From Minisyncoccia bacterium (GTDB lineage: Bacteria; Patescibacteriota; Minisyncoccia; Phycocordibacterales; UBA5272): a stretch of DNA of 64,000 bases. This document shows positions 1 to 64,000 of this stretch, piece by piece. The notes beneath the pieces are model-generated. The model had not been told where the DNA came from. It saw only the letters and a list, made by a program, of their open reading frames with translations, and did no database searches. Every line of letters starts with the position of its first letter. Position 1 is the stretch's first letter. The position numbers and the translations under genes were made by a program. The stretch covers positions 391 through 64,390 of the forward strand of contig JBDHUS010000001.1 in the NCBI GenBank assembly GCA_039809325.1. Direction: 5' to 3'.

Positions 1-401
1 TTTTTTTCTGTTTCTTCAATCTTTTTTTCTTTTTCTATTTCTCTTTTATACTTCTTTAAATGATCCCAAAAATGTGGTACAGCTTTTTTATCTTTTACAA
101 CTTCTTCCATAAATTTATTCCTACTTTTAGCATAAATTTTATCAGAATAAGAAGAAATTTTTGCTACTAACATAACCCACCAGTGTAATATATTCCTATA
201 TATAATTTTAACAGAATAAAATATTTTTTTAATAAAAATTCTAAGAATAGCAAAAAATTTATTCAAAAAAACTTCATGTCCATCATATGATGGATTATAT
301 TTTTCTGGATATGTATTTAAAAAAGACATTCTAATTCTAACTATTAAAAATGCTGTTAGAAATAATACTGATGAAATTATCAAATAAGTATAAAATAACA
401 T
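1..401 (-). CDS. partial ORF of a hypothetical membrane protein; N-terminus at 401 and the ORF stays open to the window start
   Basis: Manual translation of the minus strand from the ATG at 399-401 stays open for 133 codons to position 2 (MLFYTYLIISSVLFLTAFLIV...HWW...HFWDH). The N-terminus is hydrophobic. It is absent from the ORF track because no stop lies inside the window. Confidence 0.3.
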   Translation of the reverse strand, partial: MLFYTYLIISSVLFLTAFLIVRIRMSFLNTYPEKYNPSYDGHEVFLNKFFAILRIFIKKIFYSVKIIYRNILHWWVMLVAKISSYSDKIYAKSRNKFMEEVVKDKKAVPHFWDHLKKYKREIEKEKKIEETEK

Positions 402-440
402 AAGATTTAAATCGTTAAGACTTTAGTCTTCGTAATTTTG

Positions 441-914
441 TTAGATACCATATCTAACAAAATTTCTAATTTGTGTATTTTCTCCAAATTTTTGTATTGC
501 TGCTTCAATTTTTTGTTCAATGGTTTGTGAAGGGTCTTTTATAAAAGACTGTTTAAGTAGTGCTGTATCCTCCCCTTCTTCATCTTCATTATTTATAGAG
601 GTAGGATTCATTGCTACTATATGAAATGCGATATCATTTGCTAAAGCTTTAAATTCTTCATTTTTAGCAACAAAATCTGTCTCACACATAAGCTCAACCA
701 TTGCTGCTGCAGTTCCTCCACCATATATATAAACCCCTATAACGCCAGCCCCTAATTCCCTATTCATCTTTTTAGCTGCCGCTTCTTTTGCTTTTAATGA
801 AAGTATTTCCAAAGCTTTAATTTTATCTCCATTAGAATCTTCTAATGCTTTCTTTATTTCAGAGAGAGAAAGTCCTGTTTCATCTCTCAATTCTTTAATT
901 ATTTCTGTATTCAT
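441..914 (-). CDS. tsf: elongation factor Ts (short form)
   Basis: 157 aa. The N-terminal UBA-like motif (LRDETGLSLSEIKKALE) and the core motif CETDFVAKN match EF-Ts. It lies immediately downstream of rpsB, the classic rpsB-tsf operon. Confidence 0.9.
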   Translation of the reverse strand: MNTEIIKELRDETGLSLSEIKKALEDSNGDKIKALEILSLKAKEAAAKKMNRELGAGVIGVYIYGGGTAAAMVELMCETDFVAKNEEFKALANDIAFHIVAMNPTSINNEDEEGEDTALLKQSFIKDPSQTIEQKIEAAIQKFGENTQIRNFVRYGI

Positions 915-937
915 AGTTTATATTTTTATTTTAAAAA

Positions 938-1612
938 TTAAATATTATTTTTAATAATATTTAAAATAGTTTCTACTGACGACTTTGATGAATCATTACA
1001 AATGATAGGATATTCTATAGTTGATATGTCGCAATCTGTATTAGATAATGATATTACAGGAATATGTGCTATAGCTGCTTCCCTAACTGGAATTACTTCA
1101 TGTTTTGAATCAATAACTACAATAGCTCCAGGTAAAGAGGTTAATCCTGTTAAACCGCCAAAATTTTTATCTAATTTTTCTAATTCTCTTTGCATTAAAA
1201 GTTGTTCTTTTTTTGTAAATTTTACCCACTCTCCTCTGTCTTTAGCATCAATCATATTTTGTAATTTTTCTACTCTTTTTTTAATTTGAGGAAAATTTGT
1301 AATAGATCCACCAATAAATCTATTAACTATATATGGCTCCCCTAAAGATAAAGCTATTTCTTTTACAGATTGAATAATCTCTGGTTTTTCACCAATAAAA
1401 ATAATTCTCTTTTTTTGCTCTCTTAATGATTTCAAGAAAGAAACTGCTTCTTTAATTTGATTTTTAGTTTGTTCAAGATCAATAATATCTACACCATTTT
1501 GAGTAGTATAAATTGATTTTTTGGTAGAAGGATGACGTCTAGTCTTTTGATAGCCATATCCTACACCAGCTTTTGCTAAATCTTCTATTTTGATATTTTC
1601 TATATCTGCCAT
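938..1612 (-). CDS. rpsB: 30S ribosomal protein S2
   Basis: 224 aa with uS2 signatures (GVGYGYQKTRRHPS, IIDLEQT, KRIIFIG). Confidence 0.95.
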   Translation of the reverse strand: MADIENIKIEDLAKAGVGYGYQKTRRHPSTKKSIYTTQNGVDIIDLEQTKNQIKEAVSFLKSLREQKKRIIFIGEKPEIIQSVKEIALSLGEPYIVNRFIGGSITNFPQIKKRVEKLQNMIDAKDRGEWVKFTKKEQLLMQRELEKLDKNFGGLTGLTSLPGAIVVIDSKHEVIPVREAAIAHIPVISLSNTDCDISTIEYPIICNDSSKSSVETILNIIKNNI

Positions 1613-1703
1613 ATTTTGTATAATAAATTAATAATATATATTTAAAAAGTCTATATATCTTACCAAATTTTTTAAATTTTAGCAAGATATATAATTTTTA
1701 AAT

Positions 1704-3050
1704 TTACTCACCATATTGTTTTAGATAATCAATTTTATCTTGAATTCCTGCTACTCTATTCATAACTTGAGTACCATATGAACAAGAACTTCCTCCTGTA
1801 CCATAATACTTACAAGCTGCCTTTACTTGTGATGAATATGAATTTGTAGCTCCTAATTGTGATAAATAATATGAAGAAGCTGTGATGGCATCTCTAGCAT
1901 TCCAAGGATTTGAAACTCCCGCTCTACTCTCTACTGAAAGCCAAGTAGAAGCAATAAACTGAGCTGGCCCCATAGCTCCACCATATCCTCCAGCTGATGG
2001 TATGGGACAAGATACTACAGTAGTTAGCGGATCAAGTCCAAGTCTCTTTGTTATAGCAATAAAAGGTTCTAGATCTCTCGTTGGCTTCATTACATTATTG
2101 TATTGTGTTTTAGTATTTATATTATATCCTGCACCACTTTCAAGATCTGACAAATAACATTTCCCTACATTTGCTCCAAGTGCTGATTCTTGAGTTAAGA
2201 TAGCAAGCACAAGTGCTGCTGGTACTCCTGTTTGATTTTCAGCTTGTTCTGCATATTTAAGAGCATCTCCAAAAGGTATTGCTTTTGTCTCTCCTCCAGC
2301 AAAACTAAATAATGCTGCTCTAATATCTGCTGCTTTTTTTTGCATTTTAACAAGTTCTTTTTTATACTCTTCTTCTTTTCCTTGTGTCTCTTTAAGAAGA
2401 GTATTTTTCTTTGCTTTATTATTATCTATTTTTGTTTGTACTGCCTTTTGTTCATTTTTAAGAGCTATTTGACTATCTTTATTATCTTCTAAGGAAGATT
2501 TCACTTTATTAACTTCATTTGAAGTTAATTTTATTTTATTTACATCTTCACTAACAGAAGATTGAAAAGCTACTATTTTATCTGCTTCTGTAAAAAATTC
2601 AGATATAGTCTTTTTGTCAAGTAAAAGATTTATAAAATTATTCGTTCCGTCAAAGAAATACATATTTCGAAGAGCATTTGATAAAGCAATTTTTTGTTTA
2701 TCTAAAGTGTTTGATAAATCATTTAATTCTATATTTTTATTCACTATTTGACTATTTAATAAAGATATATTTCCATCAATCTTTTTGATTTCTAATTTTT
2801 TCTCATCTATTTGAGCTTGTAGAAGCTTAATTTCTTTAGATAAAGTATTTTTTTCTTTTTCTGTAGAAGATATAATTTTTTGTTGCTCTAACATTAATTT
2901 ATCTAGATCAGCTAAATCTTTTAGTAATCTTATTTTTTTCTCTTCTTCTGTTTCAGCAAAAGTATTTTTTATACTTAAAAAAGAGAAAGGTATAATTAAA
3001 ATAAAAAAGGATAATATTATATATCTCTTATACTTATTTAAAAAACTCAT
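1704..3050 (-). CDS. secreted coiled-coil protein with a C-terminal lytic transglycosylase (SLT_2/MltB-like) domain
   Basis: N-terminal signal/TM segment, then a long heptad-rich K/E/L region. The C-terminus carries QESALG...GAMGPAQFIASTW, which resembles the GPMQF(M/I)PSTW motif of SLT_2 transglycosylases. Confidence 0.55.
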   Translation of the reverse strand: MSFLNKYKRYIILSFFILIIPFSFLSIKNTFAETEEEKKIRLLKDLADLDKLMLEQQKIISSTEKEKNTLSKEIKLLQAQIDEKKLEIKKIDGNISLLNSQIVNKNIELNDLSNTLDKQKIALSNALRNMYFFDGTNNFINLLLDKKTISEFFTEADKIVAFQSSVSEDVNKIKLTSNEVNKVKSSLEDNKDSQIALKNEQKAVQTKIDNNKAKKNTLLKETQGKEEEYKKELVKMQKKAADIRAALFSFAGGETKAIPFGDALKYAEQAENQTGVPAALVLAILTQESALGANVGKCYLSDLESGAGYNINTKTQYNNVMKPTRDLEPFIAITKRLGLDPLTTVVSCPIPSAGGYGGAMGPAQFIASTWLSVESRAGVSNPWNARDAITASSYYLSQLGATNSYSSQVKAACKYYGTGGSSCSYGTQVMNRVAGIQDKIDYLKQYGE

Positions 3051-3164
3051 ATAAGATAATTATATCATATACAAATAATTAAAAATATTAACTTAACTTT
3101 ACTTAACACTCAATCAAAAAAACACTTTTATAAAAAAGTGTTTTTTTGATGAAATATATAGAAT

Positions 3165-3782
3165 TTATTCTTGAGTTTCTTCCTTTTTTCCTTTTTCTGC
3201 TACTTCAATATTTGAAATATCGCTTTCTATTGGCGCTGAGAGATCTTCTTCTTTTGCTATAGAGGTAGAAGCTACAACTTCATCTTCATCTACATGATAC
3301 AATTTTACACCTGCTGGAAGTTTAATATCTTTTACTAAAATTACAGATTCAGCAGTAGTAAGTAATGATAAATCAACCTCTAAAGAGTGAGGTAAATGCG
3401 CCGCATCTGCTTCTATATGAAGATCATGCATAACTTTTGCAAGAGTTCCACCGTGAGTTTTAACACCTTCTGAAATCCCTATAAATTCTAATGGTACTTT
3501 TGCATCTATTTTTGCACCTTTTTCTACAATATAAAAATCAACATGTATAGGAACATATTTTACAGGATCATAAGAAACATCCTGAACTAAAGCTTGAATC
3601 TTTTTTTCTTCTCCCTCTAAAGAAATAATAGAGGATTGCCTAGCTTCTCTATAAACTTTCATAAAATCTATAGCATTAACAAAAATAGGAGTAGCTTTCT
3701 CTTTTGTTCCATAGTATACAGCCTTAAGCATATCTTCTTTTCTTTCTCCTTTTTCTCTTTTTGTAAAATTTAACGATAACAT
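3165..3782 (-). CDS. rplY: 50S ribosomal protein L25 / general stress protein Ctc
   Basis: 205 aa. The bL25 N-domain (KAVYYG...IPIHVDF, KLPAGVKL) is followed by an acidic Ctc-type C-terminal extension. Confidence 0.85.
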   Translation of the reverse strand: MLSLNFTKREKGERKEDMLKAVYYGTKEKATPIFVNAIDFMKVYREARQSSIISLEGEEKKIQALVQDVSYDPVKYVPIHVDFYIVEKGAKIDAKVPLEFIGISEGVKTHGGTLAKVMHDLHIEADAAHLPHSLEVDLSLLTTAESVILVKDIKLPAGVKLYHVDEDEVVASTSIAKEEDLSAPIESDISNIEVAEKGKKEETQE

Positions 3783-3819
3783 ATATTTATATTTAATAAT
3801 TAATACTATAAAAACAAAA

Positions 3820-3975
3820 TTACTTCTTAGTTTCTTTCATTATTACATGTTTACGAAGTTTTTTATCAAATTTTTTAAGTTCAATCTTTCTCGTGACTAG
3901 CTTTTTGTTTTTTTTTGTATAATAAGTTGTGCCTGTAGCTTTGTTTACAAGTTTAATTAATTTATCTTGAGCCAT
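3820..3975 (-). CDS. rpmG: 50S ribosomal protein L33 (Cys-less variant); below the 60-aa cutoff of the ORF track
   Basis: Manual translation gives MAQDKLIKLVNKATGTTYYTKKNKKLVTRKIELKKFDKKLRKHVIMKETKK (51 aa). This matches the bL33 pattern (IKLV...T...YYTTKNKK......KLEL.KFD...RKHV...E.K). Confidence 0.75.
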   Translation of the reverse strand: MAQDKLIKLVNKATGTTYYTKKNKKLVTRKIELKKFDKKLRKHVIMKETKK

Positions 3976-4056
3976 AATTTTATTAATAAATGATTAATGA
4001 AATATACTATATTTTTTACTTTTTTGCAAATAATTAAAGTAAAACTATAATAATAA

Positions 4057-5499
4057 TTAAAAATCAAACCTACTCTCTAAATACTTATCTAAATCTATAA
4101 TCTTCACTCTTTCCTGCTCCATAGTATCTCTATCACGGACTGTCACTGACTCATCACTCACACTATCGTAGTCAAAAGTTATACAATATGGAGTCCCTAT
4201 CTCATCTTGTCTTCTATATCTTTTTCCAATACTTCCAGAAATATCAAATTCTGCAAAATACTTTTTTGATAAATCTTTCCAGATCTTGCGAGCCGGCTCT
4301 AATAATTCTTCTTTTTTAAATAGTGGAAATACTGCTACTTTTACCGGAGAAAGCCTTTTATCTAATTTCAATACTACTCTCTCTTCTGTATTACTATTTT
4401 TATCTTGCAATTTTTCTTTTGTATATGCATTATCTATAAAAGCAAGCATCATGCGAGCAACTCCAACTGAAGTTTCTACAATGTGAGGAATAAATCTTTC
4501 ACGAGTAATTTCATCAAAATATGTTAAATCCTTCCCAGAAAATTTTTGATGTTGTGATAAATCCCAATCTCCTCTAGCATGAATTCCTTCTAATTCTTTT
4601 GGATCTCCACCCAACATTTTATATTTATACTCAATATCATATGCATCACTAGCATAATGAGCTAATTTTTCATGCTTATACCAATTAAGACTATCTTTTT
4701 CAATCCCATATTCTAAATAAAAATTCCATCTATATTTTTTCCACTCATTAAAATATTCTTCTGTGGTGTTACCGTCTGCGGAAACTGGATTAAAAAAATA
4801 CTGCATTTCCATTTGTTCAAATTCTCTTGTTCTAAAAATAAATTGTTTTGTTACTATTTCATTTCTAAAAGCTTTTCCAATTTGGGCTATACCAAAAGGA
4901 AGTTTTGGGTGTAAAGAGTCTAATGTATTTTTATACTCTAAATAAATTCCTCCACAAGTTTCTGGTCTTAAATATACAACATTTTCTTCATTAAGAGCTT
5001 CTGTTGGAGAACCAAGATTACTTTTTACCATTAAAGAAAATATTTTTGCTTCTGTTAATTCTGCTTTGCCACAATTTGCACATATTAATTTTTTTTCTAA
5101 TCCTAATTTGTCTAATTCTTTATTTATAAAGTCTAAAGAAGCTTTATCAGCATTTATATCAAAACTCTCTAAGATATGATCTGCTCGAAATCTCATTTTA
5201 CAATTCTTGCAATCTATTTGTGGGTCATTAAAGGTATCAATATGACCGGAAGCTTTCCAGGTTGTAGGATGCATAAATATTCCAGAGTCGAGAGCTAAAA
5301 CATCGTCTCTTTCTTGAATCATGCTTTTCATCCAAGCATCTTTAATATTTTTTAAAAGTAAATATCCATAATGTCCATAATCATAAACACCATTAAATCC
5401 TCCGTATATTTCACTTGAAGGATACACAAATCCCCTACTCTTTAGAAAAGCAATCATTTCTATCATTAAATTATTTTCTTCTTTTTTCTTTTCTGACAT
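4057..5499 (-). CDS. glyQS: glycine--tRNA ligase (class II, dimeric GlyQS type)
   Basis: 480 aa. The N-terminal motif IYGGFNGVYDYGHYG and class II aaRS motifs are typical of alpha2 GlyRS. Confidence 0.9.
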   Translation of the reverse strand: MSEKKKEENNLMIEMIAFLKSRGFVYPSSEIYGGFNGVYDYGHYGYLLLKNIKDAWMKSMIQERDDVLALDSGIFMHPTTWKASGHIDTFNDPQIDCKNCKMRFRADHILESFDINADKASLDFINKELDKLGLEKKLICANCGKAELTEAKIFSLMVKSNLGSPTEALNEENVVYLRPETCGGIYLEYKNTLDSLHPKLPFGIAQIGKAFRNEIVTKQFIFRTREFEQMEMQYFFNPVSADGNTTEEYFNEWKKYRWNFYLEYGIEKDSLNWYKHEKLAHYASDAYDIEYKYKMLGGDPKELEGIHARGDWDLSQHQKFSGKDLTYFDEITRERFIPHIVETSVGVARMMLAFIDNAYTKEKLQDKNSNTEERVVLKLDKRLSPVKVAVFPLFKKEELLEPARKIWKDLSKKYFAEFDISGSIGKRYRRQDEIGTPYCITFDYDSVSDESVTVRDRDTMEQERVKIIDLDKYLESRFDF

Positions 5500-5508
5500 A
5501 TATATTCT

Positions 5509-5799
5509 TTAATTAAAAAAGCTTGTTATAAATTTATATATTGATGATGCTGAATATATTATCACAAGGCCAAGAAGCCCCCAAAGCATATGATTTCTAC
5601 CTTTTATAACATCATCACCATGATTTTTAGCTTTAGCATATAAAAATACAAATACCCCCCATAAAAACCACACAAAAGCAAGAGCTGAAACAACATATAT
5701 AAGAGGATTTACAAATTCTGCAATTATTACATTAACGGTTTTATCTATTATTTCCATGTTTTTAATAATATAAAATATTATATCATAAATCAAAATCAC
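5509..5799 (-). CDS. small membrane protein carrying the two-helix pilin-like (VirB2/TrbC-like) module
   Basis: 96 aa. Two hydrophobic helices are separated by a charged loop (FLWGVFVFLYAKAKNHGDD...HMLWGLLGLVII). The module is shared with the 5851, 7649 and 8662 genes. Confidence 0.4.
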   Translation of the reverse strand: MILIYDIIFYIIKNMEIIDKTVNVIIAEFVNPLIYVVSALAFVWFLWGVFVFLYAKAKNHGDDVIKGRNHMLWGLLGLVIIYSASSIYKFITSFFN

Positions 5800-5850
5800 T
5801 ATTCTTAGAATAGTGATTTTGATTATTTAGATAATCTTAATAATTATTCC

Positions 5851-6477
5851 CTATCTAATAGGTAAAACTGGAGCATTTACCTGCACATTTGGATTGATTC
5901 CTATAAAGTCTCCAAAAAATGCAATAATCCCCCATAATGTAACCATTATAAATATAGCAATTAAAGAATACATCATGTTTTGAAGAGCCTCTTTTCTTTT
6001 TCCTGCATCATTCTTACCTTTAATTAAATACATTATTAAGAACCAGAAGAAGAATACTACACCTAATCCTAAAAGGATCGGTGGAAGTAATCTTACAATT
6101 CCTCCAATTCCTCCAATAAGATTACTAAAAAAAGATAAGTCTGCTTGATTTGCTCCCATTTGTCTTTGATAACTACCTTGTGTATATGATGGACCTCCTT
6201 GTGCTCCACCTGTACCATTTGGTTGACACATTGGTTGTCCATTTACATTTACAAGTGTATAACCTTGTTGACATGTTGGAATACCTGTTTGGCCTTGTTG
6301 CCCCGGTTGTCCAGTTGTACTACCACCTCCGACAGGAATACATACTCCACCAGAGATTTGTCCTGGTCCTCCATTTGCAGTAACACAAACTTGCTGTGCA
6401 GAAACACCTGAAAATGAGAATATGAAAGCAAAAGCTATCAATAATACAATAACATTTTTATTAATAAAGTTTTTCAT
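5851..6477 (-). CDS. secreted Gly/Gln/Cys-rich protein with a C-terminal two-helix pilin-like membrane module
   Basis: Signal peptide, then a G/Q-rich region with 4 Cys, then TM1-loop-TM2 (KEALQNMMYSLIAIFIMVTLWGIIAF). This is similar to KEFMMWGLISLFVMVSVWGIIKL in the 7649 gene. Confidence 0.45.
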   Translation of the reverse strand: MKNFINKNVIVLLIAFAFIFSFSGVSAQQVCVTANGGPGQISGGVCIPVGGGSTTGQPGQQGQTGIPTCQQGYTLVNVNGQPMCQPNGTGGAQGGPSYTQGSYQRQMGANQADLSFFSNLIGGIGGIVRLLPPILLGLGVVFFFWFLIMYLIKGKNDAGKRKEALQNMMYSLIAIFIMVTLWGIIAFFGDFIGINPNVQVNAPVLPIR

Positions 6478-6703
6478 AATTTTTATATTAATATAATTAT
6501 AATTTTAAGATTATCTTTCTAAATAACCTATGCATAAATTATAGCATTAAAAATGCTATTGCAATATAATTATTCACAATTAAAAATAGCCGCCAACTCG
6601 ACACAATCTTATATCAAAACCGTTGATATCGTCATGTGTTTTGTCATATGACGATATGTTATTTTAATATATATTGTGTGAATTAGCGACTAGTGAAGCC
6701 TGC

Positions 6704-6982
6704 CTATTTTGTCTTTTTCTTGCTTTTGTCCTCTTTAGTACCTAAAAGTACTACAAGGACAAACCAAATTGCTAAAATTATAATTCCTAATCTGAATATT
6801 CCATTCCATGGAATATGGCTAAGAAAATGATTAAAGAAACTTTGGAGTCCGCTGGATTGCAACCTGCCCGAGAACATAGAAATAAAGAAGATTGCCAAAA
6901 AAAATAGCGGAAAACCTACATACACAAAAGATTCTTTAATAGCTTCTTTTGGTGTGATTTCATCCTTTTTTTTGTCTGCCAT
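6704..6982 (-). CDS. hypothetical small membrane protein
   Basis: 92 aa ORF with two predicted TM helices and a Lys-rich C-terminus. Confidence 0.3.
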   Translation of the reverse strand: MADKKKDEITPKEAIKESFVYVGFPLFFLAIFFISMFSGRLQSSGLQSFFNHFLSHIPWNGIFRLGIIILAIWFVLVVLLGTKEDKSKKKTK

Positions 6983-6998
6983 TTTTACAGTTTTAAGG

Positions 6999-7313
6999 TT
7001 AAGATTTTTTTTCTTCTTTTTTTTCTTCTTTTGGTTTTGAGTCTTTCATAACTGAAACCAAAAATACAGGCATGATGCCAATAATTAAAGTTAGAAGAGC
7101 CACTAGGGTTGCAAGCATGTTTCCACCCTTATCAAGAATTTTAGAAACAATCGCCCCTCCTACAGTAAAAACTCCAAGCATATAAAGGACTGAAGCTAGG
7201 TGCATACTTTTTGCTTGTTCAAGGTTATCTTTGTTTATTGCCATAATAAAAATTTTTAAAGCTTTAAAAAATAAATAAAGAAAACCGCTCTCCGAAATAG
7301 GCATTCGCCTCAT
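6999..7313 (-). CDS. hypothetical small membrane protein
   Basis: 104 aa ORF with two hydrophobic segments and an EEKK-rich tail. Confidence 0.3.
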   Translation of the reverse strand: MRRMPISESGFLYLFFKALKIFIMAINKDNLEQAKSMHLASVLYMLGVFTVGGAIVSKILDKGGNMLATLVALLTLIIGIMPVFLVSVMKDSKPKEEKKEEKKS

Positions 7314-7408
7314 AACAAAGAACAGCTGATATCTTTTATAGTATATACATGATTAAAAAATTTGTCAAGAATTTGTATTAGTCCGTCAGATGATAGAGTT
7401 TTTAATCT

Positions 7409-7648
7409 TTATCTATTATCTTTCATATAAAAATAGCTTTTTCCAGTAGTTCCACAATATAATCCTGATTGACACTCATCATCTTCTTTACAAGTTGCAC
7501 CTAAGGGTAATGTTATAAAATTAGAAATAACACGTATCGATTTGTTAGTCACACCTCGAAAAGTAAAATCGTTGAGAATTTTACAATTTCCACTCTCACA
7601 ATCAGAATTCTCTTTACATTCTTGACCATTAGCTTTTTTATATGCAAT
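7409..7648 (-). other. in-frame continuation after the TAA stop of the 7649..8680 gene; encodes a further Cys-rich module
   Basis: The same frame stays open for 80 codons after TAA (7649-7651): IAYKKANGQECKENSDCESGNCK...CKEDDECQSGLYCGTTGK. The motif ECQSGLYC mirrors QCVSGLYC inside the upstream protein. Confidence 0.4.
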
Positions 7649-8680
7649 TTAAGGATTAGGACAATCTTTAACCACTATTCCTGTAAAAGTTGTTTTCTGC
7701 CCTGTTTGTACTACTAAAGCCTCCCATGTTTCTTTACCAACTTCTCCATCTACACCCAATCCATTTACTTTTTGAAAATTTTTAACAAAAGCAGCATCAG
7801 CTTCATCATATGTTGTACTAAAAGTATAATTACTTGGCATACAATTATGCTTTTTTAATAAATTCTCAAGTAAGGTAAAAGCTTTTTTATCTGGTGAAGC
7901 ACCTGCTTCTAATGTAGACTTTGCTCCTATTTTAATAACTGGATATAAGTCTTTATTATCAAATACATTTTCTCTTTTTACTCCTCCAGCATCATTTTGT
8001 ATAGGACTATTTTTAGGTCTACATTGCCCTACTTCACCTTTTTTTAATGAAGCGCCTCCAGGACCTAAACAATATAATCCTGAAACACATTGTGATTTTT
8101 CTCCTTCTTGTACAACACAAGTCTCACCAGTTTTTTTAGTATTAAGAAAATCATCTTCATTACCCAAAACATTTTTTTCAGGTTTTTTCTCACCACTACC
8201 AGTACCCCCTCCACTACCTGTATTTAATGTTGCAAATCTTACAGGTTCAATAACTATTTCATTCCCTTTTATTTGAAGTAGCCCTTGTGCTAATTTTATA
8301 ATTCCCCAAACGGAAACCATAACAAAAAGAGAAATAAGTCCCCACATCATAAATTCTTTTCCTTTTTTTAATTCATTACCATCTTTTCCTTGAGCTCTAT
8401 CGTAAATAAATTTTGCAAGCCCATAAAAAAATATAACAAATGCTGCAGTCATTAAAAGAGTGCTCGCACTAGTTAATACATTATTAGTAATATTGTTTGC
8501 TACTTCTTTAAAGCTTTGACTTGCTGTGTATGCATTATCTTGTGCGAAAACTAAATTTAAATTCAAAAGAAAAATAAAAAGAAAAATAGAAATTGATTTT
8601 ATTTTTATTTTTATATTATTTATTTTCATATTTTTATTTATTAAACTTTGATTTAAAATTATTAAGGTAATATTACACAT
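7649..8680 (-). CDS. secreted protein with a pilin-like two-helix module, a Cys-rich region and a C-terminal peptidoglycan-binding-like (PG_binding_1) motif
   Basis: Signal peptide, then TM1/TM2 (FFYGLAKFIYDRAQGKDG...FMMWGLISLFVMVSVWGIIKL). The C-terminal DEADAAFVKNFQKVNGLGVDGEVGKETWEAL resembles PG_binding_1. Confidence 0.5.
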   Translation of the reverse strand: MCNITLIILNQSLINKNMKINNIKIKIKSISIFLFIFLLNLNLVFAQDNAYTASQSFKEVANNITNNVLTSASTLLMTAAFVIFFYGLAKFIYDRAQGKDGNELKKGKEFMMWGLISLFVMVSVWGIIKLAQGLLQIKGNEIVIEPVRFATLNTGSGGGTGSGEKKPEKNVLGNEDDFLNTKKTGETCVVQEGEKSQCVSGLYCLGPGGASLKKGEVGQCRPKNSPIQNDAGGVKRENVFDNKDLYPVIKIGAKSTLEAGASPDKKAFTLLENLLKKHNCMPSNYTFSTTYDEADAAFVKNFQKVNGLGVDGEVGKETWEALVVQTGQKTTFTGIVVKDCPNP

Positions 8681-9744
8681 TTCCCCGTAGATCCTGCTTT
8701 TTGTGTAGAACTTTTACAATAATATCCTCCCACACATTCTGTGTTACTATTTCCACCTTCTAATACAGTACAAATTTCTCCTGGGGCTTTTTTAGAATCA
8801 GGAAGAATTGTACATTTTCCCGTAGATCCTGCTTTTTGTGTAGAACTTTTACAATAATATCCTCCCACACATTCTGTGTTACTATTTCCACCTTCTAATA
8901 CAGTACAAATTTCTCCTGGGGCTTTTTTAGAACCAGTTGGAGAAATAGCTTTTGATTCTAATTTACAAGTGCCTTTTTGTGTACCTATTAATTCTACTCC
9001 TCTTTCATCTTGACAAGAAAGACCTGGACCGCAACTATTAGATTCTGTTGTCATACCTCCTAAACATTGCTGATTAAGCTGTAGTCCTACTTTTCTACAT
9101 ATTCCTTCTCCACTTGATAATGGTCCTCCTGTTAATTTATCTCTACAACCTAAACCTGTATCACAAATAAATCCAGGGGTGGTCGCTCCGGCAGTGCAAG
9201 CATCTCCTTCTGAAATATTTGCTCCTACATCTCCTCCTACATCTCTACCTAATATACTAGGATCTGGCTTTTTCTCATCAAATACTCCACCTCCACCTTG
9301 AGAAGGTTTATCTGATTTGGTTGTATCACAAGATCCATTAACACAAATTCTTGGTAAATTTATATCATTATTACCTTGCATACCTAAAATACCTTGTACT
9401 AATTTTATAATGCCCCAAACAGATACAAGTATAAATAAGGCGCCTAGTCCCCAAGTCATACCTTTTTTATCTCTTGCTAAACTTTTTTCATCACCTCTTG
9501 CTCTGTCATAGATAAATTTCACAAGTCCAAAAAGAAATGCCGCAAGTGCTGCACCACTAAAAAGTATTACTAAATTATCTACTATATTTTTATTAAAATT
9601 TAAAATGATTCCTCCAACATCTGCAAAGTCTGGCGTGTTATTAAATATGTTACCAGAAGTAGCCGCTAAAGAATGATTTAAAATCAAAGCAAAAGATAAA
9701 ATAAAAACTATAATTAATTTAAATTTAATATTTTTTTTAGACAT
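8662..9744 (-). CDS. secreted protein with a pilin-like two-helix module and multiple Cys-rich knot-like modules, including a perfect tandem 45-aa repeat
   Basis: FLFGLVKFIYDRARGDEK...GMTWGLGALFILVSVWGIIKL is followed by repeated C-x-C-x(2)-G-L/Y-x-C modules. The final 45 aa are duplicated exactly. Confidence 0.5.
   Translation of the reverse strand: MSKKNIKFKLIIVFILSFALILNHSLAATSGNIFNNTPDFADVGGIILNFNKNIVDNLVILFSGAALAAFLFGLVKFIYDRARGDEKSLARDKKGMTWGLGALFILVSVWGIIKLVQGILGMQGNNDINLPRICVNGSCDTTKSDKPSQGGGGVFDEKKPDPSILGRDVGGDVGANISEGDACTAGATTPGFICDTGLGCRDKLTGGPLSSGEGICRKVGLQLNQQCLGGMTTESNSCGPGLSCQDERGVELIGTQKGTCKLESKAISPTGSKKAPGEICTVLEGGNSNTECVGGYYCKSSTQKAGSTGKCTILPDSKKAPGEICTVLEGGNSNTECVGGYYCKSSTQKAGSTGKCVILP
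8681..8950 (-). repeat. direct tandem duplication, 2 x about 135 bp, inside a coding region
   Basis: About 118 nt are identical between 8682-8800 and 8816-8934 (cccgtagatcctgc...ggggcttttttagaa). They encode KKAPGEICTVLEGGNSNTECVGGYYCKSSTQKAGSTGKC twice. Confidence 0.85.
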
Positions 9745-9798
9745 AGGTTTGTGGCAGAATTTATATCTAAAATTATACCATGATTATTTTCATTTTTT

Positions 9799-10392
9799 TT
9801 ATTTGAACAACATATTAAAATTATAAGTTTTTCCAACCTGATTATATTTCCTATGGTCTTTAGGAAGTGCCCGTAAACTTACACTCATTTTAAAGGTAAA
9901 AGGCCTGTCTTCTTTAGCGTTTTCTAGACCGTCTCTAAAATACAAAGCTAAATCTTCTGCGTTCATATAAAAACTCTTTTTGTTAGAAGAAATTCTGGCA
10001 TAATTTAAGCCCTGCAGATTAGAGTCTGCATCTTCCCCAGGAAAACTCCATGAAATCTCGGACAAGCTTTCGTCAAAACTATATTGGTCAGCATACTCAG
10101 GATTTATAGAAACTCTTAGTTCTGATGGGTTCCCTGTAGTGTCATATTTGTAAGTGTGCAAAAAGAGTTCTGAAGGATCCACGTCTTTTTTTGTATTATT
10201 TGATACGCTTGAATTATTTGTAGCTGGAGTATTATTGGTAGCTGGAGTATTTGTGGTTCTTTCATTTTGAGGTGAAGAGGTATGAAGAGGTATTTGTTTC
10301 TTCTTCTCCCTCCGCTTCAGCGGTTGTATTATTAGAATTAGAATTATTGTTCTTAGTGTCTGTAGTATTTTGAGTTCCAACATTTCCTCCAA
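9799..10392 (-). CDS. hypothetical protein with Asn/Thr-rich low complexity; N-terminal limit uncertain
   Basis: ORF from a TTG start. The TPATNNTPATNN region is encoded by short tandem DNA repeats at 10225-10260. Confidence 0.25.
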   Translation of the reverse strand: MEEMLELKILQTLRTIILILIIQPLKRREKKKQIPLHTSSPQNERTTNTPATNNTPATNNSSVSNNTKKDVDPSELFLHTYKYDTTGNPSELRVSINPEYADQYSFDESLSEISWSFPGEDADSNLQGLNYARISSNKKSFYMNAEDLALYFRDGLENAKEDRPFTFKMSVSLRALPKDHRKYNQVGKTYNFNMLFK

Positions 10393-10417
10393 CAGACGCG
10401 TTATTTTTATTGACTCC

Positions 10418-11302
10418 CTATTGAGAATTATTACTTGATGATTCTACTTTAACTTCTCCCGCAATATCATTTAATGTATTTAACATTACTGCCACTGCTG
10501 CGGAAGCTGCTGCCGCAATAGCAATACCAATAACTACCCGGACTGCAAAAGCTTTTGCTTTTTTTAAAGCCTCAGCATTGCCCTGTGCTTTTACAAATAG
10601 AAATCCAGACCAAATAGTAGCCCCAACAAGAGCGGGAGCTGCTATATAATTTATTAAAAATCTTATAGCTAGCAATATTAATGATGGGACAGTTTGATTT
10701 GGAAAAAAATTTGCATAACCAACACCTTCTTTCTCAGTTTCTCTAGCAAGATTCTCAGAAATATTATTAATAGGATCTGCGGCCATAGCATGATTAAATG
10801 GAAGGATACTATTACTTGTATTTGCTAGTAAATCCTTTAATAGATTTAAAACTTCTGTTTGCATACCAAGTGCAGCCATAATACCAAGCACAAGACCCAT
10901 ACCAACAACAATTATTAGAAGAGCATAAATAGAATTCTTAATACGTTTTTTCCATTTTATTAAAAATTGAGAATTGTTACCATTATATACATAACCTATG
11001 CCAGATATTATCAACATCAATACAAGAGAGATAATTACTAGATAAATAGCTAACTGCACCAAAACTTTAAGAAGTTTTATGGCATCTTTTGGGGTACATC
11101 TTTCATTTAAATCTGAAGAATATGGGTCACATGGCATTAATCCGTGACTTCCACTACTCAAATTTGATAAACCTTGAAGGGCTTTCTCTTCTGCACTTTG
11201 AGCTTCTGCTTTTTTTACTAAAGGTGAAGAAAAATTAAAAGCAAAAATAAATAATAATGCTATCAATAATATTTTTGCTTTTTTCATAAATCCTTTTTTC
11301 AT
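10418..11302 (-). CDS. polytopic membrane protein with signal peptide; possibly VirB6/TrbL-like
   Basis: Signal peptide followed by 4-5 TM helices and an Ala-rich last helix. The topology resembles VirB6/TrbL, but no specific motif is recognised. Confidence 0.3.
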   Translation of the reverse strand: MKKGFMKKAKILLIALLFIFAFNFSSPLVKKAEAQSAEEKALQGLSNLSSGSHGLMPCDPYSSDLNERCTPKDAIKLLKVLVQLAIYLVIISLVLMLIISGIGYVYNGNNSQFLIKWKKRIKNSIYALLIIVVGMGLVLGIMAALGMQTEVLNLLKDLLANTSNSILPFNHAMAADPINNISENLARETEKEGVGYANFFPNQTVPSLILLAIRFLINYIAAPALVGATIWSGFLFVKAQGNAEALKKAKAFAVRVVIGIAIAAAASAAVAVMLNTLNDIAGEVKVESSSNNSQ

Positions 11303-11311
11303 ATATCTTTA

Positions 11312-12682
11312 TTAATTTCCTCCACTATAAATAGTCTGTAGATTATCTGCAAATATTTTACTTGCTTCTACTGTACTTTTTTCTCCATTATACACTTGTC
11401 TTATAGCTTCACGCATTAATCGTTCTAAATCTGTTCTATGTAAATCATAAAAATCTTTACTTATAAGGGCACTATTTCCAAATATTTCAGCTCCTTGATC
11501 TCCTGAAGAAATTTTATTTGCTATTTCAGATTTTAAAACTGATATTCCTCCTGTTAATGCAACTAAATAAGAATTATATTTACCTGGTGAAGCAAAATAT
11601 TGCATAACTTGATAAGCTAAACTGCTGGGGCTAGCTCCGACACTGGTATTCAACATAAAAACTACATATAATTTTCCATAAGTCGCAGAAACTTTGCTTC
11701 CTAAAATTTGTGGCAAAAGAGTATAGTCAAAATATAATTTTTGATTTGCATTTTTAATATATCCAGCTTCTGATGCAAATCCTATATAAAAAGCAAGATT
11801 TCCAGAAATAAATTCATTTAAAGCGCTACCAGATCTCGGAGTCCAATTAAAAGTTGGTTTTTGAGTGTCTGCAAAATCTTTTGTAAATGCAAGCGATGAA
11901 TTAAGTGGTGATATTCCAGTATCTGTATTATATTCATCCATATTTATGGTATATTTTGCAGAATAATTTCCTAAAGAATCTCTTGTATATTCTTTACTTA
12001 TTGGATTTTGTCCTTGTTGAAGAATCATCGCCATAATAATGTCTGTTATGTGTGGAATATTATCATAAGTACCAAAAGCAATTGTAGATAATGTATTATT
12101 GCCCTCGGAGTCTTTTTTTGTAATTTTTTCTTCATAATTATAAAGATCCCCCCATGTGGTTGGCGGAGATACAAATCCATTACTAGAAAGTATATCCCTA
12201 TTATAATAAAGGACTAGTGGATCAACAGATATAGGTAAAGCTATATATCCTCTCGGCATATCTATTAAATTTGAAGCTATATCAGCATAAATATTTCTAA
12301 AAGTTGTTTCTCCTATGGTTGACGGTAATGTATAATATATTCTATTTAGATTAGAAAAAGCTATAGAAACAGGAGCTATTATTAAATCTGGAGGATAACC
12401 ATCTGCTAATGATATTAATAATTTATTATTAAATTCTTCTAAAGGGACTTCTGTATAATTCATTGTATAAGTTTTTGCATCTTTATCAAATTCATCAACA
12501 AATGAAGCCATCGCAGTATTAGATAAAGTTCCCCAAACACGCACTGTTCCTGTTAAGCGTTGTTTAGAAGAATTATTAAAAATTGGAAGCTTTCCTGAAA
12601 AGCCAAAAATAGCAATTACAACTGCAAAAATAGCAACTCCTATTAAAATATTTTTAAAATTTAAAAACCTATCAAAGTTCAT
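11312..12682 (-). CDS. membrane-anchored extracellular solute-binding protein (family 1-like)
   Basis: N-terminal anchor, then TVRVWGTL...YPPDLIIAP...LPISVDPLVLYYNRDIL...PTTWGDL. This pattern is typical of ABC-type SBP_bac_1 proteins. Confidence 0.45.
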   Translation of the reverse strand: MNFDRFLNFKNILIGVAIFAVVIAIFGFSGKLPIFNNSSKQRLTGTVRVWGTLSNTAMASFVDEFDKDAKTYTMNYTEVPLEEFNNKLLISLADGYPPDLIIAPVSIAFSNLNRIYYTLPSTIGETTFRNIYADIASNLIDMPRGYIALPISVDPLVLYYNRDILSSNGFVSPPTTWGDLYNYEEKITKKDSEGNNTLSTIAFGTYDNIPHITDIIMAMILQQGQNPISKEYTRDSLGNYSAKYTINMDEYNTDTGISPLNSSLAFTKDFADTQKPTFNWTPRSGSALNEFISGNLAFYIGFASEAGYIKNANQKLYFDYTLLPQILGSKVSATYGKLYVVFMLNTSVGASPSSLAYQVMQYFASPGKYNSYLVALTGGISVLKSEIANKISSGDQGAEIFGNSALISKDFYDLHRTDLERLMREAIRQVYNGEKSTVEASKIFADNLQTIYSGGN

Positions 12683-12729
12683 ATTTTAAATAAAAAGATT
12701 TCATAAAAATTATATCATATTTTATGAAA

Positions 12730-13260
12730 TTATTGTGATTCTATATTTTTAATAGAAAAAGCATAATGATAGTCTCCTGCAGGAAAATGCTTTATTACAT
12801 CAAAATTATATTTAGCCAATATGGCTAAAACTTTTTCTTCTTCTATAATGCTATGTCTTTTAAGTGTTATATTTTCTTCTGTATTTTTCCAGTCTGCTAT
12901 TAAAATTCTTCCATCAAACCTTAATATTCTTTTTGCCTCTTTTATTAAATTATCTATATTAACAACTTCTGATAAAATATTTGAAAGTATAATAAGATCG
13001 CAAGAATCATTATCTAAATAAATCTTTTCTTCTACATCTGCAACTATTCCGTCTATATTTATAATGCTTTTTTTTTCAGCTTCACGATTTATTTTGTCTA
13101 TCATATCTGTAAATCGATCTATAGCATAAACTTTTCCTCTATCTCCTACAAATTTAGAAGCTGCAAAAACATAAGCTCCTGCTCCACATCCAAAATCTGC
13201 TACAATATCACCTTCTTTTAAATTTAAACTATTTATGATCTGTTCTGGTGAGATAAACAT
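12730..13260 (-). CDS. class I SAM-dependent methyltransferase (start moved to MFISPEQ)
   Basis: Motif I DIVADFGCGAGAY plus an acidic motif II (DLIILSNIL). The upstream 27 codons of the track ORF look non-coding. Confidence 0.7.
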   Translation of the reverse strand: MFISPEQIINSLNLKEGDIVADFGCGAGAYVFAASKFVGDRGKVYAIDRFTDMIDKINREAEKKSIINIDGIVADVEEKIYLDNDSCDLIILSNILSEVVNIDNLIKEAKRILRFDGRILIADWKNTEENITLKRHSIIEEEKVLAILAKYNFDVIKHFPAGDYHYAFSIKNIESQ

Positions 13261-13315
13261 AATATTTATATAATATAGTTTATCATAATAATATGATACT
13301 CGAATAATCTTTATT

Positions 13316-15802
13316 TTAAAGTATAGCAATACTTGCCACACTATCTTTATCTCTTAATTTCATTATTCTTACTCCTTGTGTTGCCCTGCCTAATGTTGGT
13401 ATTGTTTTTAATTCTGTTTTGATAACTTGTGAATTTTTAGAAACTGCCAATATTTCCGCTTCTTCATTTACTATTACTTTTGCTACTATTAATTTTCCTG
13501 TCTTTTCTGTAATGCTTACTGTCTTTATTCCAGATCCACCTCTTCCTTGAGTTTTATACTCATCTAGCTTTGTCATCTTTCCATATCCGTTTTCTGTAGC
13601 GACTAGTAATTTTGCTTTTTTGGCATCACTTTTTTTAATCACATCACATGCTGCAATATTATCTTTCTTATCTAGTTTCATACCACGCACCCCACCTGCA
13701 GTTCTACCCATTTCGCGAACATCACTTTCTGCAAAACGTATTGATTGCCCTTCTACAGAAGTCATAATAATATCATCCCCAGGCTCTACAAATAACGCCG
13801 ATAGTAATACATCATTACTGTCAAGCTTAATAGCAATAAGTCCACTTCTTCGAACATCTTTAAAACTTTCAGCGCTAGACTTTTTAATAGTTCCGTCTCT
13901 TGTAATCATAGCAAGTGAAAATGTAGAATTTTTAATATCCTTTGGCATTGGAAGTATACTTGTAATTTTTTCATCACTTGAAACTTGAAGATAATTCATA
14001 ATACTCTTTCCACGAGTTGCGCGCCTTCCTTCTGGGATATCATACATTTTAATTTGATAAACTTTTCCTTTATTAGTAAAGAAAAGTAAATCGGAATGGG
14101 TACTTGTAGTTAAAGATATAGTAATAAAATCTTCCTCTTTTGTATTCATATCTACTACACCAACACCCCCTCTTTTTTGTGTCTTAAATTCATCCGGATC
14201 TGTTCTTTTTACATATCCTCCTGCTGTATAAATAAGAACAGCTTCTTTTTCAGCTATTAAATCTTCTGGATTAAATTCTTTTGCTTTGTGAGAGACTATT
14301 TTTGTCCTTCTATCATCACCATATTTTTCTCTTATCTCCAAAAGCTCATCTTTTATAATCTTTAGCATTTTCTTTTCACTTGCTAAAATCTCTTTTAATT
14401 CTTTTATCGCTTCTTGTACTTCTTTAAGTTCATCTTCTATTTTCTTTCTTTCAAGACCAGCAAGTCTTTGAAGCTTCATATCAAGAATAGCTTGAGCTTG
14501 TAGAGGACTAAACTTAAATTGTTTTTGAAGTTCATTATGAGCTTCTTCTACTGATTTTGATTTTCTAATTAATTTAATTATCTCATCAATATGATCTAAT
14601 GCTTTTTTTAATCCAAGCAAAATATGTTCTCTATCTTCTGCTTTTTTTAATTCAAATTCTGTTCTTCTTCTAACTACTACTTTTCTATGTTTTATAAATT
14701 CTTCAAGGGCAGATTTAAGATTAAGAGTCTGTGGTACTCCATCTACAAGAGAAACTAAATTGACATGAAAAGTATCTTCGAGCTGTGTATGTTTATATAA
14801 ATAATTTAAAATCTTTTGCGGCTCTATACCATTTTTTAGATCTATCACTACACGGATATCTTTTGTAGATTCATCTCTTAATCCTTTTATTCCTTCTATC
14901 TTTTTCTCACGCACCAAGTCTGCTATCTTTTCTATCATATTTGCTTTTACAACTCTGTATGGTATTGAAGTAATAACTATTTGATAGCTACCATTTTTTA
15001 ATTCTACTATTTCAGCTTCACCACGAGTTACTATTCCTCCACGACCTGTAGCATAAGCATGCATAATATCATTCTTACCATAAATAACTCCACCTGTTGG
15101 AAAGTCAGGACCTTTTACTATTTCGCAAAGATCTTCTGTAGTGGCGCTATTATTATCTATAAGATAAGTCGTAGCATCTATTAGCTCAGTTAAATTATGA
15201 GGTGGTATATTTGTTGCCATACCTACTGCAATACCAAGAGTCCCATTTAAAAGAAGATTTGGTACAGCGGTTGGAAGAACTGATGGTTCTTTTTTAGTAC
15301 CATCAAAGTTAGGCTTCATATCTATTGTGTCCTTTTCTATATCACGAAGCATTTCAGAAGATATTTTAGACATTTTTGCTTCTGTATATCTGTACGCTGC
15401 GGCTCCGTCTCCATCAATAGAGCCAAAGTTACCTTGTCCCCAAATTAATGGATAACGAGTTTTAAAATCTTGCGCCAAATTTACCATCGCATCATATACA
15501 GAAGAGTCTCCATGCGGATGATATGATCCAAGTACATCTCCTACCACTGTTGCAGATTTTTTAAAGCGAGCTCCAGCTGAAAGCCCGTTTTGATGCATGG
15601 AGTAAAGTATTCTACGATGTACCGGCTTTAATCCATCTCTAGCATCTGGCAAAGCGCGATCAGTAATCACACTCATCGCATAGTTGATATAGCTTTTCTT
15701 CATCTCTTCCACTATATCCATGTCTACAATTTTGTCGTGCTTCAAATTTTCAGAGTTTTCAAGATTAGAAGATTCTTCGATTTTTGTATTATTTTTTACC
15801 AT
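13316..15802 (-). CDS. gyrA: DNA gyrase subunit A
   Basis: 828 aa with the motif [29 protein letters not shown]. Confidence 0.95.
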
Positions 15803-15814
15803 AGTTTTTATAAT

Positions 15815-15870
15815 TTAATAAAAGAAAAAATGCTATATTTATATATAAATTATAGCATTTTTAAAATAGA
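15815..15870 (-). terminator. hairpin terminator downstream of the tailspike-like gene (AATGCTATA/TATAGCATT inverted repeat)
   Basis: Perfect 9-bp inverted repeat flanked by T/A runs between 15886 and the gyrA start. Confidence 0.4.
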
Positions 15871-15885
15871 TTTGAAAGTTAAAAA

Positions 15886-18800
15886 TTAGCTTGCAGGAGC
15901 GGGATCATCCGGATTTACCAAAGGTATTGTAGAGGAAGAATTATCAGTATTTTCTGGATCTGTAGAACTAGCAACAGTTGTGTCAAGATTATCTGCTGAC
16001 TCTCCTCCGCCTATTGATTCAGGTTCTTCTTCTGCGCCGCTCCCTCCGGTCGCGCCGCTTCCACCCGCATCCACACCACCTCCACCAATAGTATTAATTT
16101 TATTAATAGCATTTTCCAAAGTGTCACCATCAGTACAAAATCTTGATCCGTCAGATTTTTTGAAACAAAGTTTATTTTCTATTTCTACTCTATTAAAGTA
16201 TCCAACAACCGCAGTTATCTTTGCTACAACAAAATCATGAATAATAGAAATTTTATTATTAACTTTTTCTAAAATAATATTTAAGACAGATTTATTATAA
16301 TTATTATTTTCATTAATAATTAAATTAAGTGTGTTTGTTGCGTTTGTATTATCTATCATATCTGGAGTACTAGAACCTGTCAGAGTTGTGAATTGATCTT
16401 TCAAAGCATTCACAATAGTTGCTATGATTGGCCTATCTTGAAGAGATAAATATCCATTAGGTGATGTTGATACTGCTTCTGGTATTGCATTTTGTATGTT
16501 TTGAGCAGAGAAACCAGTATAGAAGTTATTAGTATCTAGTCCGGATGTTTCATTCCATTTGTATGAGATTGGGTTTATTTTTAATAGATCTAGTATAGAT
16601 CTATTGTATGGAGTTATGTTTTCTTTTAGTCTTTCGTCTGATGATACTGATAGGTTACCATTTGCGTCAGTGGTGAGTGTACCGGCTCCGAAACTAGAGA
16701 ATCTTATTGTACCTGATGCATGTAATGTAGCTGTTGGTGATGTTGTTCCTAGTCCTACTCCAATGTTACCTCGTAGGAATGTTTTAGTGATGGAGGTGTT
16801 ACCGAGGGTGACGGAGTTGGAGCCGTTTCCTGTGGCATTGTATCCTATTACTATTTCATTAGAACCACCATCTGTAAGAGCTTTAGTTAAAGAACCTAGA
16901 AGTACGGAAGTACTCATAAAAGTTAGCTTTACAGACCCTCCTGATATAAATTTTCCTGCGTCAGCACCAATTACAACATTATAATCTCCTTTTGTTACAT
17001 TAAGCATAGAGTTTATTCCTATAGAGCTATTCCCGTACCCAGCATCAAGGGAATATAAAGATTGTACTCCTATAGCCACGCTAGCGCTAGAACTTGTAGA
17101 ATTTCTTAAAGAAGATAGACCTATAGCAACATTACTTCCTCCATTTATATTATTAAAAAGTGTAGCTACGCCTACAGCAACATTCAAAGAACCCGTTCTA
17201 TTCTCTTTTAAAGACCCCTGTCCCAATGCCACATTATTATATCCGGTAGTATTTGAACTTAATGTATTATCTCCTACAGCTGTGTTGTAGGAACTTTCAT
17301 AATTGTATGTTGCCATTTTACCCATATTAAAATTACCTGAATTCTTACCTAAAAATATATTACTTCCTACAGTAGTCACTGCCCCATTATCTCCATAATT
17401 AAAATTATGTAAAAATGGGACTCCGTCTGAATATATTACTCCTATCACTTCTGATGAAGTAGAATTTTGTGTTGATGGTAGATATATATTTGATTCTGAT
17501 TTTAAAGAAGAAAATGTTCCAATATTTGGCTTAGCTATACCTATTGCCATTGGTGAAGAGAATATTGAAGAAAGATTACTTGCTAATAATACATTCGGTA
17601 TATTATTTACTATATTTTCTGTTTGAAAGTTTTCTTTTATGAATTTAGCTACTTGTTCTGCTACTACTTTATATCCATAGTTATTTAAATGCAGCCCATC
17701 GTAAGATAAAGAACTGGGTATTACATCATTATCAATATCTATTAAATCTTGCGCTGTTGGTATAATATTTGCATCTTGTAATCCTCGCTCTATTAAATAT
17801 GTACGGATATCAAAATAATTATTTGGATAAGTTGACGCAAGATCATTATTTAATTGTATAATGGTATTATAATTAACTTCTCCTTTTCTTTCTAAATTTT
17901 TATTTGCATTTATTACTGATAAAATTAAATACTTTTGATTTCCATTCAGATTTGCAACCATAGCAGCTATATCTGCTTCTGCTTGTGTTGGATTATTAAA
18001 ATTATTCCTTCCTGTCCAGATAACTGATATACCATTATTTAAATTTCTATTATCAATAATAAAAGTAGATGAAGTTGTAGAGACAATTAATCCGTTTACA
18101 TCTCTTGAAAATAAAATTGATCCAGAACTATATTTTAATGTACCATATATTCCAGCAAGTGTTCCTTTTATACCGTTAGCAGGACTTTGAGCTGTTACTG
18201 GCTCATATCCTATAGGAAAAGTAACAGTTACTGTCGCACCTGCTGTTGCTGGTATTTCTCCACCAACTATTGTTACAGTTGGTTGGTATGCTCCTTGACG
18301 GACAGCAATTTGAGTTGAGCCTTGACCACCTACTCCATTATTATAAACAAGAATATTCAATATTCTAGATAAAACATTTGGATAATTATTGCCAACCGTA
18401 GAGCCACCTCCCGATGTCAAACTATCCCCCCAAGCCGTCACAAAACTACTAGGATTTACTGTGCTTACTACCTCACTATTATCAGCAAAATTTAACCCTA
18501 ATGAAGCTAAAGTTGGTGTAGGATTATTTACTATTGTAGTGCTCTGTGTTGGGACAAATTGATATTGTGTAGAATTTGGAGTAAATATAGACGCCCAATT
18601 TGTATTAGTATTTGTTGTATTTATTGGTATATCTAAATTATTTGCTGTAGTAAATGATTTTTTATCTATTTCTGAAAGCTTTGCATTTAAAGTATTTATT
18701 TGTTTTTGTAAAGCATTTATTTCTTGAGAATAATCTTTATTATCAGTATTTTTATCTACTATTTCATTTGTTTTATTTATTTTTTCTGAACTCTTTGTAT

Positions 18801-19030
18801 CTGTATTATTTTCTACCCCTTCTGTATTTAGATTATTATTTTGATTATTAAGATTATCTATATTATTAACTGATGAAATAGATACTCCTAATACTTCCCC
18901 CCCCCCCCGCAGTATTTTGAGTATTTGTAGTATTTACTCCTTCTTTATTAGTATTATCTTTGTTTATTATAGTGAATACGGTAGTTGATACTATTGCTAA
19001 TCCTGCTATTGTGAGAAGTATGTTTTTCAT
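15886..19030 (-). CDS. large secreted tailspike-like protein: signal peptide, SGNH/GDSL esterase, Asn-rich repeats and a C-terminal intramolecular-chaperone (peptidase S74) domain. The reference sequence is frameshifted at a poly-G tract
   Basis: - The body (15886..18933) is one open frame containing the GDSLT block (AWGDSLTSGGG), DGLHLN, many N-x-G repeats and SSDERLKENI.
- The ATG at 19030 encodes a signal peptide (MKNILLTIAGLAIVSTTVF) in a frame that is +1 relative to the body.
- A G12 run (coding strand) lies between them; G11 or G14 would fuse the two. Confidence 0.6.
18897..18908 (-). repeat. homopolymeric C12 (+ strand) / G12 (coding strand) tract
   Basis: Read directly from the sequence. 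It is the only G/C run of 8 or more in a 30% GC window. Confidence 0.95.
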
Positions 19031-19070
19031 AGTTTTTTTATTTATATGAGTTTATTTTAACATGATATTT

Positions 19071-19120
19071 TAGAGAGAAGTGGAGAGAGTGGGTGGGGTG
19101 GGGAAAAGTGGAGGGAAAAA
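19071..19120 (+). promoter_or_regulatory. polypurine / G-run tract (GGGTGGGGTGGGG...GGAGGG) in a divergent intergenic region
   Basis: Seen directly in the sequence. It lies between the ATG at 19030 (-) and the ATG at 19139 (+). Confidence 0.5.
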
Positions 19121-19138
19121 GTACTATATTATTAAAAA

Positions 19139-19633
19139 ATGTTAAAATTAAATATAATGAAAACTAGTATATATATTGATGGAAATAACCTATACCGCTC
19201 TGCAAAAGAACTTGATTTTGAAATTGATTATAAAAAGTTCCGTGTCTGGATTACTCAAAAATACAATACTAAAAATATATTTTTATTTATAGGATTTTTA
19301 GAAGATAGAAAAGATTTTTATAAATATTTAGAAGATTGTGGATTTAATTTAATATTTAAGGAAGCAGTATTACACGAAGGAAATATCAAAGGTAATTGTG
19401 ATGCGGAATTAGTATTAAAATCAGTTGATGATTTTCATCTTAAAAATTTTGATAAATTTATCTTAATTTCTAACGATGGTGACTTTGGATGTTTGGTTGA
19501 ATTTTTAATAAAAAGAGATAGCTTTGATACTATCATATCCCCTGATAGAAAAAAGTGTTCTATTTTACTTAGAAACAAAACTAATAAGATTTTGTATTTA
19601 AATGAAGTTTATAAAAAATTCTCTAAAAAATAG
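19139..19633 (+). CDS. NYN-domain (LabA-like) putative ribonuclease
   Basis: Motifs IYIDGNNLY, GNCDAEL and ISNDGDFGCL match the NYN/PIN-like nuclease pattern. Confidence 0.6.
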   Translation: MLKLNIMKTSIYIDGNNLYRSAKELDFEIDYKKFRVWITQKYNTKNIFLFIGFLEDRKDFYKYLEDCGFNLIFKEAVLHEGNIKGNCDAELVLKSVDDFHLKNFDKFILISNDGDFGCLVEFLIKRDSFDTIISPDRKKCSILLRNKTNKILYLNEVYKKFSKK

Positions 19634-19655
19634 ATAATTATATGAAAAGAAAAAA

Positions 19656-19702
19656 CTCCCGATATGGACGCATCCATATAGGGATTTTTTTCATAGTGAT
19701 GT
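19656..19702 (+). terminator. rho-independent terminator after the NYN gene
   Basis: Hairpin CCCGATATGGA-CGCA-TCCATATAGGG followed by T7. Confidence 0.55.
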
Positions 19703-19752
19703 TATTAGTATATACCTAATAGGAAAACAATGCAAGAACAGACTTAACGAAT

Positions 19753-20085
19753 CTATCTATCACTACTTGTAGAAGTTGTTGCGTTATTAAAGACTCCTGA
19801 TAAAGAAGACTTTATGCTAGAAAATTGATTTCCTGTTTCTTTAAAAAAATTAATAAAAGAAGTCATTGGTGATTCCAGTTTTTCTTCTTCATTTTTATTT
19901 TCAACTTTTATTTCTTCTACTACAGCTTCTTTGTTGTGACCAATATTTAATAATCTATCTTTAAAAATAAAAAATAAAAATATTAAAACAATAGCAGATA
20001 ATATTATAGCAATAATGAGAGCAGATCTATGTTTAGTCTTTTCATCACTTGCTCTTAATTTATTAAGATAATTTATTATAGACAT
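19753..20085 (-). CDS. hypothetical single-pass membrane protein
   Basis: 110 aa with one TM helix (LIIAIILSAIVLIFLFFIF). Confidence 0.3.
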   Translation of the reverse strand: MSIINYLNKLRASDEKTKHRSALIIAIILSAIVLIFLFFIFKDRLLNIGHNKEAVVEEIKVENKNEEEKLESPMTSFINFFKETGNQFSSIKSSLSGVFNNATTSTSSDR

Positions 20086-20112
20086 AATTTATAAAAATTA
20101 TACCATAAGAAA

Positions 20113-20170
20113 ATAAGAAGCTGGGTTTTTGTAGCTGCTTTGCAATGCTACAAAAACCCAGCTTCTTATT
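20113..20170 (-). terminator. 21-bp perfect inverted repeat (terminator-like) downstream of the 20182 gene
   Basis: AAGAAGCTGGGTTTTTGTAGC ... GCTACAAAAACCCAGCTTCTT. Confidence 0.5.
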
Positions 20171-20181
20171 TAACTTAAAAA

Positions 20182-20823
20182 TTAAATCTTAAATAATATA
20201 ACTTCTCCTTGTTTTCCATCTAAATCTTTTCTTTTAATAGTTAATTTTTCTAATTTTTCAACCTTTTCTTTTCCAGCTTCTTTTAAAAACATCTTTAAAG
20301 AAGCATCATCATAGTCCATCGGTATAACGATACTAGGCTCTAATTTTGTAGCGAGCTTATTCGCATCATATGCATTTAACATTTCTTCATTACTAGAAGC
20401 TGGTATAAACAAAATATCTATATCATCTATCACTTCTCTTTGTTCAGGAGAAAGATCTTCTTTTAAAGCTCCAAGAAAACACATTTTAATATTATCTACA
20501 GTAAAGACATAACTAGTATTTTGTAATTTTATTTTTTCTTTTGATTTTGAATTTACTGATAAATCTACGAAAGTACCGAATCCTTTTATAAAAATATCTT
20601 TTACTTCATATTCTCCAGGACCAGAAATTACAAATGGTTGTCTATCACCATAATTCATTATATCTCCCCCGTTATAATCTGGATGATTTGTAGTTTCTAG
20701 AACAATATCTGCACCATACTTGTTTACATCTTCTTTACTATCTTTAGATACAGGGTTAATAGCTAAGGTCAAATCTCCAAGCTGAATTTTAAAATGTTGT
20801 TTATTAAAATGGGTAATAATCAT
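20182..20823 (-). CDS. MBL-fold (Lactamase_B_3-like) protein with a degenerate metal-binding motif
   Basis: 213 aa. DIVLETTNHPDY resembles the D-x-x-L-x-T-H-x-H-x-D-H region but lacks the His residues. Confidence 0.35.
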   Translation of the reverse strand: MIITHFNKQHFKIQLGDLTLAINPVSKDSKEDVNKYGADIVLETTNHPDYNGGDIMNYGDRQPFVISGPGEYEVKDIFIKGFGTFVDLSVNSKSKEKIKLQNTSYVFTVDNIKMCFLGALKEDLSPEQREVIDDIDILFIPASSNEEMLNAYDANKLATKLEPSIVIPMDYDDASLKMFLKEAGKEKVEKLEKLTIKRKDLDGKQGEVILFKI

Positions 20824-21140
20824 AAAAGTTTTTCTTTTAAATTAAATATATTCTAACATTTTTGAAATTAGTTTAACACTTTACTTTTTTAAGTAATGTG
20901 ATAAACTAAATTTGTTGTTCATTAAATTCTTTAATTTTTAAATTTATTGCCATGCCTAATGATTTACTTCTCCCGAAAGGGAGAAAAACAAATGAAAAGA
21001 AATGCTCTTATACAGTTGGTACATATAGTTGTATAAATTGTGTAACTGGCGGAAAATGTCCAAGTAATTTTAAAACCATCGAAAAAATCGGAAAGATCGA
21101 AAGAGGTTTAGAATATTGCTTCGGACGGCAGTAAAAAACA

Positions 21141-21165
21141 AAACCCGAGTAATCGGGTTTTAATT
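21141..21165. terminator. bidirectional terminator downstream of ftsH
   Basis: AAACCCGAGTAATCGGGTTT hairpin with T-runs on both strands. Confidence 0.5.
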
Positions 21166-23139
21166 TTATTTCTTCACTTCTATTCCATGCAATACTAATA
21201 TCTTTTCAAATTCTTCTCTTTCAATATTTTCTTTTTCTATTAATTCTTTTGTTATGTAATCAAGCACACTTCTTTTTTCTCGGACAATTCTCTTTGCTGT
21301 CTCAAGCCCCTCTTCACATATTTTCTTAATTTCACTATCTACTTTGTCAGCAAGATTTTCTCCAATTATATTTTTTGAGTCTGACAAATTTCCGTACACA
21401 ATTTTCTTCTCATCATTCTCAATTGCAAATGGTCCAACCTCTTCACTCATTCCATATTTCATCACCATATCGCGTGCAAGAGCTGAGATCATTTGAAGAT
21501 CGCCTGATGGTCCAGTAGAAACATCACCATATATTTCTACTTCTGCTGCATAGCCACCATATGCCACAGCTATATCATCAATAAAATTTTTACGAGTTAA
21601 AAGTCTTTTATCATCTAGTGGTAGCTTTAATGTATATCCTCCAGCACTACCACGGGAAATAATAGAAATTTTATGTACCGGATCAGCATTTGGTAAAAGT
21701 GAAGCAACTAGAGCATGCCCTGCTTCATGATAAGCTGTTTTTTCTTTTTCTTTTTCTGAAAGTAGATGCGTCTTTCTTTCTGGGCCAAGCATAACTTTTT
21801 CAATACTTCTTATTAAGTCATATTGAGATATTTGATTTCTCTCTTCTCTGGCTGCAAGTATTGCTCCTTCATTCATAACAGATGCTAGGTCTGCTCCAGA
21901 AAATCCAGGAGTTCTCTCTGCAATCACTTTAAGATTTACATCTTCTGCTAATGGTTTTTCTTTTTTATGTACTATTAAAATTTCTTCCCGACTTTCTCTG
22001 TCTGGTAAATCTATTATTACTCTTCTATCAAATCTCCCTGGGCGAAGAAGCGCTCTATCTAGAACATCTGGTCTATTTGTAGCTGCTATTACAATTAACT
22101 TTTCATTTGGTTCAAATCCGTCCATCTCTACAAGTATTTGATTTAATGTCTGTTCTCTTTCATCATTTCCTCCACCAAGCCCTACTCCTCTCGCCCTTCC
22201 AACCGCATCTATTTCATCTATAAAAATAATAGCTGGAGAATTTTGCTTTGCTTCTTTAAAAAGGTCACGCACACGACTTGCTCCCACTCCGACAAACATT
22301 TCTACAAATTCACTTCCTGACAAATGATAAAATGGAACTTTTGCTTCACCTGCTACCGCTCTTGCAAGTAATGTCTTTCCTGTTCCTGGAGCTCCCATAA
22401 GTAATACCCCTTTCGGAGTTTTGGCTCCTATCTCAATAAATTTTTTAGGATTTTTTAGAAAGTCTACAACTTCTTCTAATTCTTGTTTTGCTTCTTTTGC
22501 TCCAGCTACATCTTTAAAAGTTATTTTTTTACTAGCATCATTTGGATCTATTAGCTTTGCTCTTGTCTGTCCAAAAGAAAGTGCTTGCATATTTGCTCCT
22601 TTTACTCCACGAAGTAATGACCAAATTAAAATTATTAAAAATATAATAGGTAAAAATATTGGTAATAAAGTAGTCCAAAAATTAAAACCTCCATCTTCTT
22701 TTACTTTTATGTTTAAAGAATTAAGTGTATTTGTTGGCACCTCATAACTTTTTAAAATATTTAAAAATGTTTCTCCATTCTCTTTTTCTGCAACAAGTAA
22801 AGTATCTGTCCCAGATTCAAGATAAATTTTATTTCCTTCTATTAAAATATTTTTAAGTGTAGAAGTTGAAGTTGTAGCATTTGTAGAACTTGCATTTGTA
22901 CTTGTGGCTATGATTGTACTTTCATTTATATTTTTAATAATCTCATTCATTGAGACTTTTTCTTCTTTTCTCTCATCTTTATTTATAAAAAGATTTGATA
23001 TTAAAGAAAAAGTAAAAACTATTAATATTACAAAAATAACAGCATTAAAAAGCCAAGCAAATAAATTTTTTGGTTTTTTATTTTTTTTATTTTTATTATT
23101 TAATGGCGATTTTACTCTTTTAATTTTTATTTTTAACAT
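21166..23139 (-). CDS. ftsH: ATP-dependent zinc metalloprotease FtsH
   Basis: Walker A GAPGTGKT, the AAA second region of homology and HEAGHALV; N-terminal TM segments. Confidence 0.95.
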
Positions 23140-23212
23140 AGATTAGTATCTGTATAAAGATAAGGAAATATTAACATAATTATGTTAAAATGTGAAAAAT
23201 AAATAAAATAAA

Positions 23213-23656
23213 ATGTCTCTTATAGAAAATAAAAAATTACATCTAGATTATGAAATAAAAGAAAGATTTGAAGCTGGAATTGAGCTTCTTGGAAATGAGG
23301 TAAAAGCAATCAGAAATAATAAAGCACAAATCACAGGAGCAAAAATTATAATTCGTGGCGGCGAAGCTTTTATTGTTGGAATGAATGTTTCCCCTTATCA
23401 AGCAAATAGTAAAGAATACAAATCTAAAAATACAGATAAAAATGATAGGACAAGAAAATTACTTATGAAAAAATCGGAAATTTTAAAACTTACTACTGAA
23501 TCTGAAAAAGGATTATCTATACTCCCTATTAAAATTTACGATTCTCACGGACTTTTAAAATTAGAAATTGGATTAACTAAGAGGAAAAATAAAGTAGACA
23601 AAAGAGAAACCATAAAATTAAAAGATTTTAAGAGAGAGGAGAAGAGATTTATATAA
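23213..23656 (+). CDS. smpB: SsrA-binding protein
   Basis: 147 aa with LDYEIKERFEAGIELLGNEVKAIR...GGEAFIVGMNVSPYQ. Confidence 0.9.
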   Translation: MSLIENKKLHLDYEIKERFEAGIELLGNEVKAIRNNKAQITGAKIIIRGGEAFIVGMNVSPYQANSKEYKSKNTDKNDRTRKLLMKKSEILKLTTESEKGLSILPIKIYDSHGLLKLEIGLTKRKNKVDKRETIKLKDFKREEKRFI

Positions 23657-23661
23657 AAAAT

Positions 23662-23698
23662 ACAGGGCGGCGCCTTCAACACCGCCCTGTATTTTTTA
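23662..23698 (+). terminator. GC-rich hairpin terminator (CAGGGCGGCGCC...CCGCCCTG + T-run)
   Basis: Seen directly in the sequence; it sits between convergent smpB and the helicase gene. Confidence 0.6.
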
Positions 23699-23703
23699 TA
23701 TTT

Positions 23704-25077
23704 TTATTCCACAAAAGTAAATGCTTTTCCTAATTTTCCACCCCTCCCTGTTCTCCCAATCCTATGAATATAATCTTCATAAGTAGAAGGTAAATCATAA
23801 TTTATAACATGAGAAACATTTGGTACATCAAGTCCTCTTGCTGCCACATCTGTCGCAATAAGAATCTTTGCTTTATTGTCTTTAAAACTTTTTAAAGCAA
23901 AATTTCTCTCTCTTGGTCTTTTATCTCCATGAATAGCAATAGCATTATGTCCAAGAATTTTTAAATGTTTTTCTATTCTATCAACTCCTATCTTAGTCTC
24001 TCCAAAGATAATAACTTTTTCAAAATCATCACCCAAAAGTAAATCATGAAGTATATTTATTTTATTTTTTCCATTTAGATAAACCACATCTTGCTCTATT
24101 GTCGCTGCTGTATCTCTTGTCTTCACTTCTACAAATACTGGATTTACAAGAAATTCTTTTATTATTTTATTAACACTAGGATTAGTTGTAGCTGAAAAGA
24201 ATAATGTCTGATGAGGCTTTGACATTTCATTCATTAGGAATTTCATATCATCCACAAATCCCATATCTAGCATTCTATCTGACTCATCAAGTACTATAGT
24301 TTTAAATTCTTTTATATTTAAAACCCCTCTATTTATTAGATCTTTTAACCTCCCAGGAGTACCTATTACAAAATTATGCTCATATTTAAAATCTTTTATT
24401 TGATTATAAATTGGCATACCGCCAACAGCAGAAATACTCCAAAGTTTTAATCCTTTTGTAAACTTTTTAAATTCATTATCAATTTGAACTGCCAGCTCTC
24501 TTGTTGGCGCGAGTATTATGACCATTTCTTTTTTATTTTTTAAAACTTTGTCTATAAGAGGCAGTAAAAATGCTGCTGTCTTTCCAGTACCAGTATTTGC
24601 AATACCAACCATATCTCGTCCATCTAAAATATTATTTATAGATTTATCTTGTATAAGAGTAGGTGTGGTATAGCCACTTTCTAAAATATTTTTCTTTAAT
24701 CTTTCATCAATTTTTAAATTTTCAAAAGTATTTTCTGGAATATATACTTCCTCTACTTCTTTAATTTCTTTTGCATTTGATTTGTTGATAAATTTTGTGA
24801 TGTCATTAAAAACAGACCTTTTCTTTCCACCTCTTCTTCCAGCAAACCTATTTCTTCCTCCGATTCTACTTCCTCCACCAAAATTATTTCTTGAGCAATA
24901 TCTTGAAAAATTTCTTTCTCTTTTTCCTTCTTTATTATTATCTGTTTTTTTTCCACCATTATTTTTAAAATTATTTTTAGAAGAAAAATTATTTTTTCTT
25001 TCAGCGCTACCTCCTCTACGCACACTATTATTAGATGATCTTGAATGATCATTTCTATTATTTGATTTTTTTAACAT
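23704..25077 (-). CDS. DEAD-box ATP-dependent RNA helicase with an N-terminal RGG/Asn-rich tail
   Basis: Q-motif, GTGKT, DESD (DEAD variant) and ILIATDVAARGLD; about 100 aa of N-terminal R/G/N-rich low complexity. Confidence 0.85.
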   Translation of the reverse strand: MLKKSNNRNDHSRSSNNSVRRGGSAERKNNFSSKNNFKNNGGKKTDNNKEGKRERNFSRYCSRNNFGGGSRIGGRNRFAGRRGGKKRSVFNDITKFINKSNAKEIKEVEEVYIPENTFENLKIDERLKKNILESGYTTPTLIQDKSINNILDGRDMVGIANTGTGKTAAFLLPLIDKVLKNKKEMVIILAPTRELAVQIDNEFKKFTKGLKLWSISAVGGMPIYNQIKDFKYEHNFVIGTPGRLKDLINRGVLNIKEFKTIVLDESDRMLDMGFVDDMKFLMNEMSKPHQTLFFSATTNPSVNKIIKEFLVNPVFVEVKTRDTAATIEQDVVYLNGKNKINILHDLLLGDDFEKVIIFGETKIGVDRIEKHLKILGHNAIAIHGDKRPRERNFALKSFKDNKAKILIATDVAARGLDVPNVSHVINYDLPSTYEDYIHRIGRTGRGGKLGKAFTFVE

Positions 25078-25275
25078 ATTTATTTGAAGTCCTATTATTT
25101 CTAAATCTAAGCCGGACTTCTGATCTCCTACTTTCTATTTAGATCATAAATAAATTATGTTTTTAGTTTCTGTATTATCAGGAAACTCAGAATAAAGAGA
25201 TTAACTTATAAATTCATTATAATATAATTTATACCCCTTGTCAAATAATATTATTTACACATTTCTTAATCTACT

Positions 25276-25307
25276 ATTGACTATGTTAAGAATAGTGTGC
25301 TATAATA
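25276..25307 (+). promoter_or_regulatory. sigma70-like promoter (TTGACT-18-TATAAT) for ssrA
   Basis: TATAAT at 25302-25307 lies 7 nt upstream of the GGGAGTG 5' end. Confidence 0.5.
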
Positions 25308-25314
25308 AATATAT

Positions 25315-25701
25315 GGGAGTGTCAGGATTCGACACATAATTCTTTGTAAATGTGGTTTCCGATAATGAAAATATATCGTTAAATCTTTTCAAAATATGTT
25401 GCAAACAAAACTGCAAAAGCTGTGCCTTCTCCTTTCGGATGGGCATTCGCTCCGGTAGCCGCTTAATTAAGCCGCTTTGGTGCTGACCTTTATTTACATA
25501 TCGTAAAGAGCTCGGCAATATAAAGAATATGTGTAGAAAATTTTAAGTTAGCTTTCTCTAAAATTTTTGAAAAATAAAAAGCTAAGCGGAGCTATTTTGT
25601 TTATTTAATAAGCTTCGACGAAAATCAATAAATAAACTATGAAACTAGACTCATTTATAAAAATTATCTGCACGGGGGTTCAACTCCCCCCACTTCCACA
25701 A
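25315..25701 (+). ncRNA. ssrA: tmRNA (SsrA); CCA not encoded
   Basis: - The 5' end GGGAGTGTCAGGATTCGACAC resembles GGGGCUGAUUCUGGAUUCGAC.
- The 3' end CGGGGGTTCAACTCCCCCCACTTCCAC-A forms a T-arm plus an acceptor strand that pairs with the 5' GGGAGUG.
- The tag ORF ends ...GWAFAPVAA-TAA (25464-25466) followed by TTAA. Confidence 0.7.
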
Positions 25702-25852
25702 AAATAATGGAGAAAAAGCAATGCTTTTTTGTAGTATATTTTTTGAGATGTGGAGGAAGTTGAACTGAGTCGCCTGCGAAGCCACGAGCAAAACGAGTGA
25801 GGCGGCGAAGCGGGGTCGAGAAACAAGGAGCAAAGCGACTATGTTTGGTGAC

Positions 25853-25876
25853 CAACTCCCCCCACTTCCACAAAAA
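25853..25876 (+). repeat. exact 24-nt direct repeat of the ssrA 3' end (CAACTCCCCCCACTTCCACAAAAA); att-like
   Basis: Identical to 25681-25704 and 172 bp downstream. The intervening segment is GC-rich with partial inverted similarity. Confidence 0.7.
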
Positions 25877-25922
25877 ATATAATATGCTATAATATTATTA
25901 TAATTTATAAAATATAGACACA

Positions 25923-26210
25923 ATGAATAATACAATAAATACAACAGCTTTAACTTCTGATATAAATAATTTTATTTATGCATCTGGAATAAGTTTAATT
26001 ATTCTTGTTTTAGTTATTATTTTAATCTGGAGCTCGATATGGAAAGGTATTGCTTTATGGAAGGCTGCAAAAAATGGTTCAAAATTTTGGTTTATACTTT
26101 TATTTATAATCAACACACTTGGCATTCTTGAAATACTCTATATATATGTTTTTTCTAAAAAAACTAAATTAAAAAATAAGAATAACGCTACAGCTCTTAA
26201 TCATAATTAA
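25923..26210 (+). CDS. hypothetical two-TM membrane protein
   Basis: 95 aa with two hydrophobic helices. Confidence 0.3.
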   Translation: MNNTINTTALTSDINNFIYASGISLIILVLVIILIWSSIWKGIALWKAAKNGSKFWFILLFIINTLGILEILYIYVFSKKTKLKNKNNATALNHN

Positions 26211-26220
26211 TAAAAACCAA

Positions 26221-26778
26221 ATGAATAAACCTACTTTTAGTTCTAAAAATTTTCAAAAGAAAAATTTAAATAAAGCGAGTATTAATAATCAAATACGCGC
26301 TCTTGAGATGCGCGTTATAGACGAAAAGGGTAAAAATCTTGGAGTAATAAGTAAAGAGGAGGCTCTTTCTCTTGCCAAAAATGCTGGATTAGACTTGATA
26401 GAAATTTCTTCGAGTGTAAATCCACCTATTTGCAAAATAGCAGATTATGGTAAACATACATATGACATGAGTAAAAAGAAAAAAGAAGTAAAAAGTAAAC
26501 AAATAATAAGTGAAACAAAAAATATACAAATTAGCGTAGAGATTAGTGATAATGATATTTTAATAAAAAGTAAAAGAGCTGCCGAATGGCTTAAAGAAGG
26601 TCATAGGGTAAAGATAGATTTACAATTAAAAGGTAGAACAAAATATATGGAAGATACTTTTCTAAGATCAAGAATGGATAGAATTCTAGCTATAATCCCT
26701 TGTGAGTATAAAGTAGCTGAACCGGTTAAAAAAGTAGGCAATAAATCATTTATCACAATACTTGAAAAAGTTAAATAA
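26221..26778 (+). CDS. infC: translation initiation factor IF-3
   Basis: IF3_N/IF3_C pattern (RVIDEKGKNLGVISKEEALSLAKNAGLDLIEIS...PPICKIADYGK); infC-rpmI-rplT operon. Confidence 0.9.
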   Translation: MNKPTFSSKNFQKKNLNKASINNQIRALEMRVIDEKGKNLGVISKEEALSLAKNAGLDLIEISSSVNPPICKIADYGKHTYDMSKKKKEVKSKQIISETKNIQISVEISDNDILIKSKRAAEWLKEGHRVKIDLQLKGRTKYMEDTFLRSRMDRILAIIPCEYKVAEPVKKVGNKSFITILEKVK

Positions 26779-26844
26779 TTATGCTATTATTCTAAAACTA
26801 GCTTAATAAAAATTAATTCTTTAATTTTTATTTGGTATAAATTT

Positions 26845-27036
26845 ATGAAAACGAACAAATCTTTAACAAAAAGATTAAAAATCACAAAAACTGGAAAGAT
26901 TTTAAAGAGAAAATCTGGTTTTAATCATTTTAATTCAAGACAAAGTAGAATAAAACAATTAGCTGGTAAAAAAATGTCAGAATTTATAATGACAAATAAA
27001 GCAAAAAGAAGATTCCTACCAGGACTCGTTAAATAA
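26845..27036 (+). CDS. rpmI: 50S ribosomal protein L35
   Basis: 63 aa, Lys/Arg-rich (MKTNKSLTKRLKITKTGKILKRKSG) in the conserved operon position. Confidence 0.85.
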   Translation: MKTNKSLTKRLKITKTGKILKRKSGFNHFNSRQSRIKQLAGKKMSEFIMTNKAKRRFLPGLVK

Positions 27037-27058
27037 TTTTTAATTTAATAATAAATAT

Positions 27059-27403
27059 ATGGCAAGAGTAAAAAGAAGCAAAATAGCAATGAAGCGTAGA
27101 AGAAATCTACTTAAAAGAGCTAAAGGATATCAATTTGGAAGAAGTAAAAAAGAAGTTGAAGCGAAAGTAGCACTGCGAAAAGCTGGAGCGCATGCATTCG
27201 CTCATAGAAAAGATAAGAAAAATGATATGAGAAAGCTTTGGAATGTAAAAATGAATGCAGCTTTAAGAGAACTTGGTACTACATATAGCAAATTTATCAA
27301 TGCTTTAAAGAAAAAAAATATAGAACTAGATAGAAAAATAATGGCAGATCTAGCAGAAAATCATCCAAATGTATTTAATAAAGTAGTTGAAGCCACAAAG
27401 TAA
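27059..27403 (+). CDS. rplT: 50S ribosomal protein L20
   Basis: Starts MARVKRSKIAMKRRRNLLKRAKGY, a typical bL20 N-terminus. Confidence 0.9.
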   Translation: MARVKRSKIAMKRRRNLLKRAKGYQFGRSKKEVEAKVALRKAGAHAFAHRKDKKNDMRKLWNVKMNAALRELGTTYSKFINALKKKNIELDRKIMADLAENHPNVFNKVVEATK

Positions 27404-27416
27404 AAAATAGTTTAAA

Positions 27417-27456
27417 TAAATCAAACCTCGCGAATGCGAGGTTTGATTTATTTTTT
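27417..27456 (+). terminator. rho-independent terminator after rplT
   Basis: AATCAAACCTCGC-GAAT-GCGAGGTTTGATT followed by T6. Confidence 0.65.
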
Positions 27457-27472
27457 AAATAGAATTTTGAAA

Positions 27473-28195
27473 TTAATTAAGAATTCTCGATATCTTTTCT
27501 CCTATCTCATTTTGTTTCTTTCTTAAATTTTGAACTTCCAAATAAGATAAAATCTTTCCTGAAAAATCCTCATTACGAATTTCTTTAAGAAAATTTATAT
27601 ACTTTAAAGCGTTTTCATAATTAACTCCTCCGTTTTCACCAGTGAATTTATTTAAATCCTGAAGAAAACTCTCGATATAACCTCTATCATTTGGCCTATT
27701 AGATAAATACTGCTTTTTCTCTTCTTCTGAAAAAGTCGCTAGAATTTCTCTAGGCTCCTCCATTATCTTATTACCAAGCTTACCGTACTCTTCTCTCAAG
27801 GATTCAAGATCTTCCAAATTTTCTTCTATTTCCTCATTATTAACTTCTTGATTATCTTTTTTTTCTACCTTCAGATCTTCTTCCGTAGAAGAGTATGGTA
27901 CATCATATTTTTCTGCCATTTTTGCCATATAAGCTTCTTTTTCTGCTTCTAATTTTTCTTTTTCGGCTTGTTCATTTTCTAATCTATGATTTTCATTTAT
28001 TGATTCATTTCTATTATTAACTAATTCTTCTTTTGCATCTTGATATCTTTCTGTACCTTTTTCTTTATTTAAAATATCTTGTGCAAAATCTTTTATTCTC
28101 CCACCTTGACTTCTCATATCTTTTAAATCTTTTGCGAGACTATCTCTATATTCTTGATTATCTTTATTTATTTTTGAGGCTCCTCCTAATGACAT
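27473..28195 (-). CDS. hypothetical highly charged coiled-coil protein
   Basis: 240 aa, E/K-rich; no recognisable motif. Confidence 0.3.
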   Translation of the reverse strand: MSLGGASKINKDNQEYRDSLAKDLKDMRSQGGRIKDFAQDILNKEKGTERYQDAKEELVNNRNESINENHRLENEQAEKEKLEAEKEAYMAKMAEKYDVPYSSTEEDLKVEKKDNQEVNNEEIEENLEDLESLREEYGKLGNKIMEEPREILATFSEEEKKQYLSNRPNDRGYIESFLQDLNKFTGENGGVNYENALKYINFLKEIRNEDFSGKILSYLEVQNLRKKQNEIGEKISRILN

Positions 28196-28353
28196 ATATT
28201 TATTATATTATTTATATTATTATTTTTAATTCTTTCTTTAAGAATACTATAATCAAAAAAAAGAAAATTTGACAAAGGATATTTTCTGTGATCGGATTAT
28301 AATATATAAAAAAAATATCTCATACCTTTAACACAAAATATTCTTTTTTAATA

Positions 28354-28962
28354 TTACACTTTTGCTTTTAATTCTGTGACCATATCCATATCCCCCAACT
28401 CTTTTCTTTCTTTATTTTCATTAACCATTACTATTAATCTTTCTACGAGCCTCTTTGGATTTGAATCAAAAATAACATTTGTATTTACTCTATTACTATT
28501 TCTAATAATGTCTCTTATAACTTCATCTGTAGTCCAAGGACCTTCTAAAATACCAAGTGGCATATTTGATTCAAAAGCTACTGTGAATTCATGTATAGTT
28601 CCTATTCTTCCACATCCCACTATCATAGCATGAGAGCTTTTTGTTAATAAAATATCTCTTAAAGGAAATCCAAAACCTGTATAAATTATGATATCAGAAT
28701 AATCAATTGGTAATAAATATAAATCCTTATGCTCTTTTAAATTTGCAGCTGGAGACAATCCTAAAGAAAAAATACCCTCAGCTTCCTTATAACCTTGAGC
28801 TGAAGCAAAAGGAAATCCGCTTGTTGCTCCTGTTGCTAAAACACAACCCTGTAGAGCTATTTCTCTACCTAATTCTTTTGCTATATTTATAACCTCTTTT
28901 CCACAATGTCCAACTTCAGCCGCTCCAGAAACTGAAATAACTATCTTCTTTTGAAAATTCAT
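28354..28962 (-). CDS. SLOG/LOG-like Rossmann-fold protein (TIGR00725-like); paralogue of the 35857 gene
   Basis: GCGRIGTIHEFTVA aligns with GGRIGTLSEFTIA in the 35857..36378 protein. Confidence 0.4.
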   Translation of the reverse strand: MNFQKKIVISVSGAAEVGHCGKEVINIAKELGREIALQGCVLATGATSGFPFASAQGYKEAEGIFSLGLSPAANLKEHKDLYLLPIDYSDIIIYTGFGFPLRDILLTKSSHAMIVGCGRIGTIHEFTVAFESNMPLGILEGPWTTDEVIRDIIRNSNRVNTNVIFDSNPKRLVERLIVMVNENKERKELGDMDMVTELKAKV

Positions 28963-28997
28963 ATTATTTTTTTAAATTAGATTAATTATAACATAAG

Positions 28998-30380
28998 TTA
29001 TAAATTAATCTCTATAACCTCGTCTAGTTTAGGAACTTTTACATCTAAATGATATTTTTCTATTAATTTTTGAGCCAGGAAATTTTGGCTTTTTGGTTCA
29101 CCTAAAACTACAAAAACTTTTTTTAAAGTATCTTTCATATTACTTATCCATTCTTGTATAGCATTTGAATCTTTATGAGCAGAAAAACCAGAAATTTGAA
29201 TTATTTCTGCTCTTATAGGAATTTTTTCTCCATTTATTTTGACCTCTTTCATACCGTCTTGTATTTTCCTTCCTAATGTTCCAGCTGCTTGATATCCTAC
29301 TAAGAGCAAAATATTATTGTGATGTGGTAAATATCTTGCTTCATGATGTACTATTCTTCCTCCATTACTCATTCCAGCTCCAGCTATTATAACCTTAGGA
29401 GCTTTAACACTATTTATCGCTTGTGATTCTTCTTTTGTTTTAGAAATTGTAAGCCCCGCAAAAGAAAATATATCATCCCCGCTATGAATAATTTCTTTTA
29501 CATTCTCATTAAAATCTTTCTCATACTTCTTATATACTTTTGTAATTGCTATACCTAAAGGTGAATCTAAAAATACTGGTATTAGAGGTATTTCTTTATT
29601 TTCTACCATATTATTAAATACATATATTAATTCTTGTGTCCTTTCTACAGAAAAAGCCGGTATCATTAAAGTTCCTTTTTTTGTTATTATTCTTTTAATC
29701 GTAGCCTTTAAGAGCTTTATTCTATCTTGAGAATCTTCATGATTTCTGTCCCCATAAACACTTTCAGTAATTAAATAATCTATGTCTTTTATAATCTCTG
29801 TTTCTTTTAAAAGAGGAGATGGAGAATTGCCTAAATCTCCCGTAAACATTATTTTTTTGCCTAAAATATTAAACACTATTAAACTACTTCCTAAAATATG
29901 TCCAGAATTATATAAGACTACTTCTATTTTTCCTATAGAAAGATCTCCTGTTTCTAAAAATATTTTTTCATGATATTTTATTGTTTCCCACAAACTCATT
30001 GTCCTCTCTACATCTTCCTCTTCAAAAATTGGAGAAAGATTATCTCTGAGTGCTTCTTTTGATAATATAGATACTGAATCTCTTAAAACAAATTCTCCAA
30101 TATCTTTAGTTGCAGGAGTCGATATTATAGTTCCACTAAAACCATCTTTTACTAGCTTAGGAATTCTTCCAACATGATCGAGATGGCCGTGTGAGACAAA
30201 AAGTAAATCAATTTTTTTAGGATCATATGAAAAATTTTCTCTATTTCTATTCTCAGAAACTTTTTCTCCTTGATATAGCCCGCAATCTATCATTATTTTT
30301 AATTTGCCAACTTGAAGAATAAAATTAGAGCCTGTAGCTGTACCTGCTCCTCCTGCGAATAATATTTTTATTTTAGACAT
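28998..30380 (-). CDS. MBL-fold beta-CASP family ribonuclease (RNase J/CPSF-like)
   Basis: HGHLDH motif, beta-CASP region and C-terminal RMMBL-like segment; 460 aa. Confidence 0.6.
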   Translation of the reverse strand: MSKIKILFAGGAGTATGSNFILQVGKLKIMIDCGLYQGEKVSENRNRENFSYDPKKIDLLFVSHGHLDHVGRIPKLVKDGFSGTIISTPATKDIGEFVLRDSVSILSKEALRDNLSPIFEEEDVERTMSLWETIKYHEKIFLETGDLSIGKIEVVLYNSGHILGSSLIVFNILGKKIMFTGDLGNSPSPLLKETEIIKDIDYLITESVYGDRNHEDSQDRIKLLKATIKRIITKKGTLMIPAFSVERTQELIYVFNNMVENKEIPLIPVFLDSPLGIAITKVYKKYEKDFNENVKEIIHSGDDIFSFAGLTISKTKEESQAINSVKAPKVIIAGAGMSNGGRIVHHEARYLPHHNNILLLVGYQAAGTLGRKIQDGMKEVKINGEKIPIRAEIIQISGFSAHKDSNAIQEWISNMKDTLKKVFVVLGEPKSQNFLAQKLIEKYHLDVKVPKLDEVIEINL

Positions 30381-30636
30381 AAAAATATTATAACATTAAT
30401 TAAAATAAAATCTCACAATTTAAATTGTAAGATTTTATTAGGTACTTAATTATATGTATCTACCTTTAAAAAAAATTTAAAGTGGGTAGAGAAAACTTGA
30501 GTCCACAGACATAAGTCAATATCTCATCACCCGTAAGATACTTATAAAGATAAATAATATGAATTAAGTACCTATTCATATTTTAACCTTTTTAATTTTT
30601 TATGCAAAATTGACTAATTTGTAATATTAATACAAA

Positions 30637-31251
30637 TTATTCTAAATGCCCATCCAGATCTATATCGTATAGCATTTTTTCTTGTATAGATTTCCATTTT
30701 ATAAGCTCATTTTCTTCAAACCAAACTGAAATTTCTCTTTCTGCCGCACCTTCTCCATCTGCTGGATCAGTACAATGAATTAAATTTCTTACAGCTCTTC
30801 CTCCGTCCGCGTCAGCTAAATAATAAGTATCAAGTGTATAATCTCCTCTTATCGTACCTGTGTCAGCTTTTGCTGGTTCAGTACCTCCTACCAATCTTTT
30901 AACGACTGTTTGGGCACTATTACCTTCTAAAACTAGAACAACAACAGGAGAACATATAAGATACTTTACTAAACCATTTAATATGTCTTGTCCGTACTCC
31001 TTAGCACTTTTTTCTATAGGTAGTCCCAAAACTTTTCTATTAGAAATAACATTTTTTTCGCCTTTTTCAATAAGCCAAGCATCATCCTTATTATAATGAG
31101 CTAAAGCTTGTTCTTCACTGGCCAATATCATTTTCATGCCTATAATTTTTAAACCTATTTTTTCAAATCTTTGTATTATATTGCCTACAAGACCTCTTTG
31201 TACTGAGTCTGGTTTTAAAATAATAAAAGTTCTTTCTTTTTTTGGATGCAT
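30637..31251 (-). CDS. ndk: nucleoside diphosphate kinase (extended form)
   Basis: ERTFIILKPDSVQRGLVG and NLIHCTD (NxxHgSD-type active-site region). Confidence 0.8.
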   Translation of the reverse strand: MHPKKERTFIILKPDSVQRGLVGNIIQRFEKIGLKIIGMKMILASEEQALAHYNKDDAWLIEKGEKNVISNRKVLGLPIEKSAKEYGQDILNGLVKYLICSPVVVLVLEGNSAQTVVKRLVGGTEPAKADTGTIRGDYTLDTYYLADADGGRAVRNLIHCTDPADGEGAAEREISVWFEENELIKWKSIQEKMLYDIDLDGHLE

Positions 31252-31311
31252 ATAAATTTAATTTTAAAATAATAAGACTATAATAACATAGAAAAGAAAA
31301 AATGAAAATAA

Positions 31312-31968
31312 TTACTTAATTTTTATTTCTGGCTTGAATATTGATGACACAGTAAAGGTTGCAGTAAATATATCTAGATTATAAGCCCCATATTTAACCT
31401 CTATATCTTGACTATCATTACAGTCGTTAATATATAGAAGTGGATTTCTATTCATATTTTTTGCTCCTAATGTATAGTCCCCCGCCTTTTCTAAAATAAA
31501 AGAATTTACCCAATTACTACTAATAAATTGAATGTCTTTATTCCCATCATTATATGTATATGCTTCTAAATTTGAAACTAACATATTTGCTGGAATAGTT
31601 TTATTGTATTTTGCTGGACAAATCACAGAAATATCTGTAGAGTTAAATAATGGAACAATCTCTTCTCCTTTCATATATTCCTTTTTCTTTGTATTGAACG
31701 TTATAATATGTGATAAAGTTAAAGTATTATTATCACCACCTGTCCAATTTGTTCTAGGAGAACAAATTTCTCCTGAAGTTCCTGGTGGACATCCTCCCTC
31801 TAAATATACTTTACTTATAGTAGTGCAGTCTACTCTTGGTAGCATTTCACTTATAGGATTTACACATCCTATATCTCTATAGGTAATATATTCAGTGAGA
31901 GCTGAAGAGTTATTAATAAGTATAAAACTTATAAAAGTAAAAAGTATATATAATTTTATTTTTTTCAT
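31312..31968 (-). CDS. hypothetical secreted Cys-containing protein
   Basis: Signal peptide and 9 Cys; no recognisable domain. Confidence 0.3.
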   Translation of the reverse strand: MKKIKLYILFTFISFILINNSSALTEYITYRDIGCVNPISEMLPRVDCTTISKVYLEGGCPPGTSGEICSPRTNWTGGDNNTLTLSHIITFNTKKKEYMKGEEIVPLFNSTDISVICPAKYNKTIPANMLVSNLEAYTYNDGNKDIQFISSNWVNSFILEKAGDYTLGAKNMNRNPLLYINDCNDSQDIEVKYGAYNLDIFTATFTVSSIFKPEIKIK

Positions 31969-32003
31969 ATAAATAAATTATATCATGTTATTTTTCAGAA
32001 AAT

Positions 32004-32036
32004 AAAAACCTCTGTATTTTATACAGAGGTTTTTAT
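32004..32036 (-). terminator. hairpin terminator downstream of rpsR
   Basis: AAAACCTCTGTA-TTTTAT-ACAGAGGTTTT. Confidence 0.5.
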
Positions 32037-32243
32037 TTATCTTGAGATATAAGGCATAAGACCTATAAATCTTGCTCTTTTAATAGCGTTAGATAAAGCC
32101 CTTTGATTTTTAGCGGACAAATTAGTCTTTCTACGATTCAAAATCCTACCATTAGGATTTATAAATTTTTGAAGCAAATCTATAGCTTTATAATCTACTT
32201 TAATATTATTTTCTTTGAAATAATCTTGTCTTTTATTCTTCAT
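32037..32243 (-). CDS. rpsR: 30S ribosomal protein S18
   Basis: 68 aa; DYKAIDLLQKFINPNGRILNRRKTNLSAKNQRALSNAIKRARFIGLMPY. Confidence 0.9.
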   Translation of the reverse strand: MKNKRQDYFKENNIKVDYKAIDLLQKFINPNGRILNRRKTNLSAKNQRALSNAIKRARFIGLMPYISR

Positions 32244-32264
32244 AATTTTCTAATTAGTTAATAT

Positions 32265-32720
32265 TTAAAAAGGAATGTCGTCTGGATTTATATCGATATC
32301 GCCATAATCAATGGTATCAAATTCATCTTCTTTTAAAACAGATTCTTTTTCTGTTGTATTAGTAGTAGAAGTATTAAAATCTCCTGATTTTGTAGTTGGA
32401 CCAAATTGAAAATTCTCTGCTACAATTTCAGTACGATACTTCTTACCTCCACCATTCTGATCTTCCCAACTTCTAGTCTGGATTCTTCCTTCTATATACA
32501 CAGGTTTTCCTTTTTTAAGCCACTGAGCAAAAACTTCAGCTAATTTACCGAAAGCTACCACATTATGAAACTCCGCTACTTCTTTTTTTGTACCACTTTG
32601 ATCTTTGTAAGATCTATTTGTAGCTAATCCAAAAGAGATTACTTTATTTCCATTTGGAAGACTTTTTAAATCTGGATCGCTAGTGAGATTACCATATAAC
32701 ATTACCTTATTTAAATACAT
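32265..32720 (-). CDS. ssb: single-stranded DNA-binding protein
   Basis: OB-fold with NKVMLYGNLTSDPDL and the C-terminal DDIPF tail. Confidence 0.9.
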   Translation of the reverse strand: MYLNKVMLYGNLTSDPDLKSLPNGNKVISFGLATNRSYKDQSGTKKEVAEFHNVVAFGKLAEVFAQWLKKGKPVYIEGRIQTRSWEDQNGGGKKYRTEIVAENFQFGPTTKSGDFNTSTTNTTEKESVLKEDEFDTIDYGDIDINPDDIPF

Positions 32721-32804
32721 ATTTTTATATTTATTTATATTTATTAATATTTATCGATTCTTGAGATAATACAATTATATCACAAAAATAGCATAATTAT
32801 ATTT

Positions 32805-33329
32805 TTATAAATCTTGTATTTCTTCTTCAAGATCTTTTTTCACCTCTTCGTCAAGATCTTCTTCTTTATCATCTTGATTTGTTGTGTCGATATCAGAATT
32901 AATGCTTAAAACATCATCTTTTTGAGAAGGTGCTATAGTAGGGTCTGCTTTCATCACTGGTATATCTTTGGTGAAAATATTATCTTCTTTTGTTGTTTTA
33001 ACAATTAAAAATCTAATAATCTCTTCATCTAATTTAAGTCTTTTATTTATTTCTTCTATAAAAGAAGGAGCTATTTCGAATTTAATCCACCCAAAATAAC
33101 CTTCTGTAAATCTTGTATTTACATTATTCACTACTCTAATCATCTCATAAGATAGCTCACGCATGTATGGAGTTTCTTCTGAAATGAAGCTTCCTTCGAA
33201 GGAAGCGATATCTTTTTTTAGGCTTTCAGCTTTATCTAAAGCTTTTTCCTCTGTTAAACGATTGTCAAAAATAAATGATATTTCATATATTTTTTTCTCG
33301 TCTGACATCATGGATTCATTTTCATTCAT
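32805..33329 (-). CDS. rpsF: 30S ribosomal protein S6 with an acidic C-terminal tail (true start may be the internal Met)
   Basis: YEISFIF...RELSYEM...IRFLIVK pattern in the rpsF-ssb-rpsR operon. Confidence 0.8.
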   Translation of the reverse strand: MNENESMMSDEKKIYEISFIFDNRLTEEKALDKAESLKKDIASFEGSFISEETPYMRELSYEMIRVVNNVNTRFTEGYFGWIKFEIAPSFIEEINKRLKLDEEIIRFLIVKTTKEDNIFTKDIPVMKADPTIAPSQKDDVLSINSDIDTTNQDDKEEDLDEEVKKDLEEEIQDL

Positions 33330-33381
33330 ATTTTTATTTTTAAATAACTAATAATATATCTATTATAACACAAAAAAACTT

Positions 33382-34254
33382 TTATTTCAAGAAGCTATTT
33401 TTAAAATTATCTTTCAAAATATTTTTAAATTCTTCCCTATTTTCAATTTCTTTTATTTCACAAATTTTATTAAAAACATCAACTACAAAGCTAGGCTCAT
33501 TTCTTTTAGCTTCTTTCCTGCGAGATTTTGGCATGACAAATGGGGAGTCTGTCTCGATGTGAATTTTATCAAGCGGGATACTTTTTATCATTTCATTATA
33601 TTCATCAGTAAAAGTACAAACTGCTGGTATTGAAACTGTAAAATTTGGAAGACTATTTAAAATATTTTCTACGACATTTTTTGTCCCAACAAAAAAGTGA
33701 AAATTGCCTTTTGCTTCTTTGTATTCTTTTAAAATTTCTATACCATCCAAATATGCATCTTCTTTATTATCATTCACCTCACTTGGGCGAATGTGTAGCA
33801 TGAGAGGAATATTCAATTCTAAAGCTAATTTAATTTGCTCTCTAAAGACTTTTTTCTGCTTTTCTATTTCACTTTCTAATTCTTCTTTTGTGATTTTACT
33901 TGCTTCAAGATCTTTATATAAATAAAAATAATCAAGGCCACACTCTCCTATACAAAGACATTTTTCTCCAAAAAGATTTTTTAATTTTGAAAAATATTCT
34001 TTACTATTTTCTGAAGCAAAATTAAATTCTTCTTTATTGTCTGCTGGATGAAGACCAATACTATAAAAAATATTTCGATTTTCCTCTGACAACTTCTTTG
34101 CCAATTCTGACTCTTTAAAAGCTGTCCCGATACAAATTGTTACGATTCCCGCGTCATTCATTCTTTTTATAGTTTCTTCTCTCTCATTGTCATATCCGTC
34201 AAATTGCAGATGAGAATGAATATCAATGTATTCTATTTTAGATAAATCAATCAT
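33382..34254 (-). CDS. tatD: TatD-family metal-dependent hydrolase/DNase (start moved to MIDLSK)
   Basis: IDIHSHL, GLHPADN, IGECGLDY and MLHIRP motifs. Confidence 0.75.
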   Translation of the reverse strand: MIDLSKIEYIDIHSHLQFDGYDNEREETIKRMNDAGIVTICIGTAFKESELAKKLSEENRNIFYSIGLHPADNKEEFNFASENSKEYFSKLKNLFGEKCLCIGECGLDYFYLYKDLEASKITKEELESEIEKQKKVFREQIKLALELNIPLMLHIRPSEVNDNKEDAYLDGIEILKEYKEAKGNFHFFVGTKNVVENILNSLPNFTVSIPAVCTFTDEYNEMIKSIPLDKIHIETDSPFVMPKSRRKEAKRNEPSFVVDVFNKICEIKEIENREEFKNILKDNFKNSFLK

Positions 34255-34255
34255 A

Positions 34256-35749
34256 TTAAACTCTAGCAAAAAGTGGCTTTTCTGGCATTTTGTTTTCTTT
34301 TACAAGTTCATATATTTTCATACTAGTTTTAGGCATAAAGAAATATAAGTGGTGAGATATAAATAATAAATCGATAATACATTTTTTTAAAATCTCTTTT
34401 CCATCTACTATTTCTTTTTGATTTTCACTTTTTAAAAGTTTAAATGGTGCAGTTTCTTGAATATATTCATCTAGCTTTTTTTGTTTATCTGTCACAAAAT
34501 GAATTGCTTCATTTAATTTAAAATTATTTAGATAATTTTTATAATTTTCATTTAAATTAATTTTTTCTACTTCTTCTATTATTTTAGAAATTTCTAGCTC
34601 ATTTAAATATTGATTTGATAATTTCATTATACGATTTACTTGGTTACCAAGTCCATTTTGTAAAAAAATAATATATGAATTTTTAATTGATTCATGAGTA
34701 ATGTCACTATCTTCAAAATTTGATACTTCATGAGTAAGTACAAATCGCAGTACTTCTTCTGGGTATTCTGCTACTTCTTTATAATTATTAATAACTTCAA
34801 AAGGGCTTATCACATTTCCAATACTCTTACTCATTTTCTGTCCTCCTGAAATTATAAAACCATTAATAATAATATTTGTAGAATTTGGAATGTCTGCTGC
34901 CATTAGCATGGCTTGCCAAATTGCTGACTGATATCTAAGATTGTCCTTACCGCAATATTGTACCACTTCCCTTTTATCATTCTCTTTTTGGACCCAAAAC
35001 TTTTCAAAATTTTCTCCGTTTGGCCAAGATAAAGTTGAAATATAATTTGTAAGAGCGTCAAACCAAACATACATTACATGTTCCTCATCATCTGGCACTG
35101 GTATACCCCAACTCATTTTGGAAGCAAGACGAGAAATGGAAAAATCTTGTAAACCATTTTTTACAAAATTTTTAATCTCATTAAATCTAAAATCAGGAAT
35201 AACAAAATTAGGATTTTCTTCGTAAAATTTTAAAAGTCTTTCTTCTAACTTTGAAAAAGCAAAAAAATAATTTTCCTCTTCTCTTATTTCTATTTTTCTA
35301 TTTGAATGTATAGCACAATCTCCATTTTCATCAAGTTCATTATCTTGCTTTTCTGATTCACAACCAACACAATATTTCATTTTATAATTTTTTTTATAGA
35401 TAAAACCATTTTCTTTTACTCTTCTCCATATCTCTTGAGCTGCTTCTATATGTTTTTTTTCTGTTGTACGAATAAAAGTATTATTAGAAATATTTAAAAG
35501 TTCCAATGCTTCAATAAATTTTTGAGCATTTCGATCAACATACTTTTGTGTATCTATATCCTCTTCTTTTGCGGCCTCAAAAAGTTTTTGACCATGCTCA
35601 TCGGTACCGGTATTGAAAAATACATTATATCCCTCGCTTCTTTTATATCTTACAACAACATCCGCTCTCACAATTTCAAGAGCAAAGCCAATATGTGGAT
35701 TTGCATTCACATATGGAAGAGTGGTTGTTAAATAAAAATTCTTATTCAT
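34256..35749 (-). CDS. metG: methionine--tRNA ligase
   Basis: P-Y-V-N-A-N-P-H-I-G (HIGH region) and KMSKS (GQKMSKSIGN). Confidence 0.9.
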   Translation of the reverse strand: MNKNFYLTTTLPYVNANPHIGFALEIVRADVVVRYKRSEGYNVFFNTGTDEHGQKLFEAAKEEDIDTQKYVDRNAQKFIEALELLNISNNTFIRTTEKKHIEAAQEIWRRVKENGFIYKKNYKMKYCVGCESEKQDNELDENGDCAIHSNRKIEIREEENYFFAFSKLEERLLKFYEENPNFVIPDFRFNEIKNFVKNGLQDFSISRLASKMSWGIPVPDDEEHVMYVWFDALTNYISTLSWPNGENFEKFWVQKENDKREVVQYCGKDNLRYQSAIWQAMLMAADIPNSTNIIINGFIISGGQKMSKSIGNVISPFEVINNYKEVAEYPEEVLRFVLTHEVSNFEDSDITHESIKNSYIIFLQNGLGNQVNRIMKLSNQYLNELEISKIIEEVEKINLNENYKNYLNNFKLNEAIHFVTDKQKKLDEYIQETAPFKLLKSENQKEIVDGKEILKKCIIDLLFISHHLYFFMPKTSMKIYELVKENKMPEKPLFARV

Positions 35750-35814
35750 AGTATTAAATTAAGTCTAATATATCACGAAAGAGATTTTGGAAAAAGGGAG
35801 AAAGATACAGAAAA

Positions 35815-35851
35815 TACTGGGCGACACCTTCGGTGTCGCCCAGTATTTTTT
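35815..35851 (-). terminator. GC-rich hairpin terminator (ACTGGGCGACACC-TTCG-GTGTCGCCCAGT)
   Basis: Seen directly in the sequence. Confidence 0.55.
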
Positions 35852-35856
35852 GTATT

Positions 35857-36378
35857 CTATTCCCCCACCATCTCCACCAACCTATCTATTCCCTTTTTAT
35901 AGTCTTTTTCAAAGATTATTTGATTTGGAAATTCTTTATTTGCAACTTGCAATATATACTCTAAATGATCTGCAATACCTCCAGAATCTTTTATAACCAA
36001 AACTTTTTTACCTTCTTCTAAAGCAATAGTAAATTCTGATAAAGTTCCGATTCTTCCACCAATTAGAATAATAGCATCAGAATCTTCTATCATTTTTAAA
36101 CTTCTTGCAGTAAAGCCTTGTATAAATTTCATTTCAGAGAAGTATTTAGAGTTTAAGTTATCATTTTGTAGATTATGACTATCTTCATCAATGTCAGGAG
36201 AATAAGCGATAATATTTTTACTATTACAACTTTTTACAATAAGTCCAGGAATACCATCACACCCACCTGTTAGAATAGAAATATCTTTTTCTTCCAAATA
36301 TTTACCCACACCACCGCAAAGACTTACAAGATTTTTATCTTTGGTAGTTTCTGCTGAACCGATAATTGCTATTTTCAT
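35857..36378 (-). CDS. SLOG/LOG-like Rossmann-fold protein (TIGR00725-like)
   Basis: MKIAIIGSAE...GGRIGTLSEFTIALEEGK. Confidence 0.4.
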   Translation of the reverse strand: MKIAIIGSAETTKDKNLVSLCGGVGKYLEEKDISILTGGCDGIPGLIVKSCNSKNIIAYSPDIDEDSHNLQNDNLNSKYFSEMKFIQGFTARSLKMIEDSDAIILIGGRIGTLSEFTIALEEGKKVLVIKDSGGIADHLEYILQVANKEFPNQIIFEKDYKKGIDRLVEMVGE

Positions 36379-36380
36379 AA

Positions 36381-37061
36381 TTATTTTTTACGAGCTTTGA
36401 TGATGAAATAACCAGGATATTTATTTTGATTAATTTGTTCTGAGGCAGGATCCCAAGATTCTCTAAAATCTATCAGCTCAAATCTTTCAAAGAAAGATTT
36501 ATTTAAGTATTCATTCATAGTATGAGTTGGCTCTTGCAATTCTACTGTACCATCAAGAATTAAACAATTAACTATTTTTTGTTTAAAATAATCTCCATTA
36601 TTTTCTTTTCTCTCTATAAATTGTCTAAGTGGGTGTGTTACTAAATAAATAAATTCTCCACCCTGTTTTAAAACTCTATATACCTCATCAAATATAGGCT
36701 GGATATTTTTAGAAGTCATTAGAGCATATTTAGAATAAACACTATCAAATGAACTATTTTCAAAAGGTAGATTTTCTGCTAAACAGTTAACATATTCAAT
36801 ATTTGGATATTTCTTTTTGGCTATTTCCAATAATCCTTCTGATGAATCTATACCTACAACTTCACCACCTAAAAATCTATAATATTCCGCATCTATACCG
36901 TCTCCACATCCAACATCTAATACTTTTTTATCCTTTAACGATCCTTCTAAAGTTTTGTAGAAATCATATTTAGATATATGATTATTATCTTTAAGACTAG
37001 TTTCTTTCTCAAATAAGTTAGCTATGGAATTATATTGTTTATCTAAATTATTTATTTTCAT
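36381..37061 (-). CDS. class I SAM-dependent methyltransferase
   Basis: VLDVGCGDGID motif I plus a Methyltransf_11-like core. Confidence 0.7.
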   Translation of the reverse strand: MKINNLDKQYNSIANLFEKETSLKDNNHISKYDFYKTLEGSLKDKKVLDVGCGDGIDAEYYRFLGGEVVGIDSSEGLLEIAKKKYPNIEYVNCLAENLPFENSSFDSVYSKYALMTSKNIQPIFDEVYRVLKQGGEFIYLVTHPLRQFIERKENNGDYFKQKIVNCLILDGTVELQEPTHTMNEYLNKSFFERFELIDFRESWDPASEQINQNKYPGYFIIKARKK

Positions 37062-37170
37062 ATTTTTATTTATATAAAGATTCTACATAAAAAGTATTGA
37101 CATATCAATAAAATATGTCTTTATATAGTCATTTTTAACTAAAAAGTTAAAAATGTGATATAATTAAAAA

Positions 37171-38016
37171 ATGATTTTTTCTGAAAAACCTACAGTAAAA
37201 GATATTGTAATAATGGAATTATTACAATCCGCAAGAAATGCGGAAGACTTAAGAAACTTATTAAAAAATGAGTATAATAAGAATTTAACTATATTTGGTG
37301 TATATAAAATTTTGAGAGAACTTAAAAAAGAGTATTTAGTAATAAAAACAGAAAAAATATATAGTATTTCTGAGGAATGGAAAACTAAATTGTATAAAAA
37401 TATTAAAAGTAGCCATGAAGAAAATAGTTTGTTAAATATAGAAGATGGTGAAAAAATAGAATTTAAATTTACTTCCCTTTCTGGTTTAGACTATCAGTGG
37501 AAAAATATAATGTTATACATAAAATCAATTAATCCAAAATATCCTATTTTCTTTCAAATGGAACATCAATTTTGGACAATGTTGAATGATAATAGAAAGA
37601 AAAGTGAGTATGAGTATATACAATCTTTTAATAAAGAAAAAAGTTTTGCTTTTTATTCAGTAGGAGGAAATACAAAATTTGATAAATCGTTTAAAAAAGA
37701 TTTTTCTAATGAATATATAAAAATAAATACAGGTGAAGAATTATTGAATAACAATAATAAGCAAATTAGTATATATGATGAATATATAATATTTACAATT
37801 ATACCTGAATTAGAAGCAAAAAAAATAAACAATTTATTTGAATCAGTTGAGAAGGTAGAAGATTTACAGAAAAGTATAGAAAATCTACACATAGAGAAAA
37901 GAAATATAAAATTGGTAGTTGAAAGAAATAAAAAGAAAGCTAAAATACTTCGTAAGAAATTATCAAAGAATTTTTACATTCCAAAAGATTTGATAGAGAA
38001 GTATGAGTTATTTTAA
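37171..38016 (+). CDS. hypothetical protein, possibly with an N-terminal winged helix
   Basis: 281 aa; preceded by an extended -10 element (TGATATAAT at about 37151). Confidence 0.3.
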   Translation: MIFSEKPTVKDIVIMELLQSARNAEDLRNLLKNEYNKNLTIFGVYKILRELKKEYLVIKTEKIYSISEEWKTKLYKNIKSSHEENSLLNIEDGEKIEFKFTSLSGLDYQWKNIMLYIKSINPKYPIFFQMEHQFWTMLNDNRKKSEYEYIQSFNKEKSFAFYSVGGNTKFDKSFKKDFSNEYIKINTGEELLNNNNKQISIYDEYIIFTIIPELEAKKINNLFESVEKVEDLQKSIENLHIEKRNIKLVVERNKKKAKILRKKLSKNFYIPKDLIEKYELF

Positions 38017-38018
38017 AA

Positions 38019-38056
38019 ATTCAGGGCGATGCCTTTGGCATCGCCCTGAATTTTTC
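38019..38056. terminator. GC-rich hairpin terminator (TTCAGGGCGATGCC-TTT-GGCATCGCCCTGAA)
   Basis: Seen directly in the sequence, between convergent genes. Confidence 0.6.
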
Positions 38057-39451
38057 TTAATTCGAAGATACTATCCAAGTTTTGTCTATTGATATATCTT
38101 GATTATTAGAAACATTATCTTCTGAATTTCTATCTCCTTTACCAAAAACTACAAATCTAAAGAGATCTCCATTTTTAGCTTCATTTTTAATTCTTACACG
38201 TAAACGTATATTACCAGTTCCATATGCTGGTATTTGTGCAAAATCTACCTTAGAACTCTTATCCCAAACAAAAAGATTATTTTCTTCACCAAGATATCCT
38301 TCTTCTGCTAAAGAATTTTCTATATCTATATCTTTTGTTATTAATTTAGCTTGAATACTTAGATTATCTAGAGGATATGCTGTATTATTTCTATAAATCA
38401 TTTCTATAATAATTGTTTGTCCCGGACTAATATTGTTAGAAGAAAAAAGATCATTAGATATGTCAATATCTAAATATTGCCCTGATATTAGTATATTTTT
38501 CTCTACTTTAGAATAAATATTACTTATATCGAAATTATAATTATCAAAGTTTGATAGAGTATTTGTTGCAATATTTGTGCTGGTAGCATCTTCTTTTTTA
38601 ATCCCTGTAAAAAATGAAAAATTTGCAACTTCCCCTATATTGCCATCTATTTTACCAGACATTATTATATTTTTTTCAGAATTTGCTGGCAAATTATTTA
38701 TTATCCAAGATGGCACATCATTAAATGGCATTAAGGAGGATGTTGCATAAACAAAATTATGTGGATTTCTCGCTGAAATTATTAAATCTTTTATATTATC
38801 TTTTGTATTATTTTTAACAGAGATAGTAAAAGTTGCTACATGTCCTTGATGAATCTCTTTTAAAGCTTTTACATTTATAATTACAGGAGCTGATTTTAAT
38901 ACAATAGAAACAGAATTACTTTCTTTTGTAAATTCTGCTTTTGTTTTTGGTATTTTATAAAAAAGAATAGGTTTAATTTCTTTAATAGATCCTTCGCTTC
39001 CAAAAATAGAAAAATTAAAAGACTTTGTTATTGTGGTATTAGATAATATATCTCCTATTTGTATTTCTTTATTTGTTAAATTCCTACTTCCGTCAATATT
39101 TTCTCCTGAGTCATAGGTTGCCATAATATATGCTTCTGTCAGAGGTATATTATTATTATTACTTATTATTACTTCTATCTTATTATTTTCTCCGCTTGTA
39201 ATAGATCCTGGACCTGTTGAGCTTACAACTATTTTATTTTCAGAAAAAGAAGCTCCTTTATTAATAAAAGAAAAAAGTACAGCCCCACCAGCAATTAAAA
39301 ATATAAATATAGAAAATAAAAATAATTTATAAGTAAAACTTAGTTTCTTTTTAGATTTATGCTCTCCATTTATATTTAAAATATTCAAATCAGAATCTTC
39401 CCACTTCTCAGGAATGTAAGAACTATTTTGTTTCGTCTCTAAATCAATCAT
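38057..39451 (-). CDS. hypothetical membrane-anchored extracellular protein
   Basis: N-terminal TM followed by about 400 aa that is Asn/Ser/Ile-rich. Confidence 0.3.
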   Translation of the reverse strand: MIDLETKQNSSYIPEKWEDSDLNILNINGEHKSKKKLSFTYKLFLFSIFIFLIAGGAVLFSFINKGASFSENKIVVSSTGPGSITSGENNKIEVIISNNNNIPLTEAYIMATYDSGENIDGSRNLTNKEIQIGDILSNTTITKSFNFSIFGSEGSIKEIKPILFYKIPKTKAEFTKESNSVSIVLKSAPVIINVKALKEIHQGHVATFTISVKNNTKDNIKDLIISARNPHNFVYATSSLMPFNDVPSWIINNLPANSEKNIIMSGKIDGNIGEVANFSFFTGIKKEDATSTNIATNTLSNFDNYNFDISNIYSKVEKNILISGQYLDIDISNDLFSSNNISPGQTIIIEMIYRNNTAYPLDNLSIQAKLITKDIDIENSLAEEGYLGEENNLFVWDKSSKVDFAQIPAYGTGNIRLRVRIKNEAKNGDLFRFVVFGKGDRNSEDNVSNNQDISIDKTWIVSSN

Positions 39452-39463
39452 ATGTAATTATAA

Positions 39464-40048
39464 TTATATCATGCTATGATTTAGTACAAAAACAATATGC
39501 TCCTTGACTTCTTTTTCATTTAAGAGAAAGTGCGTAAAAAAATCTTTCATTTCAAAATTTTTGTATTCTATAATATCTTTCACCCCTATAACTTTTGCAT
39601 CAGCATATCCTGTGTCTACAAGCACCAAATAATAAATCAATATTTTTAACTTAAGCGGGTCCATCTGGGTAAGACCATTTGAACAAATCGTTAAAAATTT
39701 TAACTTTTCAAAAAGCTTTTTATATGTTTTCTTTTCCTCTAAGAATCTACTTATTGTTTCAGAGATTAATGATTTTATTTCAGAAAAATATTGTGAAGTG
39801 CCAAGATTTTCTTTTATCTCTTCTACCCCAGTGAGTCTCCAAATATCTTTTCCTTTTACAAGAGTCATATTTAAAAACTCATTTTTTTTAGCATTCATGC
39901 GGAGCTTGGCATTTATTTTTCTTATACTTCTTGCAAGTACAAAAATAATACCAAAATCTTTGGTCCAAACTTTATAAACAAGATCATTTTCGTCTTGTGC
40001 ATATTCTTTCAAAATAAAAGCTTCAGTTGTGTATTTTTCAATGGACAT
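39464..40048 (-). CDS. possible short RecO-like protein
   Basis: The N-terminal OB-fold-like pattern EAFILKEYAQDENDLVYKVWTKDFGIIFVLARSIRK resembles the RecO N-domain. Confidence 0.35.
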   Translation of the reverse strand: MSIEKYTTEAFILKEYAQDENDLVYKVWTKDFGIIFVLARSIRKINAKLRMNAKKNEFLNMTLVKGKDIWRLTGVEEIKENLGTSQYFSEIKSLISETISRFLEEKKTYKKLFEKLKFLTICSNGLTQMDPLKLKILIYYLVLVDTGYADAKVIGVKDIIEYKNFEMKDFFTHFLLNEKEVKEHIVFVLNHSMI

Positions 40049-43000
40049 TAATTTTCCAAGCTAATTTTTTCCTCATTTCCTTCAATAAATTTAATTATAG
40101 AAAGCTTACAATCTTTTTTTAACTCTTCTTCAAGAGATTTGATAAAATCAATCCTTTCTTTACCAGATTCTACAAATAGTACAGCAATATCGCTTGGAGT
40201 AAGATTTTTATCTTTTCTTAAATCTTTTATTTTCCTTGTTAGCTCACGATAATCACCTTCCTTTTTAAGTTCTTGTGTTATTTCTAAATCAAGAATTACA
40301 TTTTGATTTTCAAAATATTCTTTAGTATTGTCTAACAATGCCTCTTTTACATTTATTTCCTCTTTCAAAATATCAAGATATTTTTTATCTATTTTTTTAT
40401 TTATAAATAATTTTGAAAGTGGCTGACGAACTGGAATATTATTTTTTTGTCTTTGCATCAAAGCTTCTGTTACAAGAGCTCTCACCTCATCCATTTCTTC
40501 TATAACTTTTTCATCTATAACAAATATATTCTTTGGCCAAGCTTCTAAATGTGCAGATTCTTTTTTCTCTAAAGTGTATTTATTTATAGACAAATAAATT
40601 CTCTCTGCCAAAAATGGCATAAATGGAGCAATTATCTTTGAGAATTCATTGAGTATTTTGTAGAGTGTAAATTCGGCATTCATTTTCTCTTCCTCGCCAG
40701 ACTCTCCTTTTAACCTTTCACGAGATCTTCTTAGCCACCAAGTAGAAAGGTCGTCGATGAACTTTTCAAGTGGACGAGTCGCTTGATCAAGCTTATACTC
40801 ATTCATATTTTTTGTTACTATCTCTAAAACTTCGGCAACTCTTGTGAAAATCCAAATATCCATTGGATTTTCTATTTTTCTTTCTTTTGGAGGAAGTTCA
40901 ATATTTAACATTTCATAAAAACTCAAAACATTTTCTAATTTTGCCACAACTTTTTTATAAGTCTCTTCTACGTTTGCATCTGAAAATGGAATATTTTCTG
41001 CACACATTGCTGGCGACGAAAGCAGAGTCTGACGAAAAGCGTCAGCACCATATTTTTCAACTAGCACCATAGGATCAGTATAATTCCTTTTGCTCTTACT
41101 CATTTTTTCTCCATCAGCTGCCGTTAAAAGACCATTTACTATTACATTTTTATATGGAGATTTTTCAAAAATACCTACAGAAATATTTAAAAGAGAATAA
41201 AACCAACCTCTAGTTTGATCAAGGCCTTCTGCTATAAAATCAGCTGGAAAATTTTTATTAAAAATATTCTGATTTTCAAATGGATAATGAATTTGTGCCA
41301 TCGGCATAGAACCTGACTCGAACCAACAATCAAATACATCTGGGATTCTCTCCAATTCTTCTTTATTCTCTCCTAATAATTTAATATTATCTATATAAGG
41401 TTTATGAAGATTTATTTTTCCTGTTTCATCTCTTGGCACTAATTTTAAATCTAATTTTCTTATTTCTGCATTTTTAGGATAGAGTTTCGTTTCTTCTGTC
41501 AATTCATCTTCTATAAGTTTTTCTTTCGTTATAAGCTCTCCTGCAAAAGCTATCATTCTCATAGGGCCTCCATGAGTTACTATTAAAATATTTTTTCCTT
41601 CATATCTATTTTCTAATTCATATATTCCTTTCATCACTCTTTTTATCACATCATTATGTGATTCTCCTCCGCCGAGTTTTAGATCTAAATTTAAATAATT
41701 AATACCGTAATCTTTTTCTATTTCTGTATTAGGTTTTTTGCTATAAGTTCCTAGATTGATTTCTGTAAAGTGCTCATCTATTATTACTTCTTTTTCTTCT
41801 GCCATTATTTTAGCGGTTTCAAAAGCTCTAAGATACGGAGAAGATATTATTATGTCAAAATCTATACCTATTTCTTCTCTTGCTTTTTTAACCTGCTCTA
41901 TACCATTTTCTGTAAGATGATTATCTGGATCCATGTCTGTTTCCTCTATACCTAATACATTGTGTTTTGCCTCACCATGCCTCATTATATAATATTGGTT
42001 TTTTGGTTTATTAATATTTTCTTTAGCTAATTCTTCCAAAGAAGATACTATTTTTATCTCATTTCCATTTTTATTTTTCCATATAGGTATAGGAGCCCCC
42101 CAATATCTACTTCTTGATACTGCCCAATCACGTGCCCCTTCAAGCCATTTTCCAAATCTCCCATCACGAATATTTTCTGGTATCCAATTTACTTTAGAAT
42201 TCTCTTTTAATAATTCAGATTTTATTTCTGGAACTTTTATAAACCAAGAACTAGTAGCATAATTAAGAAGAGGTGTCTCACATCTCCAACATGTAGGATA
42301 AGCATGTATTAATTTTTCTTTTGCAAAAATAAGCCCTCTACTTGCTAAACTTTTTATAATTAAAATATCAGCTCCTTGATTATCGTCTTTTGTCTTAACT
42401 TTCACTCGAGGAAAATCTATGACTTCTTTTGTAAACTCTCCATTCATTTCTACATGTCTTATAACTGGTAAAGATTTTTCTTTAGATAAATTCAAATCAT
42501 CTTCTCCAAAAGCTGGAGCAATATGTACTATACCTGTCCCTGTATCCAAAGAGACAAATTCACCATTTACTATGATATAAATATTCTCTTTATTTTCTAA
42601 TTTACTATTTATGAAATAATCAAAAACTGGTTTATACTTTTTTCCAACTAATTTTTCTCCAAAAAAAGTTTCAATTATTTCTACATTCAAATTTACTTTT
42701 TTAAATACTTCTTCTGCTCTTTCTTTTGCTAGAATATAAATCTCTCCTGATTCAGCTTTAGCTTTTATATATTCAAATTTTTCATTTATGGCAAGTGCAA
42801 CATTCCCTGGAAGAGTCCACGGCGTAGTAGTCCAAGCTAAAAGAAAAGTATTTGGCTCATTTTCAAGCTCAAATTTTGCGGTTACAGAAATATCTGTTAA
42901 ATCTTTATATCCTTGCGCCACTTCAGATTGAGCAAGTGTTGTCTCACATCTTGGACAAATATGCATACTTTTATATCCTTCAAATACAAGGCCTTTTTTG

Positions 43001-43500
43001 TAAAGCTCAGAAAAAGCCCACCAGACTGACTCTGTATAATTTGGATCCATTGTGCTGTATGGATTTTCCATATCTATCCATCTACCAAATCTTGGTATTG
43101 TTTCTTTCCATTCTTTTTCATATGCAAATACACTTTCTTCTGCTTTTTTATTAAAATTATTTATTCCAAATCCTTCTATTTCTTTTTTAGAATTTAATTT
43201 AAATTTCTTTTCAATCAAATTTTCAATCGGAAGCCCATGTGTATCCCAACCCCATACACGACGAACATATTTACCATTCATGGTTTGAAATCTTGGTATT
43301 GCGTCTTTTATTGTTCCAGCTAAAAGATGGCCATGATGAGGAAGACCTGTTGCAAATGGAGGCCCGTCATAAAAAGTAAAACTTTCTGGATTTTCTACCT
43401 CACCGGGATTCTTAAGAGATTTTTCGAATATTTTATTCTCTTTCCAAAATTTTAATATCTCTAATTCTTTTTCGTTTATACTTTTGTTTTTATTATTCAT
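40048..43500 (-). CDS. ileS: isoleucine--tRNA ligase with an inserted histidine-phosphatase (PGM-like, RHG) domain; start moved to MNNKNK
   Basis: HIGH (PHHGHLLAG), WDTHGLPIE, WTTTPWTLP and KMSKS (GEKMSKSKRN). A roughly 185-aa insert (aa 520-705) carries YYIMRHGEAKHN and LIVTHGGPMR. Confidence 0.9.
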   Translation of the reverse strand: MNNKNKSINEKELEILKFWKENKIFEKSLKNPGEVENPESFTFYDGPPFATGLPHHGHLLAGTIKDAIPRFQTMNGKYVRRVWGWDTHGLPIENLIEKKFKLNSKKEIEGFGINNFNKKAEESVFAYEKEWKETIPRFGRWIDMENPYSTMDPNYTESVWWAFSELYKKGLVFEGYKSMHICPRCETTLAQSEVAQGYKDLTDISVTAKFELENEPNTFLLAWTTTPWTLPGNVALAINEKFEYIKAKAESGEIYILAKERAEEVFKKVNLNVEIIETFFGEKLVGKKYKPVFDYFINSKLENKENIYIIVNGEFVSLDTGTGIVHIAPAFGEDDLNLSKEKSLPVIRHVEMNGEFTKEVIDFPRVKVKTKDDNQGADILIIKSLASRGLIFAKEKLIHAYPTCWRCETPLLNYATSSWFIKVPEIKSELLKENSKVNWIPENIRDGRFGKWLEGARDWAVSRSRYWGAPIPIWKNKNGNEIKIVSSLEELAKENINKPKNQYYIMRHGEAKHNVLGIEETDMDPDNHLTENGIEQVKKAREEIGIDFDIIISSPYLRAFETAKIMAEEKEVIIDEHFTEINLGTYSKKPNTEIEKDYGINYLNLDLKLGGGESHNDVIKRVMKGIYELENRYEGKNILIVTHGGPMRMIAFAGELITKEKLIEDELTEETKLYPKNAEIRKLDLKLVPRDETGKINLHKPYIDNIKLLGENKEELERIPDVFDCWFESGSMPMAQIHYPFENQNIFNKNFPADFIAEGLDQTRGWFYSLLNISVGIFEKSPYKNVIVNGLLTAADGEKMSKSKRNYTDPMVLVEKYGADAFRQTLLSSPAMCAENIPFSDANVEETYKKVVAKLENVLSFYEMLNIELPPKERKIENPMDIWIFTRVAEVLEIVTKNMNEYKLDQATRPLEKFIDDLSTWWLRRSRERLKGESGEEEKMNAEFTLYKILNEFSKIIAPFMPFLAERIYLSINKYTLEKKESAHLEAWPKNIFVIDEKVIEEMDEVRALVTEALMQRQKNNIPVRQPLSKLFINKKIDKKYLDILKEEINVKEALLDNTKEYFENQNVILDLEITQELKKEGDYRELTRKIKDLRKDKNLTPSDIAVLFVESGKERIDFIKSLEEELKKDCKLSIIKFIEGNEEKISLEN

Positions 43501-43504
43501 AATT

Positions 43505-43745
43505 TTGATTGAAAATTTGTTAATAAATTCTTTAAATTTTTCTAAAATAAAAATCACCCAAAACTCTTTCAAGTTCAAGGGCGATTTTGTCGCGGTACCA
43601 CCTTGATTCCAGAAAATATTTCTGCTTCATTTATGAGGGTCTATTTGGAGCGACACCTCCGGCGTCGCCCCTTTCTTCCTCAAGCTCTGGAGTGATTAGT
43701 TCCGTCTCTGCTTTATACTTTTATTATATCAAAAAATATAAAAAT
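43505..43745 (-). promoter_or_regulatory. T-box leader upstream of ileS
   Basis: - The minus strand reads AATCAAGGTGGTACCGCGACAAAATCGCCCTTG, matching the T-box consensus AAUNAGGGUGGNACCGCG with its antiterminator.
- The competing terminator is AAAATCGCCC...GGGTGATTTT followed by a U-run.
- An AUC (Ile) triplet followed by A lies upstream (CUAAUCACU). Confidence 0.55.
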
Positions 43746-43751
43746 ACAAAA

Positions 43752-44177
43752 TTAAAAATCTTTTACATGTTCATACACTTTAGAATATTTTGACGTGACA
43801 AATCCATGTTTTTTATAAAAATTTAAAGATTCTTCAGTAGCATTTAAGAAAATCCATTTCAATCCTGCACCTTTTACCTTTTCCTCAAAATATTTTAAAA
43901 GCTGGCCACCAAGACCCATACCTGTCTTTTCTGGAACTGTCGCAATATACCAAAGTATACAGCCTCCATGTAAAAGCTTTTCAGAAATCAAGACAGAAAC
44001 TAAAATATCTTTATCAAAAAGTCCTAAGGCAAAAGCTTTTTCTTCTTGTCTTCCTCTTATCAAATCTCCAACCCATCCAGAACTAGGAAGCTCACCATCC
44101 GCATATCGCAATGTATCTTGATTTAATATTTTTAAAACATTATCTAAATCTTGTAGTGTTAAATTTTTTATTTCCAT
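43752..44177 (-). CDS. GNAT family N-acetyltransferase
   Basis: Acetyl-CoA binding motif GMGLGGQLLKYFEEKVK...KHGF. Confidence 0.7.
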   Translation of the reverse strand: MEIKNLTLQDLDNVLKILNQDTLRYADGELPSSGWVGDLIRGRQEEKAFALGLFDKDILVSVLISEKLLHGGCILWYIATVPEKTGMGLGGQLLKYFEEKVKGAGLKWIFLNATEESLNFYKKHGFVTSKYSKVYEHVKDF

Positions 44178-44181
44178 TTTT

Positions 44182-45984
44182 TTACATCCTCTCCACCTCT
44201 TCTATACCAATAGTATTTAAGCTAGACTTAAATACTTTCAAGAAATATTTTACTAAAATAATATTTGAATTTGTTTCTTTTTTATCCTCAGAAATAATTT
44301 TTTCTTTTCCATAAAAAGTATTAAAAGCTTGAGCAAGTTCAAAAAGATACTTTACTACAAGTTGTGGTGACAATTCTTCTATCCCTCTTTTAATAATCGA
44401 CTCTGACTCTATTAACTTTTTATATAAAGGTAGAGAATTTATAGAAATACTTTTTACTTCTTCATTAAAATCATTATTCACTTTTTCTAAAATAGAATTT
44501 GCTCTTGCATATGTATAAAGAAGATATGGACCAGTATTCCCTTCGAAATTAAGAGAATTCTCTAAGTCAAAATCTATACTGAGTCCTGGCTTTGATTTTA
44601 ATATTACTACTTTTAATGCTGATAATGATATATTTTTTATTAAATTATTTTTCTGTATTTCATTTAAATCTTTTGTTTTCTCCCCAAGTCTTTCTTCTAC
44701 TTTTTTATTTACCATTCCAAGCAATTCTTCTACTTTAAGTACATTTCCAAGTCTACTAGAGATTCTTTCTCCTTTTAAATTAAGTCTGCCGTGTGGTATA
44801 TGATTACTTTTTTCTGCTATTTCAGCATAAACACCTCCTAATTCTTTTGCTACTTGAAGAACTATATTAAAATGTGGCACTTGCTCTATATCTGTTATAA
44901 AAATATTATAATCAAAAGGAAAATACCCATATTTAAGATCGATTAAGCCCAAATCTTTTGCTTCATATGTTGGATGTCCTTCACTATTTATAAAAATACT
45001 TTTTATAGTTTCATCGCTCTCTTTATTTTTTAATTTTTTAGTATCAAAAAACACAGCTCCATTTTCACCTATTTTAAATATTTCTTGGCTCTCTGGTTTA
45101 TTTAAATTTTCTTTTACTATTTCTTCTCCTCTTATTCCAGCTTCTGATTCATAAATAAAATAATCGAAATGACTACCTAAATTCTCTAAAATATTTTTAA
45201 AATAATTTATATTTATATCTTTTGCTTTTTGAAATATTTGATAGTCTTCTGTTTCAGAATTTCTTTCAAAAAGATTTCTAGCAACTAATTTTATTTCGTC
45301 TTGTTTATCAGGATTTTCTTCGTAAAATTTTACCCCTTCTACATATGCATCACCCAATATATTTATAATATTCTGATTAAAAAAAGACCAATTCTTTTTA
45401 TTTTTTAATATATATATTGCTTTTGCAATACCGACAGAAATATCTGAAGGAAAAGACACAATTCGCATATCGCTACCACTTTTCTTTATCATAGAAACTA
45501 TAGCTTCACCTATAATATTATTCATAAGATGCCCGATATGAAATGGCTTAAAAAGATTTGGAGAAGAATGTTCTATTAAGATTTTTTTATCTGAAAATTT
45601 TGTTTCTATAAATTTTAAATCAGAAATTCTCTTTACTTCCTTAATCAAAAATTCTTCTTTTAAAGAAAAATTTATAAATCCATTTGGAGCAAGAGAGACT
45701 TCTTTTATGATTTTTGAAAAATTATTTTCATTATTATTTAAATTAAAATTAATCTCTTTTATAATTTCCTCCCCTATAACCTTTGGAGTTTTTCCAACTT
45801 TCTTTGCCAGAGTTAAAGCTATATTTGTAGCCACATCTCCAAATTTACTATTAACTTCATCTATAAATGAAACATCAAATTTAAATTTTTCCACTTCTTC
45901 TCCATCAGTTTCTTCAGAAGTTAAATAGCTTAGCCTGTAAGCAATATAAGAAAGTTCATTTTTTAAGTTTTCTAGCAATGTCAT
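44182..45984 (-). CDS. argS: arginine--tRNA ligase
   Basis: HIGH (PFHIGHLMN) and a C-terminal DALR-type anticodon-binding region; 600 aa. Confidence 0.9.
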   Translation of the reverse strand: MTLLENLKNELSYIAYRLSYLTSEETDGEEVEKFKFDVSFIDEVNSKFGDVATNIALTLAKKVGKTPKVIGEEIIKEINFNLNNNENNFSKIIKEVSLAPNGFINFSLKEEFLIKEVKRISDLKFIETKFSDKKILIEHSSPNLFKPFHIGHLMNNIIGEAIVSMIKKSGSDMRIVSFPSDISVGIAKAIYILKNKKNWSFFNQNIINILGDAYVEGVKFYEENPDKQDEIKLVARNLFERNSETEDYQIFQKAKDININYFKNILENLGSHFDYFIYESEAGIRGEEIVKENLNKPESQEIFKIGENGAVFFDTKKLKNKESDETIKSIFINSEGHPTYEAKDLGLIDLKYGYFPFDYNIFITDIEQVPHFNIVLQVAKELGGVYAEIAEKSNHIPHGRLNLKGERISSRLGNVLKVEELLGMVNKKVEERLGEKTKDLNEIQKNNLIKNISLSALKVVILKSKPGLSIDFDLENSLNFEGNTGPYLLYTYARANSILEKVNNDFNEEVKSISINSLPLYKKLIESESIIKRGIEELSPQLVVKYLFELAQAFNTFYGKEKIISEDKKETNSNIILVKYFLKVFKSSLNTIGIEEVERM

Positions 45985-46049
45985 AAATATCTATACATTT
46001 TAACAAAATAAGAGACAAAAGAAAACTAAAAATAACTTTCCAAAATCAG

Positions 46050-46126
46050 TATAAAATGATAGTATAAGCGAGATAGCTTGCCATTTGGCATAGCAAAAAA
46101 AAATTGCTCATTTAAAAAATTTAAAA
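46050..46126 (+). promoter_or_regulatory. thyA promoter/leader module (TGaTAGTAT ... ATTGCTCATTTAAAAAATTTAAAA), duplicated before folA
   Basis: The 32-nt sequence ending in ATGAAAAA is identical at 46103-46134 and 47141-47172. Confidence 0.5.
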
Positions 46127-47059
46127 ATGAAAAAAGAAAAAGACTTATTAAAAAAGTATGGTTGGGAATATCCCTATCTATACGGTATGCAATTAGCAAT
46201 GAAAGGCAACCGTAGAGAAACCAGAAACGGTGTTACATATGCTAAATTTGTACACCAAATGAGATTTGATCTTAAAAAAGGTTTTCCACTTTTAACTACC
46301 AAAGAAGTAAACTTTGATTTAGTAAAGGCTGAACTGCTTTGGTTTATAGAAGGTGGAAGAAAACCAAACAAGTCTCGCGGAGAGATATACAGAAGACTTT
46401 CTACTCATCGCCTTTCTGAAATATACGGTAAAAAAGCCAGTATATGGGATGGTGATGCAGAGAATCTGAAAAAGAGAGGCTTGTCTCAATTTGATGGAGA
46501 CTGTGGACCGATTTATGGTGCTCAGTGGAGACTTTGGAGAAAACCAGATGGAAGCTATGAGGATCAAATTGCAGAATTAATAACCAAATTAAAATCTGAC
46601 TATACTGGTCGTTATGCAAAAGTAACAGCCTGGAATCCTGGAGAAATAAAAGAGATGTCTCTCCCATCATGCCACACTGACTTTCAATGCTTCGTAAGAG
46701 AAGAAAAAGGAAAATACTATCTCTCTCTTCATATGAACCAAAGAAGCTGTGACGTGTTTCTCGGTGTGCCTTTCAACATTGCGAGCTATGCTTTACTAGC
46801 CATTATGATTGCTCAAGTGTGTGAATATGAAATTGATGAACTTATAATCACATTAAATGATTATCATGTGTATGAAAAACATTTGGAAGCTGTAAAAACC
46901 CAGCTGAGCCGCACACCTCACAGGTTTCGTCCAAAGTTGTGGCTAAATCCTGATGTGAAAGACATAGATTCTTTTACTATGGATGATATTCAAATATTGA
47001 ATTATTATCCACAGAAAAAAATTAAAGCCGAACTTTTGACAGCCAATGTCAAAAAATAA
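46127..47059 (+). CDS. thyA: thymidylate synthase
   Basis: [36 protein letters not shown] and the active-site PSCH motif. Confidence 0.9.
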
Positions 47060-47063
47060 ACAT

Positions 47064-47099
47064 TATTCCTTTCAAGAAATTGAAAGGAATTTTTATTTG
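47064..47099 (+). terminator. terminator after thyA
   Basis: ATTCCTTTCAA-GAAA-TTGAAAGGAAT followed by a T-run. Confidence 0.6.
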
Positions 47100-47112
47100 C
47101 CACCACAAATTT

Positions 47113-47164
47113 AAAATGTTAGTATATTTTTAGAAAAAAGATTGCTCATTTAAAAAATTTAAAA
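47113..47164 (+). promoter_or_regulatory. folA promoter/leader module (duplicate of the thyA module)
   Basis: TGTTAGTAT followed by ATTGCTCATTTAAAAAATTTAAAA immediately before the ATG. Confidence 0.5.
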
Positions 47165-47713
47165 ATGAAAAAGTTAAAAATCATTGTAGCTATGGATAAA
47201 AATGGAGTTATAGGTCATGGAGATAAAATCCCTTGGATTTTAGCTGATGACTACAAACAAAATTTTGTCCCCAAAACAACTGGATGTCCTGTAATAATGG
47301 GAAGAAAAACAGCGGAAACATTACCTAGTTCACTAAAAAATAGAACTAATATTGTCGTAAGCAGCAAGGGATACTTACAAATTAACGGTAAATTTAAATT
47401 TTTCCTTACCAATAATATTTGGGATGCTCTATTTGTTGTAGCCAACGAATCAAATGGAGATACTATGTGGTGCATTGGCGGTGCACAAATATACAAAGAA
47501 TTTGAAACAAACTTTACAATTGATGAATACCACATCACTTATGTTGACGGAGAATTTGAATCTCCTTTTGGAGTAGAAGAAATTATTTTTAATCCAAATT
47601 TAAATGGATATAAGATTATTTCCGAAACTTCTTTTAAGAAAAGACCACCAAATCCCGAATTAAAAGACAGAGGTAATAGCCATGACTTTAAAGTTGTAGT
47701 TTATTCACTTTAA
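47165..47713 (+). CDS. folA: dihydrofolate reductase
   Basis: IIVAMDKNGVIGHGDKIPW, PVIMGRKT and a DHFR fold-sized protein (182 aa). Confidence 0.85.
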   Translation: MKKLKIIVAMDKNGVIGHGDKIPWILADDYKQNFVPKTTGCPVIMGRKTAETLPSSLKNRTNIVVSSKGYLQINGKFKFFLTNNIWDALFVVANESNGDTMWCIGGAQIYKEFETNFTIDEYHITYVDGEFESPFGVEEIIFNPNLNGYKIISETSFKKRPPNPELKDRGNSHDFKVVVYSL

Positions 47714-47716
47714 AGT

Positions 47717-47758
47717 TAAATCCCTTTCAAAACAAATTTGAAAGGGATTTTTTATTTT
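47717..47758 (+). terminator. terminator after folA
   Basis: AAATCCCTTTCAAA-ACAA-ATTTGAAAGGGATTT followed by a T-run. Confidence 0.6.
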
Positions 47759-47760
47759 CT

Positions 47761-47799
47761 AAATTAAAAAAACAAAATCGCCTTTTGGCGAATTTTGTT
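47761..47799 (-). terminator. terminator after rplK
   Basis: ACAAAATCGCC-TTTTG-GCGAATTTTGT with a T-run on the minus strand. Confidence 0.5.
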
Positions 47800-47803
47800 T
47801 TTG

Positions 47804-48229
47804 TTATTTGATTTCAAGACCCATACTTCTTGCAGAACCTTCGATTATTTTCATTGCTTCTTCTACTGTATTTGCTGTAAGGTCTTTCATTTTAGCTTCG
47901 GCGATTTCTTTAATCTTATCTTTGGTGATAGTTCCAGATTTTGAAAGCTTAGGCTTTACTGATCCCTTCTCAATTCCTGCTGCTTGTTTAATTAAATAAC
48001 TTGCCGTTGGAGTTTTTATAACATAATCATATGTCCTATCTTCATATACATAGATCTTTACAGGTAAAGTCCCTTTCATATCTTTTGTATCAGCATTAAA
48101 CTTATTTACAAAATCTCCGATTTGAACTCCTGCCTGTCCAAGAGCAGGCCCAAGCGGTGGAGCCGGGGTTGCTTTTCCTGCCGCAATTTCAACCTTTACA
48201 TATTTTAATATTTTCTTTTTTGCTGCCAT
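47804..48229 (-). CDS. rplK: 50S ribosomal protein L11 (start moved to MAAKKK)
   Basis: PAPPLGPALGQAGVQIGDFVNKFN. Confidence 0.9.
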   Translation of the reverse strand: MAAKKKILKYVKVEIAAGKATPAPPLGPALGQAGVQIGDFVNKFNADTKDMKGTLPVKIYVYEDRTYDYVIKTPTASYLIKQAAGIEKGSVKPKLSKSGTITKDKIKEIAEAKMKDLTANTVEEAMKIIEGSARSMGLEIK

Positions 48230-48287
48230 AGTTTTAATTCTTAATGTGTGCATTCTAACACAAAATACCAATTTTTCAAATTATATT

Positions 48288-48833
48288 TTATAATTTCTTT
48301 ACTTGTAAAAAGTCTAATTCGATAGGCGTTTCTCGACCAAACATAGATACTAAGACTTTCAATTTTCCTCTAGCTTTGTCTACCTCTCCCACTCTTCCTT
48401 CATAATCTTTAAATGGGCCGTCAACAATCGAAACAATTTCCCCTTCTTCTACAGATATGTCATGGGTAATTTCTGTCTCTCTCATTCTTGAGAATATATA
48501 GTCTAACTCTTTCTTTGCGAGGGGTACTGGCGTTGTACCGCTACCTACAAATCCTGTCACTCTTGGTGTATTTCTTACTTGATACCAAGAGTCATCATCT
48601 ACAATCATATCAACCAAAACATATCCTGGATATATTTTTTCCTCCACTTCCACTCTCTTTGTACCTTTTACTTTTATTTTCTTTTCAACTGGTACTATAA
48701 CATCAAAAATCTTGTCTTCTAATCCTAATGATGCTATTCTTTGTTTTAAATTGCGGAGTACAGCATTTTCATATCCACTATAAGTATGTACTGCATACCA
48801 ATGTCTTTCTCCACCTAATTCTTGTTTTGCCAT
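48288..48833 (-). CDS. nusG: transcription termination/antitermination factor NusG
   Basis: NGN domain (WYAVHTYSGYEN) plus a KOW motif (GEIVSIVDGPFKDYEGRV). Confidence 0.9.
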   Translation of the reverse strand: MAKQELGGERHWYAVHTYSGYENAVLRNLKQRIASLGLEDKIFDVIVPVEKKIKVKGTKRVEVEEKIYPGYVLVDMIVDDDSWYQVRNTPRVTGFVGSGTTPVPLAKKELDYIFSRMRETEITHDISVEEGEIVSIVDGPFKDYEGRVGEVDKARGKLKVLVSMFGRETPIELDFLQVKKL

Positions 48834-48845
48834 ATTATTAAAAAA

Positions 48846-49028
48846 TTATTTGATAAAAATATTTAAAATCTTCGCAAAAAGGCCATCTATTTCAAATAAA
48901 AATACAGCTACTATAGTAGAAATTACAACCACTAAAATAGTGTGGTTTATTGTAGCTTTTTTTGTGGGCCAAACTACATGTTTAAGTTCATTACGCACAG
49001 ATTTTAAATAATTAATAATAGTATTCAT
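48846..49028 (-). CDS. secE: preprotein translocase subunit SecE
   Basis: 60 aa with a single TM helix, upstream of nusG (secE-nusG-rplK order). Confidence 0.7.
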   Translation of the reverse strand: MNTIINYLKSVRNELKHVVWPTKKATINHTILVVVISTIVAVFLFEIDGLFAKILNIFIK

Positions 49029-49139
49029 ATATTTGTTAATAAAATTCTAACACAAATTTTTCATTTTTAAAACGCCTTTCGGCGCTTTAAAACTATATAT
49101 ATAGTATACTCTTTTTAAATAAAAAGTCAAATTAATATA

Positions 49140-49958
49140 CTAATCCGTTATTTGAAATGTTATGGTTATATTTGAATTAATTTTTTGCTCTCCTTCTGCT
49201 ATATTTGCATTTCTTAAAACAGAGCCCGCGGAAGCACTCATAATATCCATTTTCGCAGAATACATAGGAATATTAGGTATCTCATTTTCTTCATTATCAT
49301 AATAACTTACTATTTTTTTAATCTTAACTCCTAAAGACTTTGATAAATCTTTAGCCTTTTCCTTTGCGTCTTTGATGGCTAAATTTCTTGCTTCATTTTT
49401 CAAATTTTCTACATTATCAATCTCAAAATTTGGACCATACACTTCTGTTATTTTTTCTTCTGCTAATATATTTAATACTTTAGCTACATTTTCTGTATTT
49501 CTTACTTTTACATTTATATTTTCACTTGCTTCATAACCTACAATATTTGAAGAGCCATCTTTATAATTATATTTTGGATTTACTGAATAATTTGTAGTTT
49601 GTATATCTTTTTCTTGAATCTCTAATTCTCTTAATTTCTCAAAAACTTTATCAGCTTTTTTTGCTACTTCATCTTGCAAGGTTTTAGTATCATTATTAAC
49701 ATTTGATGCTCTAATTGTTAAATTAATAGTTGATATATTTGGTACAGCCAAAACCTCTCCACTACCTACAATTGATATTGTCCTTGGATTTGTATAATCA
49801 GCATAAGTTTTAACTACTAAATTAAGCACTATACCCAGTCCTAAAAAAACTAATACTAAAAAAATTAATTTTTTATAACAAGGCATTGAATTGTCTTTGC
49901 ATTTATTACAATTCCCACTCCCGCATATATTACATTTTTTATCTTGATTATTATCCAT
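49140..49958 (-). CDS. SIMPL-domain (DUF541) protein with an N-terminal Cys-rich segment and a TM helix
   Basis: CNICGSGNCNKC, a TM helix, then ISIVGSGEVLAVPN...TINLTIRASN, a SIMPL-like pattern. Confidence 0.45.
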   Translation of the reverse strand: MDNNQDKKCNICGSGNCNKCKDNSMPCYKKLIFLVLVFLGLGIVLNLVVKTYADYTNPRTISIVGSGEVLAVPNISTINLTIRASNVNNDTKTLQDEVAKKADKVFEKLRELEIQEKDIQTTNYSVNPKYNYKDGSSNIVGYEASENINVKVRNTENVAKVLNILAEEKITEVYGPNFEIDNVENLKNEARNLAIKDAKEKAKDLSKSLGVKIKKIVSYYDNEENEIPNIPMYSAKMDIMSASAGSVLRNANIAEGEQKINSNITITFQITD

Positions 49959-50053
49959 ATAAAATTATTTATGATTTATTTTTTAATCTACTAATATACT
50001 AATTGTAGCATATATAAATCTATATATATATTATTTAAAAAATAGTCTTTAAT

Positions 50054-51217
50054 TTAATTTTTATTTATAAGATTCAAGACTATATTTTTATCTAGACAAA
50101 CATCTTGCGTATTTATAATATTAGTACTAGAAGCAATATCTCTAAAGCATACACTTTCTGAATTTAAAATATTAAGAATAGTAGTAGTGGAGAAAGGAAT
50201 AATATCTTGTGTATTGTCTGTATATTTTATCAAGAATCCTGTCGAAGTAGCGTCAACACTAAGTATTCCACGTCCATTTTTCCCAGCGGGTCCTCTTTGT
50301 GATATGTATTTTATTATTGTTTTTTCTTCTGCTTTTGAATTCTTGTATTTTTCTAATTCATTTTTCAAGTTATTTATTTCTTTTTTTAATTCTTCAATAT
50401 TTGTATTATTTACTAAGGCTCCATTATTTGTATCATTTTTTTCTAAAATATTTGAAGTATTTGAAGAAGAGCTGGTCGTAATCTTATTGTATTCTTCAAT
50501 ATTATTTTGAATAGTATTATTTGGAAATGTATTTACTTTAATAGAATTTTTATCATTTTCTACTATTAATCTATCCGTCTCTTTTATATTAAAAAAACTT
50601 TTATTCACATATTGATTAAACTCTGGTAAAAACATATAAGCTGAAAGAATACTTAATACGAAGAATAATAAAATATAAAACAAAATCTTTCCTGCCCTAT
50701 TGCTTCTTTTTTCTTTTATTTTTCCTGTACCTAAGGATTTTCCATATTCCTCGGATGTTGAAGAAAGAAAACTATTTTCTAGAGTATTATTATCTTTTTC
50801 TTTTTTAATATTTAGAGAATAAGGAGCGTTTAAGTTCTCTTTATTCTCGTTTATTATTTCAATATTTGTAGGAATTGTGTCTTTTGTATCATTTTCCATA
50901 GAAAAAACTTTATTTTCTTCTGTGTCTTCTATATTTCTTTTTAAATTAAAAGAATATGGATTATTTGAAGAGATTTCATTCTTTTCTTCTGTTTTACTCT
51001 CTTCTTCTTTTTTTTCAGTAATATCTAAAATGTCCCTTCTAAAAGATATTCCCTTAATATTATTTTTATTTCTAGTGCGAAATATTCTAAGTCCTTCCAT
51101 TATATCCTCTCTGTCCCAACCGCTAGCAGAAAGTAAAGTCTTTAAAGATTCTTCTGTAAGACTTTTATTAAGACTCATTATACGCTCCATTACATCTTCT
51201 ATATTCTGAATTGTCAT
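50054..51217 (-). CDS. hypothetical membrane protein with Asn/Ser-rich regions
   Basis: 387 aa with one central TM helix and a short GPAGKNGRG collagen-like triplet. Confidence 0.3.
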   Translation of the reverse strand: MTIQNIEDVMERIMSLNKSLTEESLKTLLSASGWDREDIMEGLRIFRTRNKNNIKGISFRRDILDITEKKEEESKTEEKNEISSNNPYSFNLKRNIEDTEENKVFSMENDTKDTIPTNIEIINENKENLNAPYSLNIKKEKDNNTLENSFLSSTSEEYGKSLGTGKIKEKRSNRAGKILFYILLFFVLSILSAYMFLPEFNQYVNKSFFNIKETDRLIVENDKNSIKVNTFPNNTIQNNIEEYNKITTSSSSNTSNILEKNDTNNGALVNNTNIEELKKEINNLKNELEKYKNSKAEEKTIIKYISQRGPAGKNGRGILSVDATSTGFLIKYTDNTQDIIPFSTTTILNILNSESVCFRDIASSTNIINTQDVCLDKNIVLNLINKN

Positions 51218-51328
51218 AATGTATTATCTATTATTTATATTTCTATTATATCTCATATACATAGATAATATTTGATTTTTTATCTCTTATGTGGATAATT
51301 GATATATTTTAATGCTATTATATATAAT

Positions 51329-52084
51329 ATGTTTAAAAAATATTTTTACTTAGTCCGTCATGGTGAGACTATTTTAAATAGTCAAAAAAGAAGACAAGAC
51401 GATAAAGGTAGACTTTCTGAAAGAGGTATGAAAGAAGTTGAAGATTTAGGTAACAGACTTCTTAATATGCATATAGAGAAAATGTTTGTTTCTCCGTATG
51501 AAAGAACAATGGAAACAGCGAAAATAATCAATAAATATTTAAAATTAAAAGAAAACAGGATTATAATCACAGATCTTATAGCTGAAAGAAAAAATCCGTC
51601 TAATATTATTGGTTTACATTATGATGATCCGATTGCCAAATCTTTTATAGATAGAATGGATAAAAGTATTCATGATCCAAATTTAAGAATTGCAGACGAA
51701 GAAAATTTTCAAGATTTGAAAGAAAGAGCAATAAAAGCTCAAAAATTTTTAATAAATAATAGTAAGAAATATAATTTGTGTGTTACTCATGGAATATTTC
51801 TTAAAATGTTTTTATCAACTCTTTTGTATGGTAAAGATTTGAGAGTAAAAGATTATATACAAATGAATTTATATAATCCTTCGGATAATGCTGGGGTAAC
51901 TTTTATTAAATATTCCCCTCTTAAAAATTTCTTTATGCCACTACGAAAATTTTTCGACTCAATCTTTGGTGATGAAGTAGATGGCGATGATGATGGAAAT
52001 CCTAAACCTGACAAATATTCACCTTGGGAAATTCTCGCCTATAATGATTATACAAGGGACGGATTTAAAAGACTTCGTATTTAA
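51329..52084 (+). CDS. histidine phosphatase family protein (PGM-like); start moved to MFKKYFYLVRHGE
   Basis: LVRHGET and CVTHGIF motifs. Its architecture resembles the domain inserted in IleRS. Confidence 0.65.
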   Translation: MFKKYFYLVRHGETILNSQKRRQDDKGRLSERGMKEVEDLGNRLLNMHIEKMFVSPYERTMETAKIINKYLKLKENRIIITDLIAERKNPSNIIGLHYDDPIAKSFIDRMDKSIHDPNLRIADEENFQDLKERAIKAQKFLINNSKKYNLCVTHGIFLKMFLSTLLYGKDLRVKDYIQMNLYNPSDNAGVTFIKYSPLKNFFMPLRKFFDSIFGDEVDGDDDGNPKPDKYSPWEILAYNDYTRDGFKRLRI

Positions 52085-52219
52085 CTTGCATTTTTAGGAG
52101 TTTATGTTTATATCTAAATATATAGAATGTTCATATTATATTTTTTAACATCATTCTTAACTAAAAAAATTAAACTCAAAAAAGCCAGACCAAAGTCTGG
52201 TTTTTATATTTCCAAAAAA

Positions 52220-52264
52220 TAAAGGGGCGGCGCCTTCGGCGCCGCCCCTTTATTTTTTTATTTT
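52220..52264. terminator. bidirectional GC-rich terminator (AAAGGGGCGGCGCC-TTCG-GCGCCGCCCCTTT) serving tRNA-His and the 51329 gene
   Basis: Seen directly in the sequence; T/A runs lie on both sides. A second hairpin (CCAGAC-CAAA-GTCTGG) sits at 52185-52205. Confidence 0.6.
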
Positions 52265-52270
52265 CTACCT

Positions 52271-52346
52271 TGGTGTGCCTATCCGGATTCGAACCGGAAC
52301 TGAGGGCTCCACAAACCCTAGTGCTAACCATTACACCATAGGCACC
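52271..52346 (-). tRNA. tRNA-His (GUG) with encoded G-1 and CCA
   Basis: - The reverse complement is GGTGCCTATGGTGTAATGGTTAGCACTAGGGTTTGTGGAGCCCTCAGTTCCGGTTCGAATCCGGATAGGCACACCA.
- It folds into a cloverleaf with anticodon loop TTGTGGA (anticodon GTG) and T-loop TTCGAAT.
- An extra 5' G precedes a 7-bp acceptor stem, and the discriminator is A. Confidence 0.85.
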
Positions 52347-52442
52347 ATACTCTAACTTTTTGTTAGACTACTATTCTAACAAAAAAATACGAAAAAATCC
52401 ACCTGTCAAATCAAACTTCTAAATATTTCTCAAATCAAATTT

Positions 52443-52983
52443 TTAACTTACTCCATTATCTATTTCCCCTTCATAAATTATATAATCTACTTTTTCAAAA
52501 ATGTCTTTATCTAGATTTTCGAGATTTGTCATATAACTTTCCCCTGACTTGTTTACTGAAGTTGTTACAAATGGAGCATTTGATTCTTTTATAAATTCAG
52601 TAAACCACACATCCGGAATTCTCACCCCTACACTTTGATTATTATCTTGTGGATTGATAGCTGTAGCTATAGAATTTTTATTTTTTAAACTTAAGAAAAA
52701 TGTATATGGTCCAGGAAGTAGTTTTAATTTTTCTTCTGCTTCGCGATTTACTACACAATTTTCAAAAACAAAATTAATATCGGGAACAATAATTGAAAAA
52801 GGTTTTTCGTCTCTTTCTTTTATTTCTCGAATCCTCGAAACCGATTCTTCAATCAAAGCATTTGTACCGATTCCATAAATAGTATCAGTTGGATAAATAA
52901 AAATCTTACCTGCTTTTATAGCTTCAATAATTTTTTCTTTATTTATTTGAAAAACAGTATTCTTTGTCTATTATTTTATCCAT
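52443..52983 (-). pseudogene. tsaC: L-threonylcarbamoyladenylate synthase (TsaC/YrdC/Sua5 family) with an apparent +1 frameshift near the 5' end
   Basis: - The body encodes ...KIFIYPTDTIYGIGTNA...VGVRIPD...TSVNKSG.
- The ATG at 52981-52983 is in a different frame and hits TAA after 14 codons.
- Deleting one T from the T5 run at 52950-52954 restores a full-length protein. Confidence 0.5.
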
Positions 52984-53328
52984 AAATAATTATTCATGAG
53001 TTTCGTTATTTTACTGTGCCCCATCTCGGTCTATAACTTTTTTATATAAAGAAGTAAAAGAGTTCTCAAAGAGAGATAAGAAACAAATTAAGTGACACTT
53101 CGGTCTATCCCTAATATTGTTGATAGTATCATAACATATTTTTGTTGATATGTATACCTAACCCATAAAACAAATTTATAAAGGTTATTAGGATTTTATT
53201 TTTATAATGACTCACCTAGGTCTATAACTAGACAAATGCCAACAAATGCCAATTTTTTGAAATAATAAAATAAGGTGTAGATTATTCTTAGATACCTAGT
53301 CAGTATCATAAATATAATAGATAAATAT

Positions 53329-53994
53329 ATGGAAAATAGAAAAGAAACAGTAGAAAAAGTAAAAGAACTTTATAGAGAAAATGATGAGGAGATTACAGAT
53401 GAAAAAGCTGAGGAAGCAACTAATAATTTAGTTGGTCTTGTTAATCTTTTGTTTGAAATGAGTATGACAGAATCAAGAAGAAAAAAGAGATTAAAATCTG
53501 AACCAGACGGATTTCCAGTAGACGGTATGTATACATGTTTAGTTTGTAAAAATGGAATAAATGAAAATACTGGTTGGTATAGTTGCTATGGAAACACTTG
53601 TTTTAATTGTCTTAAAGCTTTAAAAGAAAAACTCATACCAAAATATATTCTAGATGATAGTAATAGTTACTTTACTATGTATGATCTAAATTCAACTTTT
53701 AATATAAAAACTCAACTTGCTAAAAAATATATAAAAGAAGAAAAGCTGATTCCAAGAATTATTTTAGATAATGAGGGCAAATCTTATTATTATATTTTTC
53801 TTAAAAAAGAAAATCCTGCTTTAATAAAAAGATATTCTCCTACTAGAAAATCTTACGATAGACATCGTAATAAAAAATTAAAAAAATGGTCTAGAGAGAC
53901 AGAGAAAAAATTAATTGATGACTTAAGAAAAAATAGAGAAAAACAAAGAAAGCAAATAGTTAGAGATAGATATGGAAGAGAAGTTGTTTTATAA
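53329..53994 (+). CDS. hypothetical protein with a Cys4 zinc-ribbon-like motif
   Basis: CLVCKNG...CYGNTCFNC; a charged, Lys/Arg-rich C-terminus. Confidence 0.3.
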   Translation: MENRKETVEKVKELYRENDEEITDEKAEEATNNLVGLVNLLFEMSMTESRRKKRLKSEPDGFPVDGMYTCLVCKNGINENTGWYSCYGNTCFNCLKALKEKLIPKYILDDSNSYFTMYDLNSTFNIKTQLAKKYIKEEKLIPRIILDNEGKSYYYIFLKKENPALIKRYSPTRKSYDRHRNKKLKKWSRETEKKLIDDLRKNREKQRKQIVRDRYGREVVL

Positions 53995-54032
53995 AAATTA
54001 ATATTTTTATTTTATAGAGATATATTTTAATT

Positions 54033-54551
54033 TTACTTAAATTTCATAATTCTAGAATTTAAAAGTTTTATAGTAAGAACTTCTTTGCTTACATTATATT
54101 TTTTCGATAAGAAATCTAGATTAGAATTTTTATTATAATCCTCCTTAAGGAATTTTTTAGGAACTAATAATTCTCCAGCAAATAAATCGGCTTCTGATTC
54201 ATTTATTTTTGACTTAGGGTCGTCATAATCATTACAGGAGTATCCTAATAATAAATGTCCTATCTCATGAGCAATTGTAAATCTATTACGAACCCAAGGA
54301 TGATTTTCATTAAAACCTAAAGTATAAACTTCTTCATCATAGATATCTATTTCTTTTTTTAGAAAACCAGAAACTTCATCCTCTAGTTTATTAGACTTTA
54401 AGATTTTTAGATCATAATTATCTTTAAGATAATTTAAAATATTCCATAAGCTTATAGGAGTTTCAATAATCTTACAAGACTTTAATAAATTTGAAACTTC
54501 AGCTTCTATAAACTTCTTTCTAGGTTTGTCTTGAAAATTATCTTCTTCCAT
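54033..54551 (-). CDS. ImmA/IrrE-family zinc metallopeptidase (DUF955)
   Basis: HEIGHLLLGY (HExxH) together with ESEADLFAGELLVP. Confidence 0.65.
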   Translation of the reverse strand: MEEDNFQDKPRKKFIEAEVSNLLKSCKIIETPISLWNILNYLKDNYDLKILKSNKLEDEVSGFLKKEIDIYDEEVYTLGFNENHPWVRNRFTIAHEIGHLLLGYSCNDYDDPKSKINESEADLFAGELLVPKKFLKEDYNKNSNLDFLSKKYNVSKEVLTIKLLNSRIMKFK

Positions 54552-54554
54552 AAA

Positions 54555-54887
54555 TTATTTATCTAGTTTCAAAATGTTTTGAATAACTTGTTTAGTCTTT
54601 GGCGATATAGATTTATCAGTTCTTAAAGCAACTTGAATGTCACCTGTATATTTAGAATCTTTACCTAAGAAAAAATAAATATCTTTATGTAAAACCTCAG
54701 CTATCTTTTCTAGATTCTCTGCGGTTATCTTTCTACTTCCCGATTCTATTAAAGATATCGCTGTAGAAGATTCGAAGTTTAAAGCTTTAGCAAGATCGGT
54801 CTGAGACACACCTTCTTCTTCTCTTGCTTTCTTTATTTGTCCACCAATAAACTCTGCTTTATTATTATTATTTTTCATATATTTCAT
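54555..54887 (-). CDS. XRE-family helix-turn-helix transcriptional regulator
   Basis: Cro/C1-type HTH (QIKKAREEEGVSQTDLAKALNFESSTAISLIESGSRK), paired with ImmA. Confidence 0.7.
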   Translation of the reverse strand: MKYMKNNNNKAEFIGGQIKKAREEEGVSQTDLAKALNFESSTAISLIESGSRKITAENLEKIAEVLHKDIYFFLGKDSKYTGDIQVALRTDKSISPKTKQVIQNILKLDK

Positions 54888-55042
54888 ATTGATATGATAG
54901 CATTTTCAAAATGATTTGACAATATATTTTCAATTTGCTATACTTAATATATCAAAATGATAAATAGATTTTTATTACTTTATTATTTTGATAACCTTTA
55001 TAAAAACAAATTAATTTAAATTACAAATATATATATAAATAT

Positions 55043-55315
55043 ATGAATACATTAATAATTTCATATGATCTTAAAAAGCCAGGGAAAGATTATACGAAAG
55101 TGCACAATTATATACAAAGTTTTCCTGAATGGGCTAAACCTTTAGAATCTTTCTATATTATAAAAACTAACTTAACAGCACAGACGGTTATAAACCAACT
55201 TCTTCAACATGTTGATTACAATGACAAAGTAATTGTTATAGACGTCAGAAATAACTTTGCTACATGGAATAATCTTCCTTCAGAGATCTCTGAGTGGATT
55301 AAAATCAATTTTTAA
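55043..55315 (+). CDS. hypothetical small protein (weak Cas2/VapD-like ferredoxin-fold pattern; no CRISPR nearby)
   Basis: 90 aa (MNTLIISYDL...LESFYIIKT). Confidence 0.25.
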   Translation: MNTLIISYDLKKPGKDYTKVHNYIQSFPEWAKPLESFYIIKTNLTAQTVINQLLQHVDYNDKVIVIDVRNNFATWNNLPSEISEWIKINF

Positions 55316-55319
55316 TTAT

Positions 55320-55718
55320 ATGCAAACACAATTAAAAATCAGTCCTTATATCCCCAAAAAAGGAAATAAGACTATACGGATAACATTAACGAATATACAA
55401 TTACACTCATCTGTAAAAAGACAGACACCTTCTGTTGGAAAATCTATAGGTAAATCTATACAAAACAATGAAGAAGGAAGAATATATTTTTCTTCTCCTA
55501 AATTTGAAAAAACATCTGAGGAGAATAAAATGAAGATATCTATAGAAGATATAATTTCAAAAGATGAAAATTTAATGAAATTAGTTCAAAATTATCAATC
55601 TCAAGGTATACATGTTATAATAGAAATACCTAAAGAGATACCAATATTCTTAGGTAAAGACACGAAAGAATTTTTTGACAGTAAAAACGGAAAAAGAATC
55701 TTTCGTAAAATGAAATAA
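55320..55718 (+). CDS. hypothetical protein (start moved to MQTQLK)
   Basis: The in-frame ATG at 55320 avoids overlap with the 55043 gene. Confidence 0.3.
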   Translation: MQTQLKISPYIPKKGNKTIRITLTNIQLHSSVKRQTPSVGKSIGKSIQNNEEGRIYFSSPKFEKTSEENKMKISIEDIISKDENLMKLVQNYQSQGIHVIIEIPKEIPIFLGKDTKEFFDSKNGKRIFRKMK

Positions 55719-55892
55719 AACAATTGATTAGTTAATCAATGCGTAGTAAAAAGTAGAATAGAGTATCGCCTAAAAACCATGCCTATTCCGCGCAAGAAAT
55801 AGCAGGATTCGGACCCCTATTATTTCGTGTGTGGAATAGGCATTTTTCTATTTCATACATTTTATTAAAAAATAAATAAATTTAATAAAATT

Positions 55893-57206
55893 ATGCAAAA
55901 TAAAAATAAAGACCAAAAATTATCTTGGTCAATCACAACAAAAAATGTTTCTCAATTATTAGGCGCATCATACAACCCTCGTAAGATGTCAGAGAGTGAG
56001 AGAAGAGATCTAGAAGATTCTATTAAGAACTTTGGAACAGTAGTTCCTATAGTTCTAAATATTGGAAGTAGAGAGAATATATTAATTGGAGGTCATGCCA
56101 GAATTTCTATTTACGCCGATCTTGGTATAGAAGAAATTGAATGTATGATCCCCTCTCGTGAGTTAGATGAAAATGAAGAAAAAGAACTCAACCTGAGACT
56201 TAATAAAAATACAGGATCTTGGGATGAAGAACTTTTGAAAGCATTTGATCTCAATATGCTTCTAGAAGTAGGTTTTGGAGATGAAGAATTACAAAATATA
56301 TTTGATGATATAGATTTAGCAGAAGATGACTTTGATTTAGAGAAAGCTATTAAAGCTACCCATATTGATAAAGTAAAAGATGGGGAAATTTATGAGCTCG
56401 GAGAAAATAGATTACTCGTAGGAGATAGTACAGATGAAGTTAAAGTTAAAGAATTAATGCAAGAAGATAAAGCAGATATAGTTTGGATGGATCCAAACTA
56501 TGGTATAGGTTTAGATTACAATAAAGGTTTAGGTGGAAAATCTAACTATGGTGGAACTCTATCTAGTAAAGATGATTCCAAACCAGAAACAGAATACTCT
56601 CAATTTATTAATAAGAGTATGGAAGTTGCTAAAAAGTTTGTTAAAGATAACAGTCACTGGTTCTATTGGTCAGATCCAAATAGTATAGGATTAATCCAAA
56701 GTTTGTATGATAAGAATAAGATAGAAAAAAGAAGAGTCTGCCTTTGGATAAAATCTAACCAGAACTGTACTCCGAAAATTGCATGGAACAGACTCTATGA
56801 ACCGTGTATATATAGCACTATTGGGAAACCCTACCTAAATAATAATTTCAGAAATGCTAATGAGATATTTAATCAAGAAGTAAGTACTGGTAATCAAGTC
56901 TTAGACGAAGCAGGAGAAATGATAGATCTCTGGCTAGTTAAACGTGATAATGTGCAGAGATATTTACATCCGACCCAGAAGCCTGTAACTCTAAACGAAA
57001 AACCCCTCAAAAGATGCTCTGCACCCGGACATATAGTCTTCTCTGGTTTTGCAGGTAGTGGTAGTGATTTAATTGCTTGCGAAACTTTGCAAAGAAAATG
57101 GCGTGGAGTAGAAAAAGATCCTATCTTTGCAACTATCATTATTGATCGATGGGAAAAGTTCACAGGTAAGACAGCAAAATTATTAACTAATAATAAATCT
57201 AACTAA
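55893..57206 (+). CDS. ParB-like nuclease domain fused to a beta-class amino (N6A/N4C) DNA methyltransferase
   Basis: N-terminal ParB/Srx motifs (YNPRKMSE...GGHAR). The MTase part has motif IV DPNY before motif I FSGFAGSGSD. Confidence 0.75.
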   Translation: MQNKNKDQKLSWSITTKNVSQLLGASYNPRKMSESERRDLEDSIKNFGTVVPIVLNIGSRENILIGGHARISIYADLGIEEIECMIPSRELDENEEKELNLRLNKNTGSWDEELLKAFDLNMLLEVGFGDEELQNIFDDIDLAEDDFDLEKAIKATHIDKVKDGEIYELGENRLLVGDSTDEVKVKELMQEDKADIVWMDPNYGIGLDYNKGLGGKSNYGGTLSSKDDSKPETEYSQFINKSMEVAKKFVKDNSHWFYWSDPNSIGLIQSLYDKNKIEKRRVCLWIKSNQNCTPKIAWNRLYEPCIYSTIGKPYLNNNFRNANEIFNQEVSTGNQVLDEAGEMIDLWLVKRDNVQRYLHPTQKPVTLNEKPLKRCSAPGHIVFSGFAGSGSDLIACETLQRKWRGVEKDPIFATIIIDRWEKFTGKTAKLLTNNKSN

Positions 57207-57210
57207 ATAT

Positions 57211-57960
57211 ATGATAGACATTAAAGTAAAAACTGGTGAGATATATAAAGTGGGAGAAAATATTATTGCTTGTGGTGATTCTCTTGATAAAGAATTTGTA
57301 GAGAAAGTTATTGGAGAGCACAAGATTAAGTGTGTACTTTGCGATCCTCCCTACGCCGTAGCTTATGGTAAAAATATAATGAATAATATTTCTAAAGATA
57401 AAGAAATATTAAATGATCATCTTCAATCTGAGGATGAATACAAAGAATTTACTAAAGGTTGGTTATCTTTAGTTCTTCCTCATCTTACCGAATACAATGC
57501 CTGCTATATATTTAATTCTGATGCAATGTATTCAGCTTTAAGATTAGCTATTAAAGAAGTAGGTCTTTATTATTCTCAAATGCTAATTTGGGTTAAAGGA
57601 CAACCGGTTATGGGTAGAAAAGATTATCTTCCTCAGTTTGAATTGATAGCTTATTCATGGTTTGGAAAACATAAGATGGAAAGGAGTAAAGCTAAAAGTG
57701 TACTCTTTTATCCTAAACCTCAATCATCTAAACTTCATCCAACAATGAAGCCTATTGGATTATTAAGAAAGATTATTCCAAACTCTACAAGATATGGAGA
57801 ATATATCTATGACCCATTCTTAGGTAGTGGATCTACTCTTATAGCCTCTACAGAACTTGGTCGAAAGTGTATTGGAATTGAGATAGAACCTGAATATGTA
57901 GAAGTCTCATTGCAGAGAATAGAGAAACTAACAGGTCTTACTAGAGTAAAGATTAATTAA
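57211..57960 (+). CDS. beta-class amino DNA methyltransferase (N6A/N4C)
   Basis: DPPY motif IV (LCDPPYA) precedes motif I (DPFLGSGST); homologous to the MTase part of the upstream gene. Confidence 0.75.
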   Translation: MIDIKVKTGEIYKVGENIIACGDSLDKEFVEKVIGEHKIKCVLCDPPYAVAYGKNIMNNISKDKEILNDHLQSEDEYKEFTKGWLSLVLPHLTEYNACYIFNSDAMYSALRLAIKEVGLYYSQMLIWVKGQPVMGRKDYLPQFELIAYSWFGKHKMERSKAKSVLFYPKPQSSKLHPTMKPIGLLRKIIPNSTRYGEYIYDPFLGSGSTLIASTELGRKCIGIEIEPEYVEVSLQRIEKLTGLTRVKIN

Positions 57961-57967
57961 TAAATTT

Positions 57968-58333
57968 ATGAAGGAAGCACCTTATAAATCTCAAGATTTT
58001 GAAAGCTATGTTCTTTGGAAGAGTCTTCCTTCTATTTTGCGTGGACAGCCAAGAGCTATTCTAGAAAAACAAGGAATTGATGATGAACTAGCATTAGAGT
58101 TATTACAAGTAAAAACTCAAAAAGAGTTTGCTATTAAATTTGGAATTAAAGATGCAGGAACTCTTACTGATTGGAATAAAAGAATAGAAAAGGAAGGACT
58201 GCTGAAAGAGATTAATAGTTGGGCAAGAAAACTTACTCCAAATGTTGTTCATTCACTCTATAAAAATATTATTAAAAACGGTAAAGCTCAAGAAGTCAGA
58301 GCTTGGTATGAATTAATTGAAAACAATAATTAA
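57968..58333 (+). CDS. HTH protein, possibly terminase small subunit-like
   Basis: The HTH-like segment KTQKEFAIKFGIKDAGTLTDWNKR resembles TerS N-domains. Confidence 0.3.
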   Translation: MKEAPYKSQDFESYVLWKSLPSILRGQPRAILEKQGIDDELALELLQVKTQKEFAIKFGIKDAGTLTDWNKRIEKEGLLKEINSWARKLTPNVVHSLYKNIIKNGKAQEVRAWYELIENNN

Positions 58334-58532
58334 AATTATTACAAATATTAATTTAAAAGAAATAAATGAAATACTTTCAAAAACTTTAATAGATGTGGTT
58401 GAAAGAAAAGTATCTTTAAAGCAAGCCGATATGATAGCTAAACTAGCTACTGCCCTATCGAAAAATATATCAAATACAGAACTCGAGGATAGGATTCAAT
58501 TATTAGAAAGAGTATTAAAAGAAAGAATATAA
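58317..58532 (+). CDS. hypothetical coiled-coil ORF overlapping the previous gene by 17 nt in another frame
   Basis: 71 aa, helical (LKQADMIAKLATALSKN...LEDRIQLLERVLKE). Confidence 0.25.
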   Translation: MKTIIKIITNINLKEINEILSKTLIDVVERKVSLKQADMIAKLATALSKNISNTELEDRIQLLERVLKERI

Positions 58533-58537
58533 AATAT

Positions 58538-59494
58538 ATGAAAGGATTAACAAAGATATTAAATAAAGACACATTATCTGGTAAAGACAGAGCTTTACTT
58601 TTAATTTACAGTAGTATAGAAAAAGAAAAGAATGGAAAAGCTATTCTAGAAGAACATGATATTACAGCAATTAGAAGTTTTAATGATATTAAAATAAAAG
58701 GACCAGATGGTAAGTTAAATTATTTTAAAAGAAATAGAGTTATTGATGAATTCAATCTATACATTGAAAACATGAATAGTTTTCAAGAAGTCAGAGCTCA
58801 AATAAAAGTTATCTATTTAGATTTACAAAATAGGATCAATAAAGTTGGAAGAGTAATTGATCATTTTGTCTGGAAAGAAAATCCTGATTTTAAAAATATT
58901 GATAAATATATATTAGAAGAAGAAGGTGTCTTAGATCTAATCTTAGATAATACATATATAGTCTATGAAGATCTTATTAATGAGATAGACGATAAAGAAA
59001 AGAAAGCTATTGAAGAACTGATTAAGAATCAAGAAATAGAGATCGTAAACAATAAAGACGGAATATCTCTCATCACTGGTAGGAGTATATATAACCTAAA
59101 AAGTGAGCATGAATTCAAAAAGGATTACTTAAACGAAATTGATAAGTTAAAAGATTTCTTTAAGATTATTTGGTTTATAAAAGAAAGAAAAATAGAAGAA
59201 GATTATTCTAATTTCTTGAAATTTAAAAACATAATGGAAAAAGCTTCAGAATTCTTTGAAATAGAATTAGATGGAGAAATCAAAGAATACATAGAAGAAT
59301 TAGAAGATGATTTTAGAAGTATGAATATCTCCTTATTATACATCTTTGAGAAATCAATTAAAAATTGTGTATCTTTATCTATACCGCTAGAGATAGATTT
59401 TGATAAGATACTGCTAAGAAATAATATTGAAACAGAAGATTCTAAAATCTATCTAAAAGCTTTAGATCTTTTGAAAGATATATTTATAGATTAG
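58538..59494 (+). CDS. hypothetical protein
   Basis: 318 aa, acidic; no recognisable motif. Confidence 0.3.
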   Translation: MKGLTKILNKDTLSGKDRALLLIYSSIEKEKNGKAILEEHDITAIRSFNDIKIKGPDGKLNYFKRNRVIDEFNLYIENMNSFQEVRAQIKVIYLDLQNRINKVGRVIDHFVWKENPDFKNIDKYILEEEGVLDLILDNTYIVYEDLINEIDDKEKKAIEELIKNQEIEIVNNKDGISLITGRSIYNLKSEHEFKKDYLNEIDKLKDFFKIIWFIKERKIEEDYSNFLKFKNIMEKASEFFEIELDGEIKEYIEELEDDFRSMNISLLYIFEKSIKNCVSLSIPLEIDFDKILLRNNIETEDSKIYLKALDLLKDIFID

Positions 59495-60245
59495 TTATTT
59501 CTTCTTTCTTTTCTTCTGTAAGAACTTCCACTTTTTCTTCTTTTGCTTTTGGTATAGATTTAGTAGTATTAGTCTTCATCTTTGGTTTTGGGACATCTAA
59601 AGCTAAAACTATTATTTGATAAATAGAATCTAATATATCTTCATTAGAAAAATTAACTCCAGTTTTAGTTTTAAGATTCTTTTTAAGAAGTTTGATAACT
59701 GATTCATCAAAAAGATATTTAGATAAAGATAATGGAGATAGACTATCTATCTTTTTCCAATATTCATCTAAAAGATTTTTATTAATAGACTTTTTAGTTA
59801 TTAATTCAAATAGATTAAAACATTCTTTATAACTAGAATCATTTAATAAATCTATATCAAATACTAATTTAGAAAAGACTGGTTTAGCAAACATTACTTT
59901 GTATAATTGAAAATTACGACCATTTAAAAGTAATATCCAATCAATACCCTCACCTGCGGCATAACCTAGACTTTGTCTTAAATGACTATCACTTAATTTT
60001 GTTCCCAGTGATTTTACTTCAACGACTATTTTCTTTTTCTTACCTATTTGGATAACATAATCAGCATAACCTCCCCCTATCTCATATTCTGTTTTGATTT
60101 CTTCATTTGGAATATATCCTAAGACATTTCTTAGAAAATCATTAACTAAAAGTCTAGTTCCACTCTCATTAAGTTTTGGATTATTTTTAAATGCTATAGT
60201 TAGTTCTTTTTTATAATCCTTGATTTCATCTTTAAAAGTTTTCAT
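59484..60245 (-). CDS. PD-(D/E)xK nuclease-like protein (HsdR_N / restriction-endonuclease-like fold)
   Basis: GGGYADYVIQIGKKKKIVVEVKSLG fits the D...E-x-K core of HsdR_N-type domains. Confidence 0.45.
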   Translation of the reverse strand: MKTFKDEIKDYKKELTIAFKNNPKLNESGTRLLVNDFLRNVLGYIPNEEIKTEYEIGGGYADYVIQIGKKKKIVVEVKSLGTKLSDSHLRQSLGYAAGEGIDWILLLNGRNFQLYKVMFAKPVFSKLVFDIDLLNDSSYKECFNLFELITKKSINKNLLDEYWKKIDSLSPLSLSKYLFDESVIKLLKKNLKTKTGVNFSNEDILDSIYQIIVLALDVPKPKMKTNTTKSIPKAKEEKVEVLTEEKKEEITNL

Positions 60246-60249
60246 ATGA

Positions 60250-60711
60250 TTAATTTTTAGCTTTATCTTTTAATTCATCTAAGACCTTTTTTAATTCATA
60301 AGGTTCAGAGATATATTTTAAAACTACTTCTTTACCTCCTGTCCCTGCTGTATCGATAGCGATAGCTCCAGTCTTAAAAATAACTCTATCTAAAAATGGT
60401 TCTCTGATAAGAACATCAGTAATCTTATGATAATCAATACTTACTAAACTTGTAGAAAGCCAACCTTTGTGTATTAAAACTCTTTTATTTGTAAAAGCGT
60501 AAGCATTTGCTCTTTTGATATAGAAAAGGAAATAGAAAAGATGAAAAATTAAAAATGGAATTCCTATGAAAGCAAAACTTAAAAGACCCCATATTATTAT
60601 TCCAGCTATTAAGCTTATCTTTATATATTGCCCACTTATAGAAAATTCTTTTTCTATAACTTCATCTTTTGACAAAACTTTTTTCCAAACATTTTCGTTA
60701 GTTGTTTGCAT
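60250..60711 (-). CDS. membrane-anchored bacterial PH-domain (bPH_2/YdbS-like) protein
   Basis: Two TM helices followed by YAFTNKRVLIHKGWLSTSLVSIDYHKITDV. Confidence 0.5.
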   Translation of the reverse strand: MQTTNENVWKKVLSKDEVIEKEFSISGQYIKISLIAGIIIWGLLSFAFIGIPFLIFHLFYFLFYIKRANAYAFTNKRVLIHKGWLSTSLVSIDYHKITDVLIREPFLDRVIFKTGAIAIDTAGTGGKEVVLKYISEPYELKKVLDELKDKAKN

Positions 60712-61017
60712 AAATTTGTAGCGGTTTTAATTTTTAATATCTAAATGAGTCTCTCTGACAAAAGACTCTCCACCATTGCGATTCTTGTTTCCAAGAACCC
60801 ATATCCGTTTCCAGATATGACCGCTACAGTGACTCTGATGGAGAGTCTTTTATACTGTAGCGGATATTTTCTAACCATGCCTAGCAAATGCTAAGTTTAG
60901 GCTATTTGTAATAATATTTTAGCATAAATACGAGAGTATTTATAGCATTGTGTATCTTAGCTTAAATAAAGGAAAAATAATAACGTGAATGCTAAGATAA
61001 TGCTAAAAAAAGAAAAA

Positions 61018-63132
61018 CTATCCCTCCACAACTTGTCTGACTTTTTCTGCTAGTTTTTCCGAAAATTCTTTTATATTAACATTTGCTATATTATCTGAAT
61101 AAAATGTTTTAACATGCTCAGTACCTGAACCTATACCAAGCCCAATAATATGAACATCTTTTTCCTGTTCTATCTTTTTTACTATTTCTTTCAAATCATA
61201 TCCTTCATGCTGTGGAGACTCTACTGGAACACCATCAGATAGCACAAATAATATTTTCTTTTTTTCTTCTCTATTTTTTATTTTCTTATACATTTCGTCC
61301 ACAGCCCATCCATCATCATTATAATCTGCTCTACCACCACTATGATTATCAACTTCACTTAACATATCTTCTGTACCCTCTCTAAGATCATCAGTATAAT
61401 CTTCGTCAAATTCTTTATATTCATATAGTCTATCATTAAATCCTGCCACAGATAATTTAATCCCTATATTTCTAAGAGCTTCGCAAAGGACTACTACAGC
61501 CTTATAAGTTTCACTGATTTTCGTACCACTCATACTTCCAGATAAATCTACCAATATTTGAATTGCGTAGTCTTTTTCTAAAGGTAATTCTTTTTTCATA
61601 AAAACGTTTAGACTGTCTACTCCTGTGGCTTCACCTCTAATTTCTCTTTTTACGTCTATCATCATTCCACTTCTATAACCAGAATTCCAAGCGTTTCTTT
61701 TTCTCTCAATAAAAATATCTCTTAATTCATTTTCTAACTTAAATATTATGGGAGATACATCTTCAAGAACCTTTTGGTAACTATTTTGTCCATTATATTT
61801 TTCTCTATCAAAATCTTTTTTAGCTTTTTCAATAGCTTCCTTTAAAGCTTGTCTCATTTTATCTCTTCTTTCTCTCTCATTATCTTTTGAGTAATCTTTT
61901 TCTTCTCTTTGAGATTTATCATCTTTGGATTTTTCTTCCGAATCACTACTTGTTTCTTTCTCTTTTTGTAGTTCAGCTTTAGATTCTAAGTATTCATTCA
62001 TCTCTTTCTCTATTTCTCTAATTATTTGATCTGCTTTTTCTTTTATTTCTTGATCAGACATTTTAGAAGGATTGGATTTATTATCTTGAATATCTGGATC
62101 ACTTAGAGTAGAGTTTACATCTTGTTGTGAATTTTCATTTTGTTTATTAGATTTTTCTCCATCCATATTATCAGGTCTTTGTTCTTCTTCAGTCTTATTA
62201 GAATTATCTTTAGTTTCACCTTCTTTACTTTGTGGTTTCCGATTATCTTTTTCACCCTCTCCAGAATTTTGCTCTTTATTTACTTCTTGATTTTTATTTT
62301 CACTTTTTTGATTATCATCTTGTCTTATTTTATCTTCTGTGTCCTTTGTATCTGAATCAACTAAAGTTTTAAAAACAGGCCAGACTTCTTCTAGATTTAT
62401 TTTATATGACTCTCTAGCATACTCTTGTACGACTTGCTCTCCATCTAATTTTTCTCCATTTAACAGCATACCTTTCTCTACCTCTTTTCTAAGTGGATAA
62501 GTTAGCCAACTTCTTCTTGCAGAACTAAGAGTTTTTTCTACCACTTCTATTACTTCCTTTGGAAGTTCTTTGTCTATTTCTATCTTTTCTCCTTTTGTCT
62601 CAGCAATCCATTGCTTTATGTATTCAAGTCCTGCTTGCATGAATCTGGGGACTCTTCCAACTTTTTGTTTTGCTTTTTCTTTCATTTTTCTTTCAAATTC
62701 AGCATCGAGATCATACGAAAATATCATCTCTTGCTTAAACTTTGGTACATTGTCGGCGACATAGTTATTCATCCTAGGATCTTCTATTGCATTCATCATA
62801 GAAGAAAACCCTGGTTGATTCCATATTTCATCTGGAATGATACCTATAACCCTAGAAATTTTTCTATGTCCAGCTTCATGTTGAATAACAAAACGTAGAT
62901 AATCAATTGGTTTTTCCAATAAATCTTTTGCGTCACACCTCACAATATTATTCTTAAAATCCCAATGCCAACCTTGACCCTCATTAACCTCTACCTTCAT
63001 ACTTACATCAGTTGCTACCATTCTACAAAGTGGAGTCAACAAAGATAATCTTTGTTTTATTATTTTTCTGTCTTCATAATTAAAATTATCAAGAATACTG
63101 TGTTTTTTACCAAAAGATTCTAATCTGTCCAT
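61018..63132 (-). CDS. vWA-domain protein with an N-terminal HExxH (DUF2201_N-like) domain and a long acidic low-complexity linker
   Basis: HEAGHRK; roughly 250 aa rich in E/K/D/S/N; C-terminal MIDAS motif ILVDLSGSMSG ... VLSDG. Confidence 0.6.
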   Translation of the reverse strand: MDRLESFGKKHSILDNFNYEDRKIIKQRLSLLTPLCRMVATDVSMKVEVNEGQGWHWDFKNNIVRCDAKDLLEKPIDYLRFVIQHEAGHRKISRVIGIIPDEIWNQPGFSSMMNAIEDPRMNNYVADNVPKFKQEMIFSYDLDAEFERKMKEKAKQKVGRVPRFMQAGLEYIKQWIAETKGEKIEIDKELPKEVIEVVEKTLSSARRSWLTYPLRKEVEKGMLLNGEKLDGEQVVQEYARESYKINLEEVWPVFKTLVDSDTKDTEDKIRQDDNQKSENKNQEVNKEQNSGEGEKDNRKPQSKEGETKDNSNKTEEEQRPDNMDGEKSNKQNENSQQDVNSTLSDPDIQDNKSNPSKMSDQEIKEKADQIIREIEKEMNEYLESKAELQKEKETSSDSEEKSKDDKSQREEKDYSKDNERERRDKMRQALKEAIEKAKKDFDREKYNGQNSYQKVLEDVSPIIFKLENELRDIFIERKRNAWNSGYRSGMMIDVKREIRGEATGVDSLNVFMKKELPLEKDYAIQILVDLSGSMSGTKISETYKAVVVLCEALRNIGIKLSVAGFNDRLYEYKEFDEDYTDDLREGTEDMLSEVDNHSGGRADYNDDGWAVDEMYKKIKNREEKKKILFVLSDGVPVESPQHEGYDLKEIVKKIEQEKDVHIIGLGIGSGTEHVKTFYSDNIANVNIKEFSEKLAEKVRQVVEG

Positions 63133-63164
63133 ATTAGCTTGATTATAACATACTAACCATAATC

Positions 63165-64000
63165 TTATTCTAGATAAATAGATCTTTTAATTTTATAACA
63201 ATTGCCCCATTTTAAAAGACCTTTATATGAATTTTTATTATTTTCATTTAGGTTTTTTACCATCTTTATTTTTGTTGTCTTTCTTAGGATTCTGTATTTT
63301 GGGAAATTTATAAAACCTAGAAAATCCATTCCACTATAGACTGTCCTAATAATTTCCTTATGTACTACCAAGTGTAAATGTTCAAGACAAAATGTTTTTA
63401 ATATATATCTAAATTCTTCTGCTTCTTGAAGAGAATCAAAAAAACATACTATATCATCTGCATACCTAATATAATATTTAATTTTACAAATATGTTTAGA
63501 GAAGAAGTCCAACTCATTTAAATAAACATTTATAAATAATTGGGAAGTTAGATTTCCTAAGGCCAGTCCTTTTTCTTGGCTAAATATTATCTCCCTACAT
63601 AAATTGATAATATCTTTGTCAGAAATATATTTTGATAATATCTTAATTAAAATATCTTGATCTATACTCTGGAAACACTTTTTTATATCAAACTTCAAAA
63701 CCCAAGCTTGCTTTGTATAATTCAGAGTTATCTCTCTAGAAAATTTTTCATATCTAAGTATAGCTTTATGTGTACCTTTAAATTTCCTAGAACTATAGGA
63801 ATCATAAATAAATCTTTTATCAAAATAATCGTATAAGAAATTATATACCAATTTGTGAACTATTCTGTCTATAACAGTAGCTTTATTAATCAATCGAGTT
63901 TTTGTATCGACTATTTTAAAATTTGTATAAGGCCCATGTTTATATGAATTATTTTTCAAATCTTTAAATATATCAAATAATTGATCACCAGATTTAAAAT
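63165..64000 (-). CDS. diversity-generating retroelement (DGR)-type reverse transcriptase; 5' end beyond the window
   Basis: - YKHGPYTNFKIVDTKTRLI ... IDRIVH ... DSYSSRKFKGTHKA (RT motifs 1-2).
- KGLALGNLTSQLFINVYLNELD, the (I/L)GxxxSQ signature.
- YADD catalytic motif.
- The frame stays open upstream of the TTG at 63959 through to position 64000. Confidence 0.8.
   Translation of the reverse strand, partial: FKSGDQLFDIFKDLKNNSYKHGPYTNFKIVDTKTRLINKATVIDRIVHKLVYNFLYDYFDKRFIYDSYSSRKFKGTHKAILRYEKFSREITLNYTKQAWVLKFDIKKCFQSIDQDILIKILSKYISDKDIINLCREIIFSQEKGLALGNLTSQLFINVYLNELDFFSKHICKIKYYIRYADDIVCFFDSLQEAEEFRYILKTFCLEHLHLVVHKEIIRTVYSGMDFLGFINFPKYRILRKTTKIKMVKNLNENNKNSYKGLLKWGNCYKIKRSIYLE

Follow-up and report, generated by a model that had tools for sequence, protein, structure and literature searches.

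Classical conjugative pilins are bare peptides of 70-120 aa. VirB2 of A. tumefaciens, TrbC of RP4 and TraA of F have a leader peptide and two hydrophobic helices joined by a short basic loop, with the termini outside, and the proteins described here share this plan. A modular design is found among type IV pilins, where PilB and PilC of Streptococcus sanguinis have vWA and lectin modules grafted on. In Patescibacteria, arrays of VirB2-like pilins are already known, having been described in 2023-2025. Such an array is essential in Ca. Southlakia epibionticum (SEML1_0006-0019 region; Wang et al. 2023, PMC10633639), and this Saccharibacteria array, which is homologous to the one reported here, sits inside an essential T4SS cluster (PMC10633639). 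A total of 441 arrays have been reported in Patescibacteria, with a mean paralogue identity of 25% (Quinonero-Coronel et al. 2025, PMC12102498). No pilus of this pilin family has yet been imaged (PMC12857230). Arrays of VirB2 paralogues also occur in Bartonella (Trw) and Anaplasma, where they are presumed to modulate surface interactions (as cited in PMC12102498).

The window analysed here, a 64-kb stretch of DNA from an ultra-small bacterium of the Patescibacteria type, contains a related array. Five genes (5509, 5851, 7649, 8662 and 10418) encode a common two-helix module in six copies, and a census of all six reading frames of the window found the module in these genes only. All genes and features located by coordinates below lie on the minus strand, including the four open reading frames (5509, 5851, 7649 and 8662) that a sequence-only reading of this DNA had singled out. 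Pfam family PF18895 (T4SS_pilin) matched all five proteins; 5509 (27.8 bits) and 7649 (28.9 bits) exceeded the gathering cut-off of 26.6 bits, and 5851 (22.5 bits), 8662 (18.7 bits) and 10418 (18.9 bits) fell below it. NF045849 (NCBIfam, 'pilin-like conjugal transfer protein') was the top or only membrane-module match in all five (E = 6e-6 to 0.02), each scoring under its cut-off of 40 bits. Since these two independent profile libraries agree, the array proteins are supported as paralogous Sec-type exported proteins that combine a VirB2/TrbC-like two-helix pilin module with variable ectodomains, some of them Cys-rich. Of 108 long relatives taken from syntenic loci, 87 matched PF18895 and 11 matched TrbC (PF04956, best E = 1.3e-7), the family that the sequence-only reading had proposed for comparison; 7649 itself matched TrbC weakly (E = 0.015). 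Direct matches to solved pilins were not significant: hhalign of the array module against A. tumefaciens VirB2 gave E = 0.12, Foldseek comparison of the hairpin with solved structures returned generic hairpins alone (E > 1) with no link to VirB2 or TraA, and a profile search of PDB sequences with the pilin module gave no matches.

Judged from its sequence, the shared segment is homologous well beyond hydrophobicity, as had been proposed. Smith-Waterman z-scores against shuffles were 6-34, 7649 and 8662 were 36.5% identical over 219 aa (E = 3e-29), and an HMM built from 7649 orthologs alone recovered 8662 (2e-26), 5509 (2e-15) and 5851 (2e-11). Paralogue identity is low (24-37%), as in the other Patescibacteria arrays, which also share PF18895 and a monoderm CPR host with a reduced genome. 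The locus differs from them in that it lies neither inside nor beside a virB4 cluster and stands behind a gene for a solute-binding protein (SBP), and in that four of its five members bear grafted ectodomains or a second module. No description of these domain fusions or of the SBP-linked, virB4-unlinked context was found in the searchable literature; the fused domains and the gene neighbourhood are thus the new element beyond the known arrays. The mycoplasma ICE proteins of NF045849 (Mbov_0395 and ICE_MMCAP2_0565) are likewise two-helix proteins, of 80 aa, of a monoderm T4SS, but they lie within the ICE conjugation cluster and have no ectodomain. The design matches that of the modular type IV pilins by analogy only, with a conserved polymerisation module and a grafted domain encoded beside bare pilins; those belong to an unrelated superfamily with a class III signal peptide processed by PilD, a motif absent here.

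Each module forms a hairpin in which a short Lys/Arg-rich loop, with six Lys/Arg in 7649 and in 8662, connects two long hydrophobic helices (43 and 33-35 residues in AF2 models). In hydropathy and topology analysis every Cys of the array proteins falls in predicted outside parts; the predicted topology has both module ends extracellular and the loop cytoplasmic. Conservation among 7649 orthologs peaks in the TM helices (consensus fraction 0.81-0.85 versus 0.35-0.47 in the ectodomains), and the module dN/dS is 0.07-0.10 in 7649 and 8662, which argues for a role of the module beyond anchoring. The motif (M/L)WGL-x7-V-x-(L/V)WGII that had been assigned to four genes is complete in 7649 and, with T for M/L, in 8662, but its spacing is x6; 5851 has YSL for WGL, and 5509 has no second WGII. 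The module does stand at the N-terminus in three of these genes and at the C-terminus in one, namely 5851.

Read as it is transcribed, the cassette opens with the gene for a membrane-anchored SBP of 456 aa (11312..12682; SBP_bac_8 56.5 bits, SBP_bac_1 48.3 bits) with an N-terminal hydrophobic anchor, as had been recognised. Between its stop and the start of 10418 there are 9 nt; in the related L083 the SBP gene and the next gene overlap by 20 nt. Both genes had been placed downstream of the array, whereas they are upstream in the direction of transcription. Gene 10418 (10418..11302, 294 aa) had been read as a polytopic VirB6/TrbL-like membrane protein. Pfam gave no match to TrbL/VirB6 in it at E <= 1; it is instead a tandem double pilin module, the fifth family member, comprising a signal peptide, a PC..C loop, module 1 (aa 78-143), a 54-aa outside linker and module 2 (aa 215-278), the latter of the canonical 'SGFLFVKAQGN' type. 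PF18895 found both stretches, as did the iterated lineage HMM (4.5e-9 and 3.2e-14; 1.5e-7 and 1.1e-12 in another run); the narrow HMM from 7649 orthologs alone fell short of significance (E = 0.2-0.8). The hydropathy and loop charges also fit the module. The segment 9799..10417 is a remnant or split-off C-terminal ectodomain of 10418. Three-frame translation showed it to be severed by a TAG stop and a frameshift in an N/T-rich linker, and its domain is homologous to the C-terminus of an intact 519-aa ortholog in L008 (E = 4e-6). L002 has one 472-aa gene, and the whole 640-bp segment holding 9799 is missing from L083 and L004.

Gene 8662 (8662..9744, 360 aa) encodes a signal peptide, the pilin module, a conserved PRICVNGSC and four 4-Cys knot modules. 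A motif census found such modules, which the sequence-only reading had described as C-x-C-type and knot-like, four times in 8662, once in 7649 and nowhere else in the window. More distant 8662 orthologs (including those of L001 and L002) have two PG_binding domains where the knots stand. One knot module is repeated in tandem (8677..8936; TRF period 135 bp or 45 aa, 1.9 copies, 98% matches). The duplication had been called perfect; it is real, but only a core of ca. 105 nt is identical and the ends differ. The contig L086 (99.9% identical) and the protein P0046 (315 aa) have one copy fewer. Within the window the copies have the same core sequence, and so do those of L083, yet the cores differ between these genomes, and the copy ends are orthologous between the two; the repeat is variable in copy number and undergoes concerted evolution.

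Gene 7649 (7649..8629, 326 aa from the ATG at 8629) encodes a signal peptide, the pilin module, one Cys-knot and a PG_binding_1 domain flanked by two invariant Cys, an architecture common to ca. 40 ortholog clusters. The AF2 model places the helices at residues 37-79 and 85-117. The PG_binding_1-like tail noticed earlier is borne out by Pfam (33 bits, E = 7e-8), by PDB sequence and Foldseek matches, which land on PG-binding domains, and by a pLDDT above 95. Since orthologs begin at the MK(I/T)NN methionine, the start is at 8629, leaving a 32-nt gap to 8662; of the 19-nt gene overlaps once listed there is only one (8662-8680), a product of longest-ORF calling. Past the TAA of 7649, reading on in frame yields two degenerate Cys-knot modules (7422..7648), in agreement with the in-frame stop said to truncate one member. 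This segment is deleted in L083, and five orthologs (P0006, P0007, P0025, P0036 and P0039) keep an intact C-terminal knot after the PG-binding domain. Gene 5851 (5851..6477, 208 aa; 5e-23 with the iterated lineage HMM) has a signal peptide, a Cys/Gly/Gln-rich N-terminal ectodomain and the C-terminal module; its orthologs in L001, L002 and L083 are 183-207 aa long. The last array gene, 5509 (5509..5757), encodes a bare short pilin of 82 aa from the ATG at 5757, without a signal peptide (orthologs 82-90 aa), modelled by AF2 as a hairpin of helices 2-44 and 47-81 (pLDDT 86). It is a candidate for the major subunit.

The locus lies between gyrA and glyS, a placement conserved across Paceibacteria, and the order gyrA, class-I methyltransferase, anchored SBP, pilin array is kept in nearly all of 79 related loci. 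Each locus has four to five pilin-like genes in conserved order, with a canonical or double module first and a short 'W-type' pilin last (51 of 70 loci). Relatives fuse the same module to TIG, FN3-like, Ig-like, PG_binding_1 or PG_binding_3 domains, have ectodomains of up to ca. 650 aa and form tandem chains of 2-8 modules; the fused ectodomains here, of 90-240 aa, likewise set the family apart from VirB2, TrbC and TraA. Known conjugative pili show neither large ectodomains, N- or C-terminal, nor covalently linked chains of up to eight modules, and both features fit a membrane-embedded assembly equally well.

Based on these results, it is hypothesised, with a probability of roughly 0.5, that the locus is a chromosomal VirB2/TrbC-related pilin array of a conserved Paceibacteria cassette, whose helices co-assemble into an envelope structure built with a T4SS encoded elsewhere. 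The conserved helices would form a hetero-oligomeric structure, either a short pilus-like fibre or a wall-spanning base, and a VirB4-type T4SS encoded elsewhere in the genome would build it; the PG-binding member 7649 would tie it to the wall, and the variable knot modules would be its exposed, host-contacting face. Polymerisation or pilus assembly, T4SS dependence and adhesion are what we infer for the array proteins, and the 'appendage or adhesin' function suggested earlier is plausible. The fixed roles within the array, with four to five genes per locus and a conserved order, favour the module as a pilin subunit, and the domains fused to it in relatives favour surface display. In a rival reading, the proteins are anchored in the membrane and build no fibre; the hairpin would be an oligomerising anchor that presents PG-binding, Cys-knot, Ig-like or TIG domains at the cell surface for wall tethering or host adhesion, independently of a T4SS. 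The locus is unlinked to T4SS genes: VirB4, VirD4, VirB6 and VirB3 were absent among the scanned ORFs of the window, and VirB4, VirD4 and VirB6 were also missing from the annotated neighbours up to +-10 kb from the 79 related loci, where the conserved or large neighbours are housekeeping genes. VirB4 is listed as present in seven of nine genomes carrying the locus (Table S1, PMC12102498); the two scored negative, both drafts, speak for a fibreless anchor, as do the generic hairpin fold, the long ectodomains and module chains of relatives, and the PG_binding_1 domain, which acts at the wall and suggests that its subunit stays there. However, the conservation of the TM helices goes far beyond what a simple anchor would require, the bare 82-aa member, with nothing to display, is kept at the end of the array, loci at greater distance hold almost nothing but short, bare pilins, the family matches T4SS pilin profiles including TrbC, and the homologous Saccharibacteria array belongs to an essential T4SS cluster. 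A fibreless anchor is a possible but less probable account than the pilin array.

The neighbouring SBP raises a further option, an uptake device in which the anchored SBP hands a host-derived solute to a channel or conduit of hairpin modules that replaces an ABC permease. In 71 of 79 loci an SBP homolog directly precedes the array, with the tight spacing or overlap noted above, the scanned ORFs of the window include no ABC permease or ATPase, multi-module chains could form pseudo-oligomeric bundles, and the Patescibacteria T4SS/pilus has been speculated to be an uptake conduit (PMC12857230). Since gyrA and the methyltransferase are conserved beside the array to the same degree, without any evident functional link, synteny is weak evidence in a reduced genome. 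Moreover, no energising component is present, the hairpins have no polar or charged intramembrane residues suggestive of a pore, the SBP matches carbohydrate-type families weakly (NCBIfam), and the genome may carry an ABC transporter at another locus, so that we regard uptake as unlikely. Least probable is that the shared segment reflects chance or compositional similarity of unrelated hydrophobic proteins, or that the proteins are type IV (PilA-type) pilins. TM segments do inflate similarity scores, three members are under the Pfam cut-off and the membership of 10418 comes partly from an iterated profile, but the shuffle z-scores, the E-values down to 3e-29 and the independent ortholog-only HMM speak against chance, the module is confined to five genes of the window, and the class-III signal peptide and N-terminal FTLIE-type motif of type IV pilins are both absent.

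All genes are under purifying selection (dN/dS 0.13-0.35 across the array, highest in 5851). Since every paralogue has a 1:1 ortholog, in conserved order, in related Paceibacteria, the locus is not a recent expansion. The rapid diversification proposed earlier holds for domains, through the copy number of the 135-bp repeat, the two stop-severed domain remnants and the exchange of PG-binding domains for knot arrays, but not for the genes themselves. Tandem amplification and variation of T4SS pilin genes are shared with the Bartonella (Trw) and Anaplasma arrays; those lie inside a T4SS locus of diderms and vary by point substitution, whereas in the present array purifying selection acts on the core, and what varies is the gain and loss of domains and the number of repeat copies.

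The array genes are not all adjacent, as had been stated, since two small 2-TM genes sit between 7649 and 5851. The 79-aa product of 6999 (6999..7238) has a Lys/Glu-rich C-terminal tail and no pilin-family match in Pfam, NCBIfam or the lineage HMM, being a non-member inside the array; equivalent small genes occur in L083, L004, L001 and L002, and the region's best promoter-like site is found upstream of it, at 7368-7340. The 92-aa product of 6704 (6704..6982; hydropathy) has a Lys-rich tail and a copy in L004 (74% identity). It is undetected by the module HMMs and weakly similar to module 1 of 10418 (E = 0.003). A stable hairpin with a 13-bp stem after 6704 (6626..6657; RNA fold -31.7 kcal/mol, z = -6.9) is a possible terminator. 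Between 5851 and 5509 lies a 17-bp perfect hairpin (5790..5830; inverted repeat I1, RNA fold z = -6.6), followed by a TATAAT-like box.

A two-helix VirB2/TrbC-like pilin segment (the module) is shared by five minus-strand genes, named here by coordinate (5509, 5851, 7649, 8662 and 10418), and the best-supported reading is that they encode VirB2-superfamily pilin-like subunits assembling through the conserved helices. The similarity first claimed for four of these genes was borne out: the shared segment aligned without large gaps and scored far above composition-matched shuffles (Smith-Waterman z-scores of 6 to 34). 7649 and 8662 were 36.5% identical over 219 aa (E = 3e-29), and an HMM built from the module of 7649 orthologs only matched 8662 (2e-26), 5509 (2e-15) and 5851 (2e-11). 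A six-frame search of the 64 kb found the module in the five genes of the locus and nowhere else. The (M/L)WGL...WGII motif proposed as its signature was complete in 7649 and 8662 only, and its spacing was x6, not x7.

The Pfam family PF18895 (T4SS_pilin, VirB2/TrbC-related; gathering score, 26.6 bits) matched all five proteins. 5509 (27.8 bits) and 7649 (28.9 bits) exceeded the gathering score; 5851 (22.5 bits), 8662 (18.7 bits) and 10418 (18.9 bits, two stretches) fell below it and were tied to the former two by BLASTP (E values of 1e-7 to 3e-29) and HMMs. NCBIfam NF045849 ('Mbov_0395 family pilin-like conjugal transfer protein', from mycoplasma ICEs) also matched the module in all five, below its cut-off. 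The proposed relationship to PF04956 (TrbC/VirB2) held for part of the family, as 11 of 108 long family members from syntenic loci matched this profile (best, 1.3e-7) and 87 matched PF18895 (best, 1.8e-16). The TrbC-like members form a 'canonical' subfamily with a PC..C loop and the pattern ..YAGF.Y.TA.GN.., which is resembled by module 2 of 10418 (WSGFLFVKAQGN) and by its PC..C-preceded module 1. 5509, 5851, 7649 and 8662 belong to a divergent 'WG' subfamily.

AlphaFold models predicted a helical hairpin for both 5509 (helices 2-44 and 47-81, pLDDT 86) and 7649 (helices 37-79 and 85-117). In the topology prediction that the sequence-only reading had called for, hydropathy and charge counts assigned the K/R-rich loop to the cell interior and all Cys-containing segments to the exterior, and four of the five proteins carry an N-terminal hydrophobic signal-like segment. 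Together with the AF2 hairpins, these predictions describe a pair of long hydrophobic helices with a short basic loop between them and the termini outside. A PDB fold search with the bare pilin model gave generic helical hairpins only (all E > 1), PDB sequence profile searches with a 7649 ortholog alignment and an 83-sequence module alignment gave no pilin, and hhalign gave no significant match between the module profile and A. tumefaciens VirB2 (E = 0.12). Since none of these provides a direct link to solved conjugative pilins, the label 'VirB2-like' rests on profile matches and not on structure. A type IV (PilA-type) pilin was rejected, because the proteins have neither a class III signal peptide nor a G/(F,M)TLIE motif and their module has two helices, not one.

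A database-wide search with a profile of the six window modules retrieved 28,653 cluster representatives (50% identity, E <= 1e-3), and many of the matches contained 2 to 8 modules per chain. Tandem T4SS_pilin chains ('poly-pilins') of 3 to 8 modules include the database proteins P0060 (8 modules in 820 aa), P0064 (555 aa) and P0059. Since multi-module chains are frequent, the double module of 10418 (11302-10418) is a common design. This gene had been taken for a VirB6/TrbL-like membrane protein, an assignment that was abandoned: no TrbL/VirB6 match was obtained at E <= 1, and the layout consists of a signal peptide followed by two repeats of TM, basic loop and TM, with two T4SS_pilin stretches. 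ORF 9799 is the C-terminal domain of 10418, from which a TAG stop and a frameshift have severed it, and it shows homology to the C-terminus of a 519-aa protein of a related locus, L008 (E = 4e-6). The 10418 counterpart in L002 is an intact 472-aa gene, and the ORF 9799 segment is missing in L083 and L004.

The window has a G+C content of about 29% and a reduced-genome gene set (aminoacyl-tRNA synthetases, GyrA, FtsH, ribosomal proteins and tmRNA). The nearest relatives, MAGs of the Paceibacteria type, carry the labels Pacebacteria, Paceibacterota or Parcubacteria; the 7649 protein was only 51% identical to that of the best GTDB species representative, and other sequence of the same strain was limited to short contigs (at most 4 kb) in ENA and Logan. 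All genes of the locus are transcribed from the minus strand, in the order of the membrane-anchored solute-binding protein (SBP) gene (12682-11312), 10418, ORF 9799, 8662 (9744-8662), 7649 (8629-7649), the small membrane protein genes 6999 and 6704, 5851, 5509 and glyS. 10418 and the SBP gene are therefore located upstream, not downstream as previously described, and the strict adjacency claimed for the other four genes does not hold, since two small non-family genes break up the run. The array comprises five pilin genes within 5.8 kb, interrupted by these two genes and one remnant, and it fits the definition of a Patescibacteria VirB2-like pilin array (PMC12102498), with a pairwise identity of 24-37%. 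The 19-nt overlaps cited for translational coupling came down to a single case, which vanishes when 7649 is started at the conserved MKINN methionine (coordinate 8629).

Two highly stable hairpins in intergenic parts of the locus, one at 5790-5830 directly before the short pilin gene 5509 (17-bp perfect stem, z of about -6.6) and one at 6626-6657 (13-bp stem, z of about -6.9), suggest that the array is split into sub-operons with 5509 as a separate unit. Promoter-like sites were not enriched relative to shuffles (50 observed, 45 expected), and an Rfam search inside the locus gave no RNA family.

The PG_binding_1 domain (PF01471) noticed at the C-terminus of 7649 proved genuine (33 bits against a cut-off of 23 bits). 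PDB sequence matches included YcbB and phiKZ gp144, a three-helix fold was predicted with pLDDT above 95, and PG-binding domains dominated the Foldseek matches of the 7649 model. Two invariant Cys residues bracket this domain. The motif C-x(4-12)-C-x2-G-x2-C-x(6-20)-G-x-C of the four-Cys modules (knots) occurs once in 7649, four times in 8662 and nowhere else in six frames of the 64 kb. These modules were modelled as small beta-rich knots (pLDDT about 80) and matched no curated family, with weak Dickkopf_N, colipase-like and IGFBP-like signals only, among them a weak fold match to an IGFBP-like domain (3zxc, E = 0.58). The Cys-knot array alone, used as a database query, gave a single match, a close ortholog. 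In other Paceibacteria, the gene after the SBP gene often encodes a protein of 500-740 aa that joins FN3-like, Ig-like or TIG domains to a canonical pilin module at its C-terminus (L050:7119-9332, L063:7464-8987 and L077:7519-9213), and in these fusions the module also matches TrbC PF04956.

When the locus was compared with L083, which is about 84% identical at the nucleotide level, all genes proved to be under purifying selection. The dN/dS was 0.13 for 7649 (module, 0.07; PG-binding domain, 0.045), 0.19 for 8662, 0.21 for 10418, 0.29 for 5509 and 0.35 for 5851, and 0.05-0.15 for the flanking genes. A recent paralogue burst is contradicted by these values and by the conserved synteny and orthologs; the variation sits at the domain level. 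One copy of a 135-bp repeat is gone from a 99.9%-identical contig (L086) and its protein P0046. Within the window, as within L083, the cores of the repeat copies are identical; between the two genomes the core differs, and the 3' ends are orthologous. This pattern points to an old duplication that was homogenised by gene conversion and occasionally collapsed. Past the TAA of 7649, the reading frame continues into a decayed C-terminal knot, which is intact in some orthologs and deleted in L083. Beyond the immediate clade, two PG-binding domains replace the knot array in 8662 orthologs.

The gene context is the strongest new result of this analysis. In L001, L002, L004 and L083, all paralogues have 1:1 orthologs that follow one another in the same order, and the order gyrA, methyltransferase, SBP and pilin array recurs over 79 related loci drawn from Nomura-, Adler-, Kaiser-, Zambryski- and Campbellbacteria and unnamed Paceibacteria. 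The SBP was present in 71 of them, GyrA in 61 and the methyltransferase in 60, with the remainder cut by contig ends. A locus usually contains 4-5 pilin-like genes, and the polarity of the array is kept: it begins with a canonical or double module, and its last gene encodes a short bare pilin in 51 of 70 loci. Since a large number of the more distant loci consist of short pilins only (e.g. 'Cm Ws Ws Ws'), the long 'modular' forms seen in the window's clade appear to be derived. The methyltransferase, located between gyrA and the SBP-pilin cassette, is a small class-I SAM enzyme (ArsM/UbiE-like; 12730-13260, minus strand).

The ORFs that were scanned within the 64-kb window included no VirB4, VirB6, VirB3 or other T4SS machinery, and none of the conserved and large neighbours annotated up to 10 kb on either side of the 79 loci was a T4SS gene. 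The scanned neighbours (conserved families and 10 non-family ORFs of at least 450 aa) were housekeeping or unrelated genes, including Lactamase_B_3, S1, IF-2, RbfA, ClpB, GlmS, NrdD and one PilB-like T2SSE. The functional mark of VirB2/TrbC pilins, being encoded with or dependent on T4SS machinery, was thus not found at the locus. Among nine locus-carrying genomes covered by Table S1 of PMC12102498, VirB4 is listed as present in 7 and absent in two draft Adlerbacteria; the related assembly GCA_020047435 was not found in published T4SS tables. The product may be an extended pilus produced by a T4SS encoded at a distance, a short stub that spans the wall, or no more than a membrane platform. The protein encoded at 11312-12682 matched both SBP_bac_8 and SBP_bac_1, and the scanned window ORFs gave no ABC permease or ATPase. 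A conduit coupled to the SBP is an alternative of low probability.

In the proposed mechanism of VirB2-superfamily subunits, 5509 would be the bare, probably major subunit, 7649 a modular subunit tying the structure to peptidoglycan, and 8662 a modular subunit displaying variable Cys-knot surfaces. More broadly, a class-wide Paceibacteria cassette that is unlinked to virB4 and combines an anchored SBP with 'modular' VirB2-type pilins may build a hetero-polymeric fibre or conduit that is anchored to the wall and serves to contact the host or capture nutrients, a tentative reading to which we give roughly one chance in four. If it is true, conjugation-type pilins can bear grafted PG-binding, Cys-knot, Ig-like and TIG domains, a likeness to type IV pilins, and can be linked covalently into 'poly-pilins' of up to 8 modules, and the system would work in a mode undescribed for any T4SS pilus. 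About 2.5 kb past the array end, a 448-aa protein (1704-3050, minus strand) combines a long coiled coil at its N-terminus with an SLT_2 lytic transglycosylase domain; it is syntenic in close relatives only and could be a putative VirB1-like wall-opening enzyme.

Patescibacteria are thought to be host-attached, and their attachment and feeding are largely unexplained. In Ca. S. epibionticum, the sole genetically tractable species of Patescibacteria, an array of VirB2-like pilins is essential (PMC10633639), yet a pilus of this family has not been seen (PMC12857230). With 441 such arrays reported in 383 Patescibacteria assemblies (PMC12102498) and reviewed (PMC12857230), the kind of locus is already known. 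In the searchable literature, we found no description of ectodomain fusions or multi-module chains, of the Paceibacteria-wide gyrA-MTase-SBP context unlinked to virB4, or of the concerted-evolution repeat. Paceibacteria, a large class, retain the array within a core cassette of the chromosome, unlinked to virB4 and behind the SBP gene (71/79 loci), and in some lineages the pilin module became a carrier of wall-binding and variable Cys-knot domains. These features yield testable hypotheses on the identity of the major, peptidoglycan-anchoring and host-contacting subunits, for which copy-number polymorphism, domain swaps and truncated domains provide natural variants. Polymerisation of the modules, if it occurs, would extend the range of known T4SS pilus architectures.

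Elsewhere in the window, an 851-aa protein encoded right after gyrA (15886-18441, minus strand) combines a GDSL-like lipase/acylhydrolase N-terminus with Peptidase_S74, an intramolecular chaperone of the tail-spike/endosialidase type; L009 also has a Peptidase_S74 protein before gyrA. The isoleucyl-tRNA synthetase (40048-43578, minus strand, 1176 aa) carries a histidine-phosphatase (His_Phos_1) insert at aa 530-677, and a separate His_Phos_1 protein is encoded at 51299-52084. At the window edge, a reverse-transcriptase (RVT_1) ORF (63165-63959, minus strand) adjoins the gene of a 704-aa VWA/CobT_C protein (61018-63132, minus strand), and no pair of DGR-type template/variable repeats was found in the 56-64 kb region. 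A LOOT RNA (Rfam RF03000; 60780-60903, minus strand) lies just upstream of the VWA and RT genes and scored 83.8 bits against a gathering score of 46.4.

Follow-up and report, generated by a model that had tools for sequence, protein, structure and literature searches.

A G-tract in a chromosomal, phage-tail-fibre-like esterase gene of Candidatus Saccharibacteria: a probable slipped-strand contingency locus

A chromosomal gene of an uncultured Candidatus Saccharibacteria bacterium, predicted to encode a phage-tail-fibre-like, membrane-anchored or secreted SGNH esterase, is interrupted 41 codons in by a homopolymeric tract of twelve G residues. On comparison with its relatives, the locus is quite probably a contingency locus of the slipped-strand type, captured here while OFF. 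Relatives with eleven G, together with variable G-runs in more distant homologues, point to reversible on/off switching by tract slippage; these alleles, and the absence of such tracts from phage homologues, lend support to the phase-variation reading of the initial annotation.

The interrupted gene and its G tract

The analysed stretch of DNA (the window) spans 64 kb and has 29% GC. The twelve C residues of its forward strand, which are G on the coding strand and occupy codons 41-44 of the gene, constitute the sole G/C run of seven or more in the window; the runner-up has six, and about 2.5e-5 runs of C12 would be expected from the window composition. The arrangement is far beyond chance. GGG makes up 9.3% of glycine codons, and an in-frame GGG-GGG pair occurs nowhere else in 58 genes.

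The gene begins with ATG 19030, in an A/T-rich context that is typical for genes of this genome. In the G12 state this ATG opens a minus-strand ORF of 54 codons (beginning MKNILLTIAGLAIVSTTVFTIINK), which reads the glycines of the tract, continues into a frameshifted 10-residue tail (SIRSIYFIS) and stops at 18866-18868. The frame of the body overlaps that of the leader by 68 nt (18866-18933) and is open to the stop at 15886, its first ATG, GTG or TTG being GTG 18441. The 164 start-less open codons upstream of this GTG exceed the maximum of 105 among 3,969 off-frame open runs in the window's genes. The initial annotation was thus correct in having the leader meet the tract after 41 codons and then terminate, in treating the body as continuous with GTG 18441 as its only own start, and in placing the tract between start codon and body in a low-GC genome.

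Translation in silico of other tract lengths gives a single ORF of 1047 aa with G11 and of 1048 aa with G14, as had been predicted, and termination after 46-54 codons with G10, G12 and G13. The gene is in frame and intact only at tract lengths of 3n+2 (G8, G11, G14, the ON states); G12 is OFF. The tract lies within the range of hypermutable in-frame repeats (about eight or more G/C), and its repeat number decides between a full-length and a truncated product, as seen both in the in silico lengths and in natural in-frame G11 alleles (see below).

Users of the public annotation should be warned that the gene is split there: the 65,082-bp NCBI contig lists the 54-aa leader as a protein in its own right, and the body is given as 851 aa from GTG 18441 (P0031), starting inside the esterase fold. 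We rejected this GTG as the true start, since it falls within the first β-strand of the esterase, with the GDS motif only four residues further on, and since its product would be without any export signal, the latter point having been made already in the initial annotation. All orthologues with a complete 5' end have an N-terminal export signal, and the outcome that had been named as refuting the switch, leaderless orthologues that begin at the internal GTG, was not encountered. The apparent lack of a leader in homologue P0002 was traced to a stretch of N's in the scaffold; the actual gene encodes a signal peptide.

Table 1. Features of the fibre locus in window coordinates
Feature	Position	Strand	Evidence
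Homopolymeric G12 tract, proposed slippage switch	18897..18908	-	Run scan of the window; G11 in L001 and L002
Leader ORF in the G12 state, 54 codons; hydrophobic anchor codons 4-22 at 18965-19021	18866..19030	-	ORF translation, hydropathy, NCBI annotation
Body reading frame of the fibre protein, 1015 open codons, no start before GTG 18441	15886..18933	-	ORF analysis
Complete gene as read in the ON state, 1047 aa with G11	15886..19030	-	In-frame orthologues P0001 (1042 aa) and P0030 (1047 aa)
Predicted SGNH/GDSL esterase domain, residues about 190-470, with inserted β domain	17620..18462	-	Pfam, PDB and fold matches, motif residues
Gly/Asn-rich β-strand repeat region, residues about 550-725, putative fibre shaft	16855..17382	-	PHROG tail spike and virion structural protein matches; regular short strands in the model
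Predicted Peptidase_S74 intramolecular chaperone domain from the S-D-E-R-L-K motif (Ser/Lys dyad)	16471..16641	-	Pfam, E 1.2e-11
Recently exchanged block: fibre gene, promoter, 5' part of the NYN gene	15832..19455		Identity to the sister species, tract and mosaic patches excepted
Mosaic patch A, C-terminal half of the esterase; window equals L002, differs from L001	17680..17991	-	Alignment
Mosaic patch B, linker and fibre repeats; window equals L001, differs from L002	16881..17437	-	Alignment
Divergent intergenic/promoter region between the fibre gene and the NYN gene	19031..19138		100% conserved in L001 and L002

The predicted fibre protein and its chromosomal setting

The 1047-aa ON product consists of an N-terminal membrane anchor, an SGNH esterase, fibre repeats and a Peptidase_S74 chaperone domain. 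By its match to PHROG tail fibre, its SGNH domain related to solved tailspikes and its Peptidase_S74 domain, the protein is to be classed as tail-fibre-like, in agreement with the tailspike-like protein described at the outset. The leader ORF from ATG 19030 was likewise recognised correctly; the canonical cleaved signal peptide ascribed to it was not, because the 19-residue hydrophobic segment (Kyte-Doolittle mean 2.35) has no small-x-small cleavage site after it and the N-terminus looks more like an uncleaved signal anchor. Surface location, the esterase substrate and trimerisation we infer from homology and hydropathy only.

The esterase domain has all four conserved blocks of SGNH/GDSL hydrolases (GDS nucleophile, Gly, GxN and DxxH), here in the form of GDS (Ser203, at 18421-18423), GVGG, GRNN and DxxH. 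Residues D202, S203, G232, N342, D439 and H442 are invariant in alignment A2, which was used because another alignment, A1, was too divergent for locus search. The Pfam match to SGNH is below cutoff (24.1 vs 32.9 bits); the domain matches PDB tailspike chains 9sij and 9sim at E 1e-14. The AlphaFold model has pLDDT of about 90 in the esterase domain and is poor outside it (mean for the whole protein, 60.5). In Foldseek searches the esterase is matched by GDSL hydrolases with TM of 0.70-0.74, normalised to the target; matches to pyruvate kinase (TM < 0.17) were discounted. Among phage proteins, those most closely related to the esterase are tail fibres from phages of Rhodococcus, Arthrobacter and Gordonia. 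At the C-terminus, the Peptidase_S74 domain (PF13884) is recognised at 45 bits (cutoff 22), and six homologues share S792, R795 and K797 without exception (P0001 numbering; the serine is Ser797 of the window's product); the Ser-Lys autoproteolytic dyad is present, and cleavage is predicted.

The neighbours of the fibre gene, which have the same synteny in the sister species, are gyrA, a methyltransferase, NYN, a metallo-hydrolase, ftsH, smpB and tmRNA; they are intact housekeeping genes. Neither the tail-gene context of a phage or prophage nor an N-terminal particle-binding domain, as expected of a virion component, was found, and a prophage origin was rejected on account of the chromosomal, housekeeping context. 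Since the neighbours are non-phage and the N-terminus is a hydrophobic anchor, the protein would work like a tail fibre and yet not be a phage component.

No convincing inverted repeats were seen around 18400-19700 and no recombinase was found among the neighbours, so that phase variation of the inversion type, driven by a recombinase or an invertible promoter, was rejected. Beside the fibre gene there was no reverse transcriptase or template repeat to be seen. The window's only G-quadruplex-type motif, a putative one, lies at 19091-19115 of the forward strand, and a scan for sigma-70 promoters and terminators gave fewer matches than in shuffled sequences.

Tract alleles in relatives and the alternative explanations

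In-frame G11 alleles were found in two independent assemblies of a sister Saccharibacteria species, L001 (Logan DRR438479) and L002 (MAG CAZIHL010000014); both are ON, encoding 1042 and 1047 aa. From 15832 to 19455 the window is 100% identical to their DNA except for one G and the mosaic patches (Table 1, and a small third patch at 18007-18052), while the flanking genes are only about 84% identical. This block is, to judge from the identities, a cassette recently exchanged between species. Only three assemblies have the Saccharibacteria locus, the one with G12 analysed here and the two G11 assemblies just named. When the JGI metagenomes and IMG/VR were searched with the exact flanks and a gap of variable length, no further alleles were retrieved; exact matching of whole proteins (851-aa body, 54-aa leader, P0031) added no contigs; and the leader peptides predicted for G9, G10, G13 and G15 were absent, on exact look-up, from a collection of 15 billion proteins. 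Look-ups with gyrA and NYN recovered just two short MEGAHIT contigs of the same strain, both falling short of the tract (L008 ends at 18724, L009 starts at 19123).

Tracts of this kind recur at greater distance. The homologue from Candidatus Yonathbacteria, another CPR group (31% identity, E 4e-58), has one inside its signal peptide, MNPRRVIFVLTLSLILGGGVLYKSPVSFA|AE. There G10 is ON, with an ORF of 1197 aa, and G11 and G8TGG are OFF, with a stop three codons later. Loci with differing tracts are 99.9-99.98% identical, the tract being the sole difference between L090 and L091, and ON and OFF products are each found on several contigs. Tract length is thus polymorphic among near-identical genomes, both here (G12 vs G11) and in Yonathbacteria (G10, G11, G8TGG). 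The tract alleles of Yonathbacteria go together with a substitution beside them (ATG/ATC) and could be stable strain alleles rather than products of rapid switching. A third lineage is represented by the homologue on an unclassified contig, L031, with in-frame G8 in its signal peptide. The tracts of these two other lineages occupy the same functional position as that of the present gene, the region of the export signal. In 540 kb of JGI loci, three of the five non-redundant G/C runs of at least eight lie close to the start of the homologue, in a portion that makes up 6% of the sequence (binomial P = 0.002); G8 in L039 was discounted, as it lies upstream, in 58% GC DNA and apparently within a neighbouring gene. 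No run of nine or more was found in 63 viral homologue loci (380 kb). The codon position of the tract differs between divergent homologues (42 vs 17), and the homologues L027, L028 and L033 have the same Gly-Gly (LSLFGGH) without a long run. Because GGG is rare, because tracts recur at differing codons and because there are none in phage homologues or in those with the same Gly-Gly, the tract appears to be maintained by selection rather than by coding need.

It may be asked whether the true tract is G11, with the gene ON and the split no more than a one-base miscall in sequencing or assembly. The initial annotation had named such an error, along with programmed frameshifting, as an alternative. 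A homopolymer of 12 is prone to error whatever the platform, nothing but this one base separates the window from L001 and L002 over more than 3 kb (mosaic patches apart), and the two same-strain MEGAHIT contigs end on either side of the region, which is therefore hard to assemble. We nevertheless consider a miscall unlikely: among the genes examined in the 64-kb window no other is broken or frameshifted, about 100 A/T runs of 7-9 notwithstanding, and an error would explain the OFF state but neither the existence and retention of a run of 11-12 G in a 29% GC genome with rare GGG nor the variable tracts at the same functional place in homologues from other lineages. Even if G12 were a miscall, the locus would remain a candidate for contingency switching.

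The window allele is out of frame and the only OFF assembly known for this locus, which would also fit pseudogenisation of the ordinary kind: a single, recent frameshift would have inactivated the gene in this lineage, and no adaptive switching back and forth would take place. This explanation has to contend with a 3-kb body that is fully open, free of any second lesion and identical to intact alleles, with a lesion placed exactly in an improbable tract that recurs in homologues, and with a Yonathbacteria population that has OFF and ON alleles together at 99.98% identity; we hold it to be improbable. Programmed recoding, by which full-length protein would be made from G12 through transcriptional slippage or +1 ribosomal frameshifting, draws on the slipperiness, in principle, of identical GGG codons in a run and on the 68-nt overlap, within which a shift in or just past the tract would join the two frames. 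Conservation of the shifted arrangement is the rule at recoding sites, whereas in the closest relatives G11 leaves the gene in frame; the Yonathbacteria alleles are both in-frame and out-of-frame, and the genome hardly uses SD, all of which makes recoding very improbable indeed.

Proposed function and comparison with known systems

Under the contingency-locus reading, a G12 cell would make the 54-aa leader peptide and leave the body untranslatable, and replication slippage would frequently lengthen or shorten the tract by a single base, with ON and OFF cells present in each population as a result. In ON cells the protein would be exported via its N-terminal hydrophobic segment and would trimerise with the aid of the C-terminal Peptidase_S74 domain, which would then cut itself off at the conserved Ser/Lys dyad. 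The fibre may bind and de-esterify a cell-surface glycan of the bacterial host that carries the epibiont. Switching, mosaic recombination and transfer between species would together amount to bet-hedging over host attachment or, alternatively, over exposure to phages or other surface-directed attack.

Little has been established about the means by which CPR epibionts, Saccharibacteria among them, find and bind their bacterial hosts, or about how clonal populations, with genomes so small, withstand changes in hosts and phages. The locus is a concrete and testable candidate: a chromosomal protein built like a phage receptor-binding protein, the closest phage relatives of which infect Actinobacteria, and a gene with patchwise recombination and a recent transfer between species, the expression of which appears to be toggled by a homopolymer. 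More tentatively, CPR epibionts of at least two phyla-level groups (Saccharibacteria and Yonathbacteria/Parcubacteria) may have domesticated phage receptor-binding fibres (SGNH esterase plus S74 chaperone) as exported host-attachment organelles, with independent poly-G switches in the export-signal region and with genes shuffled and moved between species, as a phage-like host-range toolkit with bet-hedging at work in cells that parasitise bacteria. If confirmed, the switch would extend classical contingency-locus biology to the candidate phyla radiation and would offer a genetic handle on host range, with the tract recoded to lock the gene ON (GGAGGTGGAGG) or OFF.

Slipped-strand mispairing in the 5' part of genes for surface structures is known from Campylobacter jejuni, Neisseria and Haemophilus influenzae. 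PolyG phase variation in C. jejuni is described in PMC10877375. The present locus resembles these systems in having a long G homopolymer just past the start codon in an AT-rich genome, the length of which toggles the frame and is polymorphic between near-identical genomes, and in its presumed surface or host-interaction product. It differs from them in that the bearer is an ultra-small CPR/Patescibacteria epibiont and the product a phage-tail-fibre-like esterase, not a glycosyltransferase, adhesin or restriction-modification gene.

Closer in gene type are the receptor-binding protein genes of Campylobacter phages, with hypermutable polyG tracts (Sorensen et al. 2021, as cited in PMC10877375), and the contingency loci of T-even and other phages (PMC12633550). 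In these, as proposed here, a polyG or simple-repeat frameshift switch in a tail-fibre or receptor-binding gene yields subpopulations that differ in surface binding. Unlike the phage loci, the present one is chromosomal, between gyrA and NYN/ftsH/smpB, and outside any prophage, and the 63 viral homologues examined are without such a tract; from the N-terminal membrane/export signal we infer that the cell itself, not a virion, displays the fibre. The protein shares with phage SGNH tailspikes and tail fibres (9sij, 9sim; endosialidase/K1F-type chaperone) the SGNH match, the S74 Ser/Lys dyad and the fibre repeats. In contrast to phage tailspikes, it has a hydrophobic N-terminal anchor in place of the virion-attachment domain, a cellular context and an expression that is proposed to be gated by a homopolymer.

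CPR bacteria possess diversity-generating retroelements that act by mutagenic retrohoming. A hypervariable repeat gene with 9-mer repeats has been described in a Gracilibacterium (PMC6851277). Localised hypervariation, a probable surface protein, a CPR symbiont and an interpretation as host adaptation are common to these cases and to the present one; the Gracilibacterium gene and the retroelements vary protein sequence, whereas the fibre locus would toggle a whole protein by means of a homopolymer. Full-text literature searches found no report of homopolymer phase variation in CPR/Patescibacteria. The mechanism proposed here is classical; the organism group and the type of gene are new.

Reading frames of the fibre gene and their chromosomal setting

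The initial annotation had described an ORF that starts at ATG 19030, enters a G12 tract and soon terminates, followed by a body without a start codon before GTG 18441, and both parts of this description agree with our translations (see the table). Removal of one G or addition of two in silico fuses the leader and body frames into an ORF of 1047 or 1048 amino acids, as had been proposed for G11 and G14; the G10, G12 and G13 versions give stubs of 46-54 amino acids. In the public annotation, the fibre gene is split into two proteins, of 54 and 851 amino acids. The tract is the only G/C run of at least 7 nucleotides in the 64-kb window (the longest other has 6), whose composition (28.9% GC) predicts ~2.5e-5 C12 runs. 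GGG makes up 9.3% of the glycine codons in the 58 genes of the window, in which there is no other in-frame GGG-GGG pair, and the stretch of 164 start-less open codons 5' of GTG 18441 is longer than any of the 3,969 open runs that occur off frame within genes of the window (105 at most). Given the uniqueness of the tract, the rarity of GGG and the length of the start-less open frame, the earlier description is accurate, and the arrangement of leader, tract and body is beyond chance.

Features of the window and of the fused fibre protein
Feature	Position	Strand	Remarks
Leader ORF	ATG 19030, stop 18866	minus	54 codons, opens MKNILLTIAGLAIVSTTVFTIINKDNTNKEGVNTTNTQNTAGGGG, crosses G12
G12 tract (C12 on plus strand)	18897-18908	minus	inside leader ORF
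Body frame	open 18933 to stop 15886	minus	earliest possible start GTG 18441
gyrA	13316-15802		one neighbour of fibre gene
NYN-domain gene	19139-19633		other neighbour, divergent from fibre gene
G-quadruplex-type motif	19091-19115	plus	GGGTGGGGTGGGGAAAAGTGGAGGG
Mosaic patch	17991-17680		window same as L002, differs from L001
Mosaic patches	18052-18007 and 17437-16881		window same as L001, differs from L002
tmRNA gene, last 24 nt	25681-25704		CAACTCCCCCCACTTCCACAAAAA; exact repeat at 25853-25876
Class I aminoacyl-tRNA synthetase, IleRS-like	40048-43578	minus	1176 aa
LOOT RNA (Rfam RF03000)	60780-60903	minus	83.8 bits; upstream of VWA/CobT_C-domain gene 61018-63132
T4SS-pilin-like segment and peptidoglycan-binding domain in one protein	7649-8680	minus	one of several unannotated putative surface proteins upstream (8662-11302)
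Hydrophobic segment	N-terminus		19 residues
Linker			Asn/Thr-rich; predicted helix at residues 101-124
SGNH/GDSL esterase	residues ~190-470
Beta-repeat shaft	residues ~550-725		Gly/Asn-rich
Peptidase_S74 intramolecular-chaperone domain	starts at S-D-E-R-L-K

The window, with its tmRNA, tRNA-His, LOOT RNA, ribosomal proteins, several aminoacyl-tRNA synthetases, gyrA, ftsH, smpB and IF3, is a segment of a bacterial chromosome. Synteny of gyrA, fibre gene and NYN-domain gene is shared with the sister species, no phage genes adjoin the fibre gene, and the neighbouring genes tested all match their Pfam models from end to end. No other pair of same-strand frames resembling a broken gene is found in the window, despite ~100 A/T runs of 7-9 nucleotides. 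A Shine-Dalgarno-like motif precedes just 4 of the 58 genes, and leaders are mostly A/T-rich; ATG 19030 looks like a normal start of this genome, and GTG 18441 does not.

Several other features of the window deserve mention. Many of the 58 genes carry a TATAAT-like box 7-12 nt ahead of the ATG, suggesting that their mRNAs have no leader or a very short one. The window has a single G-quadruplex-type motif, conserved in both sister-species contigs; it lies 60 nt 5' of the fibre ATG, within the divergent promoter region. The 3' end of the tmRNA gene is repeated 172 nt downstream, which looks like the attachment-site scar of an element integrated in this gene. In the IleRS-like protein, the catalytic domain is interrupted by a histidine-phosphatase domain (His_Phos_1, residues 530-677), an unusual architecture.

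The encoded protein

The fused product belongs to the PHROGs class of tail fibre or tail spike, and its esterase matches the solved tailspike chains 9sij and 9sim (E 1e-14), in accord with the tailspike-like nature first ascribed to the body. The model of the esterase (pLDDT ~90) superimposes on GDSL hydrolases with TM 0.70-0.74, and its catalytic motifs are intact: catalytic D202/S203, G232, N342, D439 and H442 are invariant across six homologues, as is the S74 Ser/Lys pair. The protein has the domains of the S74 tail-fibre class but is not part of a phage. Among phage proteins, the esterase finds its best matches in tail fibres from phages of Rhodococcus, Arthrobacter and Gordonia, which is of interest because the known hosts of Saccharibacteria are Actinobacteria.

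The N-terminus had been called a canonical signal peptide; a hydrophobic segment is indeed present, but an uncleaved anchor appears more likely than the canonical cleaved form because there is no obvious signal-peptidase site. Initiation at GTG 18441 (V197) was considered and rejected: it would lose the export signal and cut the first β-strand of the esterase four residues ahead of the nucleophile, so that the annotated 851-aa product is unlikely to be functional.

Tract alleles in a sister species and in distant homologues

A protein search found P0001, a full-length, in-frame relative 97% identical to the fibre protein and encoded on contig L001 (Logan DRR438479). Both L001 and L002 (CAZIHL010000014, a contig of a GTDB representative MAG) carry G11, a natural allele with the leader and body fused (ON). 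The two contigs share 98.3% identity overall and do not differ outside the fibre gene, which places them in the same species. Flanking genes of the window are just ~84% identical to theirs, whereas from 19455 down to 15832 all three are 100% identical save the tract G and the mosaic patches. This contrast, together with the swapped patches, points to a very recent exchange, between two species, of the fibre gene together with its promoter and the 5' portion of the NYN gene, and to a gene interior that is a recombination mosaic. Tract length is the sole change between the window and these contigs across more than 3 kb without substitution. Two MEGAHIT contigs of the same strain, from sibling ENA samples, end at 18724 (L008) and begin at 19123 (L009), and the 398-nt gap between them (18725-19122) holds the tract and the G-rich promoter element; the break is compatible with heterogeneity and with poor coverage alike.

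A degenerate-pattern scan of JGI metagenomes yielded 80 homologous loci, just a few of which have G/C runs of at least 8. Two of them, L011 and L012 (47.7% GC; chromosomal neighbours aldolase, L25, SLT transglycosylase, HicA and TypA), share identical proteins with a Candidatus Yonathbacteria MAG; the homologue is 31% identical to the fibre protein over 721 aa (E 4e-58) and has its tract within the signal peptide (MNPRRVIFVLTLSLILGGGVLYKSPVSFA followed by AE). G10 (L012, L091) gives a 1197-aa ORF (ON), and both G11 (L011, L090; OFF) and G8TGG (L092) lead to a stop three codons past the tract. Over 6.4 kb, L090 and L091 differ only in the tract and in one base 12 nt upstream. Product records include the OFF-type of 1147 aa on 4 contigs and the ON-type of 1197 aa on 3. 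The G/C substitution ~12 nt upstream changes a signal-peptide codon (ATG CTC vs ATC CTC, Met/Ile) and shows linkage to the tract alleles. The L092 interruption is a G-to-T change, and mutations in these loci are concentrated at the tract, the DNA being otherwise identical.

A homologue from a third lineage, L031 (40.5% GC), has an in-frame G8 within its signal peptide (MNPYKYFLLVTVIILMGGVNSVFA followed by AS). Its second G8 (123-130), ~100 nt upstream of the ATG and beside a TGATATACT box, may be an additional, promoter-level phase-variation element. Other homologues have Gly-Gly at the signal-peptide position without a long run, e.g. LSLFGGH. With L011 and L012 entered once, three of the five G/C runs of at least 8 fall within the 6% of sequence around the homologue start (binomial P = 0.002), and, of the loci that contain such runs, those of these three are lowest in GC; the 380 kb of 63 viral homologue loci contain none of at least 9. 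The tract is at codon 42 in Saccharibacteria and at codon 17 in Yonathbacteria and L031, and the N-termini are unalignable; judging from these differences, the poly-G switch probably arose more than once. In a 45% identical homologue on contig L007 (P0002, its database protein shortened N-terminally by a scaffold gap), the signal peptide is normal and the tract is absent; the neighbouring resolvase, Phage_rep_O, ArdC and SMC-like genes place this homologue on a mobile element of another organism.

Interpretation and known systems

The best explanation, which we regard as probable, is a slipped-strand contingency locus that gates a cell-displayed, phage-fibre-like esterase and is caught OFF in this assembly. 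Tract length would switch reversibly at some rate; the ON-state protein would be exported, trimerise and cleave itself; and the fibre esterase would act on a glycan substrate, with an ecological benefit of switching. The locus has the testable features of the contingency-locus class, and the phase variation proposed in the initial annotation is supported, short of proof, by the G11 alleles, the tract-confined change and the recurrence in homologues.

A change confined to the tract is the signature that a hypermutable tract would be expected to leave; a one-base homopolymer miscall in the window would look alike, producing the same single-G difference in more than 3 kb of identical DNA. Such an assembly error, however, would account for the OFF state alone and not for the existence of the tract, and we consider it unlikely. 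One-off pseudogenisation of the fibre gene is more doubtful still, as no second lesion is present and tracts recur in homologues, and programmed recoding from the G12 template is highly improbable, since the relatives are in frame. Inversion-type switching is ruled out, there being no inverted repeats and no recombinase at the fibre locus.

No account of homopolymer phase variation in Saccharibacteria, Patescibacteria or CPR came up in full-text literature searches, the closest report being a hypervariable repeat gene of a Gracilibacterium (PMC6851277). Through the fibre locus, host recognition and population heterogeneity of CPR epibionts become directly accessible to experiment. In mechanism it would be like the classical poly-G contingency loci of Campylobacter, Neisseria and Haemophilus, from which it differs in host group, CPR (Saccharibacteria). 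By gene class, the nearest analogues are the polyG-variable receptor-binding proteins of Campylobacter phage, as cited in PMC10877375, and phage contingency loci (PMC12633550); unlike these, the fibre protein appears to be a cellular, exported homologue of tail fibres and not a part of the virion.

What the first reader, a model, noticed from the sequence alone, without database searches (positions are those of the whole stretch)
15886..18441. Cellular secreted protein with phage tailspike architecture (SGNH esterase, Asn-rich beta-helix-like repeats, S74 intramolecular chaperone)
- The ORF contains a GDSL/SGNH hydrolase block set (AWGDSLTSGGG; DGLHLNNYG, a DxxH catalytic pair).
- About 350 aa of N-x-G / Asn-Ser-Thr-rich repeats follow, typical of right-handed beta-helices.
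- Near the C-terminus is SSDERLKENITPYNRSILDLLKINPISYKWNE, the Ser-Lys dyad region of peptidase S74. This is the auto-cleaving intramolecular chaperone of phage tail spikes and fibres (e.g. K1F endosialidase, T5 pb1).
- The protein then ends with a Gly/Ser/Glu-rich tail.
- Such modules are characteristic of phage receptor-binding proteins. Here it is fused to a signal peptide with no other phage structural genes nearby.
- That suggests a domesticated tailspike used as a cell-surface esterase or adhesin. This would be plausible for an episymbiont that must engage a host cell surface. Its expression appears gated by the poly-G switch.
Basis: partly seen in the sequence, partly recalled or inferred. 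Interest (0 to 1): 0.7.

Follow-up and report, generated by a model that had tools for sequence, protein, structure and literature searches.

The report
Switchable phage-fibre-like surface protein in CPR
A tiny candidate-phyla-radiation bacterium carries, among its housekeeping genes, a gene for a surface fibre built from phage tail-fibre parts (a sugar-deacetylating enzyme, an adhesin-like beta-roll and a self-cleaving folding domain), and a run of 10-12 G bases that varies in length between near-identical genomes puts the gene in or out of frame.

Summary
The true gene runs 15886-19030 on the minus strand. An ATG at 19030 encodes a hydrophobic signal anchor, and a G12 run (18897-18908) puts it out of frame with the 851-aa ORF. 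G11 restores a 1047-aa protein, and that allele exists in two other assemblies.

Domains, in order:
- signal anchor, polar linker and coiled coil;
- an SGNH esterase with all four catalytic blocks and an inserted beta-barrel, whose closest solved relative is a phage tailspike esterase domain;
- six exact 17-residue repeats that model as a YadA-like beta-roll, not a pectate-lyase-type helix;
- a peptidase S74 chaperone domain (Ser797/Lys802);
- a conserved Cys hairpin and an acidic tail.

All 64 kb of context is cellular (gyrA, ftsH, smpB, tmRNA, aminoacyl-tRNA synthetases). Homologues lie in cellular contexts in several Patescibacteria lineages.

A 31%-identical Yonathbacteria homologue has the same design. 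Its tract is G10 (in frame) or G11 (out of frame) in assemblies that are otherwise 99.96-99.98% identical.

Most of the gene is 100% identical in nucleotides between genomes whose flanks are about 83% identical, and it carries mosaic patches.

The closest precedent is the Bdellovibrio MAT fibres. I rate it a new variant of a known kind. Function and switching are inferred, not shown.

The parts
15886..19030 (-). Whole gene. It gives a 1047-aa protein if the G run is 11 long. In this window the run is G12, so the gene is split into a 54-aa N-terminal ORF (18866-19030) and the 851-aa ORF plus 153 start-less upstream codons (15886-18900).
   Evidence: The in-frame orthologues are P0001 (1042 aa) and P0147 (1047 aa).
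18962..19030 (-). N-terminal signal anchor, MKNILLTIAGLAIVSTTVFTIIN. It has a hydrophobic stretch of about 19 residues and no lipobox. No clear signal-peptidase site was seen by inspection.
   Evidence: This is the highest Kyte-Doolittle 19-residue window of the protein (2.35, residues 4-22). Homologues have classical cleavable signal peptides.
18897..18908 (-). Homopolymeric G12 tract (C12 on the + strand) coding Gly42-44. G11 or G14 puts the gene in frame; G12 puts it out of frame.
   Evidence: It is the only G/C run of 7 or more in 64 kb. The tract is G11 in L001 and L005. GGG is only 9.8% of Gly codons in the window's genes.
18655..18744 (-). Probable short coiled-coil stalk (DNKDYSQEINALQKQINTLNAKLSEIDKKS). 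It follows an Asn/Thr/Lys-rich polar linker at 18745-18897.
   Evidence: Read from the sequence. The region lies inside the PHROG 11419 tail-fibre match, aa 24-466. The coiled coil is inferred and was not modelled.
17620..18462 (-). SGNH/GDSL esterase domain (aa 190-470). Block I is at 18409-18441 (Ser203), block II at 18310-18348, block III at 17992-18024 (Asn342), and block V at 17674-17712 (Asp444/His447).
18016..18279 (-). Beta-barrel subdomain (aa 251-338) inserted between SGNH blocks II and III. It is a candidate carbohydrate-binding lobe.
   Evidence: The AF2 model shows strands E109-196 at pLDDT above 90. The region aligns with the tail spike protein 9sij. The epsilon15 petal esterase domain has an inserted beta-barrel at the same place. 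The top Foldseek hit is Ape1, 4k3u.
16789..17301 (-). Beta-roll (aa 577-747) built of 17-residue repeats. Six repeats are exact in register and others are degenerate. It resembles a YadA-like adhesin head.
   Evidence: The model has pLDDT 83-98 here. Foldseek PDB matches are BoaA 3s6l, CbpF 9gh4 and YadA 1p9h at probability 0.5-1.0 but with weak E-values. The repeat register is shown. tblastn matches the SPO1 gp2.52 tail spike and a Pelagibacter phage tail fibre.
16189..16641 (-). Peptidase S74 intramolecular chaperone domain (aa 797-947). The predicted nucleophile Ser797 is at 16639-16641 and Lys802 at 16624-16626. Predicted self-cleavage at Ser797 would release aa 797-1047.
   Evidence: Pfam PF13884 scores above its cut-off. 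Ser and Lys are invariant in the 8-sequence alignment A1, and Ser, Asp and Lys are at least 90% conserved in the 90-sequence alignment A2. Foldseek matches the MyRF ICA domain 7dc3 at probability 1.0, and more weakly endoNF 3gw6 and GA-1 3gud.
16075..16188 (-). Conserved post-chaperone module: a beta-hairpin with two invariant cysteines (Cys955, Cys965) followed by a helix.
   Evidence: L911, C912, C922 and L928 are invariant in open-frame numbering. The model shows strands and a helix at pLDDT about 87.
15889..16074 (-). Disordered Gly/Ser/Asp/Glu/Pro-rich tail (aa 986-1047). The stop codon is at 15886-15888.
15900..19650 (.). Cassette (fibre gene plus the divergent NYN-domain gene at 19139-19633 on the + strand). 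It is 96-100% identical in nucleotides to L001/L005, whose flanks are only 76-91% identical. Mosaic patches lie at 17570-18018 (L001 differs) and 16820-17418 (L005 differs).

Best explanation
This is a chromosomal gene of a low-GC Patescibacteria (CPR) bacterium. It encodes an exported, probably homotrimeric surface fibre assembled from the same modules as phage receptor-binding proteins.

Inferred mechanism:
1. The N-terminal hydrophobic segment targets the chain to Sec and, in this member, probably stays as a membrane anchor.
2. The C-terminal S74 chaperone domain nucleates trimerisation and folding of the preceding beta-roll.
3. The chaperone then cuts itself off at Ser797, using Lys802 as the base. 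This releases residues 797-1047.
4. The mature fibre has a coiled-coil stalk, three SGNH carbohydrate O-acetyl-esterase domains each with a sugar-binding beta-barrel insert, and a distal YadA-like adhesive beta-roll.
5. By analogy with phage deacetylating tailspikes and Bdellovibrio MAT fibres, it would bind and de-O-acetylate a polysaccharide on another cell, most plausibly the host bacterium of this presumed episymbiont.

Expression is set by a hypermutable G tract placed between the export signal and the rest of the protein. Slipped-strand gain or loss of one G turns the gene ON (G11) or OFF (G12, the state in this window).

The gene also behaves as an exchangeable cassette with module-level mosaicism.

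Shown here: the domain architecture, the catalytic motifs, the cellular context, the tract-length polymorphism and the mosaic identity pattern.

Inferred: trimer formation, autocleavage, esterase substrate, surface anchoring, reversible switching and a role in host recognition.
For: Architecture:
- Pfam S74 is above its cut-off.
- The PHROG tail-fibre family scores 5e-59.
- The SGNH domain hits a solved phage tail spike esterase at E=1.7e-13. That protein is probably epsilon15 gp20, whose petal domain was shown experimentally to deacetylate O-antigen.
- The AF2 models and fold matches agree: SGNH/Ape1, YadA-like heads and the MyRF/endoNF ICA domain.
- 109 viral proteins share the beta-roll plus S74 unit at E<=1e-3.
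- The catalytic Ser/Gly/Asn/Asp-His and Ser/Lys residues are invariant in the 8-sequence family alignment.

Cellular gene:
- gyrA, ftsH, smpB, tmRNA, infC, rplT, aminoacyl-tRNA synthetases and T4SS_pilin proteins surround it.
- Homologues lie in cellular contexts in Kaiserbacteria and Yonathbacteria, and in an Elulimicrobiales relative that shares the gyrA neighbourhood.

Switch:
- The window has G12 and is out of frame. L001 and L005 have G11 and are in frame, and this is the only indel within the 100%-identical stretch.
- A 31%-identical Yonathbacteria homologue has a tract at the end of its signal peptide. It is G10 and in frame (1197 aa) in L074. It is G11 and out of frame in L009 and L073, and G8TGG (also out of frame) in L004. 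The loci are otherwise 99.92-99.98% identical, and the tract is the only gap.
- A third member, L085, has a G8 run in its signal-peptide coding region.
- The tract sits at different residue positions in the three signal sequences, which suggests independent origins.
- GGG is a rare Gly codon here, and this is the only G/C run of 7 or more in 64 kb.
- There is no start codon in the 153 codons upstream of 18441, so the OFF state yields no usable product.

Precedent: Bdellovibrio MAT fibres are signal-peptide-bearing, S74-terminated, phage-like trimeric adhesins used on prey.
Against: - No read-level data were available. Each tract length is an assembly consensus, and homopolymers are error-prone.
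- Only two lineages show length differences.
- The four Yonathbacteria loci are near-identical (99.92-99.98%) and may share an environment or even reads, which I could not check. Their independence is therefore limited.
- Both monomer models leave the N-terminal 190 residues and residues 470-576 at low confidence. No trimer was modelled.
- Pfam GDSL is below its gathering score.
- The fold matches to YadA heads have weak E-values (3e-3 to 0.9), although probabilities are high for the better ones.
- Most homologues have cleavable signal peptides. This leaves open how the mature fibre would stay on the cell.
- The chaperone is not C-terminal as it is in phage proteins. About 100 further residues follow it, with unknown function.
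- An episymbiotic lifestyle is assumed from the phylum and was not shown for this organism.
- The 100%-identical cassette could partly reflect a chimeric metagenome assembly.
Confidence: 0.6

Rival explanations
1. The G-tract differences are sequencing or assembly errors or fixed neutral indels. The gene is either constitutively intact or simply broken, and there is no phase switch.
For: Homopolymers of 10-12 G are hard to sequence and assemble. Each locus is one consensus. The window-lineage contig L070 ends about 170 nt before the tract. L004 shows a G-to-T difference inside the tract, which could be an error.
Against: - Both ON and OFF lengths recur in separate assemblies: G11 twice in the L001/L005 lineage, and G11 in L009 and L073 against G10 in L074.
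- The tract is the only indel in 7.5-9.7 kb of 99.96-99.98% identity.
- Three family members at about 31% identity and different GC contents place a G8-G12 run in the signal-sequence region at non-homologous residue positions.
- GGG is a rare codon here.
Confidence: 0.15
2. It is a decaying pseudogene: a remnant of a phage receptor-binding protein left by an old prophage and inactivated by a frameshift.
For: The gene is out of frame in this window. All of its modules are phage-like.
Against: - There is only a single 1-nt frame defect, and it lies exactly in a homopolymer.
- There are no internal stops over 1004 codons.
- Intact alleles exist that are 100% identical over most of the gene.
- All catalytic residues are conserved.
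- The protein has an export signal, which phage fibres lack.
- No other prophage remnants or integrase were found among the ORFs scanned.
- The family is widespread in cellular CPR contigs of up to 0.7 Mb.
Confidence: 0.08
3. It is the receptor-binding protein of a mobile element, phage or phage-like particle (for example a tailocin) whose other genes lie elsewhere. In that case it would be cargo rather than a cell-surface protein of the bacterium.
For: - The cassette is 100% identical in nucleotides between genomes whose flanks are about 83% identical, with mosaic patches.
- The closest non-orthologous relative, P0028, sits next to a resolvase/recombinase, a weak Phage_rep_O hit and ArdC.
- The SGNH unit occurs on 41 IMG/VR viral contigs.
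Against: - The N-terminal signal anchor or signal peptides in the family argue for Sec export, not cytoplasmic virion assembly.
- No virion, integrase or conjugation genes lie next to it here.
- The position near gyrA is shared by the window, L001/L005 and, one gene over, L002.
- IMG/VR holds no close relative; the best match is 51% identity over the SGNH domain only.
Confidence: 0.1
4. It is a self-directed cell-wall enzyme: an Ape-like peptidoglycan O-acetylesterase that maintains the bacterium's own wall. The fibre parts would serve only as a scaffold.
For: The top Foldseek PDB hit of the SGNH model is the Neisseria peptidoglycan O-acetylesterase Ape1 (4k3u), which also carries an inserted beta domain.
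Against: - The sequence-level nearest solved relative is a phage tail spike esterase, not Ape1.
- The match to Ape1 is 12% identity with TM 0.35.
- An ON/OFF switch, an adhesin-like beta-roll, an S74 chaperone and rapid cassette exchange are atypical for a housekeeping wall enzyme.
Confidence: 0.07

Closest known systems
Bdellovibrio bacteriovorus MAT (mosaic adhesive trimer) fibres, S74 subgroup, e.g. Bd3182 (Caulton et al. 2024, PMC10769870)
   Same: Both are encoded by a cell rather than a phage and carry an export signal. Both are about 1000 aa, phage-tail-fibre-like and modular or chimeric. Both carry an S74 domain with an SDxxxK motif; self-cleavage was shown for Bd3182 at S782. The MAT fibres are used by a bacterium that lives on other bacteria.
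   Different: [quoted passage not shown] Here that region is a polar linker plus a coiled coil.
- This protein carries an internal SGNH esterase and a YadA-like beta-roll.
- Here S74 is followed by a Cys hairpin and an acidic tail.
- Here expression is gated by a poly-G tract.
- The organism is a CPR bacterium. No CPR names were found in the MAT paper's supplement.
- Direct homology to MAT sequences was not tested.
Phage tailspikes and tail fibres with SGNH deacetylase domains: Salmonella phage epsilon15 gp20 petal domain (bioRxiv 10.64898/2026.07.31.742079; probably PDB 9sij/9sim) and E. coli phage G7C gp63.1 (Prokhorov 2017, as cited in that preprint)
   Same: The SGNH fold carries a beta-barrel inserted after block II, the Ser and His catalytic residues are present, and the domain is part of a trimeric receptor-binding protein. 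Sequence homology is E=1.7e-13 over 250 residues including the insert. In the phage protein the substrate is O-acetylated surface polysaccharide.
   Different: The phage proteins have no export signal, attach to a virion, and combine the esterase with a right-handed beta-helix (epsilon15). Here the esterase precedes the fibre and chaperone part, and the gene is chromosomal.
Peptidase S74 intramolecular chaperone domains: K1F endosialidase (3gw6), T5 pb1, GA-1 (3gud), MyRF ICA (7dc3)
   Same: The Pfam match is above its cut-off, the Ser-x4-Lys dyad is present, and the fold matches (7dc3 probability 1.0, TMt 0.60). The domain sits directly after a beta-structured fibre segment.
   Different: It is not at the extreme C-terminus. 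About 100 additional conserved and disordered residues follow, and these would leave with the chaperone. Cleavage was not tested.
YadA-like heads of trimeric autotransporter adhesins (YadA 1p9h, BoaA 3s6l, CbpF 9gh4)
   Same: The repetitive xVAIGxxA-type units model as a beta-roll that Foldseek matches to these heads. In those proteins the head is the adhesive part.
   Different: The repeat is 17 residues long. From memory, YadA repeats are about 14-15 residues. There is no Pfam Hep_Hag or YadA anchor hit and no C-terminal outer-membrane beta-barrel. The organism is presumably monoderm-like. Trimerisation here would be driven by S74, not by an autotransporter anchor.
Homopolymeric-tract contingency loci: Campylobacter poly-G genes (PMC8355987) and, from memory, the Neisseria pilC G tract in the signal-peptide coding region
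   Same: A G tract of 8-12 sits in the 5' coding region of a surface or adhesin gene in a genome otherwise poor in such runs. Changes of one G toggle the frame, and the tract lies in or just after the export signal.
   Different: I found no report of this in Patescibacteria in the paper library. Reversibility and switching rates are unknown here.

Membership tests
Peptidase S74 / intramolecular chaperone auto-processing domain (PF13884) | Profile match above the curated threshold | tested here: met
   E=1.2e-11, 45.1 bits against a cut-off of 22, aa 797-853, profile positions 1-57 of 58.
Peptidase S74 / intramolecular chaperone auto-processing domain (PF13884) | Catalytic Ser-Lys dyad in an SDxxxK motif | tested here: met
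   S797-D-E-R-L-K802. Ser and Lys are invariant in the 8-sequence alignment, and Ser, Asp and Lys are at least 90% conserved in the 90-sequence alignment.
Peptidase S74 / intramolecular chaperone auto-processing domain (PF13884) | ICA/ICD fold | tested here: met
   Foldseek matches MyRF ICA 7dc3 at probability 1.0 and TMt 0.56-0.60. EndoNF 3gw6 and GA-1 3gud match more weakly. Model pLDDT is 88-96 in this region.
Peptidase S74 / intramolecular chaperone auto-processing domain (PF13884) | Trimerisation-dependent self-cleavage that releases the C-terminal domain | not testable with these tools
   This needs expression of aa 470-1047 with and without S797A. No multimer prediction tool was available.
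SGNH/GDSL hydrolase superfamily | [quoted passage not shown] | tested here: met
   Ser203, Gly232/235, Asn342 and Asp444/His447 are invariant in the family alignment.
SGNH/GDSL hydrolase superfamily | Profile match above the Pfam gathering score | tested here: not met
   Lipase_GDSL_2 scores 24.1 bits against 32.9 and covers only aa 200-255. The inserted domain splits the match. Several homologues do carry precomputed PF13472.
SGNH/GDSL hydrolase superfamily | Flavodoxin-like alpha/beta fold, and homology to a characterised member | tested here: met
   The AF2 model has pLDDT 85.9. Foldseek matches 4k3u, 4rsh and TesA (1u8u, 5tic) at probability 1.0. phmmer to the tail spike esterase 9sij gives E=1.7e-13.
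SGNH/GDSL hydrolase superfamily | Esterase activity and substrate | not testable with these tools
   A carbohydrate O-acetyl substrate is inferred only from the nearest relatives.
   No Pfam hit at E<=1. The PDB fold matches of the repeat region are YadA-like beta-rolls. Some other family members do carry PF12708 or PF13229.
Trimeric autotransporter adhesins (YadA family) | YadA-like head repeats | tested here: inconclusive
   Fold matches reach probability 0.5-1.0, but E-values are 3e-3 to 0.9. The repeat period is 17 residues. There is no Hep_Hag hit.
Trimeric autotransporter adhesins (YadA family) | C-terminal YadA-type beta-barrel membrane anchor | tested here: not met
   No such Pfam hit. 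The C-terminus is S74 plus a Cys hairpin plus a disordered tail.
Bdellovibrio MAT fibre family | Export signal plus a long phage-like fibre ending in S74 (SDxxxK) or an adhesive tip | tested here: met
   the family definition is.
Bdellovibrio MAT fibre family | Conserved beta-rich domain of about 130 aa immediately after the signal peptide | not tested
   No MAT sequence was available for comparison. Here aa 24-190 are a polar linker, a coiled coil and low-confidence segments, so membership is doubtful.
Simple-sequence-repeat contingency (phase-variable) locus | Long homopolymer in the 5' coding region whose length sets the reading frame | tested here: met
   G12 lies at 18897-18908 between the signal anchor and the body of the protein. 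G11 gives a 1047-aa ORF.
Simple-sequence-repeat contingency (phase-variable) locus | Tract-length polymorphism among otherwise near-identical sequences | tested here: met
   G12 against G11 within a 100%-identical stretch. G10 against G11 in loci 99.96-99.98% identical, with the tract as the only gap.
Simple-sequence-repeat contingency (phase-variable) locus | Within-population heterogeneity and reversible high-frequency switching | not testable with these tools
   This needs read-level data or culture.
Prophage structural module | Neighbouring capsid, tail, baseplate, terminase or integrase genes | tested here: not met
   30 flanking and large ORFs across the 64 kb were scanned, and all matches are cellular. 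Only the target gene itself was scanned against PHROGs.

The most novel reading that the evidence does not exclude
Patescibacteria use a large, rapidly recombining repertoire of phage-receptor-binding-protein-like, S74-matured surface fibres as their host-recognition and host-surface-remodelling organelles. Individual fibres are phase-variable through poly-G tracts in their export signals and are swapped between species as cassettes. Host range of these episymbionts would then be set and diversified in the same way as phage host range.
Probability: 0.3. Interest if true: 0.8.

Novelty: new variant of a known kind. Interest (0 to 1): 0.6.

Why it matters
How ultrasmall CPR bacteria find and hold on to their host cells is largely unknown; so far type IV pili are the main known factor.

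This gene family offers concrete, testable candidates. They are fibres with a recognisable enzyme (a sugar deacetylase), an adhesin-like head and a self-processing maturation step, all of which can be assayed in vitro.

The poly-G tract looks like a phase switch. I found no report of homopolymer phase variation in this phylum in the paper library. If real, the tract gives a simple genomic marker, tract length in reads, for following ON and OFF subpopulations in metagenomes.

The 100%-identical cassette in genomes that differ by about 17% elsewhere, together with module-sized mosaic patches, suggests that these genes evolve like phage host-range determinants.

If the switch is only a sequencing artefact, what remains is an ordinary member of an already annotated 'tail fiber domain-containing protein' family.

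Tried and rejected
- **NCBIfam scan of the protein:** no family at E<=0.01.
- **Look-up of the exact 54-aa OFF-state peptide in public assemblies:** not on record.
- **Look-up of the identical GyrA:** found one more contig of the same strain, L070, but by my arithmetic it ends about 170 nt before the G tract, so it gives no tract length.
- **IMG/VR scan for a phage copy of the gene:** only SGNH-domain matches at 51% identity or less, so no vector was found.
- **Literature searches** linking S74, tail-fibre-domain proteins or homopolymer phase variation with Patescibacteria or Saccharibacteria: nothing relevant.
- **Promoter and terminator scan of 15700-19300:** no more sites than in shuffled sequence, and no terminator.
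- **Is the poly-G general in the family?** No. L003 (Kaiserbacteria), L006, L012 and L153-159 have ordinary in-frame signal peptides or no tract. In L151 an N-masked stretch prevents a frame check.
- **Programmed frameshifting:** a -1 ribosomal frameshift cannot rescue G12, which needs +1 or -2. Transcriptional slippage could make the OFF state leaky, but that cannot be tested here.
- **UGA recoding as a cause of the split ORF:** rejected. The stops after the short ORF are TAA TAA, and real genes contain no in-frame TGA.
- **Right-handed beta-helix for the repeat region:** rejected.


Full report
**1. What is in the sequence**

The minus strand carries an 851-aa ORF at 15886..18441. Its GTG start is only the first start-type codon after a stop.

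- The same frame stays open for 153 more codons, up to 18900, with no ATG, GTG or TTG.
- Upstream, in another frame, an ATG at 19030 opens a 54-aa ORF. It begins MKNILLTIAGLAIVSTTVFTIIN and runs into a run of twelve G (window 18897-18908, C12 on the + strand).
- Removing one G fuses the two frames into a 1047-aa protein.
- That exact fusion exists elsewhere. P0001 (1042 aa, Logan DRR438479, locus L001) and P0147 (1047 aa, NCBI MAG contig CAZIHL010000014.1, locus L005) are 96-97% identical and have G11.
- The public gene call for the window's own 65-kb contig is the 851-aa fragment, P0148.

So the reported ORF is real, but it is the larger part of a gene spanning 15886-19030 that is out of frame in this sequence.

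**2. Domain anatomy** (numbering of the repaired 1047-aa protein; coordinates verified)

- **aa 1-23:** a hydrophobic signal anchor. It is the highest hydropathy window of the protein.
- **aa 42-44:** the glycines coded by the G tract.
- **aa 45-190:** an Asn/Thr/Lys-rich linker with a probable coiled coil at 96-125. PHROG 11419 'tail fiber protein' matches aa 24-466 at 5e-59.
- **aa 190-470:** an SGNH esterase.
  - Ser203 (AWGDS), Gly232/235, Asn342 (GRN) and Asp444/His447 (DGLH) are invariant in the 8-sequence family alignment.
  - Pfam Lipase_GDSL_2 is below its cut-off (24 vs 32.9 bits), because a beta-barrel of about 90 residues (aa 251-338) is inserted between blocks II and III.
  - phmmer against PDB gives E=1.7e-13 to 'Tail spike protein' 9sij/9sim, and the alignment includes the insert.
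  - Chain lengths and description fit the Salmonella phage epsilon15 gp20 petal domain. That domain is an SGNH esterase with an inserted six-stranded barrel, shown by NMR and by S787A/H1038A mutants to deacetylate O-antigen galactose. I could not confirm the PDB codes in the text.
  - The AF2 model (pLDDT 85.9) has the SGNH fold. Foldseek's best PDB matches are the peptidoglycan O-acetylesterase Ape1, a GDSL lipolytic protein and TesA.
- **aa 470-796:** rich in Asn, Ser, Thr and Gly (50% combined).
  - Residues 583-701 are six units of exactly 17 residues (VA[IVL]Gxx[SA]L...), followed by degenerate units.
  - The model is confident here (pLDDT 83-98).
  - It matches YadA-like heads of trimeric autotransporter adhesins (BoaA, CbpF, YadA). 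Probabilities reach 0.99-1.0 for the better hits, but E-values are weak.
  - No pectate-lyase-type profile matches.
- **aa 797-853:** Pfam Peptidase_S74, E=1.2e-11 and above its cut-off. The match starts at the Ser of SDERLK.
  - Ser797 and Lys802 are invariant in A1, and Ser, Asp and Lys are at least 90% conserved across the 90 homologues of A2.
  - The fold matches the MyRF ICA domain (probability 1.0), and more weakly the K1F and GA-1 chaperones.
- **After the helical part of the chaperone (to about aa 947):** a conserved beta-hairpin with two invariant cysteines (Cys955, Cys965) and a helix, then a disordered Gly/Ser/Asp/Glu/Pro tail (aa 986-1047).
- **Viral relatives of the beta-roll plus S74 unit:** 109 predicted viral structures at E<=1e-3. 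tblastn also hits SPO1-type tail spikes and a Pelagibacter phage tail fibre.

**3. Context and organism**

The window is about 29% GC. The neighbours are, on one side, gyrA (83 nt downstream), a methyltransferase, a solute-binding protein, T4SS_pilin-type proteins and ProRS. On the other side lie a divergent NYN-domain gene, a small membrane protein, a Lactamase_B_3 protein, ftsH, smpB, a DEAD helicase, tmRNA, infC and rplT. Further out are IleRS, ArgRS, MetRS, thyA and tatD. No capsid, tail, terminase or integrase gene was found.

- The orthologue-bearing MAG is labelled 'uncultured Candidatus Saccharibacteria'. A relative that shares the neighbourhood (L002/L007) is labelled Candidatus Elulimicrobiales, in the Patescibacteria group.
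- Family members with SGNH plus S74 lie among ribosomal, RNR, BipA, MetK and XseA genes in Kaiserbacteria and Yonathbacteria contigs. Further matches are labelled Nomurabacteria, Paceibacterota and Zambryskiibacteriota.
- The C-terminal half alone has more than 1276 homologues. Several are on contigs of 0.3-0.7 Mb. Sources label some 'tail fiber domain-containing protein' or assign them to Parcubacteria, Kaiserbacteria, Paceibacterota or Patescibacteria MAGs. Different heads are attached (pectate lyase 3, beta-helix, SASA esterase, laminin-G-like, Ig-like, and one with a pilin N-methylation motif).

This is therefore a cellular gene family of Patescibacteria, not a stray prophage gene.

**4. 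The G tract**

- In the window it is the only G/C run of 7 or more in 64 kb. GGG makes up only 9.8% of Gly codons in the window's genes.
- *Lineage A:* G12 (window, OFF) against G11 (L001 and L005, ON). The indel is the only difference inside a stretch that is otherwise 100% identical.
- *Lineage B:* a Yonathbacteria homologue at 31% identity in a 47% GC genome.
  - Its signal peptide is MNPRRVIFVLTLSLILGGG..., followed by a G tract.
  - The tract is G11 in L009 and L073 (OFF), G8TGG in L004 (OFF) and G10 in L074 (ON, 1197 aa).
  - The loci are 99.92-99.98% identical, and the tract is the only gap.
- *Lineage C:* L085 (41% GC) has G8 within MNPYKYFLLVTVIILMGGVNSVFA, in frame, and a second G8 about 150 nt upstream.
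- The tracts sit at different residue positions in the three export signals, which points to independent origins rather than inheritance.
- Other members have ordinary signal peptides and no tract.

This is the pattern expected of slipped-strand contingency loci. It is not proof: no reads were available, the four lineage-B loci are near-identical and their independence could not be checked, and homopolymers are error-prone.

**5. Cassette behaviour**

A three-way nucleotide comparison gives the following.

- The window is 100% identical to L001/L005 over 19368-18169.
- Over 16818-15919 all three are identical.
- The flanking gyrA, ftsH and Lactamase_B_3 genes are 76-91% identical.
- L001 alone diverges (76-93%) at 18018-17570, the C-terminal lobe of the esterase.
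- L005 alone diverges (83-87%) at 17418-16820, the beta-roll.

This indicates recent transfer of a segment of about 3.7 kb (fibre gene plus NYN gene) between species-level-diverged genomes, together with module-sized recombination. A chimeric metagenome assembly cannot be excluded. The nearest non-orthologous relative, P0028, lies beside resolvase, ArdC and weak Phage_rep_O genes. IMG/VR has no close copy.

**6. Mechanism proposed**

The chain would be exported by Sec. Trimerisation would start from the C-terminal chaperone, which then removes itself and the tail at Ser797. The mature fibre would be anchored by its N-terminus, or held by it where the signal peptide is cleaved. It would present three deacetylase domains and a distal adhesive beta-roll to a foreign polysaccharide. 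ON/OFF switching would occur by slippage in the G tract.

The architecture, motifs, context and polymorphism are shown here. Everything about activity, assembly, location and biological role is inference from characterised relatives.

**7. Comparison with known systems and verdict**

The concept of a cell-encoded, exported, S74-matured, phage-like adhesive fibre was established for Bdellovibrio MAT proteins. Deacetylating SGNH domains are established in phage tailspikes. Poly-G contingency genes are classical in Campylobacter (listing) and, from memory, Neisseria pilC.

New here:
- the combination of these elements;
- its occurrence in Patescibacteria, for which I found no literature;
- the internal esterase;
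- the extension after the chaperone;
- the recurrent tract in the export signal;
- the cassette exchange.

I rate it a new variant of a known kind, with interest 0.6.

Noticed in passing
whole window (42 ORFs of at least 150 aa on the minus strand, plus the + strand genes): No real gene ends in TGA (34 checked: 30 TAA, 4 TAG). No real gene contains an in-frame TGA, although TGA is frequent out of frame. UGA seems to be avoided both as a stop and as a sense codon.
   Followed up: partly
window 40048-43578 (-): The 1176-aa isoleucyl/class-I tRNA synthetase carries a histidine phosphatase (His_Phos_1) domain inserted at aa 530-677 (E=4.7e-32). This is an unusual insertion.
   Followed up: no
window 19085-19130 (intergenic, between the NYN gene and the fibre gene): A strongly strand-biased G-rich/C-rich stretch (minus strand CCCTCCACTTTTCCCCACCCCACCCACTCTCTCC) sits in a 29% GC genome. 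The + strand reads as several G3-4 runs just upstream of the NYN start codon.
   Followed up: no
window 15900-19650 compared with L001/L005: The divergent NYN-domain gene (19139-19633, +) travels with the fibre gene inside the 96-100% identical cassette. The next gene out, a small membrane protein at 19753-20085, is only 71-91% identical.
   Followed up: partly
L085 123-130 and 274-281: This family member has two G8 runs. One is in the signal-peptide coding region. The other is about 150 nt upstream in a TTATTG-G8-TGATATACT context, which could be a promoter spacer.
   Followed up: no
L022 8108-8116: A G9 run inside SGNH block III (VVVWGGG|INS) splits a homologous gene into two frames in a 58% GC MAG.
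   Followed up: no
L153-L159 (P0034 locus): In at least seven assemblies the contig ends 134-157 nt upstream of this S74 fibre gene. Something just upstream repeatedly breaks assembly. No homopolymer is visible in the retained sequence.
   Followed up: partly
P0139: One homologue combines a prepilin-type N-terminal methylation motif (PF07963) with the S74 fibre. This hints that some family members may be mounted on pili.
   Followed up: no
L006 (NZ_LJYG01000090.1, labelled Bradyrhizobium manausense): This locus holds a 1286-aa full-architecture homologue (48% identity in the best segment, matching query residues 130-834) with a signal peptide. The locus is 55.7% GC, which from memory is low for Bradyrhizobium. 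It may be a contaminant contig or a horizontal acquisition.
   Followed up: no
window 5851-6477 and 7649-8680 (-): Two T4SS_pilin-domain proteins are present. The match at 5851-6477 is below the Pfam cut-off (22.5 vs 26.6 bits), and the protein at 7649-8680 also has a peptidoglycan-binding domain. A syntenic relative, L002, carries similar genes.
   Followed up: no
family alignment, N-termini (L003, L006, L010, L012, L085, L151): Many homologues share a short motif right after the signal peptide, PG(Q/A)TL(N/D)PxCxPxDxxC. It may be a small disulfide-bonded anchoring module. The window protein lacks it.
   Followed up: no
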